A DNA stretch of 64,000 nucleotides. Origin: an uncultured Bacteroidales bacterium. Lineage in GTDB: Bacteria; Bacteroidota; Bacteroidia; Bacteroidales; Paludibacteraceae. The notes under the pieces were generated by a model, which was not told where the DNA came from, made no database searches, and saw only the letters and a list, made by a program, of their open reading frames with translations. The translations under genes and the position numbers were made by a program. Below, in pieces: positions 1 to 64,000 of the stretch (the first letter of the stretch is position 1; every line of letters begins with the position of its first letter). Where the stretch lies: contig CAMNCW010000026.1 of NCBI GenBank assembly GCA_946534715.1, positions 5,611 to 69,610 of the forward strand, given 5' to 3'.

Positions 1-474
1 GATGCGCATCATCACCACGACCATGATGACGACGATGATGAGGATGAAGATGAGCATGAACATCATCACCACCACGACCACGAACATGGCGAACATGACC
101 ATTTGGCTGAGTTCGGAATCGACACCTATGTATATTACGCGCGCAAGCCGTTTGACTTAGGACTCTTTGACGAGTTCGTGGCGGCTCATTGGCCGAAGAA
201 CGTGATCCGTTGCAAAGGAATGTGCTATTTTGCAGAGGAATACGATATGTGCTATCTGTTTGAGCAAGCCGGCAAACAATTCAATCTCCGCAAAGCCGGC
301 GAATGGTTTGCTACGATGCCCAAAGAGGAGTTGATGCAACTGATGGCAGACGATGCACAACTCCGCAAAGATTGGGATGACCAATACGGCGACAGGATGC
401 AGAAGTTAGTGTTTATCGGTCAACATCTGGACAAAAAGGCTTTGAAAGAGGCTTTGGACAACTGTTTGCAATAA
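1..474 (+). CDS. COG0523/CobW-family metallochaperone GTPase, C-terminal part (5' end outside window)
   Basis: Frame 1 is open from base 1. It encodes a His/Asp/Glu-rich linker (DAHHHHDHDDDDDEDEDEHEHHHHHDHEHGEHDH), then a CobW_C-like domain. The TTG at 103 in the ORF track is not the true start. Confidence 0.7.
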   Translation, partial: DAHHHHDHDDDDDEDEDEHEHHHHHDHEHGEHDHLAEFGIDTYVYYARKPFDLGLFDEFVAAHWPKNVIRCKGMCYFAEEYDMCYLFEQAGKQFNLRKAGEWFATMPKEELMQLMADDAQLRKDWDDQYGDRMQKLVFIGQHLDKKALKEALDNCLQ

Positions 475-515
475 TTATCTATCGGGAAACTTAAATAATT
501 ATAAACAATACTCTT

Positions 516-1010
516 ATGAAACCAATTAACGAACTGACTATAGCAGTGGCAAGTGACCACTCGGGTTTTGGATTGAAATCCATGATTCAATTGTTTTTGG
601 AGCGTGAAGGCGCTAAGGTAGTTGATTTCGGCTGTGATTCTATGGAGAACTGCGACTTTCCGGATTTTGCACATCCGATGGCAACCGCAGTGGAGAAAGG
701 CGAATGCGATTTAGGTATTGGTTTTTGCTTTACAGGCAACGGAATGAGCATGTGCGCGAACACGCATCCTCATGTGCGCGCCACTATTTGCTGGGAGACA
801 CGCATGGCGGAGAATGCCCGTCGCTTCTTCAATGCCAACGTACTCTGTCTGCCGGCAGGAAGTGTAGCTCCGGACAAGGCATTGGATATCATTCATGCAT
901 TTGTAACCACCGCTTATGCCGGAGGCGAACGATATGAACGCCGCAATCATCATTTGGCTAATCCCAATAAATACCGGATTGAGAATGGTGAATGGATTTT
1001 AGAGAGTTGA
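516..1010 (+). CDS. rpiB: RpiB/LacA/LacB-family sugar-phosphate isomerase (ribose-5-phosphate isomerase B)
   Basis: 164 aa. N-terminus IAVASDHSGFGLK...VVDFG is typical of RpiB. Confidence 0.85.
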   Translation: MKPINELTIAVASDHSGFGLKSMIQLFLEREGAKVVDFGCDSMENCDFPDFAHPMATAVEKGECDLGIGFCFTGNGMSMCANTHPHVRATICWETRMAENARRFFNANVLCLPAGSVAPDKALDIIHAFVTTAYAGGERYERRNHHLANPNKYRIENGEWILES

Positions 1011-1034
1011 TAATTGACAATTGATAATTGATGA
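1007..1034. repeat. Heptamer array TTGAYAA x3.6 (TTGATAATTGACAATTGATAATTGATGA)
   Basis: Period-7 tandem array spanning the rpiB stop (TGA 1008-1010) and the next gene's ATG (1031). The same 28-mer recurs at 44383-44410. Confidence 0.9.
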
Positions 1035-2443
1035 AAAAATTTGACGTAAAAAAGTATATTTTAGCACCGCTGACAGTTGCAGTTGTGCTATTCATGTGGT
1101 TCGTGCCTGCCTCTTTTTTCGGCATTGAAGGTCTGACAGTAGTTCAGCAGCGAACCATAGCTATTTTCTGTTATGCCGCCCTGATGTGGATGTTTGAAAT
1201 CATCCCGGCATGGGCGACGTCTGTGTCCGCGATAGTGTTCTTGCTGATCGCCGTTTCCAACAAAGGTCTGACAAACCCGGAGATGGGTTCATTAGTCAAT
1301 TTCCGCGAACTGATGGCCGCTTTTGCAGACCCGATCATCATGCTTTTCTTAGGCGGATTCGTGTTAGCCATTACTGCCAGCAAAGTGGGCTTGGACGTGG
1401 TGTTGGCACGTGTTCTGCTCAAACCTTTCGGAACCAATCCGAAATGGGTGTTGTTGGGTTTTCTGACACTGATCAGCGTGATGTCCATGTTCATGAGCAA
1501 TACGGCTACTGCGGCTATGATGTTAGCTTTCTTAGCGCCTGTGTTGCGTACGCTGCCGGCAGATGGCGGTGGTCGTGTGAGTTTGGCAATGGCTATTCCT
1601 ATCGCCGCCAATGTGGGCGGTTTGGGAACGCCAATCGGTACTCCTCCGAACGCTATCGCAATCGGACAATTGTCGGCTATGGATATCAACATTGGTTTTG
1701 CCGCATGGATGGTTCGTTTTGTGCCGGTAGTGATCATAATGATTCTCTTTGCGTGGTGGCTGCTGCAGTTCCTTTTCCCTTTCAAGGCAAAGGATGTAAA
1801 GATCGTCATCAATCCCGATGAGCATCACGAGATGGATTGGAAATTCTGGGTTGTAACCATTACATTTATTGCTACCATCCTGCTGTGGATGACAGGTGAG
1901 TTGACTCACCTGAATTCCAATGTGGTAGCGATGATTCCTTTTGCAGTCTTCGCATTGACCGGCGTGTTTACTCGTGACGATTTCTCAAAGATCGATTGGC
2001 ATGTGCTGTGGATGGTGGCCGGTGGTTTCGCCATCGGAACGGCTCTTAACAAGACCGGTCTGGCAGCTGCGTTGGTGGAGTCCATTCCGTTCGGCAGTTG
2101 GTCAGTCATCGCCGTTTTGGTTATTTCCGGTCTGTTAGGCTGGTTACTCTCCAACTTTATCTCTCACTCGTCTGCGGCGAACTTGCTTATTCCGATCTTG
2201 GCGGTTGTCGGAACGGCTATGAACGAGCAGTTAGGCGCTTTTGGCGGTGTGACCACTTTGCTGGTCTGCGTTGCTGCTTCCACCTCGTTTGCTATGCTTC
2301 TGCCGATCTCCACTCCGCCGAATGCCATCGCTTGTTCAACGGGTTTGATCAAGACCAACGACATGGCAAAAGTGGGACTTATCATCGGTTTAGTGGGTGT
2401 AGCATTGTCGTACGCGGTGTTACTGATCTTCCCGTTTAAGTAA
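1031..2443 (+). CDS. DASS/SLC13-family sodium-coupled anion (di/tricarboxylate or sulfate) symporter
   Basis: About 470 aa polytopic membrane protein with duplicated SNTATAAMM and TPPNAIA hairpin-loop motifs. ATG at 1031; the ORF track uses TTG at 1028. Confidence 0.8.
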   Translation: MKKFDVKKYILAPLTVAVVLFMWFVPASFFGIEGLTVVQQRTIAIFCYAALMWMFEIIPAWATSVSAIVFLLIAVSNKGLTNPEMGSLVNFRELMAAFADPIIMLFLGGFVLAITASKVGLDVVLARVLLKPFGTNPKWVLLGFLTLISVMSMFMSNTATAAMMLAFLAPVLRTLPADGGGRVSLAMAIPIAANVGGLGTPIGTPPNAIAIGQLSAMDINIGFAAWMVRFVPVVIIMILFAWWLLQFLFPFKAKDVKIVINPDEHHEMDWKFWVVTITFIATILLWMTGELTHLNSNVVAMIPFAVFALTGVFTRDDFSKIDWHVLWMVAGGFAIGTALNKTGLAAALVESIPFGSWSVIAVLVISGLLGWLLSNFISHSSAANLLIPILAVVGTAMNEQLGAFGGVTTLLVCVAASTSFAMLLPISTPPNAIACSTGLIKTNDMAKVGLIIGLVGVALSYAVLLIFPFK

Positions 2444-2460
2444 TTGATAATTGAAAATTA
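2442..2460. repeat. Heptamer array AATTGAN x2.7
   Basis: aattgat aattgaa aatta, immediately after the stop codon at 2441-2443. Confidence 0.6.
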
Positions 2461-2514
2461 TATCTCGTTTAAGGCTCAAATTATTGTCTGAAGCCGTACG
2501 GGAAGTTGACAAAT

Positions 2515-3954
2515 ATGAAAAATCGAATTATAATCGTCGTTCTTTGCACCATGACAGCCTTGTCCGTCATGGCGCAAGAGAACGTCAAGACGGAAAAGAA
2601 GGAGACGGTCAAGTCACATCTTGTTCAGCATTTCAAGTTGTACGGTTTTGTCCGCAACTATTTTGCTTATGACAGCCGTGAATCTCTCTCCGGAACGGGT
2701 GATTTGTATAACTACCAGCCGCGGGATGTGAACTGGAATCAGACGCCCGAACAAGCAGCTGCTTCCGGTGTAGAGCGCCAGGACTTGAATGCTCAATCCA
2801 CATTCCGTTTCCTATCTCTGACCACCCGTCTGGGGCTGAATATCGTGGGCTATAAATGGCGCAACACGGAGTTCGGCGGAAAGATAGAAGCGGATTTTTA
2901 TGCCGGTTTGAGCACAAAAGGTTCGGGTGTTCACTCCGTATCGGGAACGGCTCAGTTTCGTCTGCGTCAGGCCTATATGACGATGGCGTGGGATAGTCTG
3001 CGTATGGGCGATAAGGCCTATGCGCGTGTAGATTTATTATTAGGTCAAGCATGGCATCCGATGGCAGCTGATCTGAGCGATGTGATTGCTCTCAACTCCG
3101 GTGCTCCTTTCGGTCCTTTCAGCCGTACGCCTCAGGTGAAGATGGATGCGCGTCTGGGCAACTATTTCACCCTTACCGGTGCGCTGATCTGGCAGATGCA
3201 GTATTGTTCCATCGGTCCGGACGGTCAGTCGGCGGAGTATATCGGTTACAGCAAAACACCGGAGGCATACCTGGGAGTGAATGTGCATGCCAACGGATTC
3301 TTGGCAAGAGCAGGAGCGGATGTGCTCAGTATATGCCCTCGTCATACGGGAACGGTGTTGGCGGCAGACGGCAAGACACAGGTTGCCGTTCGTGTGAACG
3401 ACCGTCTCACTACCGCATCGCCATTTATCTATCTGCAATACAAGAAAGGCGAGTTCTCCATCAAAGCCAAATCGGTCTTTATGGAAGCCGGTGAACACAT
3501 GAACATGAACGGCGGTTACGGCGTGAAGAAAGTGAATGCCGACGGGTCATGGGAATATACGCCGACGCGTACTTCTTCCTCATGGCTCAGTATTGTATAT
3601 GGCGGCAAAGTAGGCGCGCAGGAGGATAAACATCCCCAGAAACTGCAAGGCATCCTCTTCGGCGGTTACGTCCGTAATTTCGGTACTAAAGATCCATTGG
3701 CAACCAAACAAGACGGTTCTTTGGTGGGATTCTATTATCCGCGTGCAAGCAATATGAACCAAATGTACCGCTTATCGCCGACGCTGCTTTATACGGTGGG
3801 TAAATTCCAATTAGGTTGCGAGTACGAGATCACTTCGGTGCAATATGGCGACATCGCCCAAGGGGGCATCAACCCCGCTAATGGTCTGTGCGACAAAGGA
3901 CTTCACTGGGTGACAAACCATCGTGTACAACTGATGACAAAATATAATTTCTAA
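2515..3954 (+). CDS. Outer-membrane beta-barrel (porin-like) protein
   Basis: Signal peptide MKNRIIIVVLCTMTALSVMAQE, alternating amphipathic pattern and a C-terminal ...KYNF beta-signal. ATG at 2515; the track uses TTG at 2506. Confidence 0.5.
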   Translation: MKNRIIIVVLCTMTALSVMAQENVKTEKKETVKSHLVQHFKLYGFVRNYFAYDSRESLSGTGDLYNYQPRDVNWNQTPEQAAASGVERQDLNAQSTFRFLSLTTRLGLNIVGYKWRNTEFGGKIEADFYAGLSTKGSGVHSVSGTAQFRLRQAYMTMAWDSLRMGDKAYARVDLLLGQAWHPMAADLSDVIALNSGAPFGPFSRTPQVKMDARLGNYFTLTGALIWQMQYCSIGPDGQSAEYIGYSKTPEAYLGVNVHANGFLARAGADVLSICPRHTGTVLAADGKTQVAVRVNDRLTTASPFIYLQYKKGEFSIKAKSVFMEAGEHMNMNGGYGVKKVNADGSWEYTPTRTSSSWLSIVYGGKVGAQEDKHPQKLQGILFGGYVRNFGTKDPLATKQDGSLVGFYYPRASNMNQMYRLSPTLLYTVGKFQLGCEYEITSVQYGDIAQGGINPANGLCDKGLHWVTNHRVQLMTKYNF

Positions 3955-4457
3955 TGAAACGAATAATCAATCCTTGGACCCGGATGCCGGGGTATAACTG
4001 TTTCGGTTGTAGCCCGGATAACCCCATCGGCACGCAGATGCGCTTTTTTGAAGACGGGGATGAGATCATCTCCATCTGGCGTCCGACACAAAATCACCAA
4101 TCGTGGATCAATACCTTGCACGGAGGTGTGCAGGCCGTGCTGTTGGATGAAGTGTGCGGATGGGTCGTATTCCATCTGCTCAAAACCGCCGGCGTTACGG
4201 CAAAAATGGAGATGCGCTATCACAAGCCGGTTTCGACTTTGCAGGAGTATATCAAACTGCGCGGTTATCTCAAAGAGATGCGGCGTAATATAGCAATCGT
4301 GCAAGGCGAGATCTATAGTGCCGAGGGCGAGTTGCTTTGCGAGTGTACCTGCACATATTTTACTTTCCCGCAGGAGAAAGCCAAGGCGGAAATGGGCTAC
4401 CTTCCGTCCACAGTTGAAGAACAAAACTATACCTTTGAAGAATGCTTGAATATGTAA
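3954..4457 (+). CDS. PaaI-family (hotdog fold) thioesterase
   Basis: 167 aa with an N-terminal CxxC-like GYNCFGCSPDNP and a hotdog core LHGGVQAVLLDEVCGW. Start overlaps the upstream stop (TAATG). Confidence 0.65.
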   Translation: MKRIINPWTRMPGYNCFGCSPDNPIGTQMRFFEDGDEIISIWRPTQNHQSWINTLHGGVQAVLLDEVCGWVVFHLLKTAGVTAKMEMRYHKPVSTLQEYIKLRGYLKEMRRNIAIVQGEIYSAEGELLCECTCTYFTFPQEKAKAEMGYLPSTVEEQNYTFEECLNM

Positions 4458-5596
4458 ATCGAAGGGGGTCTGATTGTTTCAAATGGGACTCCGAATGCGC
4501 CGAAGGCTGTTTGCCTTTATGGATTGCAGACATGGATTTCAAGGCGGCTCAGCCGATACGTGAGGCTATGCAACGTCGCTTGGATCATGGTGTTTTTGGT
4601 TATTCTATCGTGCCGCAGGCCAACTATGACGCAGTAGCATCATGGTTTAGCCGCCGACATGGATGGAACGGTATTAATCGTGAGAATCTGCTTTATACGA
4701 CAGCCGTTGTGCCGGCGATTTCGGCTATTTTCGCGGCCTTGCAGGCTCGCAAAGGCAAATGTTCGCCGCTCCGTGTACTCACTTTCACGCCTGCATACAA
4801 CTGTTTCTTCAGTTGTATCGAGAATATGGGTTGCGAGTTAGTGGCGGCTCCCTTGGTCTTGCGCGAAAACCGCTTTGAGATCAATTGGGAAGATTTGGAG
4901 GAGAAAGCAAAGCATGCGGATGTGTTCCTGCTTTGCAATCCTCATAACCCCACAGGTCGCGTTTGGTCCAAAGAGGAGTTGGAGCATATCGCAGAGATTA
5001 TGCGCCGCGAACACCTGTTCGTGCTGAGCGATGAAATCCACTGCGAGTTCGCTTACCCCGGACACCAATATACGCCCTTTGCATCGATTGTCATCAACGA
5101 CACCGATTTCTGCGTCTGCACATCCGCCAGCAAGGCCTTTAATATCGCAGGTTTGCTATGCGCCAATATCTTTGTACCCAACAAAGAACTGTTCACTCAG
5201 ATCAATCATGCCCTCGAGGTGCATGAGGTGAATGGTCTGAACCCCTTCGGTTTGGTGGCACAAGTAGCGGCTTATAATGAGAGCGAGGATTGGTTAGACG
5301 AACTGAATGAATACGTCTATGGGAACTTCTGTTTCCTGCGTGATTTTATCCATGCCGAGTTACCGATGTTGCAGATCCATGAGACTGAGGGTACATACCT
5401 CGGATGGGTTAATGTATCCGCTTTAGGCATGAGCGCAGAGGAGTTCTGCTGCAATCTGGCGAAAAAAGGTCATGTGCTCTTCAACCCCTCGGAGATGTAC
5501 GGCGGCGAGAAATATGTCCGCATCAATTTAGCTACATCGCGCGAGGTGTTGGAACAAGCCATGAAGCAATGCAAGGAGTATATCCTCAGCCTGTAA
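4442..5596 (+). CDS. MalY/PatB-type PLP-dependent C-S lyase (class I/II aminotransferase fold)
   Basis: 384 aa. RRGSDCFKWD N-terminus and the PLP-lysine motif SASKAFNIAG. Confidence 0.8.
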   Translation: MLEYVNRRGSDCFKWDSECAEGCLPLWIADMDFKAAQPIREAMQRRLDHGVFGYSIVPQANYDAVASWFSRRHGWNGINRENLLYTTAVVPAISAIFAALQARKGKCSPLRVLTFTPAYNCFFSCIENMGCELVAAPLVLRENRFEINWEDLEEKAKHADVFLLCNPHNPTGRVWSKEELEHIAEIMRREHLFVLSDEIHCEFAYPGHQYTPFASIVINDTDFCVCTSASKAFNIAGLLCANIFVPNKELFTQINHALEVHEVNGLNPFGLVAQVAAYNESEDWLDELNEYVYGNFCFLRDFIHAELPMLQIHETEGTYLGWVNVSALGMSAEEFCCNLAKKGHVLFNPSEMYGGEKYVRINLATSREVLEQAMKQCKEYILSL

Positions 5597-6238
5597 TTAC
5601 CGCACTTTGCGGATGATGGTAAGTCCGTCACGAAGAGGAAGGATGACCTGCTCAAAGCGGTCGTCCTTTTTCAATTGGTCATTGAAAGCCCGCAGACCGA
5701 GGGTCTGTTTGTCGCGGTCATATGCGGGGTCGATGATGTGTCCGTCCCAGAGGGTGTTGTCCGCCAAAATGAACCCGCCAACGGGCACTAAAGGATAAAC
5801 CGCCTCTAAATATGCGCAGTATTCGCGCTTGTCCGCATCGATAAAGACGAGGTCAAATTGATAATTGAGAATTGACAATTGAGAATTGATAATTGAGCAC
5901 GCATCGCCGATGATGAGTTCAATTTTCTCTCCCAACGGCGAACGGGAGAGGTTTCTGCGTATGGTGTCTTCCAACTCGTCGTTGTGCTCGATGGTCACTA
6001 AACGTCCGCCTTTTGCCAAACCTTCTGCAAGACACAAAGCACTATAACCGGTGAACGTACCAAGCTCCAAAATCCGTTTCGGCTTGATCATATGGCTGAA
6101 CATACTCAGCGCGCGACCCTGTACGTGTCCGCTCAACATGTGCGGGTTTAAAATATGTACGTACGTATCGCGCGTAATCGCCTCTAAAGCTCCGTTTTCG
6201 GGAGTGGAATGGTAAGAAATATACTCTTCAAGTGTCAT
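5597..6238 (-). CDS. Class I SAM-dependent O-methyltransferase (family 3, caffeoyl-CoA OMT-like)
   Basis: LELGTFTGYSALCLAEG SAM motif and FDLVFIDADKREY. Start taken at the internal Met (MTLEEYI), just downstream of a minus-strand -7 box. Confidence 0.8.
   Translation of the reverse strand: MTLEEYISYHSTPENGALEAITRDTYVHILNPHMLSGHVQGRALSMFSHMIKPKRILELGTFTGYSALCLAEGLAKGGRLVTIEHNDELEDTIRRNLSRSPLGEKIELIIGDACSIINSQLSILNYQFDLVFIDADKREYCAYLEAVYPLVPVGGFILADNTLWDGHIIDPAYDRDKQTLGLRAFNDQLKKDDRFEQVILPLRDGLTIIRKVR
5856..5897. repeat. Heptamer array AATTGAN x6 (42 nt) inside the O-methyltransferase CDS
   Basis: aattgat aattgag aattgac aattgag aattgat aattgag. Translated on the minus strand as SIINSQLSILNYQF. 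Confidence 0.9.
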
Positions 6239-6257
6239 ATTGTTACAAAATTCGCTG

Positions 6258-6305
6258 CAAAAGTACAAAAAAATTTGCACATATGCAAAAAAAATAGTAT
6301 CTTTG
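6258..6305. promoter_or_regulatory. 48-bp divergent promoter cassette: -7 box (minus) / palindromic double -33 / -7 box (plus)
   Basis: caaaagta (reverse complement TActTTTG) at 6258-6265, palindrome TTTGCACATATGCAAA at 6274-6289, TAtcTTTG at 6298-6305. Spacings are 20-21 nt on both strands. Confidence 0.7.
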
Positions 6306-6325
6306 CACTCAAATTCGTAACAACA

Positions 6326-8188
6326 ATGAAAAAAACGACCTGTTTATATTGTTTTTTGACCCTTTTAGTGGCCTTTCTTCCTGCCTCTGTACATGCAGCA
6401 TTGCAAATAACGGATGCCGGCGGATGGTATGAAAGCGCGTTTGTGGAATGGACCCCCCAAGACGGAGTGTCAGAATATAGCGTTCGAGTTCAGCCTATCG
6501 GGGAAATTCTCTATGCAGTGCCGTTTGAAATAGACGAACCTCTGATCCGTAAATACGACGGTTATTACCGCGCAGACGTATTGGGATTAGCTCCGGGCGA
6601 TTACACTTTGTCTGTTTTTTCTGCCGGCGGAAATGCTGAACCTTTGGCTACGACGGATGTATTGCTTGTCAAAGCGCATGACAGAGATGGTTTTGCGCAT
6701 TTCAATTATCCCGATGGAGTAGGAGCCTATAAGAATGACGGTACGCTCAAAGAGGGAGCCAAGGTGCTCTATGTTCACGCACAGAATATAGCTACGGTGG
6801 AAATGGATGTGGCGATCGACAAAAAAGGTACTACGCGTCATTGCGTCGGCCTGCAACATATTATCACGGCTTACGAGAAGGGTTTCGCGGATCAGCCTTT
6901 GGATATTCGTATTATCGGAACCGTTGAGGCAAGTCAATTGGATTCAATGGGCAGCAAAGAGGAAGGTTTGCAGATCAAAGGCAAGGTGGGCGTACCGATG
7001 CATATTACGGTGGAAGGTGTCGGAAAGGATGCTGTTATCCGCGGTTTCGGTATCTTGGCGCGTCAGGCTGAGAGTCTGGAGTTACGCAACTTTGCCGTTA
7101 TGACAGCTTTGGATGATTGTATATCGCTGGATACCAAAAACAGCCATGTGTGGGTGCATCATATTGACGGTTTCTATAGCCGCCCCGGTTCGGCAAGCGA
7201 CCAGAAAAAAGGCGACGGAACGATTGATGTGAAGGGAAACTCCCAATATGTGACCGTTGCCTATAACCATTTCTGGGACACCGGCAAATCCACTATGTGC
7301 GGCATGAAACAAGATACGTTGCCGAACTATGTGACCTATCATCACAACTGGTTTGATCATTCCGACTCGCGTCACCCGCGCATACGTCGCATGAGCGTGC
7401 ATATATACAATAATTATTATGACGGTATTGCCAAATACGGTGTTGGTATGACGAACGGCGGTAGTGCTTTTGTGGAGAATAACTATTTCCGTGCTTGTGC
7501 ACATCCGATGCTCATCTCAATGCAGGGAACGGACACCAAGAACGGAACAGATACCAAGGATTCGCCTACTTTCTCCAACGAGAACGGAGGTATTATAAAG
7601 GCATTCAATAATGTTTTTACAGGCTCCAAGACCCTTGTTTATTATGATGCGGAGAAAGCACCGGTGCATTTCGATGCGTACTTGGCAACTACTCGCGACG
7701 AGAAAGTTCCGGCAAAGGTTAAGGCACTCCAAGGTGGTACGACGTATGATAATTTTGATACCGATCCTTCTCTTATGCCGTCTATCGTGCCTGATGCAGC
7801 GGAAGATGTGCCTGATATCGTAATCGGTGATGGCGGAGCAGGGCGTATGCAGCATGGCGATTTCACTTTCTCTTCTTCTGATGACAGTTCGTCTGAACTT
7901 AATACTGCTTTATCAAGTCTCATTACGAATTATCAGTCTTCATTGGTCGCAATTCAAGGAGTAGAGCAGGATGACCATCAGGCTATTTATGAGGTTTTGG
8001 CAAAAGATAACGACCTTGTTTTTGACGGAATGACCCTCTATAACCCAATGGGAAAACGCATTCGTATCTATGCTGTCTCCGGCGCATGTATCGGTTCTAC
8101 GGAAGACACTTCTGTGGCTACGGACTATTTGCCTAACGGCGCATATGTGGTGGTTAGCAAAGACGGATGTCTGAAAATTACGAAATAA
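6326..8188 (+). CDS. Pectate lyase (PL1-like) with a T9SS-type C-terminal sorting domain
   Basis: Signal peptide MKKTTCLYCF..VHA. PL1 motifs WVHHIDGF and DSRHPRIRRMSVHIYNNYYDG. The last ~70 aa resemble a Por secretion tail (..NGAYVVVSKDGCLKITK). Confidence 0.75.
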   Translation: MKKTTCLYCFLTLLVAFLPASVHAALQITDAGGWYESAFVEWTPQDGVSEYSVRVQPIGEILYAVPFEIDEPLIRKYDGYYRADVLGLAPGDYTLSVFSAGGNAEPLATTDVLLVKAHDRDGFAHFNYPDGVGAYKNDGTLKEGAKVLYVHAQNIATVEMDVAIDKKGTTRHCVGLQHIITAYEKGFADQPLDIRIIGTVEASQLDSMGSKEEGLQIKGKVGVPMHITVEGVGKDAVIRGFGILARQAESLELRNFAVMTALDDCISLDTKNSHVWVHHIDGFYSRPGSASDQKKGDGTIDVKGNSQYVTVAYNHFWDTGKSTMCGMKQDTLPNYVTYHHNWFDHSDSRHPRIRRMSVHIYNNYYDGIAKYGVGMTNGGSAFVENNYFRACAHPMLISMQGTDTKNGTDTKDSPTFSNENGGIIKAFNNVFTGSKTLVYYDAEKAPVHFDAYLATTRDEKVPAKVKALQGGTTYDNFDTDPSLMPSIVPDAAEDVPDIVIGDGGAGRMQHGDFTFSSSDDSSSELNTALSSLITNYQSSLVAIQGVEQDDHQAIYEVLAKDNDLVFDGMTLYNPMGKRIRIYAVSGACIGSTEDTSVATDYLPNGAYVVVSKDGCLKITK

Positions 8189-8208
8189 TAAAATAATACA
8201 ATATTGGT

Positions 8209-8667
8209 ATGGAAAAGATAGATGAATTAGATCGTAAAATCTTAAAAATTATTACTCAAAGCGCCCGAACGCCTTTCAAAGATGTGGCGGAGCAATGCGG
8301 TGTCAGCCGGGCAGCCGTGCATCAACGCGTGCAGAAGATGTTTGACAACGGCGTGATCACCGGCTCCAGTTATCATGTACACCCCAAATCGTTAGGCTAT
8401 CAGCTCTGTGTTTATATAGGTATCACCATGGAGAAAGCCTCTATGTATAATAAGGTTATTGCAGCGTTGCAGGAGATTCCTGAGGTAGTTGAAGCGCAAT
8501 ACACACTCGGCGCATTCGGTTTGCTGATTAAGGTCTTTGCCCGCGATAATGAACACCTGCTCAGCATCCTCAATACCAAGATACAGGAGATCCCCGGCGT
8601 AGCGAATACTACGACTCTTACCGCGCTTGCACAACCTATCTATCGCCAAATACCAATTGAAATTTAA
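8209..8667 (+). CDS. Lrp/AsnC-family transcriptional regulator
   Basis: 152 aa. LDRKILKIITQSARTPFKDVAEQCGVSRAAVHQRV HTH followed by a RAM domain. Confidence 0.85.
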   Translation: MEKIDELDRKILKIITQSARTPFKDVAEQCGVSRAAVHQRVQKMFDNGVITGSSYHVHPKSLGYQLCVYIGITMEKASMYNKVIAALQEIPEVVEAQYTLGAFGLLIKVFARDNEHLLSILNTKIQEIPGVANTTTLTALAQPIYRQIPIEI

Positions 8668-8689
8668 CCATTTAACAATATAAAGTTTC

Positions 8690-9679
8690 ATGGAACGCGT
8701 CATTAGCGGCATACGCCCTACGGGCAATTTGCACCTCGGTAACTATTTCGGGGCGGTTAAGTCTTTCGTCAAGATGCAGGATGAATATGACTGCATGTTC
8801 TTTATTGCCGATTGGCATTCTTTAACCACGCACCCGACACCGGAGAATATACGTTCATCCGTCAAAACCATTCTCAGCGAGTACCTCGCTTGTGGTATTG
8901 ACCCGGAGAAAGCACCGATTTACGTCCAATCGGATGTCAAACAGGTGCTCGAGCTCTATCTCTACCTGAATATGAATGCTTATTTGGGTGAACTGGAACG
9001 CGTCACTTCCTTCAAGGAGAAAGTGCGCAAACAGCCGGATAATGTCAATGCCGGTTTGCTGACATATCCATGTCTCATGGCGGCGGATATACTGATGCAC
9101 AAGGCAGACAAAGTGCCCGTCGGCAAAGATCAGGAGCAGAATATGGAGATGGCGCGCCTTTTTGCGCGTCGATTCAACCGCATCTATAATGTGGAGTACT
9201 TCAAAGAGCCGGCTTCCTTCTATTTCGCGGACAAAGCGGTCAAAGTGCCGGGACTTGACGGAACCGGTAAGATGGGAAAATCCGAAGGTAACTGCCTCTA
9301 TCTCTGTGATGACGAGAAGACCGTTACCAAGAAGATCATGCGGGCAGTGACTGACCAGGGGCCGACTCAACTCAACCAAGAGAAACCCGAAGTCATTCAG
9401 AACCTTTTCACCCTCTGTGAACTCCTCTCCGGCAAAGAGGCGGCAGACTATTACAACGACCTCTATAACCGCATGGAGATCCGTTATGGAGATATGAAAA
9501 AGCAGATGGCGGCTGATGCGAATACACTTCTTGCGCCTATTCGCGAACGTATTCTCATGTATTCGTCCGACGATGCGCTGCTTGAAAAGATCATGCGTCA
9601 GGGAGCGGAAGCTGCTTCTGAAAGAGCAGAGAAAACCATCGAAGAAGTAAGGGAAATCATTGGGTTTAGAAAAATCTAA
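8690..9679 (+). CDS. trpS: Tryptophan--tRNA ligase
   Basis: SGIRPTGNLHLGNYFG (HIGH-type) and GKMGKSEGN (KMSKS-type) motifs; 329 aa. Confidence 0.95.
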   Translation: MERVISGIRPTGNLHLGNYFGAVKSFVKMQDEYDCMFFIADWHSLTTHPTPENIRSSVKTILSEYLACGIDPEKAPIYVQSDVKQVLELYLYLNMNAYLGELERVTSFKEKVRKQPDNVNAGLLTYPCLMAADILMHKADKVPVGKDQEQNMEMARLFARRFNRIYNVEYFKEPASFYFADKAVKVPGLDGTGKMGKSEGNCLYLCDDEKTVTKKIMRAVTDQGPTQLNQEKPEVIQNLFTLCELLSGKEAADYYNDLYNRMEIRYGDMKKQMAADANTLLAPIRERILMYSSDDALLEKIMRQGAEAASERAEKTIEEVREIIGFRKI

Positions 9680-9687
9680 ATGCGTAA

Positions 9688-9921
9688 ATGGGTAAGTATC
9701 GCGTCATAGTATTCCTTTTTGCCCTCGGGCTCATCAGTTGCGCTTCTAATCAAGTGCCGCTTGATGATGCGTATTATTGGCCGGACAAATCCGCTGTCTC
9801 AACCAATACGCAAACAACGACTACAACGCAAACAACGACAACAACGGCAACTACGCAAAAGCCCCTTGTCGAGTTTCTTACTGTCAAAGACACTACCGTA
9901 ACAGTCAAAATTAAGCGATGA
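9688..9921 (+). CDS. Small Thr/Gln-rich lipoprotein
   Basis: Lipobox LGLISC, followed by TQTTTTTQTTTTTATTQ encoded by an 18-nt repeat. Confidence 0.5.
   Translation: MGKYRVIVFLFALGLISCASNQVPLDDAYYWPDKSAVSTNTQTTTTTQTTTTTATTQKPLVEFLTVKDTTVTVKIKR
9808..9861 (+). repeat. 18-nt tandem repeat x3 (acgcaaacaacgacwaca)
   Basis: Encodes TQTTTT units. The core caaacaacg resembles the decamer array at 21474-21511. Confidence 0.7.
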
Positions 9922-11249
9922 AAAACCTCCGATACATATTGTCCTTTGTCCTTTGTACATTGTCCCTTTGTACTTTTGCACAGGATTATGCCCGTATCTC
10001 CGAGCGCTCTATCATGGGAACAGCGCGCTATGTGGGTATGGGAGGTGCGATGTCTGCTATCGGTGGCGACCCGTCTTCTATTCATGACAACCCTGCCGGA
10101 TTAGGACTTTACCGGCGTACGGAGATGATGATCACGTTTGACGGCATGTTCGATAAGACTACTCAACCGGGTTATCAGGATGTCGGCGAAAGGCGACTCT
10201 TCATGGCGCCACAAGCATCGCTGATCTTCTCCATGCCTTCTTATAGCGCGGACGATGAGGGAGTTCAGTTCAATAATCTCTCTTTGTCTTACCGCCGCCT
10301 CAATACATTCAATCGTCTGTGGCTCGGTTCGGGCGAGAAGGACTTGTCCCTCGGAGCGTTGTTAACCACAGCGGATGTCAAATGGGATATACCCTTCTGC
10401 TCCGAGAAGATAAATGCAACCAATCTTCTCGACTTAGCGGAGAGCGGTCACACCAGTGAGTTCGCGATTGATTGGGCAATTAACATCTCTAATAGATGGT
10501 TTGTGGGTTTCGGAGTGCATATTCAGTCTTATTTCTTGGCTTCGGACGGAGATTTTCAGGAGACTTTTTCTTCCAAGAATGCGTTCGGAAGGAATATGTA
10601 TAACCTCAACCAAACGAAACTGACCCTTTCGGGAACAGGATGTAACCTCACAGCAGGGCTCATCTATCGTCCGGCTTCTTGGATCCGTATGGGATTTGGT
10701 ATTCAGACGCCTACATTGGGATCGCTCAATACTTATACCTCCGGCACACTCGTTGCCTTGACGGATTCGGTTCGGTATTCCTATGCACCTAATGCGTATA
10801 GCCGTGATTCGAAGTTCCATATGCCTCTGCATTTGTCTTCTTCGGTAGCCTTTCAAGTGGGCGCGTATGGCATGCTTGCATTCCAATATGATTATTTCAA
10901 GCAACTGCAAAACGATGCCGTTCATTCCTTGCGAACCGGTCTTGAGGTCATTCCTGTCATGGGATTGTATGTGAATGCCGGATATGCGTTTGAGAGCACT
11001 TTCAAGAAGAATACGAACCCTGTTCCGATGGATCCGACTTTTGAGCGTCAAGATACCTATTTCGTGACCCCGCAGTGGTCGCAATATGTCTCTGCCGCAA
11101 TCGGCTATCGAGGAACAATTATGATGGTTCAAGCAGCATACCAATATCGCTGGCAAAGAACTAATCTATATGCCCACGAGAATGCCTCGCCATATGATAT
11201 GAATGCCACTACCCACCGCATCATTTTTACCATAGGCTGGCATAGATAA
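9918..11249 (+). CDS. Outer-membrane beta-barrel protein (FadL/PorV-like N-terminal motif)
   Basis: Signal peptide plus RYVGMGGAMSAIGGDPSSIHDNPAGLG, a motif seen in FadL/PorV-type barrels. 443 aa. Confidence 0.5.
   Translation: MKNLRYILSFVLCTLSLCTFAQDYARISERSIMGTARYVGMGGAMSAIGGDPSSIHDNPAGLGLYRRTEMMITFDGMFDKTTQPGYQDVGERRLFMAPQASLIFSMPSYSADDEGVQFNNLSLSYRRLNTFNRLWLGSGEKDLSLGALLTTADVKWDIPFCSEKINATNLLDLAESGHTSEFAIDWAINISNRWFVGFGVHIQSYFLASDGDFQETFSSKNAFGRNMYNLNQTKLTLSGTGCNLTAGLIYRPASWIRMGFGIQTPTLGSLNTYTSGTLVALTDSVRYSYAPNAYSRDSKFHMPLHLSSSVAFQVGAYGMLAFQYDYFKQLQNDAVHSLRTGLEVIPVMGLYVNAGYAFESTFKKNTNPVPMDPTFERQDTYFVTPQWSQYVSAAIGYRGTIMMVQAAYQYRWQRTNLYAHENASPYDMNATTHRIIFTIGWHR
9939..9980. repeat. Heptamer array TTGTNCN x6 (42 nt) encoding the signal-peptide h-region
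   Basis: ttgtcct ttgtcct ttgtaca ttgtccc tttgtac ttttgca gives SFVLCTLSLCTFA. This is the reverse complement of the GTACAAR arrays that encode the C-terminal tails at 32321, 34104 and 37401. Confidence 0.8.
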
Positions 11250-11268
11250 TGGATAATTGATAATTGAG
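11245..11268. repeat. Heptamer array GATAATK x3.4
   Basis: gataatg gataatt gataatt gag, overlapping the stop codon at 11247-11249. Confidence 0.7.
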
Positions 11269-11327
11269 ATCCCGAAAGACCCACGAAAAACCCGCGAAAT
11301 ACCCGCGAAAGAGGGGCGAAAAAATGA
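11268..11327 (+). repeat. 11-nt period array (CGAAANACCCR x5) with GATCC leader
   Basis: gatcc cgaaagaccca cgaaaaacccg cgaaatacccg cgaaagagggg cgaaaaaatga. An inverted copy lies at 43371-43422. Confidence 0.85.
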
Positions 11328-11352
11328 TAAATCGTAAATAGTCAATAAACAT

Positions 11353-11589
11353 AGCGTCTGTATAACACAATAGGAACCGGAAAACTCAACAAAAATTAAC
11401 TAACCGAGTGCAAATGCTTCACTAATGGCGTGCCGGTACTCTACGCCGAGACCCGTGAACGTTTATTCTTTACATTCGTATAAACACACGGTAGCGATGA
11501 GGTGGCCGGATTACAGAGGAAAAAGCAGGCCTCAAATCCTATTCTCAGGAAGTTTTCTCGAGTAAAAAAGTTATACAGACGCTTTTTTT
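11353..11589 (+). other. About 237-nt element closed by a perfect 14-bp inverted repeat plus T7 (candidate structured sRNA or MITE)
   Basis: AGCGTCTGTATAAC at 11353-11366 pairs with GTTATACAGACGCT at 11570-11583, followed by TTTTTTT. A further AATAGGA/TCCTATT pairing lies inside. No credible ORF. Confidence 0.35.
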
Positions 11590-11635
11590 GTGCCTATATT
11601 TGCATTTTTTTCTTGCATATATGCCAAAAAAGCAG

Positions 11636-11643
11636 TATCTTTG
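11636..11643 (+). promoter_or_regulatory. Bacteroidota -7 promoter box TAtcTTTG
   Basis: Preceded by the palindrome-like cTTGCATATATGCCAAA in the -33 region. ATG at 11687. Confidence 0.6.
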
Positions 11644-11686
11644 CATCACTTTTCAATGAAATGCACAAATCTATCTGTTCAAAAGA

Positions 11687-12472
11687 ATGAAAATTGCCAT
11701 TATCGGAGCGGGGAGTGTGGGGACAAACCTGCATCACGCGTTTGAGTTAAAAGGAATAAAAACGGAACTGGTACACGCGCGACCGCTGACCGGCGAAGAA
11801 AGCGAAAAAGCCATCGCGGCATTACCGCACGCGGATGCGTATATTTATACGGTGGCTGATCATGCACTGCGGGAGGTAGTGGCAGTTGTGAATGCGCCGA
11901 AAGCCCTGCATATGCACACTTCCGGATCTATGCCCATTGAGGTCTTCGGACCCGATAAGCCGCATAGCGGTATATTGTATTTTCTCCAATCGTTCAGCCG
12001 GACGAAACTGATTGATGATTGGAGCAGTATTCCTTGTTTTGTAGAGGGGAAAAGCATAGATGATCTGGCAGCTATTTATTCTTTGGCACAGATGGTGACG
12101 AGCCGCATCTATGAGGCAAACCAACATGACCGCGAGCGCTTGCATATAGCGGCTATTTTTGCCAATAACTATTCCAATCTGATGTACCGCATTGCCGCTC
12201 AAGTGCTCAAAGAGACGCAGATACCCTTTGAGGCTTTATTGCCGCTGATTGATAATACGGCGGCAAAGATCCATCTAATGGCACCTAAAGACTCGCAGAC
12301 AGGCCCTGCACAACGCGGAGACGAAGCTGTCATGGCGCATCAGGCTGAGATCCTTAAACAAGTAAAAATGAATACAGAGCCGTTTAACGGGGAAGAATTG
12401 AGCGCATTGTATCAAGAGCTCGCAGCGTTAATCGGGAGAGGGCGTAATCATCCAAATCGTCCCAACGAATAA
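11687..12472 (+). CDS. Rossmann-fold NAD(P)-binding protein with DUF2520-like C-terminal domain
   Basis: MKIAIIGAGSVGTNL dinucleotide-binding motif; 261 aa. Confidence 0.55.
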   Translation: MKIAIIGAGSVGTNLHHAFELKGIKTELVHARPLTGEESEKAIAALPHADAYIYTVADHALREVVAVVNAPKALHMHTSGSMPIEVFGPDKPHSGILYFLQSFSRTKLIDDWSSIPCFVEGKSIDDLAAIYSLAQMVTSRIYEANQHDRERLHIAAIFANNYSNLMYRIAAQVLKETQIPFEALLPLIDNTAAKIHLMAPKDSQTGPAQRGDEAVMAHQAEILKQVKMNTEPFNGEELSALYQELAALIGRGRNHPNRPNE

Positions 12473-13457
12473 GCATAGTGCCGGGGATCTCCGGCATTTT
12501 TTGTACCCGATGAACAATAAATCGCGCATGGATCTTCTGATGCGATAAGACGTGTACGATATGGGTCATGGGGTATTGTGCGTTGGTCATCTCCGTTGTT
12601 GGCTCATCGGCATGTTCTTCGTACGGAAATTCGTACAGATGATACCAGATGTCTTTGGGATTTTCACGTCTCTGTATCAATGTATATGCCTCGTTCTCCT
12701 TTTTTACTTGTACGTATATATGGTATGTAAACCAACGGTCTCGCACCTTTGGGCGAGGTTTGCGCACAGGTAGCAAATCGGCGGTATTATGGAGATGCCC
12801 CAAACAGATTTCGTTGAGCGGACAGGTCTCGCACGCATCGCCTAAAACCGGAGTGCAATAGAGCGCCCCGAACTCCATGATTGCGGAATTGAACAGCCGT
12901 GGGTTATCGCGATCCAGAAGGAGTTCTATCTCCTTGTGAAAACGTTTCTTACCGGCGGTCGTATCAAAGGGCTCATCTATATCCAACAGACGTGCTACTA
13001 CGCGATATACGTTTCCGTCCATAGCCGGGTAGGGCAGGTTGTATGCAAACGATGCTATCGCGCCGGCTGTATAATCGCCTATGCCGGGCAAAGCACGGAT
13101 CTCCTCAAAGGTCTTCGGAAAGCTATAAGCGCTCTGTTCGCCGCGCTCTACTTGGGACTTTTGGCTTGCAACAATCATCTGCGACGCCTTATGTAAATTG
13201 CGCGCGCGTGAGTAATATCCCAAACCCTGCCATTCACGTAGCACTTCCGCTTCATCGGCGGCTGCCAAATCTTCCACTTTCGGCCACCGGGCTATAAAAC
13301 GCAGGTAATATTCCATTCCCTGAGCCACGCGGGTTTGTTGCAAAATAATTTCACTCAACCAAATAAAATAGGGGTCCTCAGTCTCGCGCCAAGGAAGAAT
13401 TCGGTGGTTGATTTCGTACCATGTATATAATCGGTTATAAATTAGTGAGTTGAGCAT
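12384..13457 (-). CDS. mutY: A/G-specific adenine DNA glycosylase
   Basis: LPWRETEDPYFIWLSEIILQQTRV HhH-GPD core, a 4Fe-4S Cys cluster (C..C..C..C) and a NUDIX-like C-terminal domain. Confidence 0.9.
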   Translation of the reverse strand: MLNSLIYNRLYTWYEINHRILPWRETEDPYFIWLSEIILQQTRVAQGMEYYLRFIARWPKVEDLAAADEAEVLREWQGLGYYSRARNLHKASQMIVASQKSQVERGEQSAYSFPKTFEEIRALPGIGDYTAGAIASFAYNLPYPAMDGNVYRVVARLLDIDEPFDTTAGKKRFHKEIELLLDRDNPRLFNSAIMEFGALYCTPVLGDACETCPLNEICLGHLHNTADLLPVRKPRPKVRDRWFTYHIYVQVKKENEAYTLIQRRENPKDIWYHLYEFPYEEHADEPTTEMTNAQYPMTHIVHVLSHQKIHARFIVHRVQKMPEIPGTMLIRWDDLDDYALSRLTLRALDTMRSILPR

Positions 13458-13498
13458 AAAAAATCGTTTTTTTACCGCTTAAAAGTCCAATTTGCGTG

Positions 13499-13506
13499 CA
13501 AAATTA
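13499..13506 (-). promoter_or_regulatory. -7 box (reverse complement TAatTTTG) for mutY
   Basis: caaaatta, 42 nt upstream of the mutY ATG (13457). Confidence 0.5.
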
Positions 13507-13569
13507 CAAAAAAATAATGATTTTTGCAATTTTTTTCGCGAAAAACTTTTGTATTTCAATAATTTATAT

Positions 13570-13577
13570 TAACTTTG
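13570..13577 (+). promoter_or_regulatory. -7 box TAacTTTG for the HU gene
   Basis: Matches TAnnTTTG; ATG at 13620. Confidence 0.5.
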
Positions 13578-13619
13578 CAGAGTTTTTCGGATTTTAATAA
13601 TAAAAAATAACAAAATAAC

Positions 13620-13904
13620 ATGACAAAAGCTGAACTTATTACAGAAATCGCTCTCAAGACCGGATTCGACAAAAAGTCGATCAATGTCATTATTGACGGA
13701 TTCACAGAGGGCGTAAAAAGCAACCTGTCCAAGGGTGAAAATGTATATATCCGTGGTTTCGGTAGTTTCGTAACCAAAACGCGTGCAGCTAAAGTGGCAC
13801 GTAATATCACTCGCGAGATTTCTATCGCAGTGCCGGAGCATAAAATACCGTCATTCAGACCCGCTGCTGAGTTTAAAGAGGCAGTTCGTAAATTGAAGAA
13901 ATAA
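13620..13904 (+). CDS. hup: HU-family DNA-binding protein
   Basis: 94 aa. MTKAELI...VYIRGFGSF..K.RAA..ARN is the canonical HU/IHF pattern. Confidence 0.9.
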   Translation: MTKAELITEIALKTGFDKKSINVIIDGFTEGVKSNLSKGENVYIRGFGSFVTKTRAAKVARNITREISIAVPEHKIPSFRPAAEFKEAVRKLKK

Positions 13905-13940
13905 TTAACATTAAGTAACAATTTAATAATTAACACAATT

Positions 13941-14030
13941 ATGCCAAACGGAAAGAAGCATAAGAGACACAAGATGTCCACGCACAAACGTAAAAAACGT
14001 CTGCGTAAGAATCGTCATAAGCATAAGTAA
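13941..14030 (+). CDS. 29-aa highly basic micro-protein (possible bS22-like small ribosomal protein)
   Basis: MPNGKKHKRHKMSTHKRKKRLRKNRHKHK. Below the ORF-track length cutoff. Followed by a strong terminator. Confidence 0.45.
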   Translation: MPNGKKHKRHKMSTHKRKKRLRKNRHKHK

Positions 14031-14045
14031 TTGACGATGCTGTTC

Positions 14046-14102
14046 AGCTTTGTGGCGCTAAGCCTGTTCAAGTGTGGACAGGTTTGCCACAAGGCTTTTT
14101 TA
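14046..14102 (+). terminator. Rho-independent terminator
   Basis: agctttgtggc...gccacaaggct stem with an inner cctgt/acagg stem, followed by TTTTTT. Confidence 0.7.
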
Positions 14103-14127
14103 TTTCATTTTTAATCCCTAATCAAGT

Positions 14128-16182
14128 ATGAAAAGCGAATTGATTGTTGACGTACAGCCTGCTGAAATCGCTATCGCCCTGACTGAGGATGACCGTTTAC
14201 AAGAGGTCTCGCGTGAGAAAAGAGATCAGGATAATTTCTCTGTGGGAAATATCTATTACGGTCGTGTGAAGAAGGTCATGCCGGCGTTAAATGCGGCTTT
14301 CGTGGATGTAGGTCATGAGAAAGAAGCTTTTCTGCATTATTTGGATTTAGGTTCTCAGTATCGAACGCTGCAATCGTACGTTACCAAAGCCGTTTCTGAC
14401 CGACGCCGTGTGCCTGTCATCACGAAGACACAACGGCTTCCGGAAGTAGGCAAAGAGGGACAGATAGCTGATGTGCTGAAAGTGGGGGATCCTATTCTCG
14501 TGCAGGTCTCGAAAGAGCCGATTAACACTAAAGGACCGCGACTGACGGCTGAAATCTCTATCGCAGGAAGAAATATCGTCCTTATTCCTTTTGCAGACGG
14601 CGTTATGGTAAGCCAGAAAATTAAACGCGAGGCAGAACGCCAGCGTCTTAAACAACTGATGTTGTCTATCAAACCTGCGGGTTTCGGCATCATTGTTCGC
14701 ACTGTAGCAGAAGATAAACGTGTGGCTGAGTTGGACAACGAGCTGCGATTGTTGATTGAACGATGGGAAGAGACAATCAAGTCCCTTCAACAAAAAGAGC
14801 CGGTTAGTCTGGTCTCCGAGGAGATGGGACGAACTCTCGGTATCATCCGGGATGTCTTAAGTCCGGACTTTACTTCTATTCAGGTCAATGACAAGGACAT
14901 CTATAATGATGTGCGTCATTATCTGGAACTCATCGCTCCGGAAAGCGCCAAGATCGTCAAACTCTACCAGGATGCGCAACCTATTTTTGACCATTTCGAC
15001 ATCACCCGACAGATGAAAACGGGTCTCGGCAGAACGGTCGGTTTTAAACATGGAGGTTATCTCATTATTGATAAAACCGAAGCACTGTTCTCCATTGATG
15101 TCAATTCCGGCAGCAAAAAGATTTATGAGGACCAGGAGCAAAATGCGTTCCAGTTTAATATGCTGGCAGCTGACGAGTTAGTTCACCAACTTCGATTGCG
15201 TGATATTGGAGGCATTATCATCGTCGATTTTATTGACATGGATGATAAAGGCCACCAGCAGCAACTCTACGAGTATGTCCGCAAACTCATGGAACGGGAT
15301 CGTGCGAAACATAATGTGTTGCCACTTAGCAAATTCGGCTTGATGCAAATCACGCGTCAACGTGTAAGGCCTGCGGTAGAGGTAGATGTAACCGAGACTT
15401 GTCCTACCTGTATGGGAAAGGGGAAAATTCAGTCTTCTATTCTCTTTACAGACCAAATTGCCGATGAATGCGAGCACATGGTGGAGCATTATGGAAGGGG
15501 ACTGACATTGCATTTGCATCCGTATATTTACGCGTATGTAAACAAAGGATGGCTCTTCTCTCTCAAAGCCCAATGGAGGCGCAAGTTCGGTGTTCGTTTG
15601 ATTGAAAATCAATCGCTCGGTATGTTGGAAATGCGATTCTTTGATGAGAGCGGAAAACCGATTTCGCATCACCATGAGGAGCCGAAACAGGCACCGAAGA
15701 AAGAGGTTAAAGAGGTGAAAGAAGCTAAGGTGGAGCAACCAAAACAGGTGGAACAACCGAAGCAGGTAGAGCAACCCAAGCCGGTGGAAAAACCGAAGCA
15801 GGTAGAGCAACCCAAGCCGGTTGAGAAACCAAAACAGGTGGAACAACCGAAGCAGGTAGAGCAACCAAAGCCGGTGGAAAAACCGAAGCAGGTGGAGCAA
15901 CCAAAGCCGGTGGAAAAACCGAAGGAGGAAAAGCCCAAACAACCTGAGCAACCGAAGCCTGCAAAGAAAAAAGCGGCTAAGAAGAAAGAAGCCCCGAAGG
16001 ATGAGGCTCCGAAGAAAGAAACCCCGAAACAGGAAAAAACAAAAAAGGAGACTCCGAAAATTGATGCTCCTAAAAATCAGGAGCAGAACACACAAAGCGC
16101 AGAGACTCCTAAGAAAAAGCCAGCACGCAAAAAGAAAAAAACAGCAGAGAAACCTGCTGAGAATAATGCAGAAAAGAACTAA
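14128..16182 (+). CDS. rng: Ribonuclease E/G family (RNase G-like) with a 165-aa K/P/E/Q-rich C-terminal extension
   Basis: S1 domain (GNIYYGRVKKVMPALNAAFVDVG), the catalytic core DVNSG and a CPxC zinc link (CPTCMGKG). The tail is (VEQPKQ)n plus a Lys-rich end. Confidence 0.9.
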   Translation: MKSELIVDVQPAEIAIALTEDDRLQEVSREKRDQDNFSVGNIYYGRVKKVMPALNAAFVDVGHEKEAFLHYLDLGSQYRTLQSYVTKAVSDRRRVPVITKTQRLPEVGKEGQIADVLKVGDPILVQVSKEPINTKGPRLTAEISIAGRNIVLIPFADGVMVSQKIKREAERQRLKQLMLSIKPAGFGIIVRTVAEDKRVAELDNELRLLIERWEETIKSLQQKEPVSLVSEEMGRTLGIIRDVLSPDFTSIQVNDKDIYNDVRHYLELIAPESAKIVKLYQDAQPIFDHFDITRQMKTGLGRTVGFKHGGYLIIDKTEALFSIDVNSGSKKIYEDQEQNAFQFNMLAADELVHQLRLRDIGGIIIVDFIDMDDKGHQQQLYEYVRKLMERDRAKHNVLPLSKFGLMQITRQRVRPAVEVDVTETCPTCMGKGKIQSSILFTDQIADECEHMVEHYGRGLTLHLHPYIYAYVNKGWLFSLKAQWRRKFGVRLIENQSLGMLEMRFFDESGKPISHHHEEPKQAPKKEVKEVKEAKVEQPKQVEQPKQVEQPKPVEKPKQVEQPKPVEKPKQVEQPKQVEQPKPVEKPKQVEQPKPVEKPKEEKPKQPEQPKPAKKKAAKKKEAPKDEAPKKETPKQEKTKKETPKIDAPKNQEQNTQSAETPKKKPARKKKKTAEKPAENNAEKN
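15730..15927 (+). repeat. 18-nt tandem repeat x11 (GTGGARCAACCNAARCMG)
   Basis: In-frame units encoding V-E-[QK]-P-K-[QPE] in the RNase G tail. Confidence 0.95.
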
Positions 16183-16184
16183 TG

Positions 16185-16216
16185 ACAAAGCCCGCAAACG
16201 CGGGCTTTGTTGTTTA
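16185..16216. terminator. Bidirectional hairpin terminator between convergent genes
   Basis: acaaagcccg-caaa-cgggctttgt followed by tgttt. The complementary strand has a matching A-rich/T-rich context. Confidence 0.65.
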
Positions 16217-16223
16217 CGTGGTG

Positions 16224-16718
16224 TTATGATTGTTCTTCCAAATCTTCTATCACTGCTCCGGGGATGTACCTTTTTAGTGCGCGGGCTACACCGGTTGTCC
16301 AGTTGTTGATCGATTCATTATCCATTTCCAAACTGCTGATCATCTTCACCACTTGGTCTATCGGCATGCCGTAACGAAGCACACCCGAGATGAGTTTGGC
16401 GTAGTTCCAGAACTCTTTGTCGAACTTATAACTCAAACCCTCCACGGTGATTTTGAAGCCGCGGGTGTTGGTAAACTGGAAATCGTATCGTTTCTGGCCG
16501 TCAGGATCAGTCGTTTTGATGATTTTTCCTTTGGTAACGGATTTGGGCAAGGCTATTCCCATCTCGTCATCAGCCAAACCGGTGAAGATCTCATAGGGCT
16601 TGCCGTCACGCAAACCCACAAAAGCGATCCATTTATCTTTCTGTACTTGGAAACGCACTACGTCGCATTCCAGTTCAGCCGGTCTTTTGAGCATGGTATT
16701 ATTTTCTTGTGTTTCCAT
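16224..16718 (-). CDS. Stand-alone protein resembling the C-terminal segment of class II (B12-dependent) ribonucleotide reductase (NrdJb-like)
   Basis: KRPAELECDVVRF..KWIAFVGLRDGKPYEIFTG and FWNYAKLISGVLRYGMPIDQVVKMISSL parallel the RP..L..kT / PfEiF / AltRliS..lR.G pattern of NrdJ C-termini. No C-terminal redox cysteines. Confidence 0.45.
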   Translation of the reverse strand: METQENNTMLKRPAELECDVVRFQVQKDKWIAFVGLRDGKPYEIFTGLADDEMGIALPKSVTKGKIIKTTDPDGQKRYDFQFTNTRGFKITVEGLSYKFDKEFWNYAKLISGVLRYGMPIDQVVKMISSLEMDNESINNWTTGVARALKRYIPGAVIEDLEEQS

Positions 16719-16738
16719 AAATCATTAAATTTTTAGTG

Positions 16739-17476
16739 TTAACCGATTGTTATTTTAGCGGAGCAGGAAGTCTCTCCGGATTCGTTCTTTTGTTGGTATT
16801 GTACGCCATCTGCCGTAATGAGGTACATCGTCTGGAGTGTTTCTCCGAGCATTGCCTCTTTGGAATAGTTGATGTCCAGACGAACCGGCTTTCCGTAGTA
16901 GTCGGGTAGGAAGGCATCGGTCATGGCTTGCAGGTAGCGGCAGGAATTGCAATGACTGTTATAATCTATATCCGAATAGACCACCTTGTGCGACGAACAA
17001 CCCGTCGGCTCGGGAATAGTAGTCATTCGCACACGGTTCATCTCCAATACTTCACCATCTACACAGCCCTCAAAGATCGGATCATCGAAGATATTGACGA
17101 TCTCGCGTTTCTCCAAATCGAGTACTGCCCAAACACTTTTGCATTGACCGATTAAGATCCATTCTTTCGCTTCTGAAGCACCGTCATTTTGCTTGTAGAT
17201 ACGGAAATTACGCGTGCTGAGCATATGGGCATTGGATTCGATCCATGTCTCAAAACGTACTTTCTGGCAGTGGGTCGGCAGTTCGTACATCTCTACCGAG
17301 AGGCGGGTCAAGATCCATGTCAGACCACGCGGATGAAGAGCTGCGATTCCGAATCCCAAATCATCAGCCACTGTTCCTGCTACTTCCAACAGGTAATTCT
17401 CCAAATTGAAGAGACGCAATTTCTTCGCTGCATCTACTTCCTGGTATTTGATATCAAATAAATAATTGTATTTCAT
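16739..17476 (-). CDS. Acyl-ACP thioesterase
   Basis: 245 aa from MKYNYLFDIKYQEVD. Double hotdog pattern (..TWILTRLSVEMY.. / ..VVYSDIDYNSHCNS..). The longer 418-aa track ORF overlaps the upstream peptidase in another frame. Confidence 0.8.
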   Translation of the reverse strand: MKYNYLFDIKYQEVDAAKKLRLFNLENYLLEVAGTVADDLGFGIAALHPRGLTWILTRLSVEMYELPTHCQKVRFETWIESNAHMLSTRNFRIYKQNDGASEAKEWILIGQCKSVWAVLDLEKREIVNIFDDPIFEGCVDGEVLEMNRVRMTTIPEPTGCSSHKVVYSDIDYNSHCNSCRYLQAMTDAFLPDYYGKPVRLDINYSKEAMLGETLQTMYLITADGVQYQQKNESGETSCSAKITIG

Positions 17477-17477
17477 T

Positions 17478-17510
17478 AATTGTAAATTGTAAATTGTGCA
17501 TTGTAAATTA
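17478..17510. repeat. Heptamer array AATTGTA x4.7
   Basis: aattgta aattgta aattgtg cattgta aatta fills the whole gap between the peptidase stop (17508-17510) and the thioesterase start (17476). Confidence 0.9.
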
Positions 17511-19661
17511 TTTGAGCCATCTGTCAAGCCATCCTCTGAACTCGCGTTGCCAAAGAATGCCGTTTTGTGGTTTGAGCACCCAGTGGTTCTCGTCGGGGAA
17601 GATGAGCAGTTCAGCCGGTACGCCGCGCATCTTGGCGGCATCGAAGGCTGCCATGGCTTGGTTAGCAAGGATGCGGTAGTCTTTCTCTCCGTGGATGCAG
17701 AGAATAGGGGTGTCCCATTTGTCCACGAACCGATGCGGACTGTTGGCAAAGGTACGCTGTGCGATCTTGTTATCTTTCTCCCAATAAGCACCGCCCATAT
17801 CCCAGTTGGCGAACCATTTCTCCTCGGTTTCGAGGTATTGCATCTCCATGTTGAAGATACCATCGTGTGCGATGAACGCTTTGAAGCGTCCGTCGTGGTG
17901 ACCTGCGATCCAATAGACACTGAAGCCACCAAAAGATGCACCCACACAGCCCAGATGGTCTTTGTCCACATAAGGCTCTTTGCAGAACTCGTCAATAGCC
18001 GTGAAATAATCCTTCATGCACTGACCTCCGTAGTCGCCCGAGATTTCTTCGTTCCATGCCTTGCCGAATCCCGGCAGACCGCGTCTGTTAGGTGCTACGA
18101 TAATATAATCGCCCGCGGACATCATCATGAAGTTCCACCGGAACGACCAGAACTGGCTGACAGGAGATTGCGGACCGCCTTCACAATAAAGGATTGTCGG
18201 GTATTTCTTAGTCGGGTCAAAATGCGGCGGATAGATGATCCATGTCAGCATCTGCTGGCCGTCTGTTGTTTTCTGCCAGCGCGGTACTACGGTCGAACGC
18301 TCGATCTGCGAGTAAATATTGTCGTTCTCGCTCGTCAACTTATCCAACAACTGATTATAGGTGTCAAACGGTTGGTCGTACCATACCTCCGTGTGAGCCA
18401 TTTTCTCGCTATCCTTGTGCAACCATTCCGCTACATCAAGACGGTAAATCTCGTTCGCCTGACGCATGGAGTGACCCAAGACAAAAGCATAATGGTCGCT
18501 CACATCGCCTAAACCAAGGTCAAATTGACCGTCCGTCAGTTTGTTGACCTGTCCGTCTAAAGTCACACGGTAGAGTTGCACGGTGGCATGCCAACAGGCG
18601 GTGAAGAGGATGGAGGAGTCGTTGTACCACGCGTATTCATCTACGTTGGTGTCCATCGTGCGGCTGAGGAAGCGTTTCTCGCCGGTCGTCAGGTTCATCA
18701 CCATCAACCGATTTTCGTCGCTCTCATACCCGTCTCGTTCCATCGACTGCCATGCGATCCACTTGCCGTCCGGTGAATACGACGGATTGGTGTCATAACC
18801 GCCGTTGGGAGCGGTAATGTTGCGTTCCTCGCGCGTACGCGTATTAAAGAGGTATATGTCACTATTGGTGGAGACGGCATAATCCAGACCGGTTTTCTTG
18901 CGGCATGTGTAAGCTATCTCCTCGTTGTTGGGATTCCACGCCAACTGCTCCACGCCGCCAAATGGCTTCATCGGGCACTCATAAACGGTGCCTTCGAGGA
19001 TGTTTACTCCTTCGCCGATCTTGGCGGAACGGATGCGTTCACCCTCGCCGTAATACGATATTTCCAACGGACATACGAAAGGTTGCGGAGCCGTCTCGGT
19101 CCATTCGTCCCAATGTTTGTACATCAGATCCTCATGCATATGACCGGTGGCTAACGGCAGGTCGGGATATTTGTCCGCGGTCGTCGGAACGGTCTTGACT
19201 TGTTTGATAAGGATGATTCGGTCGCGCATCGGGGAGAGTAGGAAACCTTCTACATCTTCGGTTCCTTCTACATACACTTCCTCTTTGTCGCGACGAAGAT
19301 AGAGTTTGCCGTCTTTGAGGTAAGCCAGACAGCCGCTGTTTCCGAACCATGCCGGCTCATAACCCACAAACTCATCCACTACAGGCATTCCTTCCCCAAA
19401 CGGATTGCATACCCGGATCCATGAGGTAGAGCGGTTTTCCTCTACCGAATAGTAACTGACGGTATAAGCTATCAGTCCGGTCTCGATGTCGCTCTTGACC
19501 GAACCGATGCGTCCCATTGCCCACAGGCCTTCCGGCGTCAAACGACCGCCTTCAATCGTGATTTGAGGCTTACTAATCGGAGCCTTGCCTGCTGTCTCTT
19601 TTTGGCAACTTGCGCCAACTAACGCCATGCATGCCATGATAATTAATGTGTATTTCTTCAT
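17508..19661 (-). CDS. S9-family serine peptidase (beta-propeller plus alpha/beta hydrolase)
   Basis: 717 aa. Signal/lipoprotein N-terminus, nucleophile motif GASFGGFS, and the downstream D and H of the triad (GEKDYRI, ENHW). Confidence 0.85.
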   Translation of the reverse strand: MKKYTLIIMACMALVGASCQKETAGKAPISKPQITIEGGRLTPEGLWAMGRIGSVKSDIETGLIAYTVSYYSVEENRSTSWIRVCNPFGEGMPVVDEFVGYEPAWFGNSGCLAYLKDGKLYLRRDKEEVYVEGTEDVEGFLLSPMRDRIILIKQVKTVPTTADKYPDLPLATGHMHEDLMYKHWDEWTETAPQPFVCPLEISYYGEGERIRSAKIGEGVNILEGTVYECPMKPFGGVEQLAWNPNNEEIAYTCRKKTGLDYAVSTNSDIYLFNTRTREERNITAPNGGYDTNPSYSPDGKWIAWQSMERDGYESDENRLMVMNLTTGEKRFLSRTMDTNVDEYAWYNDSSILFTACWHATVQLYRVTLDGQVNKLTDGQFDLGLGDVSDHYAFVLGHSMRQANEIYRLDVAEWLHKDSEKMAHTEVWYDQPFDTYNQLLDKLTSENDNIYSQIERSTVVPRWQKTTDGQQMLTWIIYPPHFDPTKKYPTILYCEGGPQSPVSQFWSFRWNFMMMSAGDYIIVAPNRRGLPGFGKAWNEEISGDYGGQCMKDYFTAIDEFCKEPYVDKDHLGCVGASFGGFSVYWIAGHHDGRFKAFIAHDGIFNMEMQYLETEEKWFANWDMGGAYWEKDNKIAQRTFANSPHRFVDKWDTPILCIHGEKDYRILANQAMAAFDAAKMRGVPAELLIFPDENHWVLKPQNGILWQREFRGWLDRWLK

Positions 19662-19680
19662 TGTTCCTAAAAAAATCGTG

Positions 19681-19728
19681 CAAAGTTACAAAAAAATTTG
19701 CATATATGCAAAAAAAGTAGTAATTTTG
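19681..19728. promoter_or_regulatory. 48-bp divergent promoter cassette (second copy)
   Basis: caaagtta (reverse complement TAacTTTG), palindrome TTTGCATATATGCAAA at 19697-19712, TAatTTTG at 19721-19728. 42/48 identical to 6258-6305. Confidence 0.7.
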
Positions 19729-19749
19729 TGCCATAAAATCGTTTAAACC

Positions 19750-21213
19750 ATGAAAATTCAGTTTCTCGGAGCTACCGGTGAAGTGACGGGTAGCAAACAT
19801 CTTATCACTACCGATTCGGGGCACACTATTTTGTTGGACTGTGGCATGTACCAGGGTAAAGGCATGGAAACCGATGCTGCGAACAGGGATTTGGGCTTTG
19901 ATCCGAAGACCTTGGACTGTGTGGTGCTTTCGCACGCGCACATTGATCATTCCGGGCTGATTCCTTATATTGTCAAGTTGGGTTTCAAGGGTGATATCTA
20001 TTGTACGCCGGCTACGAGGGATCTTTGCTCGCTCATGTTGACCGACACGGCTTTTATTCAGGAGCAGGATGTCAGAACCTACAACAAGAAGATCGACCGC
20101 CAGCATCCGCATAAGGAGAAAGGCAGGAAATACAAGGTCGAACCGCTCTATGACCAGAAGGATGTGCAAAAGGCGATGAAGCATTTTGTAACCTATAGTT
20201 ACGACCGTCGCTTCCGGCTTTTTGATGATGTGTTGCTGACTTTCACCAACTCCGGTCACATGCTCGGCGGTGCAATCTGCTCGCTGGAAGTGTATGAAAA
20301 ATCTACTCCCTCCCTTGTGGGGAGGGCTGGGGAGGGGTTCCGCTGGAAGCGCCTCACTTACACCGGCGATGTCGGACGTTTGCATTGCCATATCCTGCCT
20401 CCGCCCCAACTCTTCCCGCAATGCGATTATCTGATCTGCGAATCGACCTATGGCGATAAACTGCACGAAGAGCAGTTAGTGACCGAAGAGCAGCTCCTCG
20501 GCGTGGTGGAAGATACATGCGTCTATCGAAAAGGCCAGTTGCTCATTCCTTCTTTCTCCGTCGGCAGAACCCAGGAAATCGTTTATGTCCTCAACCAACT
20601 CTATAATGACGGACGGCTCCCGCATATTCCGGTCTATGTCGATTCGCCGATGAGTACCAACGCAACACAGATCTTCAGAATGTACCCGGAAGAGTTGTCA
20701 GACGAAGTGAGAGACACCATGCAGTTTGACCCCGATCCCTTTGGATTTAACACGCTGCGTTACATCACAGACATAAACGAATCGAAGATGCTGAACCATA
20801 AAGACGAACCCTGTATCATCATTTCCGCGAGCGGCATGTTGGAGGCGGGGAGAATAAAACACCATGTGGCGAACCATATTTCCGACCCGAGGTGTACGAT
20901 TTTGATTGTCGGTTACTGCGAACCTTCCACACTCGGCGCACGGATTCAGCAACCGGGATTGCAATGGATCTCTATTTTCGGACTTGACAGACGTATCAAA
21001 GCGCAGATCACCAAGATCGAAGGTTTCTCGGGGCATGGTGATTATAAAGAGATGATTGATTATTTCACTCGCTCTTTAGATGTATCACAAGTGCAGCGCA
21101 CGTTTGTGGTGCATGGAGAGCCGCAAGCGGCAGAGGCGTATAAGGGACATTTGACCGACGCGGGCTTCAAAAATATATGCATTCCCGCCAAAGGAGAGCT
21201 CGTAGAACTATAA
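19750..21213 (+). CDS. MBL-fold metallo-hydrolase of the beta-CASP RNA-metabolising type
   Basis: HAHIDHSG motif, beta-CASP and RNA-specificity C-terminal region; 487 aa. Confidence 0.85.
   Translation: MKIQFLGATGEVTGSKHLITTDSGHTILLDCGMYQGKGMETDAANRDLGFDPKTLDCVVLSHAHIDHSGLIPYIVKLGFKGDIYCTPATRDLCSLMLTDTAFIQEQDVRTYNKKIDRQHPHKEKGRKYKVEPLYDQKDVQKAMKHFVTYSYDRRFRLFDDVLLTFTNSGHMLGGAICSLEVYEKSTPSLVGRAGEGFRWKRLTYTGDVGRLHCHILPPPQLFPQCDYLICESTYGDKLHEEQLVTEEQLLGVVEDTCVYRKGQLLIPSFSVGRTQEIVYVLNQLYNDGRLPHIPVYVDSPMSTNATQIFRMYPEELSDEVRDTMQFDPDPFGFNTLRYITDINESKMLNHKDEPCIIISASGMLEAGRIKHHVANHISDPRCTILIVGYCEPSTLGARIQQPGLQWISIFGLDRRIKAQITKIEGFSGHGDYKEMIDYFTRSLDVSQVQRTFVVHGEPQAAEAYKGHLTDAGFKNICIPAKGELVEL
20306..20339 (+). 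repeat. G/C-rich hairpin mini-element, in frame (translated PSLVGRAGEGF)
   Basis: ctccctccc-ttgt-ggggaggg ctggggaggggtt within the MBL CDS. Confidence 0.85.
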
Positions 21214-21271
21214 AAATGCACTAAAATGCAAAAAAACTGCAAAATTATTTGCGTATGTCAAAAAAAAGCAG

Positions 21272-21279
21272 TACCTTTG
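21272..21279 (+). promoter_or_regulatory. -7 box TAccTTTG upstream of tRNA-Pro
   Basis: aaaaaaaagcagTAccTTTGcaccc, about 74 nt upstream of the mature tRNA 5' end. Confidence 0.6.
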
Positions 21280-21352
21280 CACCCGATTTTGTCGCGTAGT
21301 AGTTCTTATCTCGTTTCGCTCGAACGATTTACTACCCGCGGCAAAAATGTCG

Positions 21353-21427
21353 CGGGTAGTAGTTCAGCCCGGTTAGAATGCCTGCTTTGGGAGCAGGAGG
21401 TCGTGAGTTCGAATCTCGCCTACCCGA
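21353..21427 (+). tRNA. tRNA-Pro (anticodon TGG)
   Basis: Manual cloverleaf: acceptor CGGGTAG/CTACCCG, D stem GTTC/GAAT, anticodon stem CCTGC/GCAGG with loop TTTGGGA, T arm GTGAG-TTCGAAT-CTCGC, discriminator A. No encoded CCA. Confidence 0.9.
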
Positions 21428-21439
21428 CAGAAAATAAAT

Positions 21440-21465
21440 AAGGAGCCTGCAAGGCTTCTTATTTT
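21440..21465 (+). terminator. Hairpin terminator after tRNA-Pro
   Basis: aaggagcc-tgcaa-ggcttctt followed by attttg. Confidence 0.55.
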
Positions 21466-21473
21466 GTAAACTA

Positions 21474-21511
21474 TCAAACAACGTCAAACAACGTCAAACA
21501 ACGTCAAACAA
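21474..21511 (+). repeat. Perfect decamer array TCAAACAACG x3.8
   Basis: Exact copies, 12 nt upstream of the HAD hydrolase ATG. Confidence 0.95.
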
Positions 21512-21523
21512 TTCCACCTAACC

Positions 21524-22234
21524 ATGCTCTGTAAAGCTGTTTTCATAGATATTGACGATACGCTCCTTGACTACATTCCTTGTTGTCGGGAAGCCTTTGA
21601 TGCGGCTATGCAGGAGATACGAGCCATGCACCATACTGACCTTACCGAAGACGAGCTGTTTGCTATTTTCTTCTCGATTAGCGGAAGGCTCTTTTCGGAG
21701 GCGAAACACGGACTGCACACGGTGGCGGAAGTGATGGAACTTTATCCGCAGGAGTTTGTCGATACTATTGGCTATCCGGATACGTCGGTGGAGCCTTTCA
21801 AACAGGCGTTTCGTGCCAATTGGGGCAAAACGCACACTTTGGTTCCCGGAGCAAAAGAGACACTACAGGCTTTGAAACAAAAAGGTTACCGGCTCTTTGC
21901 TGCCAGCAATAGTTTCGGACATTTACAGCGCTCGCGTTTGCAATATGCCGGTTTGTTGCCCTATTTTGAAGACACTTATATCTCTATGGATATTGGTTAT
22001 GACAAACCCGATATCCGTTTCTACCAAGAGGCGCTTCGGCGCTGTCAATTATCGCCGGATGAGGTGGTTATGGTCGGAGACTCTATGACTACGGACATCT
22101 TAGGCGCAATCAATGCAGGATTGAAAGCCATTTATTTCAATCGCCGTCCCCAGGACACACCTTCCACCGCTGACTCCAACACCACGGAATACCAAGAGAT
22201 ACAATCTTTGGATCTTTTAGTAAAAATACTTTAG
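21524..22234 (+). CDS. HAD-superfamily hydrolase (YjjG-like nucleotidase/phosphatase)
   Basis: VFIDIDDTLLDY (motif I DxDxT), ..AASNS.. (motif II) and VGDSMTTDI (motif IV). Confidence 0.8.
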   Translation: MLCKAVFIDIDDTLLDYIPCCREAFDAAMQEIRAMHHTDLTEDELFAIFFSISGRLFSEAKHGLHTVAEVMELYPQEFVDTIGYPDTSVEPFKQAFRANWGKTHTLVPGAKETLQALKQKGYRLFAASNSFGHLQRSRLQYAGLLPYFEDTYISMDIGYDKPDIRFYQEALRRCQLSPDEVVMVGDSMTTDILGAINAGLKAIYFNRRPQDTPSTADSNTTEYQEIQSLDLLVKIL

Positions 22235-22297
22235 TTTCCCAATTGTTGATTTTAGTAAATCGAAAATGCGGCGGTTGGGGTGACAGGGTGACAGGGC

Positions 22298-22361
22298 GGA
22301 CACCCTTTTCGTAAAATACATACACCCACACGCGTGTGTGAGTTTATAAAAAAGGGTGTCC
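22298..22361. repeat. 64-nt nested palindrome
   Basis: Outer stem GGACACCCTTTT/AAAAGGGTGTCC (12 bp), inner palindrome CACACGCGTGTG. Alternative outer pairing GGCGGAC (22296) with GTCCGCC (22373). Confidence 0.8.
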
Positions 22362-22399
22362 ACCTGTCTGCCGTCCGCCTGAATGACTTTTTCCATTGC

Positions 22400-22458
22400 G
22401 TCCGGATTGTATCCGGACATCCCAAAAGCGTCGTCCATTAGGTCGGATGCCATCCGAC
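22400..22458. repeat. Two related short palindromes (GTCCGGAT-tgt-ATCCGGAC and GTCGGATG-c-CATCCGAC)
   Basis: At 22400-22418 and 22442-22458. Each is followed by ATCC..., giving a ~40-nt direct repeat of ATCCG(G)ACATCC. Confidence 0.7.
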
Positions 22459-22490
22459 ATCCATCCCGACAGCCTCTCTTTACCTGTTGA

Positions 22491-22530
22491 ACCCGCGATA
22501 TCCCCGCGACCTCACCGCGACCTCACTGTA
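22491..22530. repeat. Short-period (9-11 nt) array CCCGCGA-type
   Basis: acccgcgat atccccgcg acctcaccgcg acctcactgta. Compositionally related to the 11-nt array at 11268. Confidence 0.5.
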
Positions 22531-22632
22531 GGGTCTTTGTCCAGTTCATCTCGCCGTCCTGATAAAACGCGATAAATCGCTTTTTTTTTCAAAAAAAATG
22601 CCCGAACGCTTGCATATGTGCAAAATTTGTCG

Positions 22633-22640
22633 TATCTTTG
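22633..22640 (+). promoter_or_regulatory. -7 box TAtcTTTG for the AraC regulator
   Basis: Preceded by cTTGCATATGTGCAAA (-33 palindrome). ATG at 22676. Confidence 0.6.
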
Positions 22641-22675
22641 CAGCCGATATAGAAAATGAATGACACTTTTTTGAC

Positions 22676-23566
22676 ATGAAAAAGCAGGAAGAAAACAGTA
22701 TTTTACAGGAAATCACTCCGTTGGAAGAGCATGATTTCATGTACGTGGCAGACCGACACAAGGCGGGGTATGATTATCCTTTGCACCGGCATGAGTTGTT
22801 CGAACTCAATTTTGTGGAGCATGGCGCCGGCTGTGAACGGATAGTGGGGGATAACATAGAGACCTTGGGCGAGTACGACTTGGTGCTGATCACCTCGCCG
22901 AACCTCGAACATATGTGGGGGCAGGGTACTTGCACCAACACTGATATCCATGAGATCACCATTCAGTTCCAATGTGATTATCAGCAGGACATTTTTCTGA
23001 CCAATCCATTCCGCTCGATGCAGCAGATGATGATCCGTGCGCAGCGGGGATTAGCTTTTCCTCTGCCGGCGATCATGGCGGTATATGAGCGGTTAAGACA
23101 TTTATCGGAGATCAAAGAGGGCTTCTATGCCGTAGCCGAACTATTCCGTATCTTATATGAATTATCGAAGTTCCCCGATGCGCGCGAGCTGTCGAGTTCG
23201 TCCTTTGCCAAAGCGCAGGGCGAGACGGAAAGCAAGCGCGTGAAGGCGGTGAAGGAGTATATCGTTTCCCATTATGAGGAGGAGATCCGTTTGGAGCAGA
23301 TGAGCCGTTTGGCGAATATGTCTCCGACCGCTTTTTCCCGTTTCTTCAAGTTACGTACCGGCAAGACTTTAGCAGAATATATCGTGGATATCCGTTTAGG
23401 ACACGCCACACGCAAATTGGTCGATACGAACGAACCCGTTTCGCAGATCTGCTACACCTGCGGATTTAACACTCTGACCAATTTTAACCGTCTTTTCCGC
23501 AAGCGCAAGGGGTGTTCGCCTACTGAATTTCGCGAAAAATATGCCAAGACGCGCGTAATAGTGTAG
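22676..23566 (+). CDS. AraC-family transcriptional regulator (cupin sensor plus HTH)
   Basis: N-terminal cupin (HRHELFELNFVEHG) and C-terminal AraC double HTH (..ICYTCGFNTLTNFNRLFRKRKGCSPTEFR). Confidence 0.9.
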   Translation: MKKQEENSILQEITPLEEHDFMYVADRHKAGYDYPLHRHELFELNFVEHGAGCERIVGDNIETLGEYDLVLITSPNLEHMWGQGTCTNTDIHEITIQFQCDYQQDIFLTNPFRSMQQMMIRAQRGLAFPLPAIMAVYERLRHLSEIKEGFYAVAELFRILYELSKFPDARELSSSSFAKAQGETESKRVKAVKEYIVSHYEEEIRLEQMSRLANMSPTAFSRFFKLRTGKTLAEYIVDIRLGHATRKLVDTNEPVSQICYTCGFNTLTNFNRLFRKRKGCSPTEFREKYAKTRVIV

Positions 23567-23607
23567 TATCTGCTAAAAAAGTGCCATTGAATATCAGAAA
23601 ATAGCAG

Positions 23608-23615
23608 TAATTTTG
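23608..23615 (+). promoter_or_regulatory. -7 box TAatTTTG for the first GH26 gene
   Basis: 25 nt upstream of ATG 23640. The track ORF start at 23613 (TTG) lies inside the promoter. Confidence 0.55.
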
Positions 23616-23639
23616 CAGCGTATTTCGCAAAGTACTGCT

Positions 23640-24746
23640 ATGAGACACAAATTTATCATCTTATTTTCATTCTTTTTCTGCGTTGGCTGCGGGGCAACGG
23701 AAGTGCCTGAACCGCAACCCAAACCCGTTGCGTCTTATTCGTTATGCAACGCCAATGCTACTGCCGAAACGCAGCAGTTATGGTCGTTGTTGTGCAGCCA
23801 ATACGGTAAGAACGCCCTTTCCGGCGTGGTGGCTAATATAGATTGGAACGCGCGCGAGGCGGAGAACGTCTATCAATGGACGGGTCATTACCCGGCGATC
23901 AATGTGTTTGACTTTATCAATATCCATGCGTCCAAAGACGTGAATAAAAACGGCTGGCTCGATTACAGCGACATGACGCCGGTGGAGGAATGGCACCAAG
24001 CTGGCGGCATAGTAGGTTGCATGTGGCATTGGCAGGTGAAGGCGAACAACGGGACGAACTATACCTGTTCGCCGGGCGTCGAACCCGGGCAGACGTCTTT
24101 CGATCCCGCAAAGGTCAATGACCCCTCTTCGGCGGAATACAAACAAATGATCCACGATATTGACCAGGTAGCAGGGTATTTGAAGAAAATGCAGAAACGC
24201 GGAATAGCGGTTCTATGGCGTCCGTTGCACGAAGCATCGGGCAATACGTCGGAGTTTGCCGGCGGCGGTGCTTGGTTCTGGTGGGGTGCCAAAGGCGCAG
24301 AAGCATACAAAGCGCTATGGCGGTTCATGTACGACCGAATGGTTAATTATCACAAACTCAACAACCTCATCTGGATATGGAACTCACAGATGAACGACTA
24401 TGATTGGTACCCCGGCGACGACGTAGTGGATATCGTGGGACGCGATAACTACTATGCGCTCCAATACCCCTTGGCGAAAGAGTTCAAAGCCTTACAGGAG
24501 CAGTTCCCCAACAAACTGATCACGCTGGCGGAATGCGGCAACGGCGACGAAGTGGAGATGTCGCTATGGAGCGATATATGGTCGGAAGGCAGCCGCTGGA
24601 GCTGGTTCATGACGTGGTACGATTATAACTACAACGCCGGCACTTCCGACGAACATCAGTTTGCCGGCGAAGCATGGTGGAAAGATGCGTTCAACAGCGG
24701 CGTGGTGCTCGATCGGGATGAGGTGAAAGGACTGATGAGGAGGTGA
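23640..24746 (+). CDS. GH26 endo-beta-1,4-mannanase, lipoprotein
   Basis: Lipobox FFFCVGC. GH26 signature VLWRPLHEASG...GGAWFWWG. Confidence 0.85.
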   Translation: MRHKFIILFSFFFCVGCGATEVPEPQPKPVASYSLCNANATAETQQLWSLLCSQYGKNALSGVVANIDWNAREAENVYQWTGHYPAINVFDFINIHASKDVNKNGWLDYSDMTPVEEWHQAGGIVGCMWHWQVKANNGTNYTCSPGVEPGQTSFDPAKVNDPSSAEYKQMIHDIDQVAGYLKKMQKRGIAVLWRPLHEASGNTSEFAGGGAWFWWGAKGAEAYKALWRFMYDRMVNYHKLNNLIWIWNSQMNDYDWYPGDDVVDIVGRDNYYALQYPLAKEFKALQEQFPNKLITLAECGNGDEVEMSLWSDIWSEGSRWSWFMTWYDYNYNAGTSDEHQFAGEAWWKDAFNSGVVLDRDEVKGLMRR

Positions 24747-24747
24747 T

Positions 24748-24866
24748 AACCCCTCCTGACCTCCCCCACAAGGGGAGGAGAAAGGATAGTCATGAAGAGA
24801 AACAAATATATACTATTTTTACTTGCATTCTTAGCCCTCCCTTGTGGGGAGGGTTGTGGTGGGGTT
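24748..24866. mobile_element. 119-bp inverted-repeat cassette (two G/C hairpin elements in opposite orientation) straddling a start codon
   Basis: Left arm aacccctcctgacctcccccacaaggggaggag (24748-24780), right arm ccctcccttgtggggagggttgtggtggggtt (24835-24866). ATG 24792 lies between them. The right arm is translated as LPCGEGCGGV. Confidence 0.7.
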
Positions 24867-25964
24867 CTTCTCGCCACAGAGCGGACGATCCTGCTCGGTC
24901 CGAAGACGATTGGCAAAGCATGGAAAGATAACATTGTGCTGGAGGCTCGTCATTTCAAGGATGTGCAGCCGGGCGATGTGCTGACGGTGTATAACGACCG
25001 CGCCAAAGGTACGGCGCAAGGGGCTTTTCAGAACCCTCAGACATGGCAAGGCGTAGCCCCCGAATACGGTTATTTCGGTATCAACGGTCCTTTCCGAATG
25101 ACGATGACGGAAGATATATTAAGGATCGCGCGCACGCACGGAATAGCGATCGGCGGACACGACTACCGCATTCTGCGGGTGACTGTTTCCGACAGTGCGG
25201 ACTACCGCGAGACGATCGTATGGAACGGTCCGGCGGTGGTGATGAAAAGCGATTGGAGCGCGAGCGCCGAGATAGAGGGACGCTGTTTCGCGACCTTGCA
25301 GGAGGGCGATGGCCTGCGGTTGCATGTCTCCAAAGTGCAGGAAGGCGCTGCTGCCAAACTGATGGACTTCACATGGAATGCCTTGGATCCCTCGGTCGAT
25401 GGCATGCCGGTGGGGGAGAATGGTATCACATGGTATATCCATGACCGTGCACCGCTACTGAAACTACAATTGGCAGGCACAGGTTCGAACACTGCCATGC
25501 GGGTAGGAGGCAAAGGCTATCGGTTAGATCAGATCGGCATCGTGCAGTTTGTAGGCGAAGTGAGCGAAGACCTCTCCTCCGCGCAGCGGGCACCGAAGGA
25601 ATATACCTTGCAGCCTGGAGAACTCTTTCATGGCGAGAAATATTTCCCTGCCGATTGGAGCGGAAACCTAACCATCAATGCCGCGCCTTTCCAGAAATGT
25701 ACAGAGAATGATGTGCTGCTGATTTCTTATCGCTTGGATCCTGCTGCCAAAGCTGCCGGCGTGACACCGCAACTGTCGCTCCGCAACACCCGCACGTGGG
25801 GAGAACTGACCGGCGCTGCAGAGCCTGTTTGGTATCCTTTGGACGGCAATGACGTGGTCTATCTGTTTGATGCGGTCGCCTTGGATGCGGTCAAAACGCG
25901 CGGGTTCATCCTCACCGGAGTAGGATTTACGCTCACTAAAATAGAACTAATATCTGCACAATAA
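24792..25964 (+). CDS. Hypothetical secreted or lipoprotein with three ~110-130-aa modules (putative glycan-binding)
   Basis: Each module ends in a G.GY.L..I..V-like strand (GGHDYRILRVTV, GGKGYRLDQIGIV, TGVGFTLTKIELI), as in the modules of ORFs 31019 and 36582. Confidence 0.6.
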   Translation: MKRNKYILFLLAFLALPCGEGCGGVLLATERTILLGPKTIGKAWKDNIVLEARHFKDVQPGDVLTVYNDRAKGTAQGAFQNPQTWQGVAPEYGYFGINGPFRMTMTEDILRIARTHGIAIGGHDYRILRVTVSDSADYRETIVWNGPAVVMKSDWSASAEIEGRCFATLQEGDGLRLHVSKVQEGAAAKLMDFTWNALDPSVDGMPVGENGITWYIHDRAPLLKLQLAGTGSNTAMRVGGKGYRLDQIGIVQFVGEVSEDLSSAQRAPKEYTLQPGELFHGEKYFPADWSGNLTINAAPFQKCTENDVLLISYRLDPAAKAAGVTPQLSLRNTRTWGELTGAAEPVWYPLDGNDVVYLFDAVALDAVKTRGFILTGVGFTLTKIELISAQ

Positions 25965-25965
25965 T

Positions 25966-28900
25966 ATGAAAAACAAATTCTTTGTACATCGTACATTGTT
26001 CCATCGTACATTTATTGTACTTTGTACTTTGTCCCTTTGTTCCTTCCTGTCGGCGCAGACGACGGTCACAGGAAAGGTCATCGACGGTGCGAATAACGAA
26101 TCCGCGATAGGGGCAACTGTGATCGTAGCCGGCACGCAGGTCGGCACGGTGACTGATTTCGACGGGCATTTCTCCATTGAAGTGCCGGACGGTAAGTTTA
26201 TCCTGCAATTCTCCATGGTGGGGTACAAGACGCAGGTGGTGAATATCCGCGGCAAGAGCCATGTGGAGGTCACTATGCAGGAAGATACGCAGGTGATGGA
26301 GGAAGTGGTGGTCGTTGGCTACGGAGTGATGAAAAAACGCGACCTGTCGGGCTCTGTCAGCCAGATCAAGAGCGAAGATATCATGTCGGGCGGCACGCTG
26401 AATACGGCGCAGAGCCTGGAGGGCAAGATCGCGGGTGTTGATGTCAAATCGTCCGACGGAGCCCCGGGTAGCGGCGTGAGCATCACCGTCCGCGGTGCTA
26501 ACTCGTTCACCACCAGTTCGCAACCGCTCTATATAGTCGATGGTGTACCGTTCGGCACAGACCCCAACGGCGTTCCTTCCTCCGGTGCAAACGACGGACA
26601 GAACACGTCGCAGAACCCCTTGTCGATGATCAACCCCAATGATATCGAGAAGATAGAGGTGCTCAAGGATGCTTCGGCAACGGCTATCTACGGTTCGCGC
26701 GGTGCGAATGGCGTGGTGATCATCACGACACGCAAAGGGCAGGAAGGCAGACCCCGTGTGGAGCTGAATGTCAAAGGCGGCATGCAGCAGATCGCCAACC
26801 GCGTGCAGATGCTGGATGCGTACCACTATGCGCTCTATCAGAACGAAGCGGCGGCGAACAGCCGTACATACGAAGGTGGCACGCAGCGTGACCCTTATCG
26901 GGGCGAATGGGATTATCCTTACGTCGGCTCGGGGTATGTGTATAACCAAGGTAAGTATAACCCTTCTCCCGAAGATTTCCTGAACCCCGGTCTGCGCACG
27001 GACAAGTACGGCAACGTGGACGAAGTGGCAGGCACCGATTGGCAACGCGAGATATACCAATTGGGTTATTCGCAGGAGTATAACGCGTCAGTCTCCGGCG
27101 GCACGGAGAAGGGCTATTACGCTTTCTCCGGCTCCTATGCCGACCAGCGGGGTATCATCAAGAACACGGGATACAAGCGTTATGGTCTTTCCATTAACAC
27201 GGCTTGGCATATCACCAAATGGCTCGAGATCGGTACGAGCCAGCATTTCACAAACGCTACGACAGATTTTCAGCGGACGAATTCCGAGAACACGGGTATC
27301 ATCCGTTCGGCGCTCATTTTCCCGCCTACCTACGGTCCGCACCAGCAGACGGAGCAGTTGGACGAACTGAACTGGCTGGCTGCTAATCCGCTCAATTATG
27401 TCAACGGCGCGAAAGACGAACTGAAACAAATCTCGTGGTTCTCGTCCTCGTTTGTGGAGTTTACGATTCAGCCCTGGCTCAAGTTACGCCAGAATCTCGG
27501 TTTAGGCTATAACGACGGTCATCGTGCAACGTATTACGACCGTCATACGCAGGAAGGCAAATCGCCTTTTAACGGCAAAGCGGGTAGGGCATCGAATATA
27601 TGGAAGAGCCTCACCGCCGAGACGCTGCTGACCTTTGACCATAAGTTCAATGCGAATCATAGCATCAATGCCGTGCTCGGTGTGACCTTTGAACGTGGTA
27701 TAGGCGAGTCCGAATCAATGACCGCTACTAATTTTCCGAACGACCTGACGAAGGATGCGAACATGGCGTTAGCACTCGACAAGGGAGTGTTACGCAGTTC
27801 GCAGACTCAACAGTCATTAGAGTCTTATTTAGCGCGTATGAACTACACGCTCATGGGACGCTATATCTTCACCGCCAGCGCGCGTGTCGATGGCTCGTCC
27901 TCGTTTGCCCCCAAACATAAATGGGCGCCGTTCTTCTCCGGTGCGTTTGCATGGCGCATGATCGACGAGAATTGGATGCAGGACCAGCAGGTGCTCTCCA
28001 ACTGGAAATGGCGTGTCTCATTCGGCGAGACGGGAAACCAAGCGATCGGCGCCTACCGTACGCTCACGGTGCTCGATGCGGCGAACTACCCCTATGCCGG
28101 CACGTTAGAATCCGGCGCGGCGATGATCGATTGGAGAGGACCGACGAATCCCGACCTTCGATGGGAGACTACCGATCAGGCGGATGCGGGGCTGGACATC
28201 GGTTTTGCCAATAACCGCGTCAACATCACGTTGGATTATTATTGGAAGAAAACACGTGACTTGCTCCAGAACGTGACGATCCCTTCCTCAACGGGTTTCA
28301 GCCAGATGATGATCAACTCCGGTTTTGTCATTAACCAGGGTTTCGAACTGACCCTCAATGCCGTAGCAATCGACATGGCGGATTGGAAATGGCAGCTGGA
28401 TGCCAATTTCTCTTTAAACCGCAACCGCATCGGCGGACTCAAAGGCGATCAGTACGCCACCGCCCTATGGTCGAAAGCGGATCAGGTCTTCCTGCAACGC
28501 AACGGATGTCCTATCGGTACGCTCTACGGCTATCGGGAAGAGGGCATTGATCCCGCTACCGGCGAGATCGTCTATTCCGACCTCAACGGCGACGGTTCTG
28601 TCACCGAAGCCGACCGCACGATCATCGGCAATACGAACCCCGATTTCACGTATTCGCTCACCTCGCGCCTGTCATGGAAAGGGCTTTCGCTCAACTTTAT
28701 GCTCCAAGGCTCGCACGGCAACGATATATTCAATTATAACCTCACGGATATCACGATGTCCAATATCGGTAATATTACACAACAAGCATACGACCACCGT
28801 TGGACGGCGGCTAACCCCGACGGCGCACTATGGCCGAAACCCACAGCGGGATATAACAGGACATGGCTCGTTTCGAACCGATATGTGGAAGATGGTTCGT

Positions 28901-29130
28901 TCCTCAAAATCAAATATATCACCCTCAGTTACGATTGGAATAACCCTGCCAAATGGCTGCAGAAGATCAATTTCAATTTCACCGTCAATAACGTCTATAC
29001 TTTCACGCGTTATTCATGGTTTGACCCCGATGTGAATGCCGCCGGCACGAATCCTTCCTGCCCGGGCGTGGATAGTTATTCCTATCCCGCTGCACGGACG
29101 TATAACTTAGGTATCAACTTTGTATTCTAA
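25966..29130 (+). CDS. susC: SusC/RagA-family TonB-dependent outer-membrane transporter
   Basis: 1054 aa. CarboxypepD_reg-like TVTGKVIDGANNESAIGATVIV, plug domain and C-terminal ...YNLGINFVF. Confidence 0.95.
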   Translation: MKNKFFVHRTLFHRTFIVLCTLSLCSFLSAQTTVTGKVIDGANNESAIGATVIVAGTQVGTVTDFDGHFSIEVPDGKFILQFSMVGYKTQVVNIRGKSHVEVTMQEDTQVMEEVVVVGYGVMKKRDLSGSVSQIKSEDIMSGGTLNTAQSLEGKIAGVDVKSSDGAPGSGVSITVRGANSFTTSSQPLYIVDGVPFGTDPNGVPSSGANDGQNTSQNPLSMINPNDIEKIEVLKDASATAIYGSRGANGVVIITTRKGQEGRPRVELNVKGGMQQIANRVQMLDAYHYALYQNEAAANSRTYEGGTQRDPYRGEWDYPYVGSGYVYNQGKYNPSPEDFLNPGLRTDKYGNVDEVAGTDWQREIYQLGYSQEYNASVSGGTEKGYYAFSGSYADQRGIIKNTGYKRYGLSINTAWHITKWLEIGTSQHFTNATTDFQRTNSENTGIIRSALIFPPTYGPHQQTEQLDELNWLAANPLNYVNGAKDELKQISWFSSSFVEFTIQPWLKLRQNLGLGYNDGHRATYYDRHTQEGKSPFNGKAGRASNIWKSLTAETLLTFDHKFNANHSINAVLGVTFERGIGESESMTATNFPNDLTKDANMALALDKGVLRSSQTQQSLESYLARMNYTLMGRYIFTASARVDGSSSFAPKHKWAPFFSGAFAWRMIDENWMQDQQVLSNWKWRVSFGETGNQAIGAYRTLTVLDAANYPYAGTLESGAAMIDWRGPTNPDLRWETTDQADAGLDIGFANNRVNITLDYYWKKTRDLLQNVTIPSSTGFSQMMINSGFVINQGFELTLNAVAIDMADWKWQLDANFSLNRNRIGGLKGDQYATALWSKADQVFLQRNGCPIGTLYGYREEGIDPATGEIVYSDLNGDGSVTEADRTIIGNTNPDFTYSLTSRLSWKGLSLNFMLQGSHGNDIFNYNLTDITMSNIGNITQQAYDHRWTAANPDGALWPKPTAGYNRTWLVSNRYVEDGSFLKIKYITLSYDWNNPAKWLQKINFNFTVNNVYTFTRYSWFDPDVNAAGTNPSCPGVDSYSYPAARTYNLGINFVF
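25981..26047. repeat. Imperfect heptamer array (TTGTAC/TTGTCC type, ~9 units) encoding the SusC signal peptide
   Basis: tttgtac atcgtac attgttc ... ttgtact ttgtact ttgtccc tttgttc gives FVHRTLFHRTFIVLCTLSLCSF. Shares LCTLSLC with ORF 9918. Confidence 0.75.
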
Positions 29131-29131
29131 T

Positions 29132-29247
29132 AACCCCACCTGACCTCCCCACAAGGGAGGGAATAAAAACACTACAGTTATGAAAGTAAAAAAATATATC
29201 ACCCGACTATTAATCATCCTCCCCTTGTGGGGAGGCTTGGTGGGGTT
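29132..29247. mobile_element. 116-bp inverted-repeat cassette (second copy) straddling the susD start codon
   Basis: Left arm aaccccacctgacctccccacaagggaggg (29132-29161), right arm cctccccttgtggggaggcttggtggggtt (29218-29247). ATG 29180 lies between them. The right arm is translated as LPLWGGLVGL. Confidence 0.7.
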
Positions 29248-30979
29248 ATTTCCCTCCTGTTCCTGGATCCAGGAGAACCCGGACAGTCTTATCACGCCCG
29301 AGAAACTCGGAGACAGCAAGGAGGCTTGTGACCAACTTGTCACCGGCGTCTATTCCAAGTGGATATACGACATGTTCTGCTGGGGCTATTTCCCGCGGAT
29401 GTTAGAGTTTGACGCGGACTATATCTCCGGTCCCGATTGGTTATTCGGTACGTTTGGCGCCGGCAATTTCCAAGGCGAGCCGGACTTGGTGGATGCGTTA
29501 TGGAAAGGATGTTACGGGCTCATCGGACGCGCCAACACTGCCGAGCAGTATATCTCCGCGATGAAGAATATCACCGACAGGGAGAAGAACAATGCCCTTG
29601 GCGAACTGCGTTTCCAGAAGGCTTTTGCGTACTTCCTCCTTGTCCGCGCCTACGGAGAGGTACCTATCCAAGTACCAATCACCAATAACCAATCCCCTGT
29701 CTCCCCCTCTGAGAGGGGGGCGGGGGGGGGCTCTCCCCGCAAACCCGTCACGGAGGTCTATTCCCATATCATCTCCCTGCTCGAAGGCTGCACCACGATG
29801 CTCTATAAAAACACGGATGATGCCTATCGTCCCGGGCATGTGTCTGCGGGCTCTGCGGCTGGTTTGTTAGCCAAAGTCTATGCTACCGAAGCGTCTTACG
29901 CTATGCCTGCCGGCACCTCCCTCACGATCCGTTCCGGAGCGGCTTATACCACCGATGGATCCGGCAACAAACGCTATGCACCTTTGCAGGCATTCCATTT
30001 GACCAAACAGACCGTCCCCGGCTACGAGTCCCTCGATCCGATGCAGCTCTACCAGCAGGCTGCCGATTGGTGCTCGGAACTGTTAGCCGGTACGTACGGT
30101 GACTATCAGCTCTCGGAATACGACCAACTTTGGCTCAAAGCCAACGCCAATGCCTCGGAGTTCCTGTTCTCCGTCAATACCGTCTCCGGCGATGCTACCT
30201 ATAAGACCTCGGTGCATACCCAGTATGAGGGCTACATGACCGCTACGGGTTCGGACTTCATTCAGTCCGGTGGCTGGACCGGCTGCACGCGTCATTGGTA
30301 TGACCTCTTCGACCATGACGACTACCGCATCACCAAAGGTGTACGTCACCGCTGGCGCAACTACACGCAGCGTGAGTCTAACTCCGGCTTCTATTATCCC
30401 TATGACGATGAATATACGATCATGGCGACCGGCAGAAACCTCGCCGGTGATTGGATCAAAGACCCTTCCGGCATCTATGCCGACGGCGTCAATTATTACT
30501 ATTCCGCCGATGCGCAATGTCTCGCTTTTACTACCAAATACGAGGACGTGACCGATAATGCCATTGATAATGCTGATGCCAACTGGCCTTTCCTCCGTTT
30601 GGCGGATGTAATACTGATCTACGCCGAGGCGCTCAATGAACTGGATCATCCCTCCGATGCGCTTGCGCAACTGAATAAGGTACGTCTGCGCGCCAATGCA
30701 GACCGTGCTTCCATGGGCGGCAAGAGAGCGTTGGCTACCAAAGAGGCACGGCGGTCTGCCATCATCGAAGAACGCGCCAAAGAGTTAGCATGCGAAGCAG
30801 ACCGCCGATGGGATCTGATCCGCTGGGGCGTTTATCTCGACGCGATGAATGCCTTGGGAGGAACGGACGACTCCGGCGTCAATAAATCCCGCACCGAACG
30901 CAATCTCCTTTTCCCGCTGCCCGCACAGGAGATCAACACCAACCCCGAGATCAACTCCAATAACCCCGGGTGGAATTAA
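29180..30979 (+). CDS. susD: SusD/RagB-family nutrient-binding outer-membrane lipoprotein
   Basis: Lipobox ..LFPSCSWIQENPDS, and TPR-like SusD core (FLLVRAYGEVP, LRLADVILIYAEALNE). Confidence 0.9.
   Translation: MKVKKYITRLLIILPLWGGLVGLFPSCSWIQENPDSLITPEKLGDSKEACDQLVTGVYSKWIYDMFCWGYFPRMLEFDADYISGPDWLFGTFGAGNFQGEPDLVDALWKGCYGLIGRANTAEQYISAMKNITDREKNNALGELRFQKAFAYFLLVRAYGEVPIQVPITNNQSPVSPSERGAGGGSPRKPVTEVYSHIISLLEGCTTMLYKNTDDAYRPGHVSAGSAAGLLAKVYATEASYAMPAGTSLTIRSGAAYTTDGSGNKRYAPLQAFHLTKQTVPGYESLDPMQLYQQAADWCSELLAGTYGDYQLSEYDQLWLKANANASEFLFSVNTVSGDATYKTSVHTQYEGYMTATGSDFIQSGGWTGCTRHWYDLFDHDDYRITKGVRHRWRNYTQRESNSGFYYPYDDEYTIMATGRNLAGDWIKDPSGIYADGVNYYYSADAQCLAFTTKYEDVTDNAIDNADANWPFLRLADVILIYAEALNELDHPSDALAQLNKVRLRANADRASMGGKRALATKEARRSAIIEERAKELACEADRRWDLIRWGVYLDAMNALGGTDDSGVNKSRTERNLLFPLPAQEINTNPEINSNNPGWN
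29675..29738 (+). repeat. CCAATNN heptamers x3 fused to a G/C hairpin element containing a G6-C-G9 tract, in frame in susD
   Basis: ccaatca ccaataa ccaatcc then cctgtctccccctctgagaggggggcgggggggggctctcccc. Translated ITNNQSPVSPSERGAGGGSPR. Confidence 0.85.
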
Positions 30980-31018
30980 ACATGCAAAAACGACAATAAC
31001 ATATAAAACATAACCAAC

Positions 31019-32371
31019 ATGAAAAAACTTATCTCCATCTTTTATCTCGTCGGCATAACTGTCAGTACGATGACTGCCGCTGAGAAAGTGGTCTGGACAG
31101 GTAACGAACCTATCTCTTGGAACACGGAGGTCTATGCCGGTACGCAGTTTGAAACACCTTCCGGCATCTTTGCAGGGCTGCAAAAAGACCATATTATCCG
31201 TGTTACCGTAGTGCCCGGCATGGATAAACCGCAGTATGTCATGACCTACAAAGCCGGTGATTCCTGGTCGTGGACGGATCTCGCTATCACGATCAAAGAC
31301 AGTATCCTGTCTTATACAGTAGAGGCTGATGCTATCGCCACGGAGATAGCCGACCGCGGTCTCATCTTCCGCGGACAGGGCTATAACATCACCCAAATAA
31401 CGGTTGATGATCTGCTGCCTGACTCGGTGCCGTCTGTTGATCCGCAGCCCGGAGACACCACCATCGTCCCCGTAGATCCTTCACTCCCCGGCACGTATGA
31501 GAAGATCCTGTGGCAGGGCGACTCGGCTATCTCGTGGAACGCGGAGGCGTATGCCGGAGGTGAGTTCGAGACCGCAGCAGACCTCTTCGCCGGCCTTCAA
31601 CTCAACGATACGATCCGCGTCTATACCGCCGAAGCAATTGAGGGCGCGCAATATAACCTCACCTATAAAGCCGGTGCTTCATGGGAGTGGGCGGCGCTGA
31701 ATACCACAGTAGAGAACGGCGTGATCCGTTATGTGGTGGAGTCGTCCGCTATTGCGCAAGAGATTGCCGAACGAGGCATCATCGTCCGCGGACAGGGCTA
31801 TCACATGACCTGTATCACCGTGACCGCGCATCCGCAGGACACGATCACGCCTGTTGACCCGCAACCTACCGACAGCATCGATCTCACCGGACTCGTGGAG
31901 ACCGTCCTTTGGACAGGCAATGCCGCCATCTCCTGGAATAGCGAAGAATATGCCGGAGACAAACTCGACACCCGTTCGATCAGCGAGACCCTATTTGCCG
32001 GGCTCCAAGAGAACGACATCATCTGCGTCACTTATGCCGAAGCGGCAGCAGACGCGCAGTTCGGTCTTCAGTACAAAGCCGGAGATAACTGGTCGTGGAC
32101 CAATCTCAACTATCAACTCTCAACTATCAACTCTCAACTTCTCTACCGTGTCGCTTCCGACGAGATGGCAATGCTCATCGCCGACCGCGGATTAGTGATC
32201 ACCGGTATCAAATACCACGCTACCAAAATCAGCCTCTTCACTCCCGAAACAGAAGGGGTAGAGCATCTACAAAAGGACAATGCACCGGCTACCAAGTTCA
32301 TTGAAGACGGTCAACTCTATATCAAGTACAAAGGAACAAAATACAATGTACAAGGAGCAAAGCTCCGTTAA
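31019..32371 (+). CDS. Secreted surface protein with three ~110-aa tandem modules and a conserved C-terminal tail
   Basis: Modules at about aa 21-128, 160-268 and 295-410 (W.G....ISWN.E.YAG..FET....FAGLQ..D.I.V...RGQGY..T.ITV). Tail FIEDGQLYIKYKGTKYNVQGAKLR. Confidence 0.7.
   Translation: MKKLISIFYLVGITVSTMTAAEKVVWTGNEPISWNTEVYAGTQFETPSGIFAGLQKDHIIRVTVVPGMDKPQYVMTYKAGDSWSWTDLAITIKDSILSYTVEADAIATEIADRGLIFRGQGYNITQITVDDLLPDSVPSVDPQPGDTTIVPVDPSLPGTYEKILWQGDSAISWNAEAYAGGEFETAADLFAGLQLNDTIRVYTAEAIEGAQYNLTYKAGASWEWAALNTTVENGVIRYVVESSAIAQEIAERGIIVRGQGYHMTCITVTAHPQDTITPVDPQPTDSIDLTGLVETVLWTGNAAISWNSEEYAGDKLDTRSISETLFAGLQENDIICVTYAEAAADAQFGLQYKAGDNWSWTNLNYQLSTINSQLLYRVASDEMAMLIADRGLVITGIKYHATKISLFTPETEGVEHLQKDNAPATKFIEDGQLYIKYKGTKYNVQGAKLR
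32104..32138 (+). repeat. Heptamer array TMTCAAC x5 (perfect 14-nt period) inside module 3
   Basis: tctcaac tatcaac tctcaac tatcaac tctcaac, translated NYQLSTINSQL. It replaces the segment seen in modules 1 and 2. Confidence 0.9.
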
Positions 32372-32397
32372 ACTGTTAAATTGTTAAATTTATAATA
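32321..32397 (+). repeat. NNCAARG heptamers x6 (C-terminal tail) followed by TGTTAAAT octamers
   Basis: atcaagt acaaagg aacaaaa tacaatg tacaagg agcaaag (IKYKGTKYNVQGAK), then gttaaac tgttaaat tgttaaat. The same layout repeats at 34104-34180. Confidence 0.85.
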
Positions 32398-32399
32398 TT

Positions 32400-34154
32400 A
32401 TGAAAAAAATCTTTCTATTTTTAAGTGTAGTGCTGGTATCCCTGGCAATGCAGGCAACTGTGCAAAAAGCAGATTGGAACTTTAGCGGAATGACCGAGTG
32501 GGACTCAGGAACAGCGTCTTTTAATACAGAAACAGGAGTCGTTACGGCAAATCAATTTCGTGGCGTAGGTAACTGGGGATGGTTGGAAAAAGGAGACTAC
32601 GACACACTCGTGGTTGAAGTAGCAGATCATGATTATCCTGTATTAGTGAAGGTAAAAACCATCAATGATGGTGAAGCCGATCAAACAGAGAATTATGTAG
32701 ATTTTCAGAAGGAAATATCTGCCAAGCAAAATTGCCTTGTTCTTGATTTGACTTCATCAAAAGATATTATAAAGTATATTGAGTTGGATAACTGGTCAAA
32801 GCATGATGGTGCAACTTTTACGATTAAGAGTATCTATGCGTTAAAGACTTCCGGAATTAAAATCACACGTCCTCTTTGGAACGGGGAAAATGCCTTTGGT
32901 AATTGGGAACATAGCATTTCTGTTGATCCGTTTGCTCGCGTCTATGAATATGATGAGATGGTGATAAAATATACGAAAGGAAGTGATCCGCAGTGCCAGA
33001 TTAAAATCAGAGGAACCAACGCGTTTTTGGATTTTGTAGGCGACTATGTGGATGTAAGCGGAGAGACGCAAGCTTCCTTCCTTTTAAGTGCGGCGGATGT
33101 TGCTGCAATTAAAAGTAACGGTTTCTACTTAAATGGTAAAAACATGACCATCACAGATGTTCTAATAGTAAGCCACAGAACTTTGGCAAGTGAGGAAAAG
33201 GTAGTTGGAGGATGGAATAATCACTGTGAGATTGATGCAGCAGGCATGTTGGCTGATTTGCAGATAGGCAATAATATCTGCGTGTGCGTTACGAACATTG
33301 CTTCGGGGGAATATCAGCGTGTCAGCCTTTACAGCGGTTGGAGTAATTCGGATCTTTTGGTTGGTTGTGAGCATTTCTTTGGAGCAGAGACGGCATCAGG
33401 AGATAGTCCACTTATCGTACGTTTCCCCGTTACTGGCAGTATGAAACAACAGTTAGGATCTCACAATTTGCTTGTTCGTGGCTGTTATTTCACTATGACA
33501 GATGTGTACGTCGAAGAAGGTACTCCTGTAGCCGAAACAGGTGTAAATGGATATCTTACAGTCTCTACTGCCGGCATGGCTACATTTATGCTACCTTTTA
33601 ATGTGCCCTCTTTGCCGTCCGGTGTTCAGGCTTACGAACTGACCAATGACGGTTCTGAGGAGATTGTGGCTACTGAAGTTAAGACGCTCGAAGCAGACAA
33701 ACCCGTGCTTATCGTCGCTGCCAAAGGCGAATATAAGTTCATTAGCGAAGAAGGTGCATCGGCTGATATCTCTGGGAAAACAGGTACATATACCAACGGC
33801 GCGCTCGTTGGAACTTACCATACGATCAACCCATTAGCGCAGACCACTGATGACAAATACAACTATCTGCTCCAAAACGGAAAGGACGGCGTGGCTTTCT
33901 ATCAAGTGTTGGACGATGAATGCTCTTTGGGCGCTTACCGCGCATACCTCAGTTGTGGCTATAATGCCAGCACGTCAAAACCAGGCATGCCTCCGCGGAA
34001 GTCCATGCGTATTGTTTTCCGCACCGATGAAACAACAGGCCTTGTGGACGTACAAGGGTACAATGTACAAGGTACCAAGTTCATCAAGGACGGACAACTC
34101 TATATCAAGTACAAAGGGACAAAGTACAATGTACAAGGGCAGAAAGTGCGTTAA
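32400..34154 (+). CDS. Secreted multi-module surface protein with the same C-terminal tail
   Basis: 584 aa. Type I signal peptide. Modules end in ..TIKSIYAL / ..MTITDVLIV / ..FTMTDVYV. Tail FIKDGQLYIKYKGTKYNVQGQKVR. Confidence 0.7.
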   Translation: MKKIFLFLSVVLVSLAMQATVQKADWNFSGMTEWDSGTASFNTETGVVTANQFRGVGNWGWLEKGDYDTLVVEVADHDYPVLVKVKTINDGEADQTENYVDFQKEISAKQNCLVLDLTSSKDIIKYIELDNWSKHDGATFTIKSIYALKTSGIKITRPLWNGENAFGNWEHSISVDPFARVYEYDEMVIKYTKGSDPQCQIKIRGTNAFLDFVGDYVDVSGETQASFLLSAADVAAIKSNGFYLNGKNMTITDVLIVSHRTLASEEKVVGGWNNHCEIDAAGMLADLQIGNNICVCVTNIASGEYQRVSLYSGWSNSDLLVGCEHFFGAETASGDSPLIVRFPVTGSMKQQLGSHNLLVRGCYFTMTDVYVEEGTPVAETGVNGYLTVSTAGMATFMLPFNVPSLPSGVQAYELTNDGSEEIVATEVKTLEADKPVLIVAAKGEYKFISEEGASADISGKTGTYTNGALVGTYHTINPLAQTTDDKYNYLLQNGKDGVAFYQVLDDECSLGAYRAYLSCGYNASTSKPGMPPRKSMRIVFRTDETTGLVDVQGYNVQGTKFIKDGQLYIKYKGTKYNVQGQKVR

Positions 34155-34180
34155 AGTGTTAAATTGTTAAATCGTTAATA
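34050..34180 (+). repeat. GTACAAN heptamer arrays (two blocks) plus TGTTAAAT octamers
   Basis: gtacaag ggtacaa tgtacaa ggtacca (34050-34077). atcaagt acaaagg gacaaag tacaatg tacaagg (34104-34145). gttaaag tgttaaat tgttaaat cgttaata (34150-34180). Confidence 0.85.
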
Positions 34181-34182
34181 TT

Positions 34183-34308
34183 ATGAAAAAGAACTATATT
34201 GAGCCTAAGACGGAAATAATCTCCGTAGAAATGACGAACACATTGTGTGCATCGGGAAAGCCCGTTACTTTCGGTAGCGGAAAAGCCAACGGAGGAGGAG
34301 GACTATAA
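34183..34308 (+). CDS. Candidate 41-aa small ORF (MKKNYIEPKTEIISVEMTNTLCASGKPVTFGSGKANGGGGL)
   Basis: ATG sits in the same context (octamer array then tattATGaaaaa) as the start of ORF 32400. Gly-rich end. Not in the ORF track. No homology can be claimed. Confidence 0.25.
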   Translation: MKKNYIEPKTEIISVEMTNTLCASGKPVTFGSGKANGGGGL

Positions 34309-34338
34309 TTTACAATTTACAATTCACAATTTACAATG
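34307..34338. repeat. Heptamer array AATTYAC x4 ending in the GH36 ATG
   Basis: aatttac aatttac aattcac aatttac aATG. Confidence 0.9.
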
Positions 34339-36507
34339 AAACGACTATTCAAAATAAGCCTTGCCCTGTGTGTCTGCCTGATAGTGGGCACACCGATGCG
34401 GGCAGTAGAGATGCTGCCTACTTTCGGCGACATCGATCATATTCATCTGCCGGCGCTCATTGTGCAACATGCCGACGGTGATCTGAGTCTGCAACTGCGA
34501 GCACAGGACACCACCTATATCGACAACGCGCAATACAAAGAGACGGTGATTAAGACCAAAGATCTGGTGCAGCCGTTCTATGTGACGATCCATGTGCGGC
34601 AATGGAAATCGGTAGCGATTACCGAGACATGGTATGAGATCCTGCACACCGAGAAAAAGCCCGTGCGGTTAGAGCGTTATGACAGCGGGTATCTGCCTAT
34701 CGAGGGCGATGCGCCGTACCTGTTGCACCTACACGGTAACTGGGCGGCGGAGGGAGTGCCGACTATCGAACCTCTGACGCGCGGTGTGAAGACGATCCGT
34801 AACTCCGACGGCGCACGCAATGCGCATCTGGATGCACCCCAAGTGATGATCTCGCTGGACGGTGTGCCGCAAGAGAACTACGGCCGTGTGTTAGGCGCTG
34901 CGCTTTGCTGGAGCGGAAATTTCGAGATACGCGTGGCGGCTACCGACGAGAAAGGTTTTCATTTCTATGCCGGCATTGATCCCATGGCATCCGAGTACGT
35001 ATTAGCGCCCAAACAAGTGTTCACCACGCCGCATTTGGCTTATACGTATTCGAACGAGGGTATGGGCGGTGTGTCGCGTGCGTTCCATCAATGGGCGCGC
35101 ACCTGCGGCATGATCCATAACGGCAATGCTACGCGGGCTATTCTGCTTAACTCGTGGGAAGGCATCTATTTCGACATCACGGAGGAGAAGATCCTTGCCA
35201 TGATGAACGATATAGCGGCTTTCGGAGGTGAGCTCTTCGTGATGGACGACGGCTGGTTTGGCGGTAAGTACCAACGCAACAGCGATGATGCGGCGTTAGG
35301 CGATTGGACGGTCGATACACGCAAGCTGCCGAACGGACTCGAAGCTCTCACCAAAGCAGCCAAAGAGCGGCATATTCAGTTCGGTATATGGATCGAGCCC
35401 GAATCGACCAACACCCTTTCGGAACTCTATGAGAAGCATCCTAATTGGGTGCTCCAAGAGCGCGGAAGGGAACTCAAACTCGGTCGCGGAGGTACACAAG
35501 TAGTGCTCGATATGACGAACCCGGAGGTGCAGGATTTCGTGTTCTCCATCGTGGATAACCTCCTTACCAAGCACCCCGAAATAGCCTATATCAAATGGGA
35601 TGCGAACGCCTCGATTCAGAACTACGGTTCGCCGTACTTGCAGGCTCTTTCCGAGAACAAGTCTCTCCCCTTCAGGGGAGTAGGAGGGGTCCGCTCGAAC
35701 CTCTACGTGGACTACCATCTGGGGCTGGTCAAGACGCTCGAACGCATCCGCGCCAAGTACCCGGACGTGGTGATACAGAACTGCGCCTCGGGCGGCGGCC
35801 GTGCCAACTACGGGCTTATGCCGTATTTCGACGAGTTCTGGGTGTCCGATAACAACGATGCGCTGCAACGCGTCTATATCCAGTGGGGCACGTCGTATTT
35901 CTTCCCCTCAAACGCCATGGCGCAGCATATAGGCGGAAGTCCGTACCTCATGACCGGCCGCACAACGCCGATCAAGTTCCGCTGCGATGTAGCTATGTCG
36001 GGACGGCTCGGTATGGAACTGCAACCGGCGCACATGACTGACGAGGAACGCGCACAGTGTACCGTCGCTTTTCGCGACTACAAAGCCCTGCGCTCCCTCA
36101 TCCAACTCGGTAACCTCTACCGCTTGGTATCGCCGTACAATGACAAATATCAAATGTCAAATGTCAAATTGCCCGAAACGCAAAGCGTTGCGGCATTGAT
36201 GTACGTCAATGATACCAAAGACCAAGCCGTGCTCTTTGCGTACGGACTCTCCTCTTTCATGAAGCAGGCGAGCCGCCGTATCCGTCTTGCAGGGCTTGAT
36301 CCGAACCGTACCTATACGCTCCATGAGAAGAATATCTCCGTTAAGTACCACCATGACCGCGGTTCATGGGGCGAAGGCGAACCCTGCGAACTCGACGGCA
36401 AGTCTTTTACCGGCGAATACCTCATGTCCGTTGGTCTGGATATCCCTCTCTCTACCGAATACAACAGGGATTATCCCTCACGTATATTTTATTTAATTGG
36501 TAATTGA
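34336..36507 (+). CDS. GH36 alpha-galactosidase
   Basis: 723 aa. FVMDDGWFG, IKWDANA and NCASGGGRANYG motifs typical of GH36. Confidence 0.9.
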   Translation: MKRLFKISLALCVCLIVGTPMRAVEMLPTFGDIDHIHLPALIVQHADGDLSLQLRAQDTTYIDNAQYKETVIKTKDLVQPFYVTIHVRQWKSVAITETWYEILHTEKKPVRLERYDSGYLPIEGDAPYLLHLHGNWAAEGVPTIEPLTRGVKTIRNSDGARNAHLDAPQVMISLDGVPQENYGRVLGAALCWSGNFEIRVAATDEKGFHFYAGIDPMASEYVLAPKQVFTTPHLAYTYSNEGMGGVSRAFHQWARTCGMIHNGNATRAILLNSWEGIYFDITEEKILAMMNDIAAFGGELFVMDDGWFGGKYQRNSDDAALGDWTVDTRKLPNGLEALTKAAKERHIQFGIWIEPESTNTLSELYEKHPNWVLQERGRELKLGRGGTQVVLDMTNPEVQDFVFSIVDNLLTKHPEIAYIKWDANASIQNYGSPYLQALSENKSLPFRGVGGVRSNLYVDYHLGLVKTLERIRAKYPDVVIQNCASGGGRANYGLMPYFDEFWVSDNNDALQRVYIQWGTSYFFPSNAMAQHIGGSPYLMTGRTTPIKFRCDVAMSGRLGMELQPAHMTDEERAQCTVAFRDYKALRSLIQLGNLYRLVSPYNDKYQMSNVKLPETQSVAALMYVNDTKDQAVLFAYGLSSFMKQASRRIRLAGLDPNRTYTLHEKNISVKYHHDRGSWGEGEPCELDGKSFTGEYLMSVGLDIPLSTEYNRDYPSRIFYLIGN
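35663..35691 (+). repeat. G/C hairpin mini-element in frame in GH36 (translated SLPFRGVGGV)
   Basis: ctctcccc-ttca-ggggag taggaggggtc. Confidence 0.8.
36138..36171 (+). repeat. Heptamer array CAAATNT x5 in frame in GH36 (NDKYQMSNVK)
   Basis: caatga caaatat caaatgt caaatgt caaattg. The 20-mer aatgacaaatatcaaatgtc recurs (reverse strand) in aroQ at 62178-62219. Confidence 0.9.
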
Positions 36508-36573
36508 TAATTGTGATCTCGTGATCTCGTGATCTCGAAATTTTTAATTTATAATTTATAATTTTTAATTTAA
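36494..36573. repeat. Composite spacer: TAATTGN x3, GTGATCTC x3 (perfect), AATTTWT x5
   Basis: Fills almost the whole GH36 to next-gene spacer and includes the GH36 stop (36505-36507). The octamer recurs at 46419-46458. Confidence 0.9.
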
Positions 36574-36581
36574 ACAACATT

Positions 36582-37451
36582 ATGAAAAAGTTTTATTCAT
36601 TATTCATGGCTTTATGCCTTTCCGCATTGATGCTCAATGCCAAGACTGTAGAAACAACCCTTTGGGAAGGGGAGTACACCAATGGCGTAGAAATCAACTC
36701 TGCCACAATCGCTACCTTCAAAGCCGGAGACATCCTCCGTGTCTATGTAACAGTGCCGGAAAATGGCGCTAACTTCAAGATCGTCTATAAAGGCGCACCA
36801 GATTGGTCTGAGACCACGATCCCTTCCATTAACGACCAGTGGCCGTGGGTGAATGGCGGCGAGACCTACAAGGAGTTTGCTCTTACGGAGGAAGACCTCA
36901 CCGCTTTTGCCGGCAAGAACATCTACGTCTATAAAGGCGAGTACTCCACTATCAGCAAAGTGTCGCTTATCTCCGAAGAGAAAGACATGAAGGAGACTAC
37001 CCTTTGGGAAGGGGAATCTACCGGCGACATCGAACTCAATGCGGCTACCGTAGCTACCTTCAAAGCCAATGATATCCTCCGCGTCTATGTAGCGGCATCG
37101 GCTGAGGGCGGAAACTTCAAACTGGTCTATAAAGGTGAGCCCGATTGGAAAGAGAAAGCTATTCCTTCTGTCAACAGCAGTTGGCCGTGGATCAATGGCG
37201 GTGAAGACCGCTTTGAGGTCACTTTCACAGCTGCGGATATAGCGGCATTGGCATCCATGAACATCTATCTCGCTAACGGTGGCCGTTCGATCGTCAAAGT
37301 GTCGCTCCTTACCGAGGACCAAGGCGGTTCTACAGGCATTGACAATACATCCGCCAATTTTGGCGGATCGCAGAAGATCCTTCGTGACGGTCAACTCTAT
37401 ATCCTGTACAACGGCACCAAGTACAATGTACACGGTCAGGTAATTAAATGA
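36582..37451 (+). CDS. Secreted surface protein with two ~108-aa tandem modules and the conserved tail
   Basis: TTLWEGE....E(I/L)N.AT(I/V)ATFKA.DILRVYV....G.NFK(I/L)VYKG.PDW appears twice. Tail ILRDGQLYILYNGTKYNVHGQVIK. Confidence 0.7.
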   Translation: MKKFYSLFMALCLSALMLNAKTVETTLWEGEYTNGVEINSATIATFKAGDILRVYVTVPENGANFKIVYKGAPDWSETTIPSINDQWPWVNGGETYKEFALTEEDLTAFAGKNIYVYKGEYSTISKVSLISEEKDMKETTLWEGESTGDIELNAATVATFKANDILRVYVAASAEGGNFKLVYKGEPDWKEKAIPSVNSSWPWINGGEDRFEVTFTAADIAALASMNIYLANGGRSIVKVSLLTEDQGGSTGIDNTSANFGGSQKILRDGQLYILYNGTKYNVHGQVIK

Positions 37452-37460
37452 GAAAATAAG

Positions 37461-37495
37461 TAAATCTCAAATGTCAAATCTCAAATCTCAAATAT
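37461..37495 (+). repeat. Heptamer array CAAATNT x5 containing the GH26 start codon
   Basis: taaatct caaATGt caaatct caaatct caaatat gives MSNLKSQIL. Confidence 0.9.
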
Positions 37496-38541
37496 TGCTC
37501 TTGTTGGCATGTGCGTTCTGCGCGTGCCAACAGAGCAATCCTGTTCTCTTCGGTCATCAGGACGATGTGGTCTATGGCTCTCAATGGCAGCGTCTGGCGG
37601 ATAGTACCTATGCGGACACGCGTTCCTGCGTCTATGACGTCACCGGTCAATGGCCCGACCTCATCGGTTTTGACATCGGCGGTATTGAACTGTGCCACAC
37701 CCGTAACCTCGACTCCGTACCTTTCTCACGCATGTTGGAGGAGTGTCAGCGGCAGTTCGCCCGAGGCGGAAAAGTAACCCTCTCATGGCACGCCCGCAAT
37801 CCTCTTACCGGCGGTAACTCATGGGACACGACACCCTGCCTCGCTGAGATCATTGACCCCGACACCGATGTCCATGACACCATGCAGGTGTGGATCGAAC
37901 GCGCTGCAGCTTTCATTGCGCAGGTAGCAGCACTCCAAACGCAGCCGGAACAACTCATCGTCCGCCTTTGGCATGAGCAATCCGGCAACTGGTTTTGGTG
38001 GGGCAGGGATGCCGGTTCGGCGAAGGACTATATTGCCCTATGGCAATGGACGCGCAACTACATGAATATATTGGGTATCAATGCGCTATACGCATATAGC
38101 CCGGACAAGCTCACCCTCTATGAATCCACGCCCGAGGGTGCTTTCCGTGAGACCGCAGAATGGTACCCCGGAGACGAATACGTTGATATCATCGGTACCG
38201 ACTGCTATCATTTCGGCGGGGCAGAAGGTACGGAGGACTATCTCCGTCGTGCGCACAGGCAACTCAACGCCGCGGCGCAATTGGCGAAGGAGCATCATAA
38301 ACGCCTCGCCTTCACTGAGACCGGCTGTGAGTCTATCCGTTGCCCGCATTGGTACACAGAGGTCTTATTGCCCCTCCTGCGCGAGTACCCGGCAATCGAA
38401 TACGTCCTCGTCTGGCGAAACGCGTGGGATATACCGCATCATTACTATACCCCCGCACCGAATCATCCCGAGGCAGAAGATTTCAAATCTTTCATCCAAC
38501 AAATCTCAAATCTCAAATGTCAAATTTCAAATCTAAAATAG
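37471..38541 (+). CDS. GH26 beta-mannanase (second copy), lipoprotein
   Basis: Lipobox LLLLACAFCAC. GH26 signature VRLWHEQSGNWFWWG. The C-terminus QQISNLKCQISNLK is encoded by a heptamer array. Confidence 0.85.
   Translation: MSNLKSQILLLLACAFCACQQSNPVLFGHQDDVVYGSQWQRLADSTYADTRSCVYDVTGQWPDLIGFDIGGIELCHTRNLDSVPFSRMLEECQRQFARGGKVTLSWHARNPLTGGNSWDTTPCLAEIIDPDTDVHDTMQVWIERAAAFIAQVAALQTQPEQLIVRLWHEQSGNWFWWGRDAGSAKDYIALWQWTRNYMNILGINALYAYSPDKLTLYESTPEGAFRETAEWYPGDEYVDIIGTDCYHFGGAEGTEDYLRRAHRQLNAAAQLAKEHHKRLAFTETGCESIRCPHWYTEVLLPLLREYPAIEYVLVWRNAWDIPHHYYTPAPNHPEAEDFKSFIQQISNLKCQISNLK
38500..38541 (+). repeat. Heptamer array CAAATNT x6 (42 nt) containing the GH26 stop and the GH130 start
   Basis: caaatct caaatct caaATGt caaattt caaatct aaaaTAG. 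Confidence 0.9.
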
Positions 38542-39731
38542 CTACTCTCCGTGCCGCGCACGAAGCGCTTCTCTCCCGTCCTAACGAACCCGTTGAAGGC
38601 GGCAACGGTATCTATACCAAATACCGTTATCCTATCCTCACGGCGGAGCACACGCCGCTGGAATGGCGGTATGACTTCAACGAGCAGGACAACCCCTACT
38701 TGATGCAGCGCATCATGATGAACGCGGTGCTCAATGCTGGAGCGATCCTCTTTGAGGGCAAATATACCGTCGTGGCGCGCGTCGAAGGGGCTGACCGCAA
38801 GTCTTTCTTTGCGGTCGCACAGTCCGATAACGGCATCGACAACTGGCGTTTCTGGCCTGAGCCTATCACCATGCCCGATGGCAATAACGCACCGGCGACG
38901 AACGTCTATGATATGCGTCTGACGCAGCATGAGGACGGCTATATATATGGTATCTTCTGTGTGGAACGTCATGACGAGACGAAGCCGTTTGACACCTCTG
39001 CCGCTACCGCTGCTGCCGGCATTGCCCGCACTAAAGACCTCGTTCATTGGGAACGGCTCGACGATCTCAAATCGCTCTGCCAGCAGCGCAACGTCGTCCT
39101 TCACCCGGAGTTCGTGGAAGGGCAGTATGCGCTCTATACACGCCCGCAGGACGGATTCATCGAGACCGGCAAAGGCGGTGGAATAGGGTGGACTCTCACG
39201 CCCGACATCACGCATGCCGAAGTACGTAACGAGCGTATCATCTTCGGGCGGCAGTACCACACCGTCTATGAGGTCAAGAACGGAGAAGGACCCGCTCCTA
39301 TCAAGACCGCCAAAGGGTGGTTGCACCTTGCCCACGGCGTGCGTGCTACCGCGTCCGGACTCCGTTATGTGCTCTATATGTACATGACCGCCCTCGACGA
39401 CCCTACACGTGTCATTGCCCGTCCCGGAGGATGGTTCTTAGTGCCGGAAGGCTACGAGTATATCGGCGATGTGATGAACGTCGCCTTCTCCAACGGCTGG
39501 ATCGTGGAGGAGAATAAATCGTACATCGTAAATCGTCCAATCGTAAATGATAAAGACACCCGCCGTGTCTTTATCTATTACGCTTCGGCGGACACCCGTC
39601 TGCACGTAGCTACCACCACCGTGGATCAGCTCCTCGATTACTGTCTTAACACGCCCGTAGATGGTCTTAATACCTCCGCCTCTGTGGACAAAATCAAAGC
39701 CCTCGTCGCAAAAAATCGTCAAATCCGATAA
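38517..39731 (+). CDS. GH130 beta-1,4-mannosylglucose/mannooligosaccharide phosphorylase
   Basis: From MSNFKSKIATLRAAHEALLSRPNEPVEGGNGIYTKYRYPILTAEH..VARVEGADRKSFFAVAQSDNGIDNWRFW, the pattern of Bacteroides 4-O-beta-D-mannosyl-D-glucose phosphorylases. Overlaps the GH26 gene by 25 nt. Confidence 0.85.
   Translation: MSNFKSKIATLRAAHEALLSRPNEPVEGGNGIYTKYRYPILTAEHTPLEWRYDFNEQDNPYLMQRIMMNAVLNAGAILFEGKYTVVARVEGADRKSFFAVAQSDNGIDNWRFWPEPITMPDGNNAPATNVYDMRLTQHEDGYIYGIFCVERHDETKPFDTSAATAAAGIARTKDLVHWERLDDLKSLCQQRNVVLHPEFVEGQYALYTRPQDGFIETGKGGGIGWTLTPDITHAEVRNERIIFGRQYHTVYEVKNGEGPAPIKTAKGWLHLAHGVRATASGLRYVLYMYMTALDDPTRVIARPGGWFLVPEGYEYIGDVMNVAFSNGWIVEENKSYIVNRPIVNDKDTRRVFIYYASADTRLHVATTTVDQLLDYCLNTPVDGLNTSASVDKIKALVAKNRQIR
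39516..39551 (+). repeat. Heptamer array AAATCGT x5 in frame in GH130 (KSYIVNRPIVND)
   Basis: aaatcgt acatcgt aaatcgt ccaatcgt aaatgat. Confidence 0.85.
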
Positions 39732-39736
39732 ATAAT

Positions 39737-39772
39737 CAATCGTAAATGGTAAATCGTAAAATCGTCAATTAT
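39737..39772 (+). repeat. Heptamer array AAATCGT type x5 containing the transporter start codon
   Basis: caatcgt aaATGgt aaatcgt aaaatcgt caattat gives MVNRKIVNY. Confidence 0.85.
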
Positions 39773-41137
39773 ATTGGTTACGGTCTGGGCGATATGTCCT
39801 CGTCGATGTTCTGGAAGGTGTTTTCGTATTACCTGCCGTTCTTTTACAGCAATATCTTCGGGCTCTCGCTCACCGATGCGGGTATTATCTTGCTCGTCAC
39901 GCGTATATGGGATGCGGTCTCGGACCCGATGATGGGGATATTAGCGGACCGCACGCACACGCGCTGGGGTAAGTACAGGCCTTATCTGCTCTTTGTCGCG
40001 CCTCTGTTCAGCATCGCCGGCATCTTGCTTTTCACCACGCCCGATTGGTCCTATTCCGCCAAACTCATCTGGGCGTATGCGACCTATATTTGCATGATGA
40101 CGGTCTATACCGGTATCAATGTGCCGTATGGCGCGATGCTTGGTGTGATGACCGAGAACTCGGATGAGAAGACGGTGTATTCCTCTTTTCGCATGTTCTT
40201 CGCCTATGGCGGTTCGTTCCTCGCGCTCTTTCTATGGGAACCGCTCTGCAATGCACTCGGAGGGTACAACTCCACGCAAGGGTGGTTCTGGGCGATGGTG
40301 GTCATTGCGGCTGCCTGCTTCGTCCTTTTTATCTGCTGTTTCCTGCTGACGAAAGAGGAATTGAAGACCGTCTCCACCGTCTCCATCGGGTCGGATTTCA
40401 AAGCCCTGCTTTCGAATAAACCCTGGTGGATCCTCATCGGGGCTGCCCTGTGTTTCAATCTCTTCTGCACCGTCCGAGGTGCTACGGTAGCGTACTATTT
40501 CGCCGACATCATCCCCGAGGGAGCTACTCTCTCTCTTGGTGCATGGTCGTTCCTCTTCTACGCCGGTCTCTTTCTCGCGGTGGGCGAAGTAAGCAACATG
40601 ATCGGTGTCGCGCTCTGTGTGCCCTTAGCGGCGCGGTTCGGTAAGAAATCCACGTTCATTGCGGTCAATATAGCCCTCTGTATCCTGTCCGTGCTGTTCT
40701 TTTTCATCCCTGTCACGCAGACGGGTTTCTGGCTCATGCTTATTGCCCAGATGCTTATCTCGATGCTCACCGGCGTGATGTCACCCCTCGTATGGTCAAT
40801 GTATGCAGATGTATCGGATTATGCCGAGCAGCGGTACAAAACTGCCTCCACGGGGCTGATCTTCTCTTCGTCCTCCATGGCGCAGAAGTTCGGCGGTGCT
40901 ATCGGCGGTTCGGCTGCCCTTTGGCTCCTTGCCGCCTGCGGGTATATCTCAAACCCTCAAACAGGCGAAGCCTTCACCCAGCCCGATTCAGCGCTCTTCT
41001 GTCTCCGCTGTCTCATGTCCTTTATCCCTGCGGCTGTCAGCCTCATCGCTGTCCTCGTCGTCTCCTTCTATCCCCTCACCACCGCCCGCATGAAAGAGAT
41101 TGATGCCGCCCTTCAAAAACAACGTAATGAACAATGA
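39746..41137 (+). CDS. GPH-family (MFS-like) glycoside:cation symporter
   Basis: 463 aa, 12 TM segments. GYGLGDM...LPFFYSNIFGLS..AG.ILLVTRIWDAVSDPMMG is typical of MelB/GPH transporters. Confidence 0.85.
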   Translation: MVNRKIVNYIGYGLGDMSSSMFWKVFSYYLPFFYSNIFGLSLTDAGIILLVTRIWDAVSDPMMGILADRTHTRWGKYRPYLLFVAPLFSIAGILLFTTPDWSYSAKLIWAYATYICMMTVYTGINVPYGAMLGVMTENSDEKTVYSSFRMFFAYGGSFLALFLWEPLCNALGGYNSTQGWFWAMVVIAAACFVLFICCFLLTKEELKTVSTVSIGSDFKALLSNKPWWILIGAALCFNLFCTVRGATVAYYFADIIPEGATLSLGAWSFLFYAGLFLAVGEVSNMIGVALCVPLAARFGKKSTFIAVNIALCILSVLFFFIPVTQTGFWLMLIAQMLISMLTGVMSPLVWSMYADVSDYAEQRYKTASTGLIFSSSSMAQKFGGAIGGSAALWLLAACGYISNPQTGEAFTQPDSALFCLRCLMSFIPAAVSLIAVLVVSFYPLTTARMKEIDAALQKQRNEQ

Positions 41138-42264
41138 CGTATGATCCATTGAAAGTATCTGCGCAACAGATACTTGAAACCAATATCTTAGCCTATTGGC
41201 TCAAACTCCGCGACCACGAAAGAGGAGGTTTCTACGGACGCGTGGACGGAGACGAACAGTGTCACCCTGATGCTCCTCGTGGAGCGGTACTCAACGCCCG
41301 CATCCTCTGGGCGTTCTCCGCGGCATACCGCGTCCTCGGTAAAAAGGAATACCTTGATGCCGCTAAAGAGGCGAAACGCTACATAGAGGCCTGTTTTATA
41401 GACCCCGATTATGGCGGCGTCTATTGGTCCGTTACGGCGGAAGGCAAACCTTTAGATACCCATAAACAGTTCTACGCGCAGGCATTTATGCTCTATGCTT
41501 TCTCCGAATATATACGTGCTACAGGAGATACGCAGGCGATGCCTGTTGCGGATGCTTTGTTCCGGCTGATAGAGGAGTACGGCAGGGATCGCGAGTATTT
41601 AGGGTATATCGAAGCCGCTTCGCGTAACTGGCAACCGCTGTCTGACATGCGCCTCTCCGATAAGGATGAGAACACCATCAAATCGCAGAACACTAACCTG
41701 CATATTCTCGAGGCATATACCAATTATTTCCGCATCCGTCCTTTGTCCGAACTGAGGGGCGCACTGAGCCTGCTCATTGACACCTTTCAGCACTATATCA
41801 TGCTCCCCTCCGGACATCTCGGACTCTTTTTCGATGAACAATGGCGTCCTACCAATGACCATTTCTCCGCCGGACATGATATCGAGTGCTCGTGGCTGCT
41901 GAACGAAGCGGCGGATGTTCTCGGAATCAATTGTACCGCTACTGTCCTGCGTCTCGCCGAAGCTGCCAAACAAGGCATACACCCCGATGGCTCTATTGGT
42001 GAACAGACCTGGTGGGAACAAGCCGAAGCCGTTGTCGGATTCTTCAACCTCGGGCAAATAACCAATGACCAATCACCAATGGAATTGGCGCTCAGGACAT
42101 ATTCCTATATCCAAGATGTTCTCATTGACCGCACCCACGGCGAGTGGTTTTGGTCGGTCATGCCGGACGGCACGCCTGACCGCACGCAAGACAAAGCCGG
42201 GTTCTGGAAATGTCCCTACCATAACTCCCGCATGTGCCTCGAGATTATGGAACGCCTGAAATAA
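41134..42264 (+). CDS. AGE-superfamily 2-epimerase (cellobiose/mannobiose 2-epimerase)
   Basis: 376 aa (alpha/alpha)6 pattern (..KQFYAQAFMLYAFSEY.., ..NLHILEAYTNY.., ..GHDIECSWLL..). Genomic context matches the GH130 mannan pathway. Confidence 0.8.
   Translation: MTYDPLKVSAQQILETNILAYWLKLRDHERGGFYGRVDGDEQCHPDAPRGAVLNARILWAFSAAYRVLGKKEYLDAAKEAKRYIEACFIDPDYGGVYWSVTAEGKPLDTHKQFYAQAFMLYAFSEYIRATGDTQAMPVADALFRLIEEYGRDREYLGYIEAASRNWQPLSDMRLSDKDENTIKSQNTNLHILEAYTNYFRIRPLSELRGALSLLIDTFQHYIMLPSGHLGLFFDEQWRPTNDHFSAGHDIECSWLLNEAADVLGINCTATVLRLAEAAKQGIHPDGSIGEQTWWEQAEAVVGFFNLGQITNDQSPMELALRTYSYIQDVLIDRTHGEWFWSVMPDGTPDRTQDKAGFWKCPYHNSRMCLEIMERLK
42055..42082 (+). repeat. Heptamer array CCAATNN x4 in frame in the epimerase (QITNDQSPM)
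   Basis: caaataa ccaatga ccaatca ccaatgg. Same unit and near-identical peptide as susD 29675-29695 (ITNNQSP). Confidence 0.8.
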
Positions 42265-42290
42265 TTTTAAATTTATAATTTTTAATTTCT
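42261..42290. repeat. A/T heptamer array (WWTAATT type) filling the epimerase-manA spacer
   Basis: ataatttt aaattta taatttt taatttc t ATG. Confidence 0.7.
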
Positions 42291-43301
42291 ATGAAGCCCT
42301 ACAAATTTGCCCCATACTTAAAAACCACCATTTGGGGAGGTTATCAGATAGCCCCTTTCAAGGGTATTTATACCGCGCAGCCTAATATCGGCGAGTCGTG
42401 GGAGATCAGTGCCGTGCCCGGACATGAGTCTGTGGCGGTGGAAAGAGGTATCATCGGAGATGTCGATCTCGGACTGAATCTCGCACAACTCATTGATAAG
42501 TACAAAGGACTGCTCGTCGGTGAACGCGTCTATAAGAAATACGGCAATACCTTTCCCCTTCTTGTCAAGTTCATTGATTCGCGCCAGGATCTCTCTGTGC
42601 AAGTGCACCCTGACGATAAACTGGCGCAGAAACGCCACGGCTGTCCCGGCAAGACGGAGATGTGGTATGTCGTCAAAGCCGACGTGGGATCGAAGATTTA
42701 CTCCGGTCTCAAAAAATCCATCACTCCCGAAGACTACGAACGTTTAGTAACTACTGACACCACTACCCCCATCTCCCCCTCTGAGAGGGGGCAGGTGGGT
42801 GTCCCCTCTAACCCCTTCCTGGACATTATCGCAACCCACGAAGCGCATCAGGGAGACCTCTTTTTCCTCCCTGCCGGACGGCTCCATGCTATCGGTGCCG
42901 GTAATTTCCTCGTGGAGATACAGCAGACCTCCGACATCACCTACCGCGTCTATGATTTCGGCAGAAAGGACGCCCACGGTAACCCGCGTGAACTGCATAT
43001 CGAGCAAGCAAAAGAGGCAATCGATTATCAGGTCTGGCCCGAGTACCGAACTTCCTATGACTCGACCAAACCCAACTCCGAACTCATCCATTGCCCGTAT
43101 TTCACGGTCAATAGGGTAGTAGTGCAGGTGGCGGCGGAGATAGACCTGCATACGGATGCGTTTGTCGTCGTGGTCTGCCTTTGGGGCGAAGCACATATCA
43201 ACGGCATTCATGTCAAACAGGGCGAAACACTACTCGTTCCCGCCTCCGAAAACGTCCTCTACATCTTCGGTAACGCCACTTTCCTCACCGCCACAATGTA
43301 A
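42291..43301 (+). CDS. manA: Type I mannose-6-phosphate isomerase
   Basis: WGG..I...KG....IGESWE, LSVQVHPDD, EMWYV and AIGAG..L.EIQQTSD.TYRVYD motifs. Confidence 0.85.
   Translation: MKPYKFAPYLKTTIWGGYQIAPFKGIYTAQPNIGESWEISAVPGHESVAVERGIIGDVDLGLNLAQLIDKYKGLLVGERVYKKYGNTFPLLVKFIDSRQDLSVQVHPDDKLAQKRHGCPGKTEMWYVVKADVGSKIYSGLKKSITPEDYERLVTTDTTTPISPSERGQVGVPSNPFLDIIATHEAHQGDLFFLPAGRLHAIGAGNFLVEIQQTSDITYRVYDFGRKDAHGNPRELHIEQAKEAIDYQVWPEYRTSYDSTKPNSELIHCPYFTVNRVVVQVAAEIDLHTDAFVVVVCLWGEAHINGIHVKQGETLLVPASENVLYIFGNATFLTATM
42767..42815 (+). repeat. G/C hairpin mini-element in frame in manA (PISPSERGQVGVPSNP)
   Basis: ccccatctccccctc-tga-gagggggcaggtgggtgtcccctctaacccc. Same core and frame as the susD copy at 29694. 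Confidence 0.85.
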
Positions 43302-43370
43302 CCCGTTGCTGTTCTCCAATGTCACAAGTCCATTGTCCGGGAATTATATGCCTGTCTCATCCTTATTTTT

Positions 43371-43422
43371 TCGTGGGTATTTCGTGGGTATTTCGCGGGT
43401 TTTTCGCGGGTCTTTCGGGATC
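43371..43422 (-). repeat. Inverted copy of the 11-nt period array
   Basis: tcgtgggtatt tcgtgggtatt tcgcgggtttt tcgcgggtctt tcgggatc is the reverse complement of GATCCCGAAAGACCCGCGAAAAACCCGCGAAATACCCACGA... Confidence 0.85.
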
Positions 43423-43448
43423 TGAAATGATTTGTTCTTGAAAATGAG

Positions 43449-43478
43449 AATCCCACTCCTGGTTGAAGGGGTGGGATT
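43449..43478 (-). terminator. 11-bp hairpin, possible terminator of a minus-strand non-coding transcript
   Basis: aatcccactcc-tggttgaa-ggggtgggatt. On the minus strand it is followed by CTCATTTTC. Confidence 0.35.
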
Positions 43479-43619
43479 GTTATTGTAAGTAGAGAGAACT
43501 TGTGTGTTAATCTGATGGTAAATAGTGTTTCTCTTTTGAAAGCGAAAACAGCCGTCATCGCGACGTCTGTTTTTCTAAGGTATTAGTCTGTTTATTTAAG
43601 GTACAAAAAAGATTGGTCT

Positions 43620-43684
43620 TCATCATTTACCATTTGGTCATGTTCCATTTAGTAAAATTGGTATGTTCCATTTGGTAATTTTGT
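43620..43684. repeat. About 23-nt tandem repeat x2.6 (ATGTTCCATTTRGTAAWWTTG)
   Basis: Copies at 43640-43660 and 43663-43683, plus a partial copy tttaccatttggtc upstream. Confidence 0.75.
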
Positions 43685-43716
43685 AAAGTGGAGTTGTCAT
43701 TTTTTCAAATCCGATG

Positions 43717-43724
43717 CAAAGGTA
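43717..43724 (-). promoter_or_regulatory. Orphan -7 box (reverse complement TAccTTTG) pointing into a gene-free region
   Basis: Context aaaaaaaagcagTAccTTTGcatc is nearly identical to the tRNA-Pro promoter context at 21262-21282. No credible ORF downstream on the minus strand. Confidence 0.45.
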
Positions 43725-43828
43725 CTGCTTTTTTTTGACATGACCAAATCTTTTTATATGTTTTATAGCATATTTCAGCTAAAAATATCTAATTGTGCGA
43801 AAAAAGCGCATTCCGGAGCACTTAAATG

Positions 43829-44377
43829 TCAAATTCTGTCTAATTCTATCACTTCTAAGTTGTCAATTTTTGCTCCATCGATGGTGAAACGCAACAAGGT
43901 CTGGCAAGGTTGCCATCCTTGTTTTCCTGCCGCTCCGGGATTCATCGTGAGGAATTTGTATAGCGGATCGTATTGTACTTTGAGAATATGGCTATGACCG
44001 CAGACGAATAGATCAATGATGTCGTTGGTCGATGGACGTTCATCGTTAGTCGCTTGTGCATTTTTAGCTTCAAGACTTTTTCTAAACCAAGGAATGAGCC
44101 AAGGGTTATAATGTCCGGGATAGCCGCCGATATGGGTCATGAGAACATTGACATCTTCCACACGGAAACGATAAAACTCAGAGAGCGAATAACGCACATC
44201 GCCGGAGTCCATGTTACCATAGACAGCCCGTGTCGGTTTGAACTCACGGAGACGATGCAGAACCATGTCTGAGCCAATGTCTCCGGCATGCCAAATCTCA
44301 TCTACATCTTTGAAATGCTCAAAGATGCGCTTGTCTAACAGACCGTGAGTATCGGATAAAATGCCAATTCTTGTCAT
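43829..44377 (-). CDS. YfcE/MJ0936-type metallophosphoesterase
   Basis: MTRIGILSDTHG, ..HAGDIG.., ..GNMD.., ..VCGHSH.. motifs. Confidence 0.85.
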   Translation of the reverse strand: MTRIGILSDTHGLLDKRIFEHFKDVDEIWHAGDIGSDMVLHRLREFKPTRAVYGNMDSGDVRYSLSEFYRFRVEDVNVLMTHIGGYPGHYNPWLIPWFRKSLEAKNAQATNDERPSTNDIIDLFVCGHSHILKVQYDPLYKFLTMNPGAAGKQGWQPCQTLLRFTIDGAKIDNLEVIELDRI

Positions 44378-44382
44378 GGTTA

Positions 44383-44410
44383 TTGATAATTGACAATTGA
44401 TAATTGATGA
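44383..44410. repeat. Heptamer array TTGAYAA x4 (identical 28-mer to 1007-1034)
   Basis: ttgataa ttgacaa ttgataa ttgatga fills the 33-nt spacer between two minus-strand genes. Confidence 0.9.
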
Positions 44411-45076
44411 TTATTTCTTAGTGAGGTGATCTATCGTAAGGATAGAAGCGAAGATCGCGAGGGTAGAGATCGTGATAAAGAAGGTCACATCGCGAAGATC
44501 TAACACGCCGCGGGAAAGGGAAGAGTAGTGGTCTTGAAATAGAACCCAATAGAGGACGAAGCATGTTAGTGCACCGGAGATGAAACAGACGATCTGACTT
44601 TTGCTGAATGTTGCACAGAACAGACCGATGGCTAAGAACGTGCCGCTCAATAGAATGAGTCCGATAAACGAACCTAAGAACGCTCCGCTATCCAAGTTGC
44701 CCATCGGTTCTGCCATATATGCCACTACAAAATAGTGTACGAAACACGGAAGCAAGCCGATGAGAACTAAAATCCAAGCGGCAAAATACTTACCTAAGAC
44801 GATGCGTGTGAGGGAAACGGGTTTCGTTCGAATAAGATCCCAGATGCCTGATTGTCGTTCCTCTGAAAAAAGACGCATAGTGAGTGCCGGACAAAGCAGC
44901 ATAAACAACCACGGACTGAGTTGGAAGAGCCCGTCCACTTGGGCATACCCGGAGTCAATGATATTCCATTGACCGGGTATCACCCAAAGGAAGAGACTGA
45001 TTGCCAATTGGTACAAGCCTATGACGATGTACGCAATCGGCGTAGAGAAATAATATGATAATTCCTTACGGAACAT
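44411..45076 (-). CDS. ABC-2-type transporter permease (GldF-like)
   Basis: 221 aa, 6 TM segments. MFRKELSYYFSTPIAYIVIGLY N-terminus as in GldF-type permeases. No adjacent GldG or GldA. Confidence 0.6.
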   Translation of the reverse strand: MFRKELSYYFSTPIAYIVIGLYQLAISLFLWVIPGQWNIIDSGYAQVDGLFQLSPWLFMLLCPALTMRLFSEERQSGIWDLIRTKPVSLTRIVLGKYFAAWILVLIGLLPCFVHYFVVAYMAEPMGNLDSGAFLGSFIGLILLSGTFLAIGLFCATFSKSQIVCFISGALTCFVLYWVLFQDHYSSLSRGVLDLRDVTFFITISTLAIFASILTIDHLTKK

Positions 45077-45101
45077 TTGTAATTTGTAATTTGAGATTTA
45101 A
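45074..45101. repeat. Heptamer array NATTTGW x4
   Basis: catttgt aatttgt aatttga gatttaa. Spans the start of one gene and the stop of the next. Confidence 0.8.
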
Positions 45102-46396
45102 TGTTTCACCTCAAGGTCTTTGTTTACCGGTGTTTTTGGGAAGAAGAGCCAGAAAGCCACAGCTACCACGAGGGCAAAGCCGGCAAAGATGTACCATGCT
45201 TGTTTCCAACCGTCCCAAACAGCGAGCGGTCCTTGCGAGGTGACTTCCTCTGCCATGACGAGTTTATTAACAATCGCTTGTGCAGAGAGCGTACCGATAG
45301 TAGCTCCTAAACCGTTGGTCATCATCATAAAGAGACCTTGTGCAGACGAACGTTGTGCTTCTTCGGTCTCCTGATCTACGTAAAGCGCACCGGATATATT
45401 GAAGAAATCAAAGGCAAAACCATAAACGATGCAACTCAGGATGAAGAGTATCACACCAGGGAATCCCGGATTGCCGGCTCCAAAGAAACCAAAGCGGAAT
45501 ACCCAAGCAAACATTGCCATCAGCATCACGTTCTTGATACCGAAGCGCTTGAGGAAGAACGGAATAGCAAGGATACAGAGTGCCTCGCAGATCTGCGAGA
45601 TAGAGATGAGGATGTTAGCGTGCTGAACACCGAACGTATTTGCGAACTCTTCGATAGCGCCAAACGAGGTAATGAAGGGGTTGGCATAGCTGTTGGTCAC
45701 TTGCAGACACATACCGAGCATCATCGAGAAGATGAAGAAGAGTGCCATCTTCTTTTGTTTGAAGAGCGCAAAAGCTTTGAGACCCAGTGCTTCTACGAGA
45801 TCCACAGATCCTTCTGACTTATTGATCTCACAAGCCGGAAGAGTGAGCGAATAAGCCGCCAAGAGAATACTCAGACCACCGGAAACGACAAACTGCCACG
45901 GAGTAGCTTGAAAACCGAGCAGGTCAATACACCACATGGTCACAATGAAACCCACTGTTCCGAAGACGCGAATAGGCGGGAAGTCCTTGACTGTGTCCAT
46001 CTTGGCTTTCACCAAAGCATTGAAAGCCACGGAGTTCGTCAACGCAATCGTCGGCATGAAGAACGCCACGGAGATGGTGTAGAGCGAGAAGAGGGTAGCA
46101 AACTGCACATCTGCCGCCGTATAAGCATAGAGGCCAGCCGCGCACATGAAGATACCTGCTAAGGCATGGCAAAGACTGAGGGTCTTTTGCGCCTGAATCC
46201 AACGATCCGCCACAATACCCATCAAAGCAGGCATGAAAAGGCTGACGATACCTTGGATCGAGTAGAACCATCCGATGTGTTGACCCATACCTTGTTTGAA
46301 AAGGTACGTTCCCATTGAGGTTAAGTACGCGCCCCACACAGCGAACTCCAAGAAGTTCATGACGATGAGGCGGATTTGAAGTGATCTGTTTTTCAT
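45098..46396 (-). CDS. MFS nucleoside:H+ symporter (NupG/XapB-like)
   Basis: 432 aa. IRLIVMNFLEFAVWGAYLTSMGTYL N-terminus typical of the NHS family. Confidence 0.8.
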   Translation of the reverse strand: MKNRSLQIRLIVMNFLEFAVWGAYLTSMGTYLFKQGMGQHIGWFYSIQGIVSLFMPALMGIVADRWIQAQKTLSLCHALAGIFMCAAGLYAYTAADVQFATLFSLYTISVAFFMPTIALTNSVAFNALVKAKMDTVKDFPPIRVFGTVGFIVTMWCIDLLGFQATPWQFVVSGGLSILLAAYSLTLPACEINKSEGSVDLVEALGLKAFALFKQKKMALFFIFSMMLGMCLQVTNSYANPFITSFGAIEEFANTFGVQHANILISISQICEALCILAIPFFLKRFGIKNVMLMAMFAWVFRFGFFGAGNPGFPGVILFILSCIVYGFAFDFFNISGALYVDQETEEAQRSSAQGLFMMMTNGLGATIGTLSAQAIVNKLVMAEEVTSQGPLAVWDGWKQAWYIFAGFALVVAVAFWLFFPKTPVNKDLEVKH

Positions 46397-46418
46397 ATTG
46401 TTGTTGTTTTGTTATTTT

Positions 46419-46458
46419 CGTGATCTCGTGATCTCGTGATCTCGTCATTTCGTGATTA
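46419..46458. repeat. Octamer array CGTGATCT x5 (three perfect units)
   Basis: cgtgatct cgtgatct cgtgatct cgtcattt cgtgatta. Same unit as 36513-36536. Overlaps the prfC stop. Confidence 0.9.
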
Positions 46459-47952
46459 GAATTCCGAGGTAAAATGGAACGTAATGTGTTTGTAGTCTTG
46501 TTGCGCCATGGAGAGGACATAAGCGGAGTCCGCCATGAAGACATCGCGGCCTTCTTTGTCCGTCGCCATGTATTGCGCTTTGCGTTTCTTGAACATGTCC
46601 AGCTCGGCATCGTCGTTGGACTCGATCCAGCAGGCTTTGTACATCTGGAGCGGTTGCCATTTGCATTTGGCTTGGTACTCGTGCTCCAAACGGTATTGGA
46701 TAACCTCAAACTGCAGTTGTCCCACTGTTCCGATGATCTTACGACCGTTGAGTTGGCTCACAAAGAGCTGTGCTACACCTTCGTCCATGAGTTGGTTGAT
46801 ACCCTTATCGAGCTGTTTCTGCTTCATCGGATCGGCGTTGTCAATGTATTTGAACATCTCCGGCGAGAAAGACGGCAAGCCTTTGAAATGCAAGTGTTCG
46901 CCTGCGGTGAGCGTGTCTCCGATCTTGAAATTACCGGTGTCGGGCAGACCCACTACATCTCCTGCAAACGCTTCATCGACGGTCTCTTTCTTTTGCGCCA
47001 TGAAGCAGGTCGGAGCCGCAAAACGCATCTGCTGGTCCTTACGCACGTGATAATAATAGGTGTTGCGCAGGAACTTACCGGAACAGATTTTGAAGAACGC
47101 AATACACGAGCGATGGTTCGGATCCATGTTCGCGTGGATCTTAAAGCAGAACGCGGTGAACTTATCTTCCATCGGTTCTACAGTACGCTCTTCGGCTGTT
47201 ACAGGAAGAGGTGAGGGTGCATTCTCTACCAAGAAATCCAGCAACTCTTGCACGCCGATGGTCTTGTATGCCGAGCCGAAGAAGACAGGTGCGAGATCAC
47301 CACGCAGGTATGCTTCTTTGTAAAACTCCGGATAAACACCATCAATCATTTCAAGGTCTTCTTGCAGTTTCGGACTAAGTTCTGACGGACGATTGTTAAG
47401 TGCGAATACGGACTCGAATTTCAGTCCTTGTCCGTTCGCCCAAGTCACGGGCGTACAATGAATACCGAGTTCTTTCTCCGCTTCGTCCATGAGATCGAAC
47501 GGATCTTTACCTTCGCGGTCCATCTTGTTCATAAAGACCATGACCGGCGTCTTACGCATTCGGCACACTTCCATGAGTCGGCGAGTCTGCGCTTCGACAC
47601 CTTTAGCTGAGTCGATGACGACGATGGCTGAATCCACGGCAGTAAGCGTACGGAACGTATCTTCCGCAAAGTCTTGGTGACCCGGAGTGTCGAGGATGTT
47701 TATATGATGGTCGGCGTAGTCAAAGCCCATGACGGAAGTAGCGACAGAGATACCACGTTGTTTCTCAATCTCCATCCAGTCTGAGGTAGCAGTCTTGCGG
47801 ATCTTATTGGACTTGACCGCTCCGGCGACGTGAATAGCGCCTCCATAGAGCAGGAGTTTCTCAGTCAAAGTCGTCTTACCGGCATCAGGGTGCGAGATAA
47901 TCGCAAAAGTGCGACGTTTTAATATTTCGTTTTGATCAGCGGAGGGTAGCAT
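46456..47952 (-). CDS. prfC: Peptide chain release factor 3
   Basis: RRTFAIISHPDAGKTTLTEKLLLYGGAI, DTPGHQDF and NKMD G-domain motifs. Confidence 0.95.
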   Translation of the reverse strand: MLPSADQNEILKRRTFAIISHPDAGKTTLTEKLLLYGGAIHVAGAVKSNKIRKTATSDWMEIEKQRGISVATSVMGFDYADHHINILDTPGHQDFAEDTFRTLTAVDSAIVVIDSAKGVEAQTRRLMEVCRMRKTPVMVFMNKMDREGKDPFDLMDEAEKELGIHCTPVTWANGQGLKFESVFALNNRPSELSPKLQEDLEMIDGVYPEFYKEAYLRGDLAPVFFGSAYKTIGVQELLDFLVENAPSPLPVTAEERTVEPMEDKFTAFCFKIHANMDPNHRSCIAFFKICSGKFLRNTYYYHVRKDQQMRFAAPTCFMAQKKETVDEAFAGDVVGLPDTGNFKIGDTLTAGEHLHFKGLPSFSPEMFKYIDNADPMKQKQLDKGINQLMDEGVAQLFVSQLNGRKIIGTVGQLQFEVIQYRLEHEYQAKCKWQPLQMYKACWIESNDDAELDMFKKRKAQYMATDKEGRDVFMADSAYVLSMAQQDYKHITFHFTSEF

Positions 47953-50419
47953 TGAATTTCTCTTCGAATGTTGCCTTTAGGCGGTTCATAATATTCTCAA
48001 TCTGTGTATCTTTGAGGGTGTTCTCTGCATCTTGGAGGATGAAGGAGAGGGCATAGGATTTCTTGCCTTCTTCGAGGTTCTTGCCCTCATAGACATCAAA
48101 CAGATAGACGTTCTTGAGCAGTTTCTTCTCCGTGGAGAAGGCAGCGCGTGCGAGGTCTGCGAACTCAACAGATTTATCCACAAGGAGCGCAAAGTCACGC
48201 TTAACTTCCGGATATTTGGGCAGATCATTGATAACTGCTTTGTATTGTTTGTTCTGTTTGAGCAGTTGGTTCCAATCAAGGTCTGCATAATAGACTTCCT
48301 GGTCGATGTCGAAGATCTTGAGCTGCTTGCGAGCCACGATGCCAATAAAGCCGAGTGCTTTGCCGTTAGCGGCTTTGATGACGAGACCATCAGAGAAGAG
48401 TTCGTTCTCCAGACGCTCTACGGTCGTCTTGGAGAGATCAACACCGAGACGCACAAGGATGTTGTTCACATATGCGTGGAGCTGATAGAACGTGGTTTTC
48501 TCTTCCTTGCGAACCCAAGTCTGTGCGGCTTTGTTACCGGTGAGCCAAAGACCGATATGCGGCTCCTCGGAATATGCCTTGAGTGGATCGTTTTGAATTA
48601 ATTCGTAATTTTTAATTTTTAATTCTCCATTGTAGTGGTAGCAGTTACCGAACTCGTAGAACTTGAGGTCGCTGTTCTTGCGGTTGGCGTTGCGTGCGAT
48701 AGACTCGAGTCCGCCAAAGAGCAGGGTCTGACGCATCACACCGAGGTCTTGGCTCAAGGGGTTCATGATCTTGACGCACGTGTCCAATGTCAGTTGGGTC
48801 AAAGGCTCGTAGTACGATACTTTGGTAAGCGAGTTATTGAGGATCTCATTGAAGCCCTGTGCGGTGAGTTGCTCTGCAATCTTACGACGCAGTTTCTCAG
48901 GATCCGGCTTGAGACCATATGCAAGGCTGGTGTTCAGTTTCTCAGGGAACTCGACATTGTCATAGCCGTAGATACGGAGGATGTCTTCCACTACATCGCA
49001 CTCACGCTGTACGTCCACGCGGTAGCGCGGAACTTCCAACTGCCAGGAGTCGCCATGTTTGGTAACTATATTGATCTCCAATGCGTGGAGGATCGTTTCG
49101 ATCGTGTCCTCGCCGATAGCTTTACCGATGAGGCTGTTGACACGGTTGATGTCAATAGTTACTGACCATGGAGACAGTAGCGAATCAGTGGCGGTAAAGT
49201 CTAGGATCATTCCTATTTGATCAGCATTCGAGAGCGTTTTGATAAGGAGGGCGGCACGTTTGAGGACGTAAAGTGTGTTGCAAGGGTCACAGCCACGCTC
49301 GTAACGGAAAGAAGCGTCCGTCTGGAGCTGGTGACGACGACTCGTCTTGCGGATGGTTACGGGATCGAAATAGGCTGACTCCAAGAAGATGTTTTTGGTG
49401 TTTTCTGTTACACCGCTTTCAAGTCCGCCGAAGACTCCGGCTATACACATCGCCTCTTCTTTGTTGGCTATCATGAGATCGCGTGCATCCATTTCGCGTT
49501 CAACGCCGTCGAGAGTAACGAATTTCTCGCCTTGTTTAGCATAGCGGACGTGAATCTCGTTGCCCTTTATCTTGTCTGCATCGAAGGCGTGGAGCGCTTG
49601 TCCGCACTCGTGGAGCACGAAGTTAGTGACATCGACGATGTTGTTAATAGGGCGAAGACCGATGGCCAAGAGGCTGTTTTTGAGCCATTCCGGCGATTCT
49701 TTTACTTCTACACCTTTGATATAAACGCCGGAATAACGCGGGGCTGCGTCCGGCGCTTCAACAATGACAGAGATGGGTGATTCGTTGATATCCGATTTGA
49801 ACTCCTCTACTGAAGGTTTGGAGAGCGCGATATCCTGTCCGTGCGCTTTGTAGTATGCGTAAAGGTCACGGGCTACACCATAGTGAGATGCTGCGTCGGA
49901 ACGGTTTGGCGTGATATCTACTTCGATGATGGTGTCATTCTCAATGTGGTAGTAATCAGCGGCTTTCATGCCCACCGGCGTGTCCGCCGGGAGGACGATG
50001 ATGCCTGCATGGTCTGTTCCCACACCGATTTCGTCTTCCGCGCAGATCATACCGAATGAGTCCTCGCCGCGGAGTTTGCCTTTTTTGATGGTGAAGGACT
50101 GATCGCCGTCATAGAGAACGGTTCCGATAGTAGCGACGATAACTTTCTGTCCGGCCGCGACATTCGGCGCTCCGCAGACAATAGGCAGCGGTTCTGCTTC
50201 TCCAACGTTCACTTTGGTGATATGCAAGTGGTCGGAATTAGGGTGAGGTTCACAAGTTAACACTTCGCCCACAACAAGGCCTTTGAGTCCGCCACGGATC
50301 GATTCTTTCTCTTCCACTGTTCCCACTTCCAAACCGATAGAAGTAAGAATTTTTGCTACTGTTTCCGCGTCATCTTTCAACGCAATGTAGCGTTTTAACC
50401 AATTATACGATATATTCAT
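47936..50419 (-). CDS. pheT: Phenylalanine--tRNA ligase beta subunit
   Basis: 827 aa. MNISYNWLKRYI, tRNA-binding, B3/4, B5 and FDX-ACB domain order. Confidence 0.95.
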   Translation of the reverse strand: MNISYNWLKRYIALKDDAETVAKILTSIGLEVGTVEEKESIRGGLKGLVVGEVLTCEPHPNSDHLHITKVNVGEAEPLPIVCGAPNVAAGQKVIVATIGTVLYDGDQSFTIKKGKLRGEDSFGMICAEDEIGVGTDHAGIIVLPADTPVGMKAADYYHIENDTIIEVDITPNRSDAASHYGVARDLYAYYKAHGQDIALSKPSVEEFKSDINESPISVIVEAPDAAPRYSGVYIKGVEVKESPEWLKNSLLAIGLRPINNIVDVTNFVLHECGQALHAFDADKIKGNEIHVRYAKQGEKFVTLDGVEREMDARDLMIANKEEAMCIAGVFGGLESGVTENTKNIFLESAYFDPVTIRKTSRRHQLQTDASFRYERGCDPCNTLYVLKRAALLIKTLSNADQIGMILDFTATDSLLSPWSVTIDINRVNSLIGKAIGEDTIETILHALEINIVTKHGDSWQLEVPRYRVDVQRECDVVEDILRIYGYDNVEFPEKLNTSLAYGLKPDPEKLRRKIAEQLTAQGFNEILNNSLTKVSYYEPLTQLTLDTCVKIMNPLSQDLGVMRQTLLFGGLESIARNANRKNSDLKFYEFGNCYHYNGELKIKNYELIQNDPLKAYSEEPHIGLWLTGNKAAQTWVRKEEKTTFYQLHAYVNNILVRLGVDLSKTTVERLENELFSDGLVIKAANGKALGFIGIVARKQLKIFDIDQEVYYADLDWNQLLKQNKQYKAVINDLPKYPEVKRDFALLVDKSVEFADLARAAFSTEKKLLKNVYLFDVYEGKNLEEGKKSYALSFILQDAENTLKDTQIENIMNRLKATFEEKFNATLR
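48595..48633. repeat. Heptamer array AATTNNT x5 in frame in pheT (GELKIKNYELIQ on the minus strand)
   Basis: ttgaatt aattcgt aattttt aattttt aattctc cattgta. Confidence 0.8.
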
Positions 50420-50455
50420 TTTTAATGTAATTTATGCAAAATATCAAAATTGCTG

Positions 50456-50463
50456 CAAAGGTA
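50456..50463 (-). promoter_or_regulatory. -7 box (reverse complement TAccTTTG) for pheT
   Basis: caaaggta, 37 nt upstream of the pheT ATG (50419). Confidence 0.55.
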
Positions 50464-50546
50464 CAAAAAAAATCTCACATATGCAAGCGCGCGCGTATTT
50501 TTCCTTATTTTTTATGAATATATTTGCATATATCAAAAATTCTTTG

Positions 50547-50554
50547 TATCTTTG
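50547..50554 (+). promoter_or_regulatory. -7 box TAtcTTTG
   Basis: Preceded by TTTGCATATATCAAA. ATG at 50573. Confidence 0.55.
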
Positions 50555-50572
50555 CAGCAAATTTGGTGTATT

Positions 50573-50782
50573 ATGCGCTCAGTAGTATATGCGATAGTGA
50601 TTTTAGGAGCGGCTATGTTGCTGCTATGCGTCGGAATAATCCTGCGCAAGGATCATTCGTTCCGGTCTCAGCATATTGGTGAGAATGCGCGCATGCGGGA
50701 AGACAAGATTCATTGCGCCACCAGCCAAGACCGGGAGGCTCAGCGCGAACAAAGAAAGAAAATAGATATTAAAAAATTATAA
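50573..50782 (+). CDS. Small single-pass membrane protein
   Basis: MRSVVYAIVILGAAMLLLCVGIIL TM segment followed by a charged tail. Start chosen downstream of the promoter box. Confidence 0.4.
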   Translation: MRSVVYAIVILGAAMLLLCVGIILRKDHSFRSQHIGENARMREDKIHCATSQDREAQREQRKKIDIKKL

Positions 50783-50784
50783 TT

Positions 50785-51411
50785 ATGAACAAAATTTCAA
50801 TTATTGTAGATTCAGTTTTGTGTGCCGCAGTAGTGGCCTTGTTTGTGATGTTTTTTGTAGCCATGCCGAAGAGCAAGAAGCCTGTTAATCAGGATGTTGA
50901 GGCTTCAGGCGAGTTACTGCCTATTGCTGTAGTGAATACAGATTCGATTTTGAAACATTACACTTTAGCCGTTGAGGCATCGGATAAATTGATGGCTCAA
51001 TATGAGGAGTCCACGGTTAAACTGGATACCAAAGCAAAAGCCCTTCAGAAAGAGTACGAGACTTTCCAACGCGACGTTGTGGATTTTCAGCGCAAAGTGG
51101 AGGCCAATGCTTTCCTGAGCCGCGAACGTGCCGAGTCTGAGCAATCTCGTTTGCAGAAAAAAGAGCAACAGTTGATGAGCAAACAGCAGGATTTGGAAAA
51201 TCTGCGTCAGAAATTGAGCTCGGATTTTATGAACGAGCAGGCTGCTTTGACCCAACAGTTGCAGGATTCAGTACAACAATATCTGCGTGAATATAACGCT
51301 GACGGTCATCTGCATCTGATTCTAAATGAAGCTGTTCTGATGAACAAAGTGGCAGGCTATGACATTACCGATGAGGTGATTGAAGGTCTGAATGCACGGT
51401 ATAAGAAGTAA
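50785..51411 (+). CDS. OmpH/Skp-family periplasmic chaperone
   Basis: 208 aa. N-terminal anchor, then long Q/E/K-rich coiled coil typical of OmpH. Confidence 0.75.
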   Translation: MNKISIIVDSVLCAAVVALFVMFFVAMPKSKKPVNQDVEASGELLPIAVVNTDSILKHYTLAVEASDKLMAQYEESTVKLDTKAKALQKEYETFQRDVVDFQRKVEANAFLSRERAESEQSRLQKKEQQLMSKQQDLENLRQKLSSDFMNEQAALTQQLQDSVQQYLREYNADGHLHLILNEAVLMNKVAGYDITDEVIEGLNARYKK

Positions 51412-51413
51412 AT

Positions 51414-51447
51414 AACCCCCTCCCGACCTCCCCCACAAGGGGAGGAG
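51414..51447 (-). repeat. Solo G/C hairpin element (reverse orientation) directly after a stop codon
   Basis: TAA-at-aaccccctcccgacctcccccacaaggggaggag. Same left-arm sequence as 24748 and 29132. Confidence 0.85.
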
Positions 51448-51471
51448 AACGGGAAAGATAGAAATAGAAAG

Positions 51472-53316
51472 ATGAGTAAGGAAAGGATGACATATAAGAA
51501 GATATGGACAGGACTGATTGTCCTTTCCTTATTTTTGCTTTCTATTGCGCCTTTGTCTGCACAACGTATTCCTGAGGCGATTGAGTACACAGAAGTGTAT
51601 GATTTTATAGAAGAACTGACGAGTGACGGCGTTATTCAAAGTAACGCGGCGATAAAGCCGTACACGCGGGATGCCATCGCCCGGATGTTGCTGGACGCAC
51701 AAAGCAAGGATTCGCTGCTGAATCAACGGCAGAAGGATGATTTGCAGTTCTATTTGCAGGATTATGCGTTAGAAGCGGACACTCTGCCGGTTTATTACAG
51801 TTACGGACATCGGCATGTGACGCAATGGATTACGCCGGTTTCTAATCTGTCTTTGGCAGATCCGAGTTTGCATATTCTGACGCAAAACAAAGTGTTCAAG
51901 ATGCGTGTTCGTCCGATTTTGGGCATGGATCTGAGTTATAACAAACGCGGCATGCTGATGCATCGTTGGTATGGCGCAGAGATTCAAATGGACATTGCGC
52001 ATCATTTGTCTATTTGGGGTTCGATCCGTGATAACAGTTGGAGCGGACAAGGCATAGATGGTTCGAAAATTACCAAACCGCTGTATCTGAATGATTTAGC
52101 CGGAGTGCAATATAAGGAATCGAACTATGGCGGCGATTTTTCGGATTCGCGTGGTGGTATTTCGCTCTATACGTGGTGGGGTAGTATAGGCGTTCAGCGC
52201 GAACGCATTCAATGGGGCGATGCACAGCATTGCTCCAATATCCTGTCGGCGCATAATCCCGCAGTTCCAATGGTAACGTTGCAGTTGACGCCGTGCAAGT
52301 GGTTTCAATTTGATTATTTCCACGCATGGCTTCCGAGCAACGTAATGGACTCAACGTATTATTACTCAGAGCGTTACAAAGAAGGCGAGACGAAATTGAA
52401 CTACCGTCCGGCGAATAAGTTTATGGCGGCGAACATGTTTACGTTCATGCCGATCAAATACATTCAGTTTTCGTTCGGAAACTCAATTGTTTATGCCGAA
52501 CGCACTGTGCAAGCGGCTTATTTTATTCCGATTGCGTTTTATAAATCGCTGGATCACTTGTTGACGAAAGGTCTTGGATCTGAAAATCAGAACTCGCAGG
52601 TTTTTGCAAGTATTTCTGTGCGTCCGACCGATCATTTGAGGCTGTATGGTTCTTTCTTCTTAGACGAATTCAAGTTAGCACGTCTAAATCCATCGAACAA
52701 AGAGAAGAATCCTATTTCTTATTTGGTGGGATTCAACTGGAGCGGCTGGCCTGTTAAAGGTTTGTCGTTACGAGGTGAGTTTATGCGCTCATATATCGCT
52801 TGCTACACGCATTCTATTAAGGTAACTGATTATAGTTCAAACAGTTACAATATGGGACATTATATGGGTGACAATGCACAGAGTATTTTTGTGCAGTTGG
52901 CTTATCGTCCCGTTCGCGGACTTCGTTTGACGCTTGATTACACGAATGACACCAAATACCGCGCGTATGATTATGTGCGTGCCTATATAGCGGGACAGCG
53001 CAATACAACGACGCCAATTATTGCCCAGAAGCCGTTTGACGAGAAGATCTGGCGCAACGATATTCTTCGTTTCCGCGCAGTGTATGAGGTGTTTAACAAC
53101 TGTTATGCACATGTGGATGTGAGTTACAACAACGCGCGAGCGTACGCTCCTCAATCCGCGCGCATATTAGGCGAGGACAGAGGATGGAATGCCGATGGTA
53201 CTTCACAAGAGTTAGCCGGAGACGAGTTGGTTAACTATTATCTGAATAAGTACACGCCGGTTTATTTACAAGGCAAAAACGTCACCGTGACTTGCGGTTT
53301 GAGTTTTGGATTCTAA
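51472..53316 (+). CDS. Outer-membrane beta-barrel protein (Wzi-like capsule-assembly family, tentative)
   Basis: Signal peptide. N-terminal YDFIEELTSDGVI...IKPYTRDAIARML helix motif. C-terminal ...CGLSFGF beta-signal. Confidence 0.5.
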   Translation: MSKERMTYKKIWTGLIVLSLFLLSIAPLSAQRIPEAIEYTEVYDFIEELTSDGVIQSNAAIKPYTRDAIARMLLDAQSKDSLLNQRQKDDLQFYLQDYALEADTLPVYYSYGHRHVTQWITPVSNLSLADPSLHILTQNKVFKMRVRPILGMDLSYNKRGMLMHRWYGAEIQMDIAHHLSIWGSIRDNSWSGQGIDGSKITKPLYLNDLAGVQYKESNYGGDFSDSRGGISLYTWWGSIGVQRERIQWGDAQHCSNILSAHNPAVPMVTLQLTPCKWFQFDYFHAWLPSNVMDSTYYYSERYKEGETKLNYRPANKFMAANMFTFMPIKYIQFSFGNSIVYAERTVQAAYFIPIAFYKSLDHLLTKGLGSENQNSQVFASISVRPTDHLRLYGSFFLDEFKLARLNPSNKEKNPISYLVGFNWSGWPVKGLSLRGEFMRSYIACYTHSIKVTDYSSNSYNMGHYMGDNAQSIFVQLAYRPVRGLRLTLDYTNDTKYRAYDYVRAYIAGQRNTTTPIIAQKPFDEKIWRNDILRFRAVYEVFNNCYAHVDVSYNNARAYAPQSARILGEDRGWNADGTSQELAGDELVNYYLNKYTPVYLQGKNVTVTCGLSFGF

Positions 53317-54206
53317 TAGGCTTTGCGCATTTTCCGATAATCCCTGCGCGCCTGGAAGACGGCTTTGAAACTGCCCGGCCGGCCTTGCAAGAGATAGAAG
53401 AATGCCGCTGCATAATCTAAAAAGAACCTAATAAACAGCACTCCCCAAGGGTGTTGTTTGTTTTTATAAATCATGAGGAGGTTGTTTCGATGATTGAGGT
53501 AGTTTTTGCGGGGATTATCATAGCTGAGCGATCCGCCTCCGAGGTGATAAACGGTGCTTTGTGGAATGCACGCCAGTTTCCAACCGGCATTGCGCATTCT
53601 CCAACAAAGGTCTATTTCTTCCATATGGGCAAAGAAAGCAGCGTCTAATCCTCCAAACTCCTTATATATTTTCGTGCGCACGCACATGCACGCGCCCGAA
53701 GTCCAATCGATATTGATGATCGTGTCATATTGACCTTTATCTTCCTCCACTTTCCAAAGCACCCGTCCTCGGCAATAGGGATAGCCGAGCGCGTTGAGAA
53801 ATCCTCCAGCCGCTCCGGCATGCTCAAAGAACGCGCGGTTTTTCCAGCTATGGATCTTAGGCTGTACTGCCGCCACTTCCACATGCGAGTTCATATACTC
53901 AAGAAGGGGTTCAAGCCATCCTTGGGGCGTCTCCACATCGGAGTTGAGGAGCACGACATATTCGGAATCCACCTGCTCGATGGCGCGGTTATAGCCTTCC
54001 GCAAAGCCGTAGTTCTTATCCAAGACGATGGTCTTGACAGACGGGAACTCCTTGGCAACGACGTCAAGGCTATTATCCGTACTACCATTGTCCGCCACAA
54101 TGAGATCGACGGAAGCGAGGTTCTTCAGGCTGTTTACAACAGAGGGTAAATAGCGGCGCAACATCTCTGCGCCGTTCCAGTTTAATATGATAACACTACA
54201 TTTCAT
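53313..54206 (-). CDS. Family 2 glycosyltransferase
   Basis: CSVIILNWNG...VADNGSTDNS...NSD GT-A motifs. Confidence 0.85.
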   Translation of the reverse strand: MKCSVIILNWNGAEMLRRYLPSVVNSLKNLASVDLIVADNGSTDNSLDVVAKEFPSVKTIVLDKNYGFAEGYNRAIEQVDSEYVVLLNSDVETPQGWLEPLLEYMNSHVEVAAVQPKIHSWKNRAFFEHAGAAGGFLNALGYPYCRGRVLWKVEEDKGQYDTIINIDWTSGACMCVRTKIYKEFGGLDAAFFAHMEEIDLCWRMRNAGWKLACIPQSTVYHLGGGSLSYDNPRKNYLNHRNNLLMIYKNKQHPWGVLFIRFFLDYAAAFFYLLQGRPGSFKAVFQARRDYRKMRKAY

Positions 54207-55072
54207 GATCGTTTGAATTTCCAGCGGTTATGTGTCCAAAGCCAGAGATGCGGTTGTTCCTGAATATTGCGCTCCAGGATGCGTGCATAGGCGGTTGTTA
54301 TCTCCCCTTCGGCCGTGTTTTTCGGTTCAGCCGCGAGCGTTTTCATCTCGACATGGTAATAACCGCGTTTTTTGCGCGTGATATAGAGATAGAAAACGGG
54401 GTAGCCGAATTTCTTGCCCAACACTTCCCCTCCGTCAAGCCACCAAGTTTCTTGGTTCAGGAAAGTGAGTCCTGTTCGTGCCACTTCGGGTCGGGGTTTC
54501 TGGTCGCTGAGCAATCCGATCGTGATAGGTTGATGCTCCGAGCGATATCTTACCATCTCCCGCAGGATCCGCTGTTTCTCGACGCATTCGCCTCCTCTTT
54601 TCGCACGGAGCGCCAACATCAGACGATCTATGGAGGCATTTTTGAGTTTACGATAGACGTTGAGTTCTTTCACCCCCGGGGATAACCATTGCTGGATAGA
54701 GGCCATCCATTCCCAGTTGCCGAAGTGCGCGAGCATGAAAATACCGCCTCCTGCCGCATCAACCAAGCGGTTCACTTCATCCATATTTTCGAAGACAACA
54801 CGTTGCCGCATCTCTTCGTCGGAGCAACGGTAGCCATAGACGGACTCGACGATCGTGTCACAGAACTGGTGATAAAATGCCCGCGCTATTTGTTTCCGCT
54901 CCGCTTCGGTCTTCTCGGGAAATGAATTGCGGAGATTCATATCCACCAATTTCCTCCGGTAACGCACCAGATAGTACATTATCGGGAATACCAGTGCATC
55001 GGCGAAAGCATAATGGATTCGCAGGGGAAGACGACTTAAAGCAGCGGCGCAGCGAAGTAACATATCCAACAA
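54203..55072 (-). CDS. LpxL/HtrB-type lysophospholipid (lipid A biosynthesis) acyltransferase
   Basis: 289 aa. ...MLAHFGNWEW HX4-type active-site region. Confidence 0.75.
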   Translation of the reverse strand: MLDMLLRCAAALSRLPLRIHYAFADALVFPIMYYLVRYRRKLVDMNLRNSFPEKTEAERKQIARAFYHQFCDTIVESVYGYRCSDEEMRQRVVFENMDEVNRLVDAAGGGIFMLAHFGNWEWMASIQQWLSPGVKELNVYRKLKNASIDRLMLALRAKRGGECVEKQRILREMVRYRSEHQPITIGLLSDQKPRPEVARTGLTFLNQETWWLDGGEVLGKKFGYPVFYLYITRKKRGYYHVEMKTLAAEPKNTAEGEITTAYARILERNIQEQPHLWLWTHNRWKFKRS

Positions 55073-55905
55073 AAAGCAGTAATAACCGGTGAAGCTAAAA
55101 GAATACTATCAAAACGATCCAAGACCCCGCCATGTCCCGGCAAGAAGACCCCGGAGTCTTTCACTCCGAGTGAGCGTTTGAAAAGGCTCTCCATGAGATC
55201 TCCCATTGTACCAAAAGCGCTGACAAGGAAAGCAAAGATCAGAGCAACGAGCACCCCTGTTTTTCCGACCACGATAGCATCAAACCACCCGCAGGCATTG
55301 AGCACAAGTGCGCCCACGAAAGTGAAAACAATACCTCCACAGAGACCTTCCCAACTTTTCTTGGGACTAATATGCGGGCTCATTTTATGATTTCCATTAG
55401 GACGCTTTGCGGTAAGGCTACCGACTACATATGCGCCGGTGTCATTTACCCAAATGAGGACAAAAAGCGCCAAGAGGAGCCACTTATCCAAGAAATAGAG
55501 GAATGAGAGTGTGGATAAAGGAGCGGCGACCATAATCTGAGAGATCAGAAAATTCCCCCAATTCCGGAGCGGCTGGTCGGAATGATTCCAAATCTCATCC
55601 AAGAGGGTAGTGATCACAATCGGCAAATATGCCAGCATGAGCCCTAAGCCCAGGGTCTTATATTCCACTCCGTCCGGGGTCTTCCAAGCCAAGCACATGA
55701 CCATCGTCCAAAGGACCATAGTAGCCAAACAAGAGAAGATACGGAGGGTGGAAGATGACTTCACCAACCGATGAAACTCATCCACCGCCAACAAGCAAAC
55801 GATGAAAAGGATTCCGTTGATCGAATATGGGCTATACAGTATTCCACCCACGATACAGGCGACATATAATGCGCCAAAAATGGTTCGTTTTGATAATTCT
55901 GACAT
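55036..55905 (-). CDS. cdsA: Phosphatidate cytidylyltransferase
   Basis: SxxKRxxGVKDSGxxLPGHGGVLDRFDS signature. Confidence 0.9.
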   Translation of the reverse strand: MSELSKRTIFGALYVACIVGGILYSPYSINGILFIVCLLAVDEFHRLVKSSSTLRIFSCLATMVLWTMVMCLAWKTPDGVEYKTLGLGLMLAYLPIVITTLLDEIWNHSDQPLRNWGNFLISQIMVAAPLSTLSFLYFLDKWLLLALFVLIWVNDTGAYVVGSLTAKRPNGNHKMSPHISPKKSWEGLCGGIVFTFVGALVLNACGWFDAIVVGKTGVLVALIFAFLVSAFGTMGDLMESLFKRSLGVKDSGVFLPGHGGVLDRFDSILLASPVITAFCWICYFAAPLL

Positions 55906-55924
55906 TTTTTTTCAAAATTTTTTG

Positions 55925-55952
55925 CAAAATTACAAAAAAAATACTATCTTTG
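55925..55952. promoter_or_regulatory. Overlapping divergent -7 boxes
   Basis: caaaatta (reverse complement TAatTTTG, for cdsA) and TAtcTTTG (55945-55952, for ORF 55972) are only 12 nt apart. TTTG elements sit about 20 nt beyond each box. Confidence 0.55.
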
Positions 55953-55971
55953 CAAATAATTTTTAATTTTT

Positions 55972-56325
55972 ATGGAAAATAATAGCATTGAAATGGCTTT
56001 AATGGAGCCGGAAGAGCAGGAATTGGTGAAATTTATCTATAATTTCATTCCCGCAGAAGACCGAGGCAGTTTGAGTGCCGATGACATTTTATTGGTGTTG
56101 GATTTGATGGATGATTACTTAGAGGAACAATCCTTAGTCCGCGAAAATCCCGAAACAGGCGAGATGGAATACTTGGACGGCGAGGTAGATGAAACCGAGC
56201 AGTTGAACTATGTATTAGCGGCGGTAAAGGAAGAGGGACGTTCTATTACGGGTACTCAAATTCAGTTAATTCAAGATGCAGAACTTCAGTTCGGCATCGA
56301 GCATGGTTATTATACGGAGGAATAA
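55972..56325 (+). CDS. Acidic hypothetical protein (117 aa)
   Basis: Clean ORF after a promoter box, abutting ribF. No recognisable motif. Confidence 0.5.
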   Translation: MENNSIEMALMEPEEQELVKFIYNFIPAEDRGSLSADDILLVLDLMDDYLEEQSLVRENPETGEMEYLDGEVDETEQLNYVLAAVKEEGRSITGTQIQLIQDAELQFGIEHGYYTEE

Positions 56326-57204
56326 ATGCAAGGACGAATAGCAACAATAGGATTCTTTGATGGTGTTCATAAGGGGCATTGCTATTTGTTTGAGCATTTG
56401 CAGGAAGAGGCCGCCAAGCGTGATTTGGCTCCCTTGATTGTCACTTTTTATGAACATCCCCGTGCAGCTTTGCAAAGCGATTATATTCCGCAGTTATTAA
56501 GTACAATTGATGAACGGAAAGCGTTGCTAAGTGCTTATGGTGAGGTTTTGATGTTACCCTTCGCAGACATCAAGGAGCTTACAGCTGCGGAGTTCATCCG
56601 GTATTTGAAGGATCGCTATCAGGTGGAAGCAATCGTTATGGGTTACGACCATCGGTTTGGTTCTGACCGTCTCAAACACCCGCAGGAATACCGTTCTGCA
56701 GGTATGCCGTACGGGGTTGAGGTAATCACTATGGGTGAGTTCATCGACGGGGAATGGCATGTGTCTTCGACGGAAATACGTGCGGCATTGGAAAACGGCA
56801 ATATTGCTGTAGCCAATGAATTGTTGGGCCGGCCTTATTCGATAAGCGGCAAAGTAGTTAAGGGCAATGCGATCGGTCGCAATATAGGTTTCCCGACCGC
56901 CAATATAGCTCCGGATGATCCGCATAAGATTATTCCCAAGTGCGGCGTATATGCAGCGCGTGTAGATACTCCGACAATGGATAGTGCACCGGCGTTTGTG
57001 AATATCGGGAATAATCCCACTATCGGGAATAAGGAAGTGACGATAGAAGTACATATCCCTTCCTTCAAAGGAAATTTATACGACCAGCATCTCGAAATCC
57101 ATTTCGAGCGGTATATACGTGAAGAGCGTCAGTTTGACAGTTTGGATGAACTGCGGGAACAGATTAAGGCTGATATTGATAGCAGCCTGCGTCGGGACGC
57201 TTGA
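56326..57204 (+). CDS. ribF: Bifunctional riboflavin kinase / FMN adenylyltransferase
   Basis: IGFFDGVHKGH, ..GYDHRFG.. and ..GFPTANI.. motifs. Confidence 0.9.
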   Translation: MQGRIATIGFFDGVHKGHCYLFEHLQEEAAKRDLAPLIVTFYEHPRAALQSDYIPQLLSTIDERKALLSAYGEVLMLPFADIKELTAAEFIRYLKDRYQVEAIVMGYDHRFGSDRLKHPQEYRSAGMPYGVEVITMGEFIDGEWHVSSTEIRAALENGNIAVANELLGRPYSISGKVVKGNAIGRNIGFPTANIAPDDPHKIIPKCGVYAARVDTPTMDSAPAFVNIGNNPTIGNKEVTIEVHIPSFKGNLYDQHLEIHFERYIREERQFDSLDELREQIKADIDSSLRRDA

Positions 57205-58606
57205 GTGCGCGAGAAACGCCATCTCTATCCAACGGGAAGGGTAGTGCGGTTGCACTATCCGCAATGCCGATAGCGGGACTTACACTATCCAAGTGGAAGT
57301 CATAATAGACGTATTCCTTATATTTGTAGAAGTCATTCTTGAAGACTTTGGTTGTATCGGATTCCTGCCAATAGACATTTTGAGCGGCATGGGGAACCGG
57401 CAATGTGTCCGTCTTGAGGTAATTGCCGATAAAAGCACCCGGATAATAGCGGTCAAAGGGTGTAGCGACAACCAACTGGTTAGGCAAAAAGCCGGTAATG
57501 ATGCTATTATAGAAGGATGTGACAGTTTGTTCCGTTTTGCTGAGATTGTCAATAAAGACCGCAGCGGCATCGTCTTTCGCTACCGATTGAATACGGATAT
57601 TGGTGTAGTTGAAATAGGAAGCGATGGTGGAATGTATAAAATCCTGTTTTCCCCCTGCGCAATAGACGCAATACGAAGCACAGTTGCTGATCTCGGTATT
57701 GGAAACCACTGCGTTTGTGTTGAGCAGAACCAAGCCATATAAGGCATGGTTATGAATGCGACAGGCGTTCATTTGGAGCGTGGAAGTCGCATTTTTTTGT
57801 GTATTATAGCAATAAAGTCCTATGTTTCCGGAGAGGATATCGGTATAACTGAATTGGTAAAGTTGCGGTTTATCGGCTTGCAGGTAAATACCATTCCAAC
57901 TACCGCCGGCATAGGCATATGGAACCGAATCGAAGAGATTGTCCAAACGGTCACCCCGGATGACGATCGGAGCTTCCAAAGTTCCGTTTGCATTCACCTG
58001 ATCCAGGGCGTAGATACAAGCGCCATTATGCATGTAGAGCGTAGCACCGGCATCAATAGTAAGCGGTCCTCCAAAGATCAAGGTGTCGAAAATGAGGTAA
58101 GGTTTATCGGCTGTGAACGTAAAGACGGAGTTGTATTGGGTTCTACCTTTTCCTTTTTTACCAAGGCGGGTTACATCCTGTCCGTATGCCTCCAAACGCA
58201 CTTGCTGGTTTGTACCGGAAGCCAAGTGGAAATGGAGCATATCTTCTATGAGAACGGGTTTGTTGGATTGATTTTCTTTTGTTTGCGAGAGCCGGATGAA
58301 GACGTAAATACTATCTCCTCCGTTGATTTGGAGGTTCGAGAGACGCGACAAGTCGGCTTCGCCATCTATGTTGACGCTAAAGGCATCGTTTTTCTCTAAC
58401 CATATTTTCTCGATCATTAAGGCCGAGGCATTGCGGTTATATACCATCAGTTGGAGTGTGGCGCTACCTTGCTGCGTGAAGAGTGTATCGAAAGAGACGG
58501 TGTCTTTCGAGAAAGAGAGACGCAGGGCGGGATTATTATCCACTTGGTATTCCCTGCAACTCACAAGCGCGCACGCGCATATTATAATAAAGAGGAGTTT
58601 ACGCAC
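57164..58606 (-). CDS. Lipoprotein with right-handed parallel beta-helix repeats
   Basis: Lipobox ACALVSC. Repeated ..N..I.N / ..YGLVLLNTNAVVSNTEISNC.. turns. Confidence 0.55.
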   Translation of the reverse strand: MRKLLFIIICACALVSCREYQVDNNPALRLSFSKDTVSFDTLFTQQGSATLQLMVYNRNASALMIEKIWLEKNDAFSVNIDGEADLSRLSNLQINGGDSIYVFIRLSQTKENQSNKPVLIEDMLHFHLASGTNQQVRLEAYGQDVTRLGKKGKGRTQYNSVFTFTADKPYLIFDTLIFGGPLTIDAGATLYMHNGACIYALDQVNANGTLEAPIVIRGDRLDNLFDSVPYAYAGGSWNGIYLQADKPQLYQFSYTDILSGNIGLYCYNTQKNATSTLQMNACRIHNHALYGLVLLNTNAVVSNTEISNCASYCVYCAGGKQDFIHSTIASYFNYTNIRIQSVAKDDAAAVFIDNLSKTEQTVTSFYNSIITGFLPNQLVVATPFDRYYPGAFIGNYLKTDTLPVPHAAQNVYWQESDTTKVFKNDFYKYKEYVYYDFHLDSVSPAIGIADSATALPFPLDRDGVSRALKRPDAGCYQYQP

Positions 58607-58608
58607 GC

Positions 58609-59358
58609 TTATTCGAAATTAAAGGTCAGACAAATAGTGTGATTCGTCAAGCGCGAAATGGCGTTGGTGTAGAAATAATCCATTTCCGAGAGGTGATCAC
58701 GGCGCTTTTCAATCGGACATAACTGGTTTGCAAAGCCCATCCTGTATGTAATTTCGGGGCAGAACTTAAACCAGCGCGCATACAAGTCCACACCGAAGCC
58801 CACTTCTATGAAATAATCCATGAGGTTGAGGAGAATCGGCTTTTCGTTGTCGCGGCTTGCGTTGATAGAGACACCACCGCCGGCGATGACATATGGACGA
58901 TAATTGGCTTCGCGTTCGGCGCTCCATTTGAGATAGAGGGGTAGCGTAACAGGCATTGCGAGGACGTCTATCTTATCATAGTATTTCAGCGGCGTACCTT
59001 TTACCGGCGCACCTGATTCCGTTTTGTAGGTGAGTGTGCGGTTAATGAACTGCATACCGGGACAGAAACGCAGGTTGAGGTAACGGCAAAGGCGCAAGTC
59101 GGTAACAAATCCGATATGGAAACCCGGGAAGAGCCCTCCGACGCGTGCGTGGTAGATTTCCAGATTGCCGGTATTGGGGTCCACCAATTCCAATTGGCTA
59201 TCAGTCACACCGAAACTTGCGAGATTTACGCCCAATTGGAAACCGAAGTGGAAGATTTTATCGTCCACATACGGGTTGTTCTGTCCGACTTGTGCGCGTA
59301 AAGGCGCAAGCGAACAAATAGAAAGGGCTACTATTAGTATGAATTTATGTTTATTCAC
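58609..59358 (-). CDS. Small outer-membrane beta-barrel protein (PorT/OmpA-barrel-like)
   Basis: Signal peptide ..SLAPLRAQ. 249 aa of alternating pattern. C-terminal ..ICLTFNFE. Confidence 0.55.
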   Translation of the reverse strand: MNKHKFILIVALSICSLAPLRAQVGQNNPYVDDKIFHFGFQLGVNLASFGVTDSQLELVDPNTGNLEIYHARVGGLFPGFHIGFVTDLRLCRYLNLRFCPGMQFINRTLTYKTESGAPVKGTPLKYYDKIDVLAMPVTLPLYLKWSAEREANYRPYVIAGGGVSINASRDNEKPILLNLMDYFIEVGFGVDLYARWFKFCPEITYRMGFANQLCPIEKRRDHLSEMDYFYTNAISRLTNHTICLTFNFE

Positions 59359-59373
59359 AATGCCTGTTGTTTA

Positions 59374-61956
59374 TTAGTAATCTCCGGAAGTGCTATTTCC
59401 ACTATCATCCATGTCTTCTCCGCCGCCTTCGTAGTCACCATCTTTTCCATGTCGTTTTCCTTGCTGATTACCAAAGTTATAGGTCACGGTAAGGCTGATC
59501 GAGCGGCTATGCCAGCGGTTCTCGCTGAATTGCCAGAATCCATCTCCCCAGGTCGTGTTACGACGTGCGCGGCTGTCCAACAAGTCACGGACGTTGAGTG
59601 CGAGTGCCAACTTCTTGTTGAGGAAGGTGTGACGCAGACCCAAGTCGATAGAGTAACTATGACTGCTTGTACCTTGCGCCACCACGCGCGGCGAACGATA
59701 GCGCGCCGAGATCTGTCCGCTGAAGTTCTTGGTAAAGAGGAACTGCGCGTTTACTCGTACTGAGCCTGCAAAGATATTCTGTTGTGGCAGATTAACGGGT
59801 ATTTCTACGCCTTGGTACATGATTGTTTTATCCACCGCAGAGATGTTATTCCAATAGAAGTTAGCGGACGTAGTGAGTTGGAGCAATTCTCCGAAGAGAC
59901 GGTTCTTTGCCACAAACTCAACACCCAATTCCTGACGCGCACCTATATTGAAATAGGTGTTTTTCATCACTTTCGGATCCGCCGGGTCCATGTATTTGAA
60001 GTTCTGTACGGCACCCTCACGGTATTTCCAGAACATTCCTGCCGAAATGGTATGACGCTCCCATGTTTTGAGGTAGTTCAGTTCCAAGTTGTTGGAGTAT
60101 GCCGGAAGCAGATCCACGTTGCCGAAGCTGATGTTTGTGCTATCCGAGAAGTCCATTCGCGGGTTGATCTGGTGTCCCCAAGGACGGTTTACACGGCGTG
60201 TGTAATTGAGTTGCAACTCGTTTCCGTTACCGAAATCATAACTGATATAGGCACTCGGGAAGAGTTGGAAATAGGAGGTGTCCTTCTTATTGGGGAATGC
60301 CGCATATGAGTCCTGAACAGTTCCGAGACCATCTTTGTATTTGGATTCCAGATGACGCATATAATACTCACCACGGAGACCGACTTGAATCGACAGTTTG
60401 TTGAAGAAGCGGTTTCCATATGTGACATAGAGTGCGTGGTTCTGGGTACGTCCGTTGAAATCTGCATAATAGGGGTACAACTCTGTTTCTACGCCTTTCG
60501 CGATGTTGTGCGCATCGGCGGAAGATTTATTCCAATTGCGGGTGTAATCATAACCGGCTTCGAAACGACTTTGCTGCGTCGGTTTCCATTCGTAGTCCGC
60601 TTTGATCTCTATACCCTGGTCGTTGGAAAGGGAGGTCTGCTTCTGGTAAGTGGAGTCGCCCTTTTCAATTTGGGTGTAATCGGTCAACATGTTAAAACCG
60701 AAGTTATTGTACGTGCCGCTGACGATCAACTGGTGGTCATCCATTTTGAAAGTGTAGTCCAATGTGGCATTTCCTCCGGGGTGTGAACCTGTTCCGGCTT
60801 GATCACGCGTGTAGTCACGCATCACAGAGCCATCCGGAGCCGTAAGAAGGAAGGTACGATGATTAGTGTTGTACATCTTGAACACTTTGGGGTCGCTGAC
60901 CATGCCAAAACCGGATACTCCGATCGTGGAGTATTCCGAGACATGGAAGTTCAAACCTCCTCGCGCGAACATACCACCGCCACGGTGTGATTGTACTCCT
61001 TCCTGCACTAAACGGCTCTCAATCAACGAACTATCGAGTACTTGCGAGCCGGTGTTATTGCCTAAGTTATAGCGATCGGTTTTGCTACCACCATTGCTGA
61101 CATGATAGCGGTAACCGAGGTTGAAATAACCGTCAACGATACCGGAGTTGAAGTTGATGTTAAAGCCGACATTTGCTCCGGGAGGCACATTCCATGGAGC
61201 CGCAAGGGAGTAATCAATACCGGCTTGCACTGAACCGTAGTAACCCGCTGTGCGGTCTTTTTTCATAACGAGGTTGATGATACCGGATGTTCCTTCGGGC
61301 GAGTATTTGGCAGAAGGGTTGGTAATGATTTCAATCTTCTCGATGGTTCCTGCCGGCATTTGCTGGAGGACTTGTCCTCTGTTTTCGCTGTTCAGACCAG
61401 CGGGTTTGCCGTTGATCCAGATCTCCACGTCTTCGGAGTTACGGAGCGAGATCGTTCCTTCCTGATCGACATCCACCGAAGGGATGTTTTCCAGGACATC
61501 GGTCACGCTGGCTCCTGCGGAGGCGATGTTCTGATCCACGGTAAAGACTTTCTTATCCAATTCAAAGCGCATCGATGATCCTTGTCCGACCACTTCGACG
61601 TCTTGCAGGACTTGCGTATCTTCTTTGAGGGCAATCTTGCCGAGATTGACATCTTTGCCGGCCACGGTGAGTTCGCGTCTTTGCTCTGTGTAACCCATAA
61701 AGGAAACAACGAGAACGTAGTTGCCATTCGCCATTTCGAGGACGAAGTTTCCTTTCTCGTCCGTGATTGTGCCGGAGAGTGGGGCAGGGTCTTGTCCTTT
61801 GAGCACACTGACGTTTGCAAAGTCAATCGGTTGCTTAGAACCGAAATCAATGACTTTACCGGTAATCTTTGCCGCAAAGGCCAGTTGTGTACAACAAAGA
61901 GAAAGGATTAGTGCTAATCCCAGGAGCTTAACATATGTATAGTTTTCAGTTTTCAT
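59374..61956 (-). CDS. TonB-dependent-receptor-like outer-membrane beta-barrel protein
   Basis: From MKTENYTYVKLL. CarboxypepD_reg-like KITGKVIDFGSKQPIDFANVSV, plug-like region and a large barrel. Confidence 0.8.
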   Translation of the reverse strand: MKTENYTYVKLLGLALILSLCCTQLAFAAKITGKVIDFGSKQPIDFANVSVLKGQDPAPLSGTITDEKGNFVLEMANGNYVLVVSFMGYTEQRRELTVAGKDVNLGKIALKEDTQVLQDVEVVGQGSSMRFELDKKVFTVDQNIASAGASVTDVLENIPSVDVDQEGTISLRNSEDVEIWINGKPAGLNSENRGQVLQQMPAGTIEKIEIITNPSAKYSPEGTSGIINLVMKKDRTAGYYGSVQAGIDYSLAAPWNVPPGANVGFNINFNSGIVDGYFNLGYRYHVSNGGSKTDRYNLGNNTGSQVLDSSLIESRLVQEGVQSHRGGGMFARGGLNFHVSEYSTIGVSGFGMVSDPKVFKMYNTNHRTFLLTAPDGSVMRDYTRDQAGTGSHPGGNATLDYTFKMDDHQLIVSGTYNNFGFNMLTDYTQIEKGDSTYQKQTSLSNDQGIEIKADYEWKPTQQSRFEAGYDYTRNWNKSSADAHNIAKGVETELYPYYADFNGRTQNHALYVTYGNRFFNKLSIQVGLRGEYYMRHLESKYKDGLGTVQDSYAAFPNKKDTSYFQLFPSAYISYDFGNGNELQLNYTRRVNRPWGHQINPRMDFSDSTNISFGNVDLLPAYSNNLELNYLKTWERHTISAGMFWKYREGAVQNFKYMDPADPKVMKNTYFNIGARQELGVEFVAKNRLFGELLQLTTSANFYWNNISAVDKTIMYQGVEIPVNLPQQNIFAGSVRVNAQFLFTKNFSGQISARYRSPRVVAQGTSSHSYSIDLGLRHTFLNKKLALALNVRDLLDSRARRNTTWGDGFWQFSENRWHSRSISLTVTYNFGNQQGKRHGKDGDYEGGGEDMDDSGNSTSGDY

Positions 61957-62392
61957 TTTCAAGCAACCATTGCACGGCTTCTTTGTATCCATCCGTTCCA
62001 TGCCCAATTATCGTGTGGGCGCACACGTCTGTGAGTAAACTAATATTTCTAAAAGGTTCGCGCGCGTGTATATCCGAGATGTGTACTTCCACAACGGGTA
62101 GCCGGCAATCCTCGACGGCGTCTCTCAAAGAAACGGATGTGTGGGTGTAACCGGCGGCATTTAGCACAATACCGAGGCACTTGTCATTGGACATTTGATA
62201 TTTGTCATTTGACATTTGGATCCAGTCTATGAGATCGCCTTCGTGGTTGGATTGATGATATACAAAATGCACATCGGGCCAATTTCGTTGGATGTCCAAC
62301 AAAATCTGTGCCATTGTTTTGGAACCGTATATTTCCGGCTTTCTTAACCCAAGACGATTGAGGTTTGGTCCGTTTATAATGACGATGGTCAT
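61946..62392 (-). CDS. aroQ: Type II 3-dehydroquinate dehydratase
   Basis: IVIINGPNLNRLGLRKPEIYG, QSNHEGDLID and AAGYTHTSVSLRDA motifs. Confidence 0.9.
   Translation of the reverse strand: MTIVIINGPNLNRLGLRKPEIYGSKTMAQILLDIQRNWPDVHFVYHQSNHEGDLIDWIQMSNDKYQMSNDKCLGIVLNAAGYTHTSVSLRDAVEDCRLPVVEVHISDIHAREPFRNISLLTDVCAHTIIGHGTDGYKEAVQWLLENEN
62178..62219. repeat. Heptamer array CAAATGN x6 (42 nt) in frame in aroQ (QMSNDKYQMSNDKC)
   Basis: Minus strand reads ccaaatg tcaaatg acaaata tcaaatg tccaatg acaagtg, a 21-nt super-period duplicated. Confidence 0.9.
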
Positions 62393-62393
62393 T

Positions 62394-62428
62394 ATGTGTG
62401 ATGTGTTATGTTTGATGTGTTCTATTTT
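62394..62428. repeat. Heptamer array ATGTKTK x5 filling the rho-aroQ spacer
   Basis: atgtgtg atgtgtt atgtttg atgtgtt ctatttt. Confidence 0.85.
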
Positions 62429-62430
62429 AA

Positions 62431-64000
62431 TTAACGTGCGCCGTTGACCGCGAGGAGGAATTCGTCGTTGTTCTCCGTGCGCTCCATGTACGTTTTGAGT
62501 TTCTCCATAGCTTCTTGTCCGCTCATGTCGGAAAGTTGTTTACGGATCTGCCACATGCGCGAGAGTACATCCGGCGGCAAGAGGAGATCGTCGCGACGCG
62601 TGCTGGAAGCAGGGATGTCCACAGCCGGGAAGATGCGGCGGTTAGCCAGCTTGCGGTCTAACTGCAACTCCATGTTACCGGTTCCTTTGAATTCCTCAAA
62701 GATGAGGTCATCCATCTTGCTACCTGTTTCGGTAAGCGCCGTAGCGATGATGGTAAGACTACCGCCGTTTTCAATGTTACGCGCTGCTCCGAAGAAGCGT
62801 TTGGGTTTATGCAAAGCCTGTGCTTCGACACCGCCGGAAAGGACTTTACCGGAAGAAGGCGCTACGGTATTGTATGCACGTGCGAGACGTGTGATGGAGT
62901 CGAGCAGGATTACTACGTCATGTCCGCTCTCGACAAGACGTTTGGCTTTTTCGTGCACGATATTTGCTACCTTGACGTGGTTCTCCGCCGGTTCGTCGAA
63001 AGTAGAAGCGATAACTTCTGCATCGACGCTACGCGCCATGTCCGTAACCTCTTCCGGACGCTCGTCAATGAGGAGAACAATCATATAAACCTCGGGGTTA
63101 TTTTTGAGGATGGCGTTCGCTAACTCTTTGAGTAATACGGTTTTACCGGTTTTAGGTTGAGCAACAATCAAGCCGCGCTGACCTTTACCAATAGGCGCAA
63201 AGAGATCAATCATGCGGACGCTGAGAGAATCGTTGTAACCCGTGCAGAGTTTAAATTTCTGATCCGGGAAGAGCGGAATGAGGTTCTCAAAAGCGATACG
63301 CTGTTTCGCCATTTCAGGTGCCAAGCCGTTGATGCGGATCACTTTGTCCATAGGGAAGAACTTGTCCGGCTGCGGGTTGACGCGGATAGAGCACTCGACG
63401 GTGTCACCGGGTTTGAGTCCGTATTGACGCACCTGATCTTTGCTGACATAGATGTCATCGGGGCTCGGGAGGTAGTTGTAGTCCGCCGAGCGGAGGAATC
63501 CATAGCCATCCGGGGCACATTCGAGTGTGCCCATGGCAATCACTTTTTCTCCTAATTCGGGAATGACAATCTCCGGCTCTTCGGGCTGCTGCGGTTCTTC
63601 CTCTTTCGGCATTTCCTGTTCCGGAGCAGCTACTTGTGGTTCGGGAGCGGGTTCTTCGAAGAGTTGCGGCTGCTCAGCAGGCTCTGCGTTTTTCTTAGGT
63701 CTGCCGCGTTTTTTAGGAGCAGGCTTCGGCGCCTCTTCCTGTTGTTTAGGCTCTTCGGCTTTGGGTGCTTCGGGCTGTTTGACAGGCTCTTCCGTCCCGA
63801 CCGGTTGCGGCGCATCACCTAAGATACCACCGACTTGCTGCACGGTTTTGTTCGGTTTATGGTTATTAGCCGCAATGCTTTCCTGCATTTGAGAAAGTTG
63901 CTCTTTCTCCGTTCCGACCGTTGCCACAATGTTCTTTTCCGCCACTTTGATCTTCTCGGCCGCTCTTTTGACGCCACGTGTGCGTTCGCGTTTAGCAGGT
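62431..64000 (-). CDS. rho: Transcription termination factor Rho with a long P/E/K/Q-rich N-terminal insertion (5' end outside window)
   Basis: Walker [16 protein letters not shown]-binding and ATPase core. The frame stays open past the GTG at 63945 to the window edge (..[23 protein letters not shown]..). Confidence 0.95.

Follow-up and report, generated by a model that had tools for sequence, protein, structure and literature searches.

The susC-susD junction of a mannan-type PUL

The window, that is, the whole stretch of DNA analysed here (64,000 nt), contains a mannan-type PUL (GH26, SusC/SusD, GH36 and GH130) of a ruminant-gut Paludibacteraceae-like organism. The stop codon of susC (TAA, 29128-29130) is separated from susD by 49 nt, and this gap is filled by the upstream one of two inverted copies of a GC-rich repeat. 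TAACCCCACCTGACCTCCCCACAAGGGAGGG is found at 29131-29161, the susD ATG follows 18 nt further on at 29180, and downstream of the ATG come MKVKKYITRLLII and then CCTCCCCTTGTGGGGAGGCTTGGTGGGGTTA (29218-29248), which is translated LPLWGGLVGL and runs directly into FPSC, with the Cys codon of SusD at 29258-29260. This layout had been described in a sequence-only reading of the same DNA and was confirmed. A repeat search of the window placed the inverted arms at 29129-29162 and 29217-29250; they are 34 nt each, 85% complementary, and 54 nt apart. The left arm (copy D) starts 1 nt past the susC TAA, adds a second in-frame TAA, and is predicted to fold alone into a 6-bp GC hairpin.

SusD Pfam domains were detected in the susD product, and its N-terminus has the parts predicted for a lipobox signal peptide: the n-region MKVKKYITR, the h-region LLIILPLWGGLVGLF and the lipobox PSC. 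Most of the listed SusD orthologues share the invariant lipobox Cys, with (S/N)W(I)(Q/E)E after it. On sequence grounds, this N-terminus would function as a signal peptide. The right arm supplies 10 of the ~15 h-region residues upstream of the Cys, as expected from the earlier proposal that the cassette encodes the h-region of a lipoprotein signal. Because the h-region would be too short without it, the right arm appears to be functionally engaged as coding sequence.

The sequence-only reading had also matched the susD cassette to 24748-24866. A sister pair of the same architecture does exist there; its arms (24747-24780 and 24833-24866) bracket the ATG at 24792, and the downstream arm, copy C, forms part of the signal peptide of the 390-aa protein that starts at this codon. 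The right end of the sister pair reads GGGGTTC, not GGGGTTA. In L001 (collected loci are numbered with the prefix L), the GH26 stop codon is the TAA of the repeat element itself. Alleles without units occupy the sister-pair site in L121, L123 and L174, and both arms are decayed in L172. With an nhmmer profile, exactly six copies of the repeat were found in the window (E = 4e-10 to 9e-9), four of which are pair arms and two of which are solo copies (A and F). Because the repeat is also present as these solo copies, the "cassette" is built from a smaller unit. An 18-mer core, with up to three mismatches, has six matches in the window, where 0.02 are expected, and none of 100 shuffles reached six; together with a third, independent start-straddling pair in L134 (see below), this bears out the view that the two cassettes are not a coincidence. 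Copy F separates an OmpH-like gene (stop TAA, 51409-51411 in the ORF list) from a Wzi-like gene (ATG at 51472), and no partner repeat was found in the signal peptide of this downstream gene. The features of the window are as follows.

20304-20342, plus strand: solo copy A, in frame in a beta-CASP metallo-beta-lactamase gene (19750-21213), encoding TPSLVGRAGEGF (nhmmer, covariance model)
24747-24780, minus strand: left arm of the sister pair, copy B, directly 3' of the GH26 stop TGA (24744-24746) (nhmmer, covariance model)
24833-24866, plus strand: right arm of the sister pair, copy C, read in another frame as LPCGEGCGGV (nhmmer, covariance model)
29131-29162, minus strand: left arm at susD, copy D, C-rich on the mRNA strand (nhmmer E = 8.9e-9; covariance model, 51.2 bits)
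29132-29254, plus strand: block polymorphic as one piece, with both arms, the spacer and 6 nt more (blastn)
29163-29216, plus strand: A-rich 54-nt spacer with the susD ATG at 29180 and the n-region MKVKKYITRLLI (sequence)
29180-29260, plus strand: predicted SusD lipoprotein signal peptide MKVKKYITRLLIILPLWGGLVGLFPSC, with putative lipoprotein processing at Cys27
29217-29250, plus strand: right arm at susD, copy E, giving (I)LPLWGGLVGL(F) in frame, at the core of the SusD signal-peptide h-region (nhmmer E = 1.8e-9; covariance model)
51411-51449, minus strand: solo copy F, intergenic (nhmmer, covariance model)

The repeat unit

The unit has the consensus TYCYCCCTCCC-TTGT-GGGGAGGG-NNNN-GGWGGGGTT(ATT) and a length of 32-39 nt; it consists, in this order, of a C-arm, a TTGT loop, a G-arm, a 4-nt linker, a second G-run and TT(ATT). 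Each copy is predicted to form its own GC hairpin of 6-8 bp. A covariance model built on 14 copies and applied to all of the collected loci recovered 177 copies, in which the hairpin pairs are present in 90% of alignment cells. Two-sided changes occur in five of the seven hairpin pairs (23 cells; shuffles give 8.3 +/- 2.2), but slid registers of these homopolymer-like arms pair well too, so that the support from covariation is modest. The G-strand has no stop codon in any of the three frames of the unit, and on the opposite strand the terminal TAA is the sole source of stops, apart from a TGA that a TCA linker creates in some copies.

Other possible identities of the unit were considered. A G-quadruplex is not its defining trait, since four tracts of at least three G are present in just 80 of 150 copies and, in the window, only in copy A. 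Neither an intrinsic terminator nor a sigma-70 promoter was predicted at the units. A search of the window with Rfam 15, at gathering and at permissive thresholds, found nothing at the units and only tRNA, ybhL and DUF805b elsewhere. The GTAG or CGTC tag is absent from the consensus and from all six copies of the window.

Distribution of the unit in Bacteroidales and other phyla

A pattern scan with one genome per species yielded at least 118 stretches, in which genes were called from ORFs and profile matches. The matches listed include 26 8-kb blocks from rumen Bacteroidales/Paludibacteraceae MAGs, with 36 copies, and many blocks from Rhizobiaceae, other Alphaproteobacteria, Chloroflexi, Planctomycetes, Acidobacteria and others. 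The module CCCCTCCCCCTTGTGGGGAGGGGTTGGGGAGGGGTT of those other phyla is almost identical (~90%) to the Bacteroidales unit. Among viral contigs, only Rhizobium-type copies were found, in high-GC contigs, and a literature search by sequence strings returned nothing relevant.

About 26 of the 36 Bacteroidales copies among the matches listed, which make up an unbiased sample, lie inside long ORFs, in both orientations and away from the start, and about six lie behind stops. Intergenic units begin 0-4 nt past the upstream stop codon, with the TAACCCC end toward the stop. The peptides added by intragenic units include PSLVGRAGEG, LPCGEGxGGV, LPLWGGxVG, TPPxPSPQGRE and KPHPTSPQGEE. NCBIfam profiles span the insertion in glnS, hutU, recF, glgB, ispD, an RluA-family gene, TrmN and an ABC-F protein, and in murI the NCBIfam match comes in two stretches that are split by the inserted unit. 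Because the profiles match across the insertion, the unit-bearing ORFs are real genes; in these unrelated genes the units are inserted in frame, and the reading frame is preserved. The sequence-only reading had expected further copies to occur as inverted pairs and at gene starts. The pairing is indeed enriched (see below), but the preference for gene starts did not hold up: among the 36 copies listed there is one such pair, and it is the orthologue of the susD pair.

Insertion sites

The clearest comparison of an occupied and an unoccupied site is given by glnS, in which most relatives have the empty site VITNY-EGEG-ET and one clade has the filled site VITNY-PSSLPCGEGQGGVC-ET. At the DNA level, AATTAT-GAGGGCGAAGGC-GAAACC (empty) corresponds to AATTAT-CCTTCTTCCCTCCCTTGTGGGGAGGGCCAGGGTGGGGTTTGT-GAAACC (filled), so that 42 nt stand in place of 12 nt with no target duplication. 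The pre-existing GAGGGCGAAGG of glnS resembles GAGGGCCAGGG of the unit at 9 of 11 positions, and the GH26 stop region without a unit already reads TAACCC. Every "empty" site is a replacement and not a clean insertion.

The same sites are hit repeatedly. At the glnS site, other strains carry a short-spacer doublet of a related subfamily, or a unit with a second element nested inside it. The site of copy A in the beta-CASP gene is hypervariable between strains: this loop holds a fresh unit in the window, a decayed one in L125, a CAAAC-rich insert in L001, and in L126 a decayed unit with a second nested element, which is the same one as in glnS. In murI, two MAGs differ at one site, where the first has a solo unit and the second a pair.

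Inverted pairing of the units

Six of the 36 Bacteroidales units among the matches listed are in inverted, "minus then plus" pairs, compared with about 0.6 expected (approximately tenfold enrichment). The gaps in these three pairs, measured between nhmmer envelopes, are 12, 13 and 47 nt, and two further Bacteroidales units have decayed partners. Spacers between the arms of Bacteroidales pairs are 3-13 nt or ~54-56 nt. In the other phyla, 68 of the 115 units among the matches listed are less than about 160 nt away from another unit; of the 34 pairs that they form, 32 are inverted. Typical spacers measure ~95 nt for Rhizobiaceae and 40-57 nt for the other Alphaproteobacteria. No gene start lies within the Rhizobiaceae doublets; their long ORFs extend upstream from genes whose starts are further downstream.

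A metagenome scan for "minus then plus" pairs with 35-65-nt spacers gave 23 loci, of which 12 come from one metagenome, Ga0082212. The Ga0082212 loci represent a clear MITE family, in which copies of the module form the terminal repeats around a conserved interior of 60 nt that occurs in both orientations. The Bacteroidales type is represented by two of the 23 loci: L143, a distant orthologue of the susC/susD junction of the window, and L134, in which a GHL10-like protein starts with MKRIYTILTCLLFLPLWGGQVGF within the spacer, the upstream stop lying 4 nt before AACCCC. So, start-straddling pairs occur at three independent genes (those for SusD, the 390-aa protein and the GHL10-like protein of L134), and they share one geometry: a stop, 0-4 nt, an arm, 12-17 nt, the ATG, 37-41 nt, and an arm.

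No transposase was found between units at the examined loci, and no long unit-bounded element was seen. The inverted units of L033, which are 570 nt apart, were considered as possible bounds of a transposase, but the gene between them is yqeY-like.

The susC-susD junction block as an allele

In L175, whose flanks are 93-94% identical to those of the window and whose SusD is 99% identical, blastn homology to the window ends at 29131 and restarts at 29255; between these points, L175 carries 80 nt of unrelated sequence, in which a run of the heptamer TTTTCAA encodes MRSKFSIFNFQFSILIVFAMSISSC. Since homology stops and returns at these two points, the 123 nt delimited by the outer arm ends form one allele. 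The unit allele of the junction is also present in L115 and L143, which are orthologues from distant lineages. The heptamer allele is also present in L123 (84% nucleotide identity), which has no units anywhere in this PUL, and in three more distant SusD orthologues (67-75% protein identity). The SusD orthologues listed have many unrelated signal peptides, most of which end at the same lipobox Cys. Alternative alleles here are filled by heptamer and octamer runs.

Between the window and L115, the cassette is identical at 115 of 120 positions (96%), compared with 79-80% in the flanking 150-nt segments and 75-80% for the lineage; the spacer is 93% identical. In L143, identity to the window is 85-88% for the arms, 69% for the spacer and 79-80% for the flanks. 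The simplest account would be that the junction module is exchanged by recombination in the conserved flanks, namely, the 3' end of susC and the 5' end of the region encoding mature SusD. The 96% identity of the cassette in L115, against flanks of about 80%, could instead reflect selection.

Origin of the doublet at the susD start

The feature at the susD start is probably an inverted doublet of a dispersed, GC-rich palindromic mini-repeat resembling REP, REPIN and RPE elements, which was co-opted as signal-peptide coding sequence. Such elements are probably selfish. The unit would have expanded in this ruminant-gut Paludibacteraceae/Bacteroidales lineage and would survive in two settings, right behind stop codons (with its TAACCCC end toward the stop) and in frame within genes, because the frames of its G-strand are free of stops and stops on the other strand are few. 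The two copies at susD would form a non-random, REPIN-like pair, the downstream member of which may have been absorbed into the coding sequence, where it would account for the larger part of the hydrophobic core in the lipoprotein's signal peptide, and the 123-nt block would be swapped or replaced as one allele among strains and lineages. It is the presence/absence polymorphism that suggests mobility of the unit, presumably by means of an enzyme.

Some observations count against this mini-repeat reading, among them the replacements, in place of clean insertions, at all of the "empty" sites. All three independent copies in signal peptides have an upstream partner, for which independent insertion would give roughly p = 3e-5 at ~3% occupancy of intergenic gaps. 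Likewise, the near-identity of the module across phyla is not accounted for by a lineage-specific selfish repeat, and no mobilising gene was found in the examined loci.

A broader account, which we regard as tentative and rather unlikely, is that the units belong to a cross-phylum superfamily of miniature elements that insert without target duplication, through a hairpin-recognising enzyme or through conversion seeded by microhomology; the Bacteroidales doublets would then be exchangeable "start modules" for outer-membrane lipoproteins such as SusD, comprising a 5' leader, an ATG and a signal peptide. Such a superfamily is undescribed, and, as part of the same joint claim, its Bacteroidales members would colonise coding DNA.

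It is also unlikely, and somewhat more doubtful still, that the whole block of ~120 nt (the left arm, the A-rich leader, the ATG, the Lys-rich n-region and the right arm encoding LPLWGGxVG) is a mobile MITE that gives genes a new head with its own start codon and signal-peptide N-terminus. The single geometry at three independent genes, the swapping of the block in its entirety, between breakpoints at the ends of the arms, and a susD spacer that is unlike the alternative allele despite 93%-identical flanks are what such a portable cassette would produce; a motif, AATATATAC, is common to the B-C pair and L134, albeit in different reading frames, and the Ga0082212 family shows that a MITE with the same module and a conserved spacer exists. 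However, the similarity of the spacers is not significant when compared with control gene starts that encode signal peptides (top 3%, 10% and 39%), and most copies are solo or are paired across spacers of 3-13 nt that have no ATG. Among the matches listed, moreover, the sole pair at a gene start is the orthologue of the susD pair. The 390-aa gene is informative here: its unit-less allele in L174 starts with M-HTYKYILILLF, as compared with MKRNKYILFLLAF in the unit-bearing alleles. Because the unit-less L174 allele already has the KYILxLL N-terminus, the N-terminus at the sister pair would be host sequence, and unit C looks to have been inserted into an existing h-region of the 390-aa protein. 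Protein-level searches for the N-terminus, which have low power, found nothing: a 46-aa artificial N-terminus gave no candidates, and a 30-aa phmmer search against 1.84 billion representatives gave only an unrelated repetitive protein. In short, there is a weak indication that the spacer is borne by the element.

Selection for an RNA structure is improbable as the explanation of the doublet. In this proposal, a duplex of the two arms would keep the start codon open as a translation insulator, or would provide an RNase III site that uncouples susC from susD, as in Correia elements, whose terminal repeats are cut by RNase III (PMC10969869). The susD arms are predicted to form a stem of ~30 bp (-55.4 kcal/mol, z = -6.65, none of 200 shuffles being as good) with the spacer as its 54-nt A-rich loop, in which the start codon lies, and a strong stem is also predicted for the sister pair (-56.8 kcal/mol, z = -3.8). 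The arms in L143 are at least as well conserved as the spacer, and those in L115 are nearly perfect. However, the sister cassette in L172 has lost the complementarity between its arms, both of which have decayed, although spacer and gene are intact there; a compensatory C>T/G>A change has preserved the local hairpin of its left arm. No covariation is seen between the linkers of the two arms (TCAG versus CTTG), and close strains and many orthologues have no such structure at all. Because of the decay in L172, the linkers and the close strains, the long arm-arm stem is suggested to be a by-product and not a selected function. Moreover, the same units occur as solo copies in coding regions, where such a role is inapplicable.

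The sequence-only reading had pointed to the TA dinucleotides that flank ACCCC...GGGGT and to a target duplication like that of Tc1/mariner MITEs. The susD pair is indeed flanked in this way (TA-ACCCC...GGGGT-TA), and its size of ~118 nt and terminal inverted repeats of 31-34 nt are MITE-like, but the flanks are not consistent: the sister pair ends in GGGGTTC, L134 ends in GGGGTTT, and L143 starts with GA-AACCCC. The idea of a Tc1/mariner-like duplication is unsupported, because GGGGTT is followed by A in no more than 22 of 44 copies, mostly within TTATT, which looks like part of the element, and because TA is absent from the inner ends, those of solo units included. Since the filled glnS site is a replacement without duplication, and since the commonest form is a solo unit of 32-39 nt, a Tc1/mariner (IS630)-type MITE with a TA target-site duplication is very improbable.

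Bacteroidales are rich in invertons, and flipping of 29163-29216 would create an in-frame ATG at 29162 and an open, hydrophobic 19-codon leader, the flipped ATG reading MINSRVIYFFTFITVVFLFLPLWGG..., but a phase-variable spacer with the arms as recombinase sites is scarcely credible, as five independent assemblies (the window, L001, L002, L115 and L143) have the same orientation, none of the SusD cluster members listed (15 of 27) has the 605-aa length expected for the flipped form, 54 nt would leave very little room for a recombination synapse, and the same arms are found as solo copies in coding DNA.

Comparison with known repeats

The unit shows likenesses to several known classes. REP sequences are mobilised by RAYTs as doublets (REP/BIME/REPIN; Bertels & Rainey 2011, PMC3116915), and, as in the present unit, they are short (20-40 nt), GC-rich, imperfect palindromes that often lie just past stop codons, have no target duplication, and form inverted doublets with a spacer that are able to fold into a long hairpin. 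A GTAG or CGTC tag marks two large REP superfamilies (PMC3733652), whereas the unit described here has no such tag. In RAYT-associated systems the repeats flank a single-copy gene for the RAYT, a Y1 HUH transposase; between the units of the examined loci there is no transposase. This situation is also different from that of REPs in two other respects: REPs are extragenic, whereas about 26 of the 36 listed Bacteroidales copies are intragenic, and REP/RAYT pairs are lineage-specific, whereas the present module is nearly identical across phyla. As for REPIN-type doublets, pairs are enriched, but the Bacteroidales copies are mostly solo and their spacers are not conserved.

Another parallel, in coding DNA, is that of the RPEs, which, as summarised in a review, are palindromic, lie in frame in unrelated housekeeping genes, and add a tolerated peptide (Ogata et al. 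2000, via PMC10969869). Judging from that summary, the present unit shares with RPEs the in-frame position in unrelated housekeeping genes, the tolerated peptide and the repeated use of the same sites or loops. It differs in size (32-42 nt, or 10-14 aa, compared with ~100-150 bp) and in its unrelated sequence; RPEs are there confined to Rickettsia, whereas the host here is a free-living gut anaerobe, and one copy lies within a signal peptide.

The Correia elements of Neisseria, which are MITEs, resemble the start-straddling pairs in total size (~100-155 bp), in terminal inverted repeats and in a frequent location at gene starts and operon junctions; their repeats are co-transcribed and paired as an RNase III substrate, and the susD copy shares the TA ends. 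The conserved interior, IHF site, promoter elements and consistent TA duplication of Correia elements were, however, not seen here, and the present arms are autonomous units that occur alone. A conserved interior of the MITE type is found in the Ga0082212 family, but not among the Bacteroidales start-straddling pairs.

The small dispersed repeats (SDRs) of Nostoc are mobile sequences of 21-27 nt in intergenic and conserved coding DNA, with no target duplication and in association with heptamer tandem repeats. They resemble the present unit in being very small, in occurring in both coding and intergenic DNA without duplication, and in their association with heptamer runs, which together with octamer runs fill the alternative alleles here; they are cyanobacterial and shorter, and the sequences here are different.

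Implications

If the mini-repeat reading is correct, ruminant-gut Bacteroidales have a phenomenon like that of the RPEs, of which we found no report for their phylum; a 2024 review of MITEs in prokaryotes has no mention of Bacteroidetes or of signal peptides (PMC10969869). A repeat of ~35 nt would add 10-14 residues to essential enzymes and would also supply the cores of signal peptides. There is a practical consequence for annotation, as some gene callers place the susD start at an internal GTG, and the signal peptide is therefore lost. With respect to protein evolution, the same loops would be hit recurrently by units, and with respect to PUL biology, the susC-susD junction would be a hypervariable module that is common to several lineages. 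Finally, given a module that is nearly identical across phyla, one may ask by what it is recognised or generated.

Other features of the window

Three minor features were recognized in the window, two of them weak matches to the GC-rich hairpin unit (the mini-repeat):

29699-29735, + strand: weak unit match, inside susD
35663-35692, + strand: weak unit match, inside a downstream gene
21353-21427: tRNA gene (Rfam match of 65.2 bits), flanked by the beta-CASP and HAD hydrolase genes

The weak matches (CM score of 20.5 bits, E = 0.0025; nhmmer E-value of about 7-10) may represent either ancient copies that have decayed or random similarity. In several public gene calls, SusD starts at an internal GTG (29240) within the right arm of the cassette, giving MGLFPSC or MGLLPSC, and the signal peptide is lost from these calls because the start is placed there; this is likely a mis-annotation due to the repeat. 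Positions 32391-33563, part of the gene at 32400-34154, showed no alignment to L001 or L002, related contigs that are 96-98% identical to the window elsewhere (L-numbers denote compared contigs or loci from other genomes or metagenomes). The corresponding region in L001 and L002 is about 1.5 kb, and the gene product there is 692 aa, versus 584 aa in the window. The segment is a variable region of a PUL surface protein.

The beta-CASP surface loop and a nested element

In the beta-CASP RNase-like protein, a single surface loop was compared between the window (20302-20341), L001 (1115-1166), L125 (about 10550-10610) and L126. Four different fillings were found in proteins belonging to one 90%-identity cluster:

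filling 1 (window): fresh unit
filling 2 (L125): decayed unit
filling 3 (L126): decayed unit plus nested element
filling 4 (L001): 52-nt insert, CAAAC-rich

A second small element of about 50 nt (TGAAGRGCTTYGCYCGATCG..CGTCCGTAGAACA), in which GTAG comes directly after a CGGACG/CGTCCG hairpin, lies inside the G-arm of the mini-repeat in the beta-CASP gene of L126 (about 3490-3540) and in the glnS gene of L170, two independent landings in host units that are decayed or intact. It looks like a GTAG-tagged REP with the mini-repeat hairpin as its target.

Similar modules in other genomes and metagenomes

A clear MITE family exists in the JGI metagenome Ga0082212 (L127, L130, L131, L132, L136, L137, L139, L144, L145 and L148), with terminal repeats of ACCTCTCCCCCGACCCCTCCCCACAAGGGGAGGGG, extended outward to GTAACTACTC in some copies. 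Its interior, about 60 nt long, is conserved and present in both orientations. In Rhizobiaceae, near-identical modules lie between genes in inverted pairs with a separation of about 90-100 nt, at loci including L008, L017, L019, L041, L043, L048, L062, L064, L068 and L083. These pairs have GCGGCA...TAAGCCCC extensions and variable interiors, and may be the published RIME or Sm-repeat elements.

Alternative alleles at the two junctions and possible exchange of the cassette

Short tandem repeats fill alternative alleles of both the susC-susD and the GH26/390-aa gene junctions (L175, 2966-3045; L123, about 5990-6075 and about 1616-1665; L174, about 1433-1500). They include TTTTCAA heptamers, translated in the SusD signal peptide as FSIFNFQFSI, four copies of AAGTGACA, and runs resembling AGAACTCC, and appear to be a distinct source of junction variability. 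The cassette itself is 96% identical (115/120) between L115 (6959-7081) and the window (29131-29250), whereas the flanking susC and susD segments are only 79-80% identical, a difference that would reflect either recent exchange of the cassette or strong constraint on it.

Follow-up and report, generated by a model that had tools for sequence, protein, structure and literature searches.

A dispersed 34-nucleotide heptad element at the ends of secreted proteins in uncultured rumen Bacteroidales

The present study analyzes short repeats in a 64,000-nt stretch of DNA (the window) from an uncultured Bacteroidales bacterium, in which arrays of GTACAAR units appear as C-terminal tails when read in one orientation and as signal peptides when read in the other. 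The question raised is whether a single DNA repeat lies behind both kinds of peptide and, if so, whether the tail is a by-product of that repeat. Arrays were found at all five places named in the original prediction, with the translations it gave. Forward arrays encode YIKYKGTKYNVQG in ORF31019 and ORF32400, LVDVQGYNVQGTK in the ORF32400 linker and YILYNGTKYNVHG in ORF36582. The reverse copy in ORF9918, with TTGTCC units starting at 9939, encodes FVLCTLSLCTF and is read as LSFVLCTLSLCTF, the h-region of a signal peptide ahead of a cleavage context between A and Q, while the two antisense copies in the SusC gene are read as FVHRTLFHRTF in the n-region and IVLCTLSLCSF in the h-region. That forward and reverse arrays are one DNA sequence was borne out by the 21-mer GTACAAAGGGACAATGTACAA, which has 5 matches in the window at up to 3 mismatches versus 0.00 expected (100 shuffles). 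Tail residues and signal-peptide h-regions alike do go back to a repeat at the DNA level. Positions are collected in Table 1; translation of the copies is presumed throughout from continuity of the ORFs.

Table 1. Element copies, associated arrays and genes in the window
Feature	Position	Strand	Remarks
Element copy	32323..32356 (28-mer core 32326-32353)	+	Frame 2, KYKGTKYNVQG, ORF31019 tail; 3 mismatches to 28-nt consensus
Decayed element copy	32267..32296 (approx.)	+	Frame 0, HLQKDNAPATK linker before ORF31019 tail; aligns with ORF32400 linker copy
Element copy	34050..34077	+	Frame 0, VQGYNVQGTK, ORF32400 linker
Element copy	34106..34139 (28-mer core 34109-34136)	+	Frame 2, KYKGTKYNVQG, ORF32400 tail; 1 mismatch
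Degenerate element-like segment	37406..37433	+	Frame 2, YNGTKYNVHG, ORF36582 tail; 5 mismatches
Element plus extra GGACAA units	9939..9976 (28-mer 9946-9973, 2 mismatches)	-	Antisense to ORF9918
Two element copies	25982-26009 (4 mismatches), 26015-26042 (3 mismatches)	-	Antisense to SusC
Matches to 21-mer GTACAAAGGGACAATGTACAA	9953, 26022	-	
Matches to 21-mer GTACAAAGGGACAATGTACAA	32326, 34050, 34109	+	
TRF period-7 rows	9939-9976, 25984-26032, 34050-34075, 34107-34136		
GTTAAATT 8-nt array	32367..32390	+	Spans, then follows ORF31019 stop codon
GTTAAATT 8-nt array	34150..34178	+	3′ of ORF32400 stop codon
ORF31019	31019..32371	+	450 aa, signal peptide, three internal repeats of ~140 aa each, GQL-type C-terminal tail
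ORF32400	32400..34154	+	584 aa, signal peptide, beta-sandwich body, GQL-type tail
ORF36582	36582..37451	+	289 aa, signal peptide, two internal repeats, GQL-type tail
ORF9918	9918..11249	+	443 aa, putative outer-membrane protein; signal peptide contains antisense element
SusC/RagA-type TonB-dependent transporter, mannan utilisation locus	25966..29130	+	Antisense element in signal peptide

The element and its spread

Each GTACAAR array is a copy of a single discrete element, sharp-edged and about 34 nt long, with a consensus of four heptads, AAt-GTACAAa-GGGACAAt-GTACAAw-GTACAAA-GG. A sequence logo of 140 unique contexts (among the matches listed) was conserved from -3 to +30 with uninformative flanks, and loci without relation to each other had just 34–48 nt in common, often at 100% identity. 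None of the six frames contains a stop codon, and each of the six translations occurs in open frames, so the element is able to occupy genes in both orientations. There were 31 copies at up to 6 mismatches in the window and 14 related MAG loci (~300 kb), and a metagenome scan found the element in at least 120 stretches; copies in the latter were picked via the GGGACAA form, which skews their frame counts to that variant. It is thus dispersed in this bacterium and its relatives, a lineage of uncultured rumen Bacteroidales. None was found in 2.9 million viral contigs, and the element therefore looks like a signature of the host lineage. Not every copy has spread recently: some are old and came down by vertical inheritance, as in an epimerase loop where the copies of four loci (L001, L002, L004 and L007) carry identical variants. 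Literature searches with the sequence strings of the element found no paper, and a broader one on heptamer repeats in rumen Bacteroidales returned irrelevant feeding studies only.

Within the window, the ORF32400 linker VQGYNVQGTK corresponds to (D/N)VQGD(N/K)VQ(S/C)TK of homologues, and the GTTAAATT array of ORF31019 is part of a cassette of about 150 nt common with ORF32400 at the DNA level, with homology running beyond the stop codon. The body of ORF32400 weakly resembles CBMs and SGBP-B; its homologue search found 323 proteins, no record matched its product exactly, and the genome contigs scanned gave only relatives with 31–46% identity. The N-terminal PorV/PorQ-like match of ORF9918, the only trace of T9SS machinery seen, was weak (23 bits vs a family cut-off of 90). 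A TTGTAC-like cluster at 17478-17509 belongs to another heptad family, AATTGTA.

Near-identical, sharp-ended copies dispersed over unrelated genes, some in conserved enzymes at loops whose counterparts in other genomes are shorter, with a core of ~33–34 nt that is near a multiple of three, could reflect an active miniature mobile element inserting in frame, either MITE-like or like the Rickettsia palindromic elements (RPEs). The latter are reportedly selfish repeats inserted in frame in protein-coding genes; they are about 100–150 bp long, palindromic, and add a structured peptide. What the two have in common is that clearly bounded copies are scattered through the ORFs of unrelated, otherwise conserved proteins and leave the ORF intact, and that the element, judging by ORF continuity, would be read through as an extra peptide in loops or ends. 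Unlike RPEs, however, the present element has 34 nt, is built of heptads, has a weak hairpin, and occupies several frames and both orientations. We know of no MITE or RPE that approaches so short a length. Terminal inverted repeats, a target-site duplication and conserved flanks were all absent across the 140 contexts, the number and order of heptads vary inside arrays as is typical of slippage, and filled and empty sites differ beyond the element itself. An active mobile element is, in our judgment, improbable.

Orientation, reading frame and position

The orientation of the element is tied to its position in the gene. Among the matches listed, antisense copies in confident ORFs fell within the first 120 nt in 22 of 28 cases and at the C-terminus in none, while sense copies (n = 84, also among the matches listed) were N-terminal in 7 cases, C-terminal in 27 and internal in 50. 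Over the census of 197 copies among the matches listed, the association had a Fisher p = 3e-12, and the relationship anticipated from the window thus holds beyond it. Antisense peptides were typical SPI/SPII signal peptides, almost all of them h-regions. Sense frame 2 gave tail ends, MYKGT[MK]YNVQG, and sense frame 0 gave a hydrophilic linker, NVQ[RG]D[NK]VQ[SC]TK (73 copies among the matches listed); in coding sequence the forward element serves most often as this frame 0 linker just 5′ of the tail, and not as the tail. Gene calls were crude (first ATG, greedy longest ORF) and left 85 of the 197 copies unassigned, making the non-coding share uncertain. None of these 85 lay in a closed frame of <60 codons, and many were signal peptides with miscalled starts or 5′ leaders. 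Regarding all 85 as non-coding was ruled out, as every one lies in an open frame of ≥60 codons or at a contig end.

The same rule extends to period-7 arrays in general. Those at N-termini have a T-rich sense strand and a median hydropathy of +1.29, and in internal arrays (median -0.93) and C-terminal ones (median -0.78) that strand is A-rich. It had been proposed that the repeat was co-opted because both translations are useful. Both do appear usable, and the proposal comes close to the reading preferred here, which would phrase it as selection that filters where each orientation persists.

An alternative explanation could be that there is no DNA repeat, and that the similarity is a side effect of conserved peptides (tail, linker and signal peptide) and codon choice. 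Many proteins do indeed share the tail and the VQGDKVQSTK linker at the amino-acid level, and YNVQG, a part of the tail, falls inside the natural variation of an older motif. This would not account for the same 21–34-mer being read in three sense and three antisense frames, for its presence in 5′ leaders and in multi-copy arrays in short frames, for orthologous tails with the same motif and no array, or for the homology of ORF31019 and ORF32400 past the stop codon. Codons in the arrays are non-preferred (GTA 0.18, ACA 0.15, GGG 0.07), and linkers picked by protein sequence alone still read AAT GTA CAA.GT GAC AA. GTA CAA.GT ACA AAG, so the cause lies at the DNA level rather than the codon level. 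An origin from peptides only is already contradicted by the frame and orientation data, and we hold it to be extremely unlikely.

The GQL-type C-terminal tail

The suggestion that the tail as a whole is a by-product of the DNA repeat did not survive. The motif K.LRDGQL.I.R.G..YN..GQ..K occurs at the extreme C-terminus in 8,446 protein clusters (50% identity), and for the best 150 of these 8,446 matches the match end was almost always the last residue. The GQL-type tail is defined here by profile A2, K.[LI][RE][DN]G[QV]L.I.....G..YN..G..., which ends at most a few residues before the stop. In 14 orthologous loci the tail is written in ordinary codons with no GTACAA array, and an element-like version was present in just 18 of 149 representatives. 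The tail is a separate, older protein motif, independent of the element. One sublineage only, including all three tail-bearing ORFs of the window, writes the second and last hairpin of the tail in element DNA, in frame 2; these element-type tails are unchanged in length and in their invariant G, Y and G, and the window ORFs keep the invariant K, G, I, Y and G of the GQL-type tail. The most likely route of this rewriting would be conversion from a nearby linker copy or from another tail cassette.

Carriers of the tail, numbering in the thousands, appear to be secreted or surface proteins. The N-termini of the three in the window, MKKLISIFYLVGITVSTMTAA, MKKIFLFLSVVLVSLAMQA and MKKFYSLFMALCLSALMLNA, are signal peptides, and full-length representatives begin MRK..., their secretion signal being judged by eye and without a predictor. 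Among the carriers are BspA-type LRR proteins, MBG and Listeria-Bacteroides repeat adhesins, a beta-helix protein and an M4 protease. A C-terminal signal on secreted or surface Bacteroidota proteins with N-terminal signal peptides recalls the T9SS CTD, and a match to the CTD models TIGR04183 (type A) or TIGR04131 (type B) had been considered. Scans of Pfam and NCBIfam with full proteins (E ≤ 1) and with the last 46–48 residues (E ≤ 10) gave no CTD match, and no family of any kind matched the tails at E ≤ 10. The T9SS CTD is a beta-sandwich of about 80 (70–100) residues. The conserved part of the GQL-type tail has only ~25–30 residues and may instead be a short beta-meander after disorder: in the AlphaFold2 model of ORF32400, residues 457–557 have pLDDT < 50 and are followed by three short strands (559–576) at pLDDT 55–65. 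The tail profile gave only chance-level matches to PDB sequences (E about 1), and a homologue search with a 46-aa tail query found no word-sharing candidate. Thus a tail family independent of the array does exist, but it is an uncurated one that is uncovered by the Pfam and NCBIfam copies scanned and matches neither T9SS CTD model. It may serve in sorting or anchoring, as a signal other than that domain.

Turnover, origin and meaning

Many families of 7-nt tandem arrays occur in these genomes, and the element represents one of them. The window contains 30 period-7 arrays versus 1.1 expected from Markov-1 shuffles, and in 1.15 Mb there were 596 period-7 arrays versus 45 of period 6. Most sit at gene boundaries, and turnover of heptad arrays takes place in loops, in linkers and at the ends of genes. 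In orthologous GH130 genes, a single loop contains the GTACAA element in two genomes, an AAATCGT-type array in another two (one of them the window, 39515-39548), an AGCCAAC array in one, and no array in four. Likewise, the SusC signal peptides of 11 orthologues contain GTACAA, TTCGCCN or CTTTTAC heptads, or none. In the one pair L016 and L132 there is a single mismatch in 100 nt upstream, and array content differs by something other than a simple multiple of 7 nt.

Cyanobacterial STRR heptamers are related heptamer repeats. Heptanucleotide long simple sequence repeats (LSSRs) have been described by Mrazek, Guo and Shah (2007), as summarised in PMC4679880; according to that summary, TAACTGA heptamers are intergenic in Beggiatoaceae, Cyanobacteria and a few Bacteroidetes, with few and peripheral copies in ORFs. 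The present arrays resemble LSSRs in their head-to-tail 7-nt units, strongly over-represented and varying between relatives, in their concentration at gene boundaries and just 5′ of start codons, and in a coding use limited by the stop-codon content of the unit; the window units TAATTGA and AATTGAT are one base from TAACTGA. They differ from TAACTGA-type repeats in comprising many unit families, not one, and the GTACAA family differs further as a fixed, irregular four-unit composite dispersed as a discrete 34-mer, open in six frames and widely present inside coding sequence in both orientations under a clear orientation and position rule.

Taken together, these patterns are most consistent with a dispersed heptad element born of slippage, sorted by selection on the encoded peptide and entering an older tail motif, a reading to which we assign a probability of roughly 0.6. 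Heptad arrays would arise, expand and be replaced through replication slippage and short-patch recombination between copies, wherever constraint is low, i.e. in intergenic spacers, 5′ leaders, signal peptides, surface loops, inter-domain linkers and protein ends. Selection would then act on the peptide and decide where each orientation persists. Read from the A-rich strand the peptide is hydrophilic, and NVQRDNVQCTK may be tolerated as a linker or loop while MYKGTMYNVQG would fit the last tail hairpin; read from the T-rich strand it is hydrophobic (FVHCTLSLCT, LCTLYIVPLY) and would be tolerated only in N-terminal signal-peptide or membrane-type segments. Spread by slippage and conversion, and the peptide as filter, are what we infer from these distributions. 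Among the orthologous loops compared, no clean pair of filled and empty sites with exact boundaries was found because the loops themselves have diverged.

Pure slippage provides no obvious explanation for an irregular composite so uniform, with GGGACAA always in second place and GG at the end, in at least 140 contexts from several genomes. Selection acting on the DNA could account for such uniformity as well. The 34-mer could be a functional DNA or RNA signal under selection, such as an uptake-type, recombination/inversion or protein-binding site, with translation merely tolerated. The sharp boundaries and very high conservation of the composite in unrelated contexts, copies in both orientations, several of them a few codons 5′ of start codons in apparent 5′ leaders, and the lack of any copy in the viral contigs scanned are all consistent with this. 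DNA uptake sequences (USS/DUS) reportedly co-evolve with proteomes. They are also found within coding sequence, where certain frames are preferred, and the shufflons of Bacteroides have inverted repeats in susC 5′ ends, which likewise is in keeping with a functional signal. The likeness to USS/DUS lies in distribution: a short iterated motif in both orientations, with many copies inside genes and a strong preference for frames and protein regions that tolerate the peptide. The element, by contrast, belongs to a wider, turning-over population of tandem heptads and is sparser than classical uptake sequences, the window having about 1 copy per 8 kb. Furthermore, many other heptad families act alike and replace one another at the same sites, suggesting a mutational process rather than one specific signal, and the ten window ORFs scanned include no recombinase gene. 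The predicted RNA/DNA hairpin is weak (MFE -4.2 to -5.0 kcal/mol, z -1.3 to -2.3) and an Rfam scan of the element matched no family, which rules out RNA structure as the explanation; a restriction-site or HIP1-like genome-wide bias was likewise ruled out by the GTAC tetramer, at expectation genome-wide (ratio 1.00). All of these observations also count against a functional signal, which we judge unlikely.

Slippage sorted by peptide selection remains the preferred reading, and under it DNA repeats would directly shape the ends of secreted proteins, since the element is read as a hydrophilic linker or tail or as a hydrophobic signal according to its direction. A more speculative proposal, which we put forward with considerable doubt, is that rumen Bacteroidales actively maintain the 34-mer and its sister heptad arrays as a system, either generated by dedicated machinery or serving as shared recombination adaptors. 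If true, genes may take up signal peptides, linkers and C-terminal sorting cassettes in finished form or exchange them, one DNA word open in six frames would seed new signals for both export and anchoring, and protein ends would be born from repeats.

These findings have several implications. First is that the element offers a countable case in which a DNA repeat of a non-coding type would supply functional parts of proteins, the strand read deciding between a hydrophobic export signal and a hydrophilic linker or hairpin, and the orientation and position rule being a direct read-out of selection on translated repeats. Secondly, a very large tail family, covered by none of the libraries scanned, is present on adhesins, proteases and polysaccharide utilisation locus proteins. 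Finally, signal peptides, loops and linkers of an abundant uncultured rumen lineage are written in fast-turning heptad arrays, and these arrays affect gene calling, orthology and strain typing in its MAGs.

The dispersed element and its reading frames

The arrays are copies of one discrete dispersed element, and in the window they are located in a mannan utilisation locus. Array coordinates and translations in the original prediction were all correct on re-check, and the forward and reverse arrays that it had assigned to one family are a single sequence, of which a shared 21-mer recurs on both strands (five copies observed against 0.00 expected from 100 dinucleotide-preserving shuffles of the window). 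Eight window copies match the 28-mer core consensus at ≤6 mismatches, and clusters of GTACAA/TTGTAC hexamers are confined to the array sites first predicted. The 28-mer was found again in unrelated genes of related loci, in both orientations, and a metagenome scan with GTACAANGGGACAANGTACAA matched at least 120 stretches. A logo of 140 unique contexts was conserved from -3 to +30 (AAt GTACAAa GGGACAAt GTACAAw GTACAAA GG), with information at background level outside these limits on both flanks, and BLAST of 521-nt windows showed that 34-48 nt alone are common to unrelated loci, often at 100% identity. The consensus has zero stop codons in six frames, and all six translations (NVQRDNVQCTK, MYKGTMYNVQR, CTKGQCTMYK, PLYIVHCPFVH, LCTLYIVPLYI and FVHCTLSLCT) were observed in open frames among the matches listed. 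The codons that it uses are not those preferred in the window (GTA 0.18, ACA 0.15, GGG 0.07, TAC 0.39). Tail-bearing proteins picked by protein sequence alone carry a linker, NVQ[GS]DKVQ[SC]TK, whose DNA reads AAT GTA CAA.GT GAC AA. GTA CAA.GT ACA AAG, and one such tail bearer (L139) encodes IMYKGTMYNVQG in exact element DNA. A purely protein-level origin of the repeat is contradicted by its use in multiple frames and on both strands. A literature search by sequence gave no match to the element.

Features of the window and of related loci
Feature	Position	Remark
21-mer copies, ≤3 mismatches	9953-, 26022-, 32326+, 34050+, 34109+	GTACAAAGGGACAATGTACAA
Second SusC element copy	25982-26009	among the eight 28-mer copies
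Degenerate ORF36582 tail copy	37406-37433	among the eight 28-mer copies
GQL-type tails	32290-32371, 34073-34154, 37380-37451	tail profile A2
GH130 ORF	38517-39731	
GH130 variable surface loop array	39515-39548	
Mannan locus, first part	SusC 25966, SusD 29180	AraC regulator, GH26, SusC, SusD, ORF31019, ORF32400
Mannan locus, then	GH36 34336, GH26 37471	GH36, ORF36582, GH26, GH130, MFS transporter, epimerase, mannose-6-phosphate isomerase
Period-7/period-8 array examples	1007-1032, 5856-5897, 11245-11267, 17478-17509, 34307-34337, 36494-36572, 42261-42288, 44382-44412, 62181-62218, 62394-62420	
Parts of the ~150-nt cassette		linker copy, KFI.DGQLYI, tail copy, stop codon, GTTAAATT array
Second, G/C-rich repeat	L002 ~11,870-11,905	PFPSGEGLGEAS
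Second, G/C-rich repeat	L001 epimerase loop	SLSLGEGRGE
Second, G/C-rich repeat	protein representatives	PSLQGRSGEASK

That tails are encoded in one orientation and signal peptides in the other was proposed from the window, and the correlation of orientation with position holds beyond it. The census covered 197 copies (≤4 mismatches to the 28-mer, among the matches listed) and ORFs of ≥150 aa; 85 copies fell outside ORF assignment and so are absent from the orientation counts. Among the 28 antisense copies 22 lie no more than 120 nt into the ORF and 0 are C-terminal, several of the "internal" ones really being N-termini of miscalled genes, while the 84 sense copies occupy frame 0 (73), frame 2 (9) and frame 1 (2) (N-terminal versus other position by orientation, Fisher's exact test p = 3e-12). 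Sense copies in frame 0 are C-terminal in 21 cases, N-terminal in six and internal in 46, and about 20 finish 69-93 nt ahead of the stop codon, directly 5' of a GQL-type tail; six of the nine in frame 2 are themselves C-terminal tails. Many of the 85 unassigned copies are signal peptides with a non-ATG start, 5' leaders a few codons before an ATG, or short-frame arrays of several copies, and 0 of the 85 lie in closed frames of <60 codons. At N-termini the antisense copies encode ordinary signal peptides of the SPI and SPII kinds (e.g. MRKLLTFVLCTLSLCTFA/QTTVTG and ...VLCTLSLCTLFMASC), whose A/Q context agrees with the Bacteroidetes Q-rule (PMC5837995).

Heptad arrays and their turnover

The element is one family within a genome-wide heptad phenomenon. 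TRF found 30 period-7 arrays in the window vs 1.1 in Markov-1 shuffles, and ten period-8 arrays vs 1.15; the majority of the period-7 arrays are intergenic or touch a start or stop codon. The window and the fetched loci together (1.15 Mb), a set whose collection method enriches the GTACAA family, contained 596 period-7 arrays in 154 unit families vs 45 period-6 arrays. Within ORFs, N-terminal period-7 arrays are T-rich on the sense strand with median Kyte-Doolittle hydropathy of +1.29, while internal and C-terminal arrays are A-rich (medians -0.93 and -0.78) and are hydrophobic in 3% and 0% of cases, respectively (Mann-Whitney p = 3e-13). This pattern is a consequence of the genetic code, in which a T in the middle of a codon specifies a hydrophobic residue and an A a hydrophilic one, so that complementary strands are opposite in hydropathy.

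Throughout the window, period-7 and some period-8 arrays, built from many different units, are found at start and stop codons, which some of them span, and in the spacers between genes. Three different arrays (TAATTGA, GTGATCTC, AATTTAT) make up the whole of the spacer at 36494-36572, and both ends of the GH26 gene ORF37471 lie in AAATCTC/CAAATCT heptads (37462-37493; 38500-38539), encoding MSNLKSQI... at the N-terminus and ...ISNLKCQISNLK* at the C-terminus, where the array also reaches into the beginning of the GH130 gene. The 8-nt unit TCGTGATC forms + strand arrays in two spacers (36513-36537 and 46418-46456), one between + strand and the other between - strand genes, and these are therefore in opposite orientation to transcription. 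ORF31019 contains an internal 14-nt/7-nt array (TCTCAACTATCAAC, 32104-32139) ~230 nt ahead of its stop codon, and the C-terminal part of an RNase E/G homologue (gene 14128-16182) contains a tandem repeat at 15728-15928 with 11 copies of an 18-nt and two of a 90-nt unit. A second translated short repeat, G/C-rich and inverted-repeat-like (CCCTTCCC...GGGGAGGG type), was seen in linkers and enzyme loops and is possibly a further dispersed element that is translated in frame.

Orthologous sites differ in array content. The GH130 loop (NGWI/.../VFIYY) is empty in L004, L006, L007 and L009 and holds three unrelated heptad arrays across five other loci: the GTACAA element in L001 (16216-16243) and L005, an AAATCGT/ATCGTAC array in the window and L002, and AGCCAAC heptads in L011 (~18,240). 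Six of 11 SusC orthologues have a signal peptide encoded by the GTACAA element; TTCGCCN heptads encode it in L005 and CTTTTAC heptads in L011, the rest being without an evident array. In the DNA of the pre-tail linker the window and L004 use GTACAA-type units, L003 uses AATGGTN, L006, L009 and L014 use TCAGCAA, L138 (~4095-4130) uses GTCGAAA and L137 (~2270-2300) uses NNNTCAG. These low-complexity linkers take a few recurrent forms, each from a different heptad family (L137, L138 and proteins P0121-P0269): VQGDKVQSTK in 38/149 representatives strictly and many more in decayed form, SIQPSAISSQK (NNNTCAG units) in 26/149, and ESQKSKVESQK (GTCGAAA units). L016 and L132 are near-identical in flanks (one mismatch in 100 nt upstream) and differ in array content. 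Certain copies are old, such as that in the epimerase loop, which has identical variants in four genomes. That the element is mobile is improbable, as neither terminal repeats nor target duplications nor clean empty sites are found at the sites compared. A functional DNA or RNA signal is somewhat less improbable but still unlikely; its strongest support is how uniform the composite is, and against it stand the many interchangeable heptad families, a weak predicted structure, zero Rfam matches, GTAC frequency at expectation, no recombinase among ten window ORFs scanned and absence of the element from the viral contigs scanned.

In many prokaryotes the heptanucleotide class is the most abundant among long SSRs, and slippage in a 7-nt register is one proposal for it; in Beggiatoaceae, Cyanobacteria and a few Bacteroidetes, TAACTGA repeats immediately precede start codons (PMC4679880). 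Several window array units differ by one base from the Beggiatoaceae repeat.

The C-terminal tail and its partial rewriting

A signal peptide that lacks a lipoprotein cysteine is present in each of ORF31019, ORF32400 and ORF36582, and the three have a C-terminal tail in common. The suggestion that this tail is a by-product of the repeat does not stand, since orthologues write the same motif in ordinary codons without a GTACAA array; the GQL-type tail is an old protein motif and no repeat artefact. In 14 orthologous loci from rumen Bacteroidales/Paludibacteraceae MAGs the motif has unchanged length and ordinary codons (e.g. CTC CGC AAC GGC GTG GAG TAC AAT GCC AAC GGT CAA), and no GTACAA array was found in their tails. 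The C-terminal consensus among 323 ORF32400 homologues is K[VFI][LF][RE][ND]G[QV]L[FYI]I[LIK][RH][ND]G[VI][EK]YN[AVI][NQ]GQ..K, YIKYKGTKYNVQG being common to only the two closest, P0004 and P0007, and an element-like tail, [YH][KN]GT.YNVQG, occurs in just 18/149 representatives. A 30-column profile of the tail, K.LRDGQL.I.R.G..YN..GQ..K, matched 8,446 clusters (50% identity representatives, E ≤ 0.001), and in the best 150 of these (proteins of 45-1,691 aa) the match nearly always reaches the last residue. Carriers include proteins encoded in polysaccharide utilisation loci, and ten long ones include MBG and Listeria-Bacteroides repeat adhesins, BspA-type LRR proteins, one beta-helix protein and one M4 protease, with no Pfam model over the tail in any of the ten. 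The window tails gave zero Pfam/NCBIfam matches, nor did they match the T9SS CTD models originally suggested (whole proteins; last 46-48 residues at E ≤ 10). AF2 models the ORF32400 tail as three short strands at residues 559-576 (pLDDT 55-65) preceded by a disordered stretch, and its body as beta-sandwich domains with a weak, suggestive resemblance to CBMs and Bacteroides SGBP-B at low TM-scores. The tail could represent a sorting or anchoring signal that has so far gone undescribed. T9SS-related traces in the window amount to a weak N-terminal PorV/PorQ resemblance of ORF9918 (9918-11249; 23 bits vs a cut-off of 90).

The L004-type tail (ATC ATG AAC AAC GGT ATC AAG TAT AAT GTG CAA GGC; peptide IMNNGIKYNVQG) is already ~79% identical to the frame-2 element by our own count, and every change from it to the window tail is towards the element consensus, synonymous ones included (TAT>TAC, GTG>GTA, GG.>GGG). 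The element's irregular GGG, one TAC and terminal GG coincide with tail residues G19 (nearly invariant), Y22 and G26 (invariant); the tail may have captured the element or may have contributed to its shape. ORF31019 and ORF32400 share a ~150-nt cassette, homologous throughout and running beyond the stop codon, and a distance of 59 nt separates the linker copy from the tail copy both in the window and in L087; this homology and equal spacing point to probable duplication or conversion of the cassette as a whole. What is new here is a fixed four-heptad composite, scattered as a 34-mer through rumen Bacteroidales, widely used within genes in both orientations and sorted by strand into signal peptides on one side and linkers and tails on the other. 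New as well is that a large C-terminal tail family, which lies outside all scanned libraries, has been rewritten in part.
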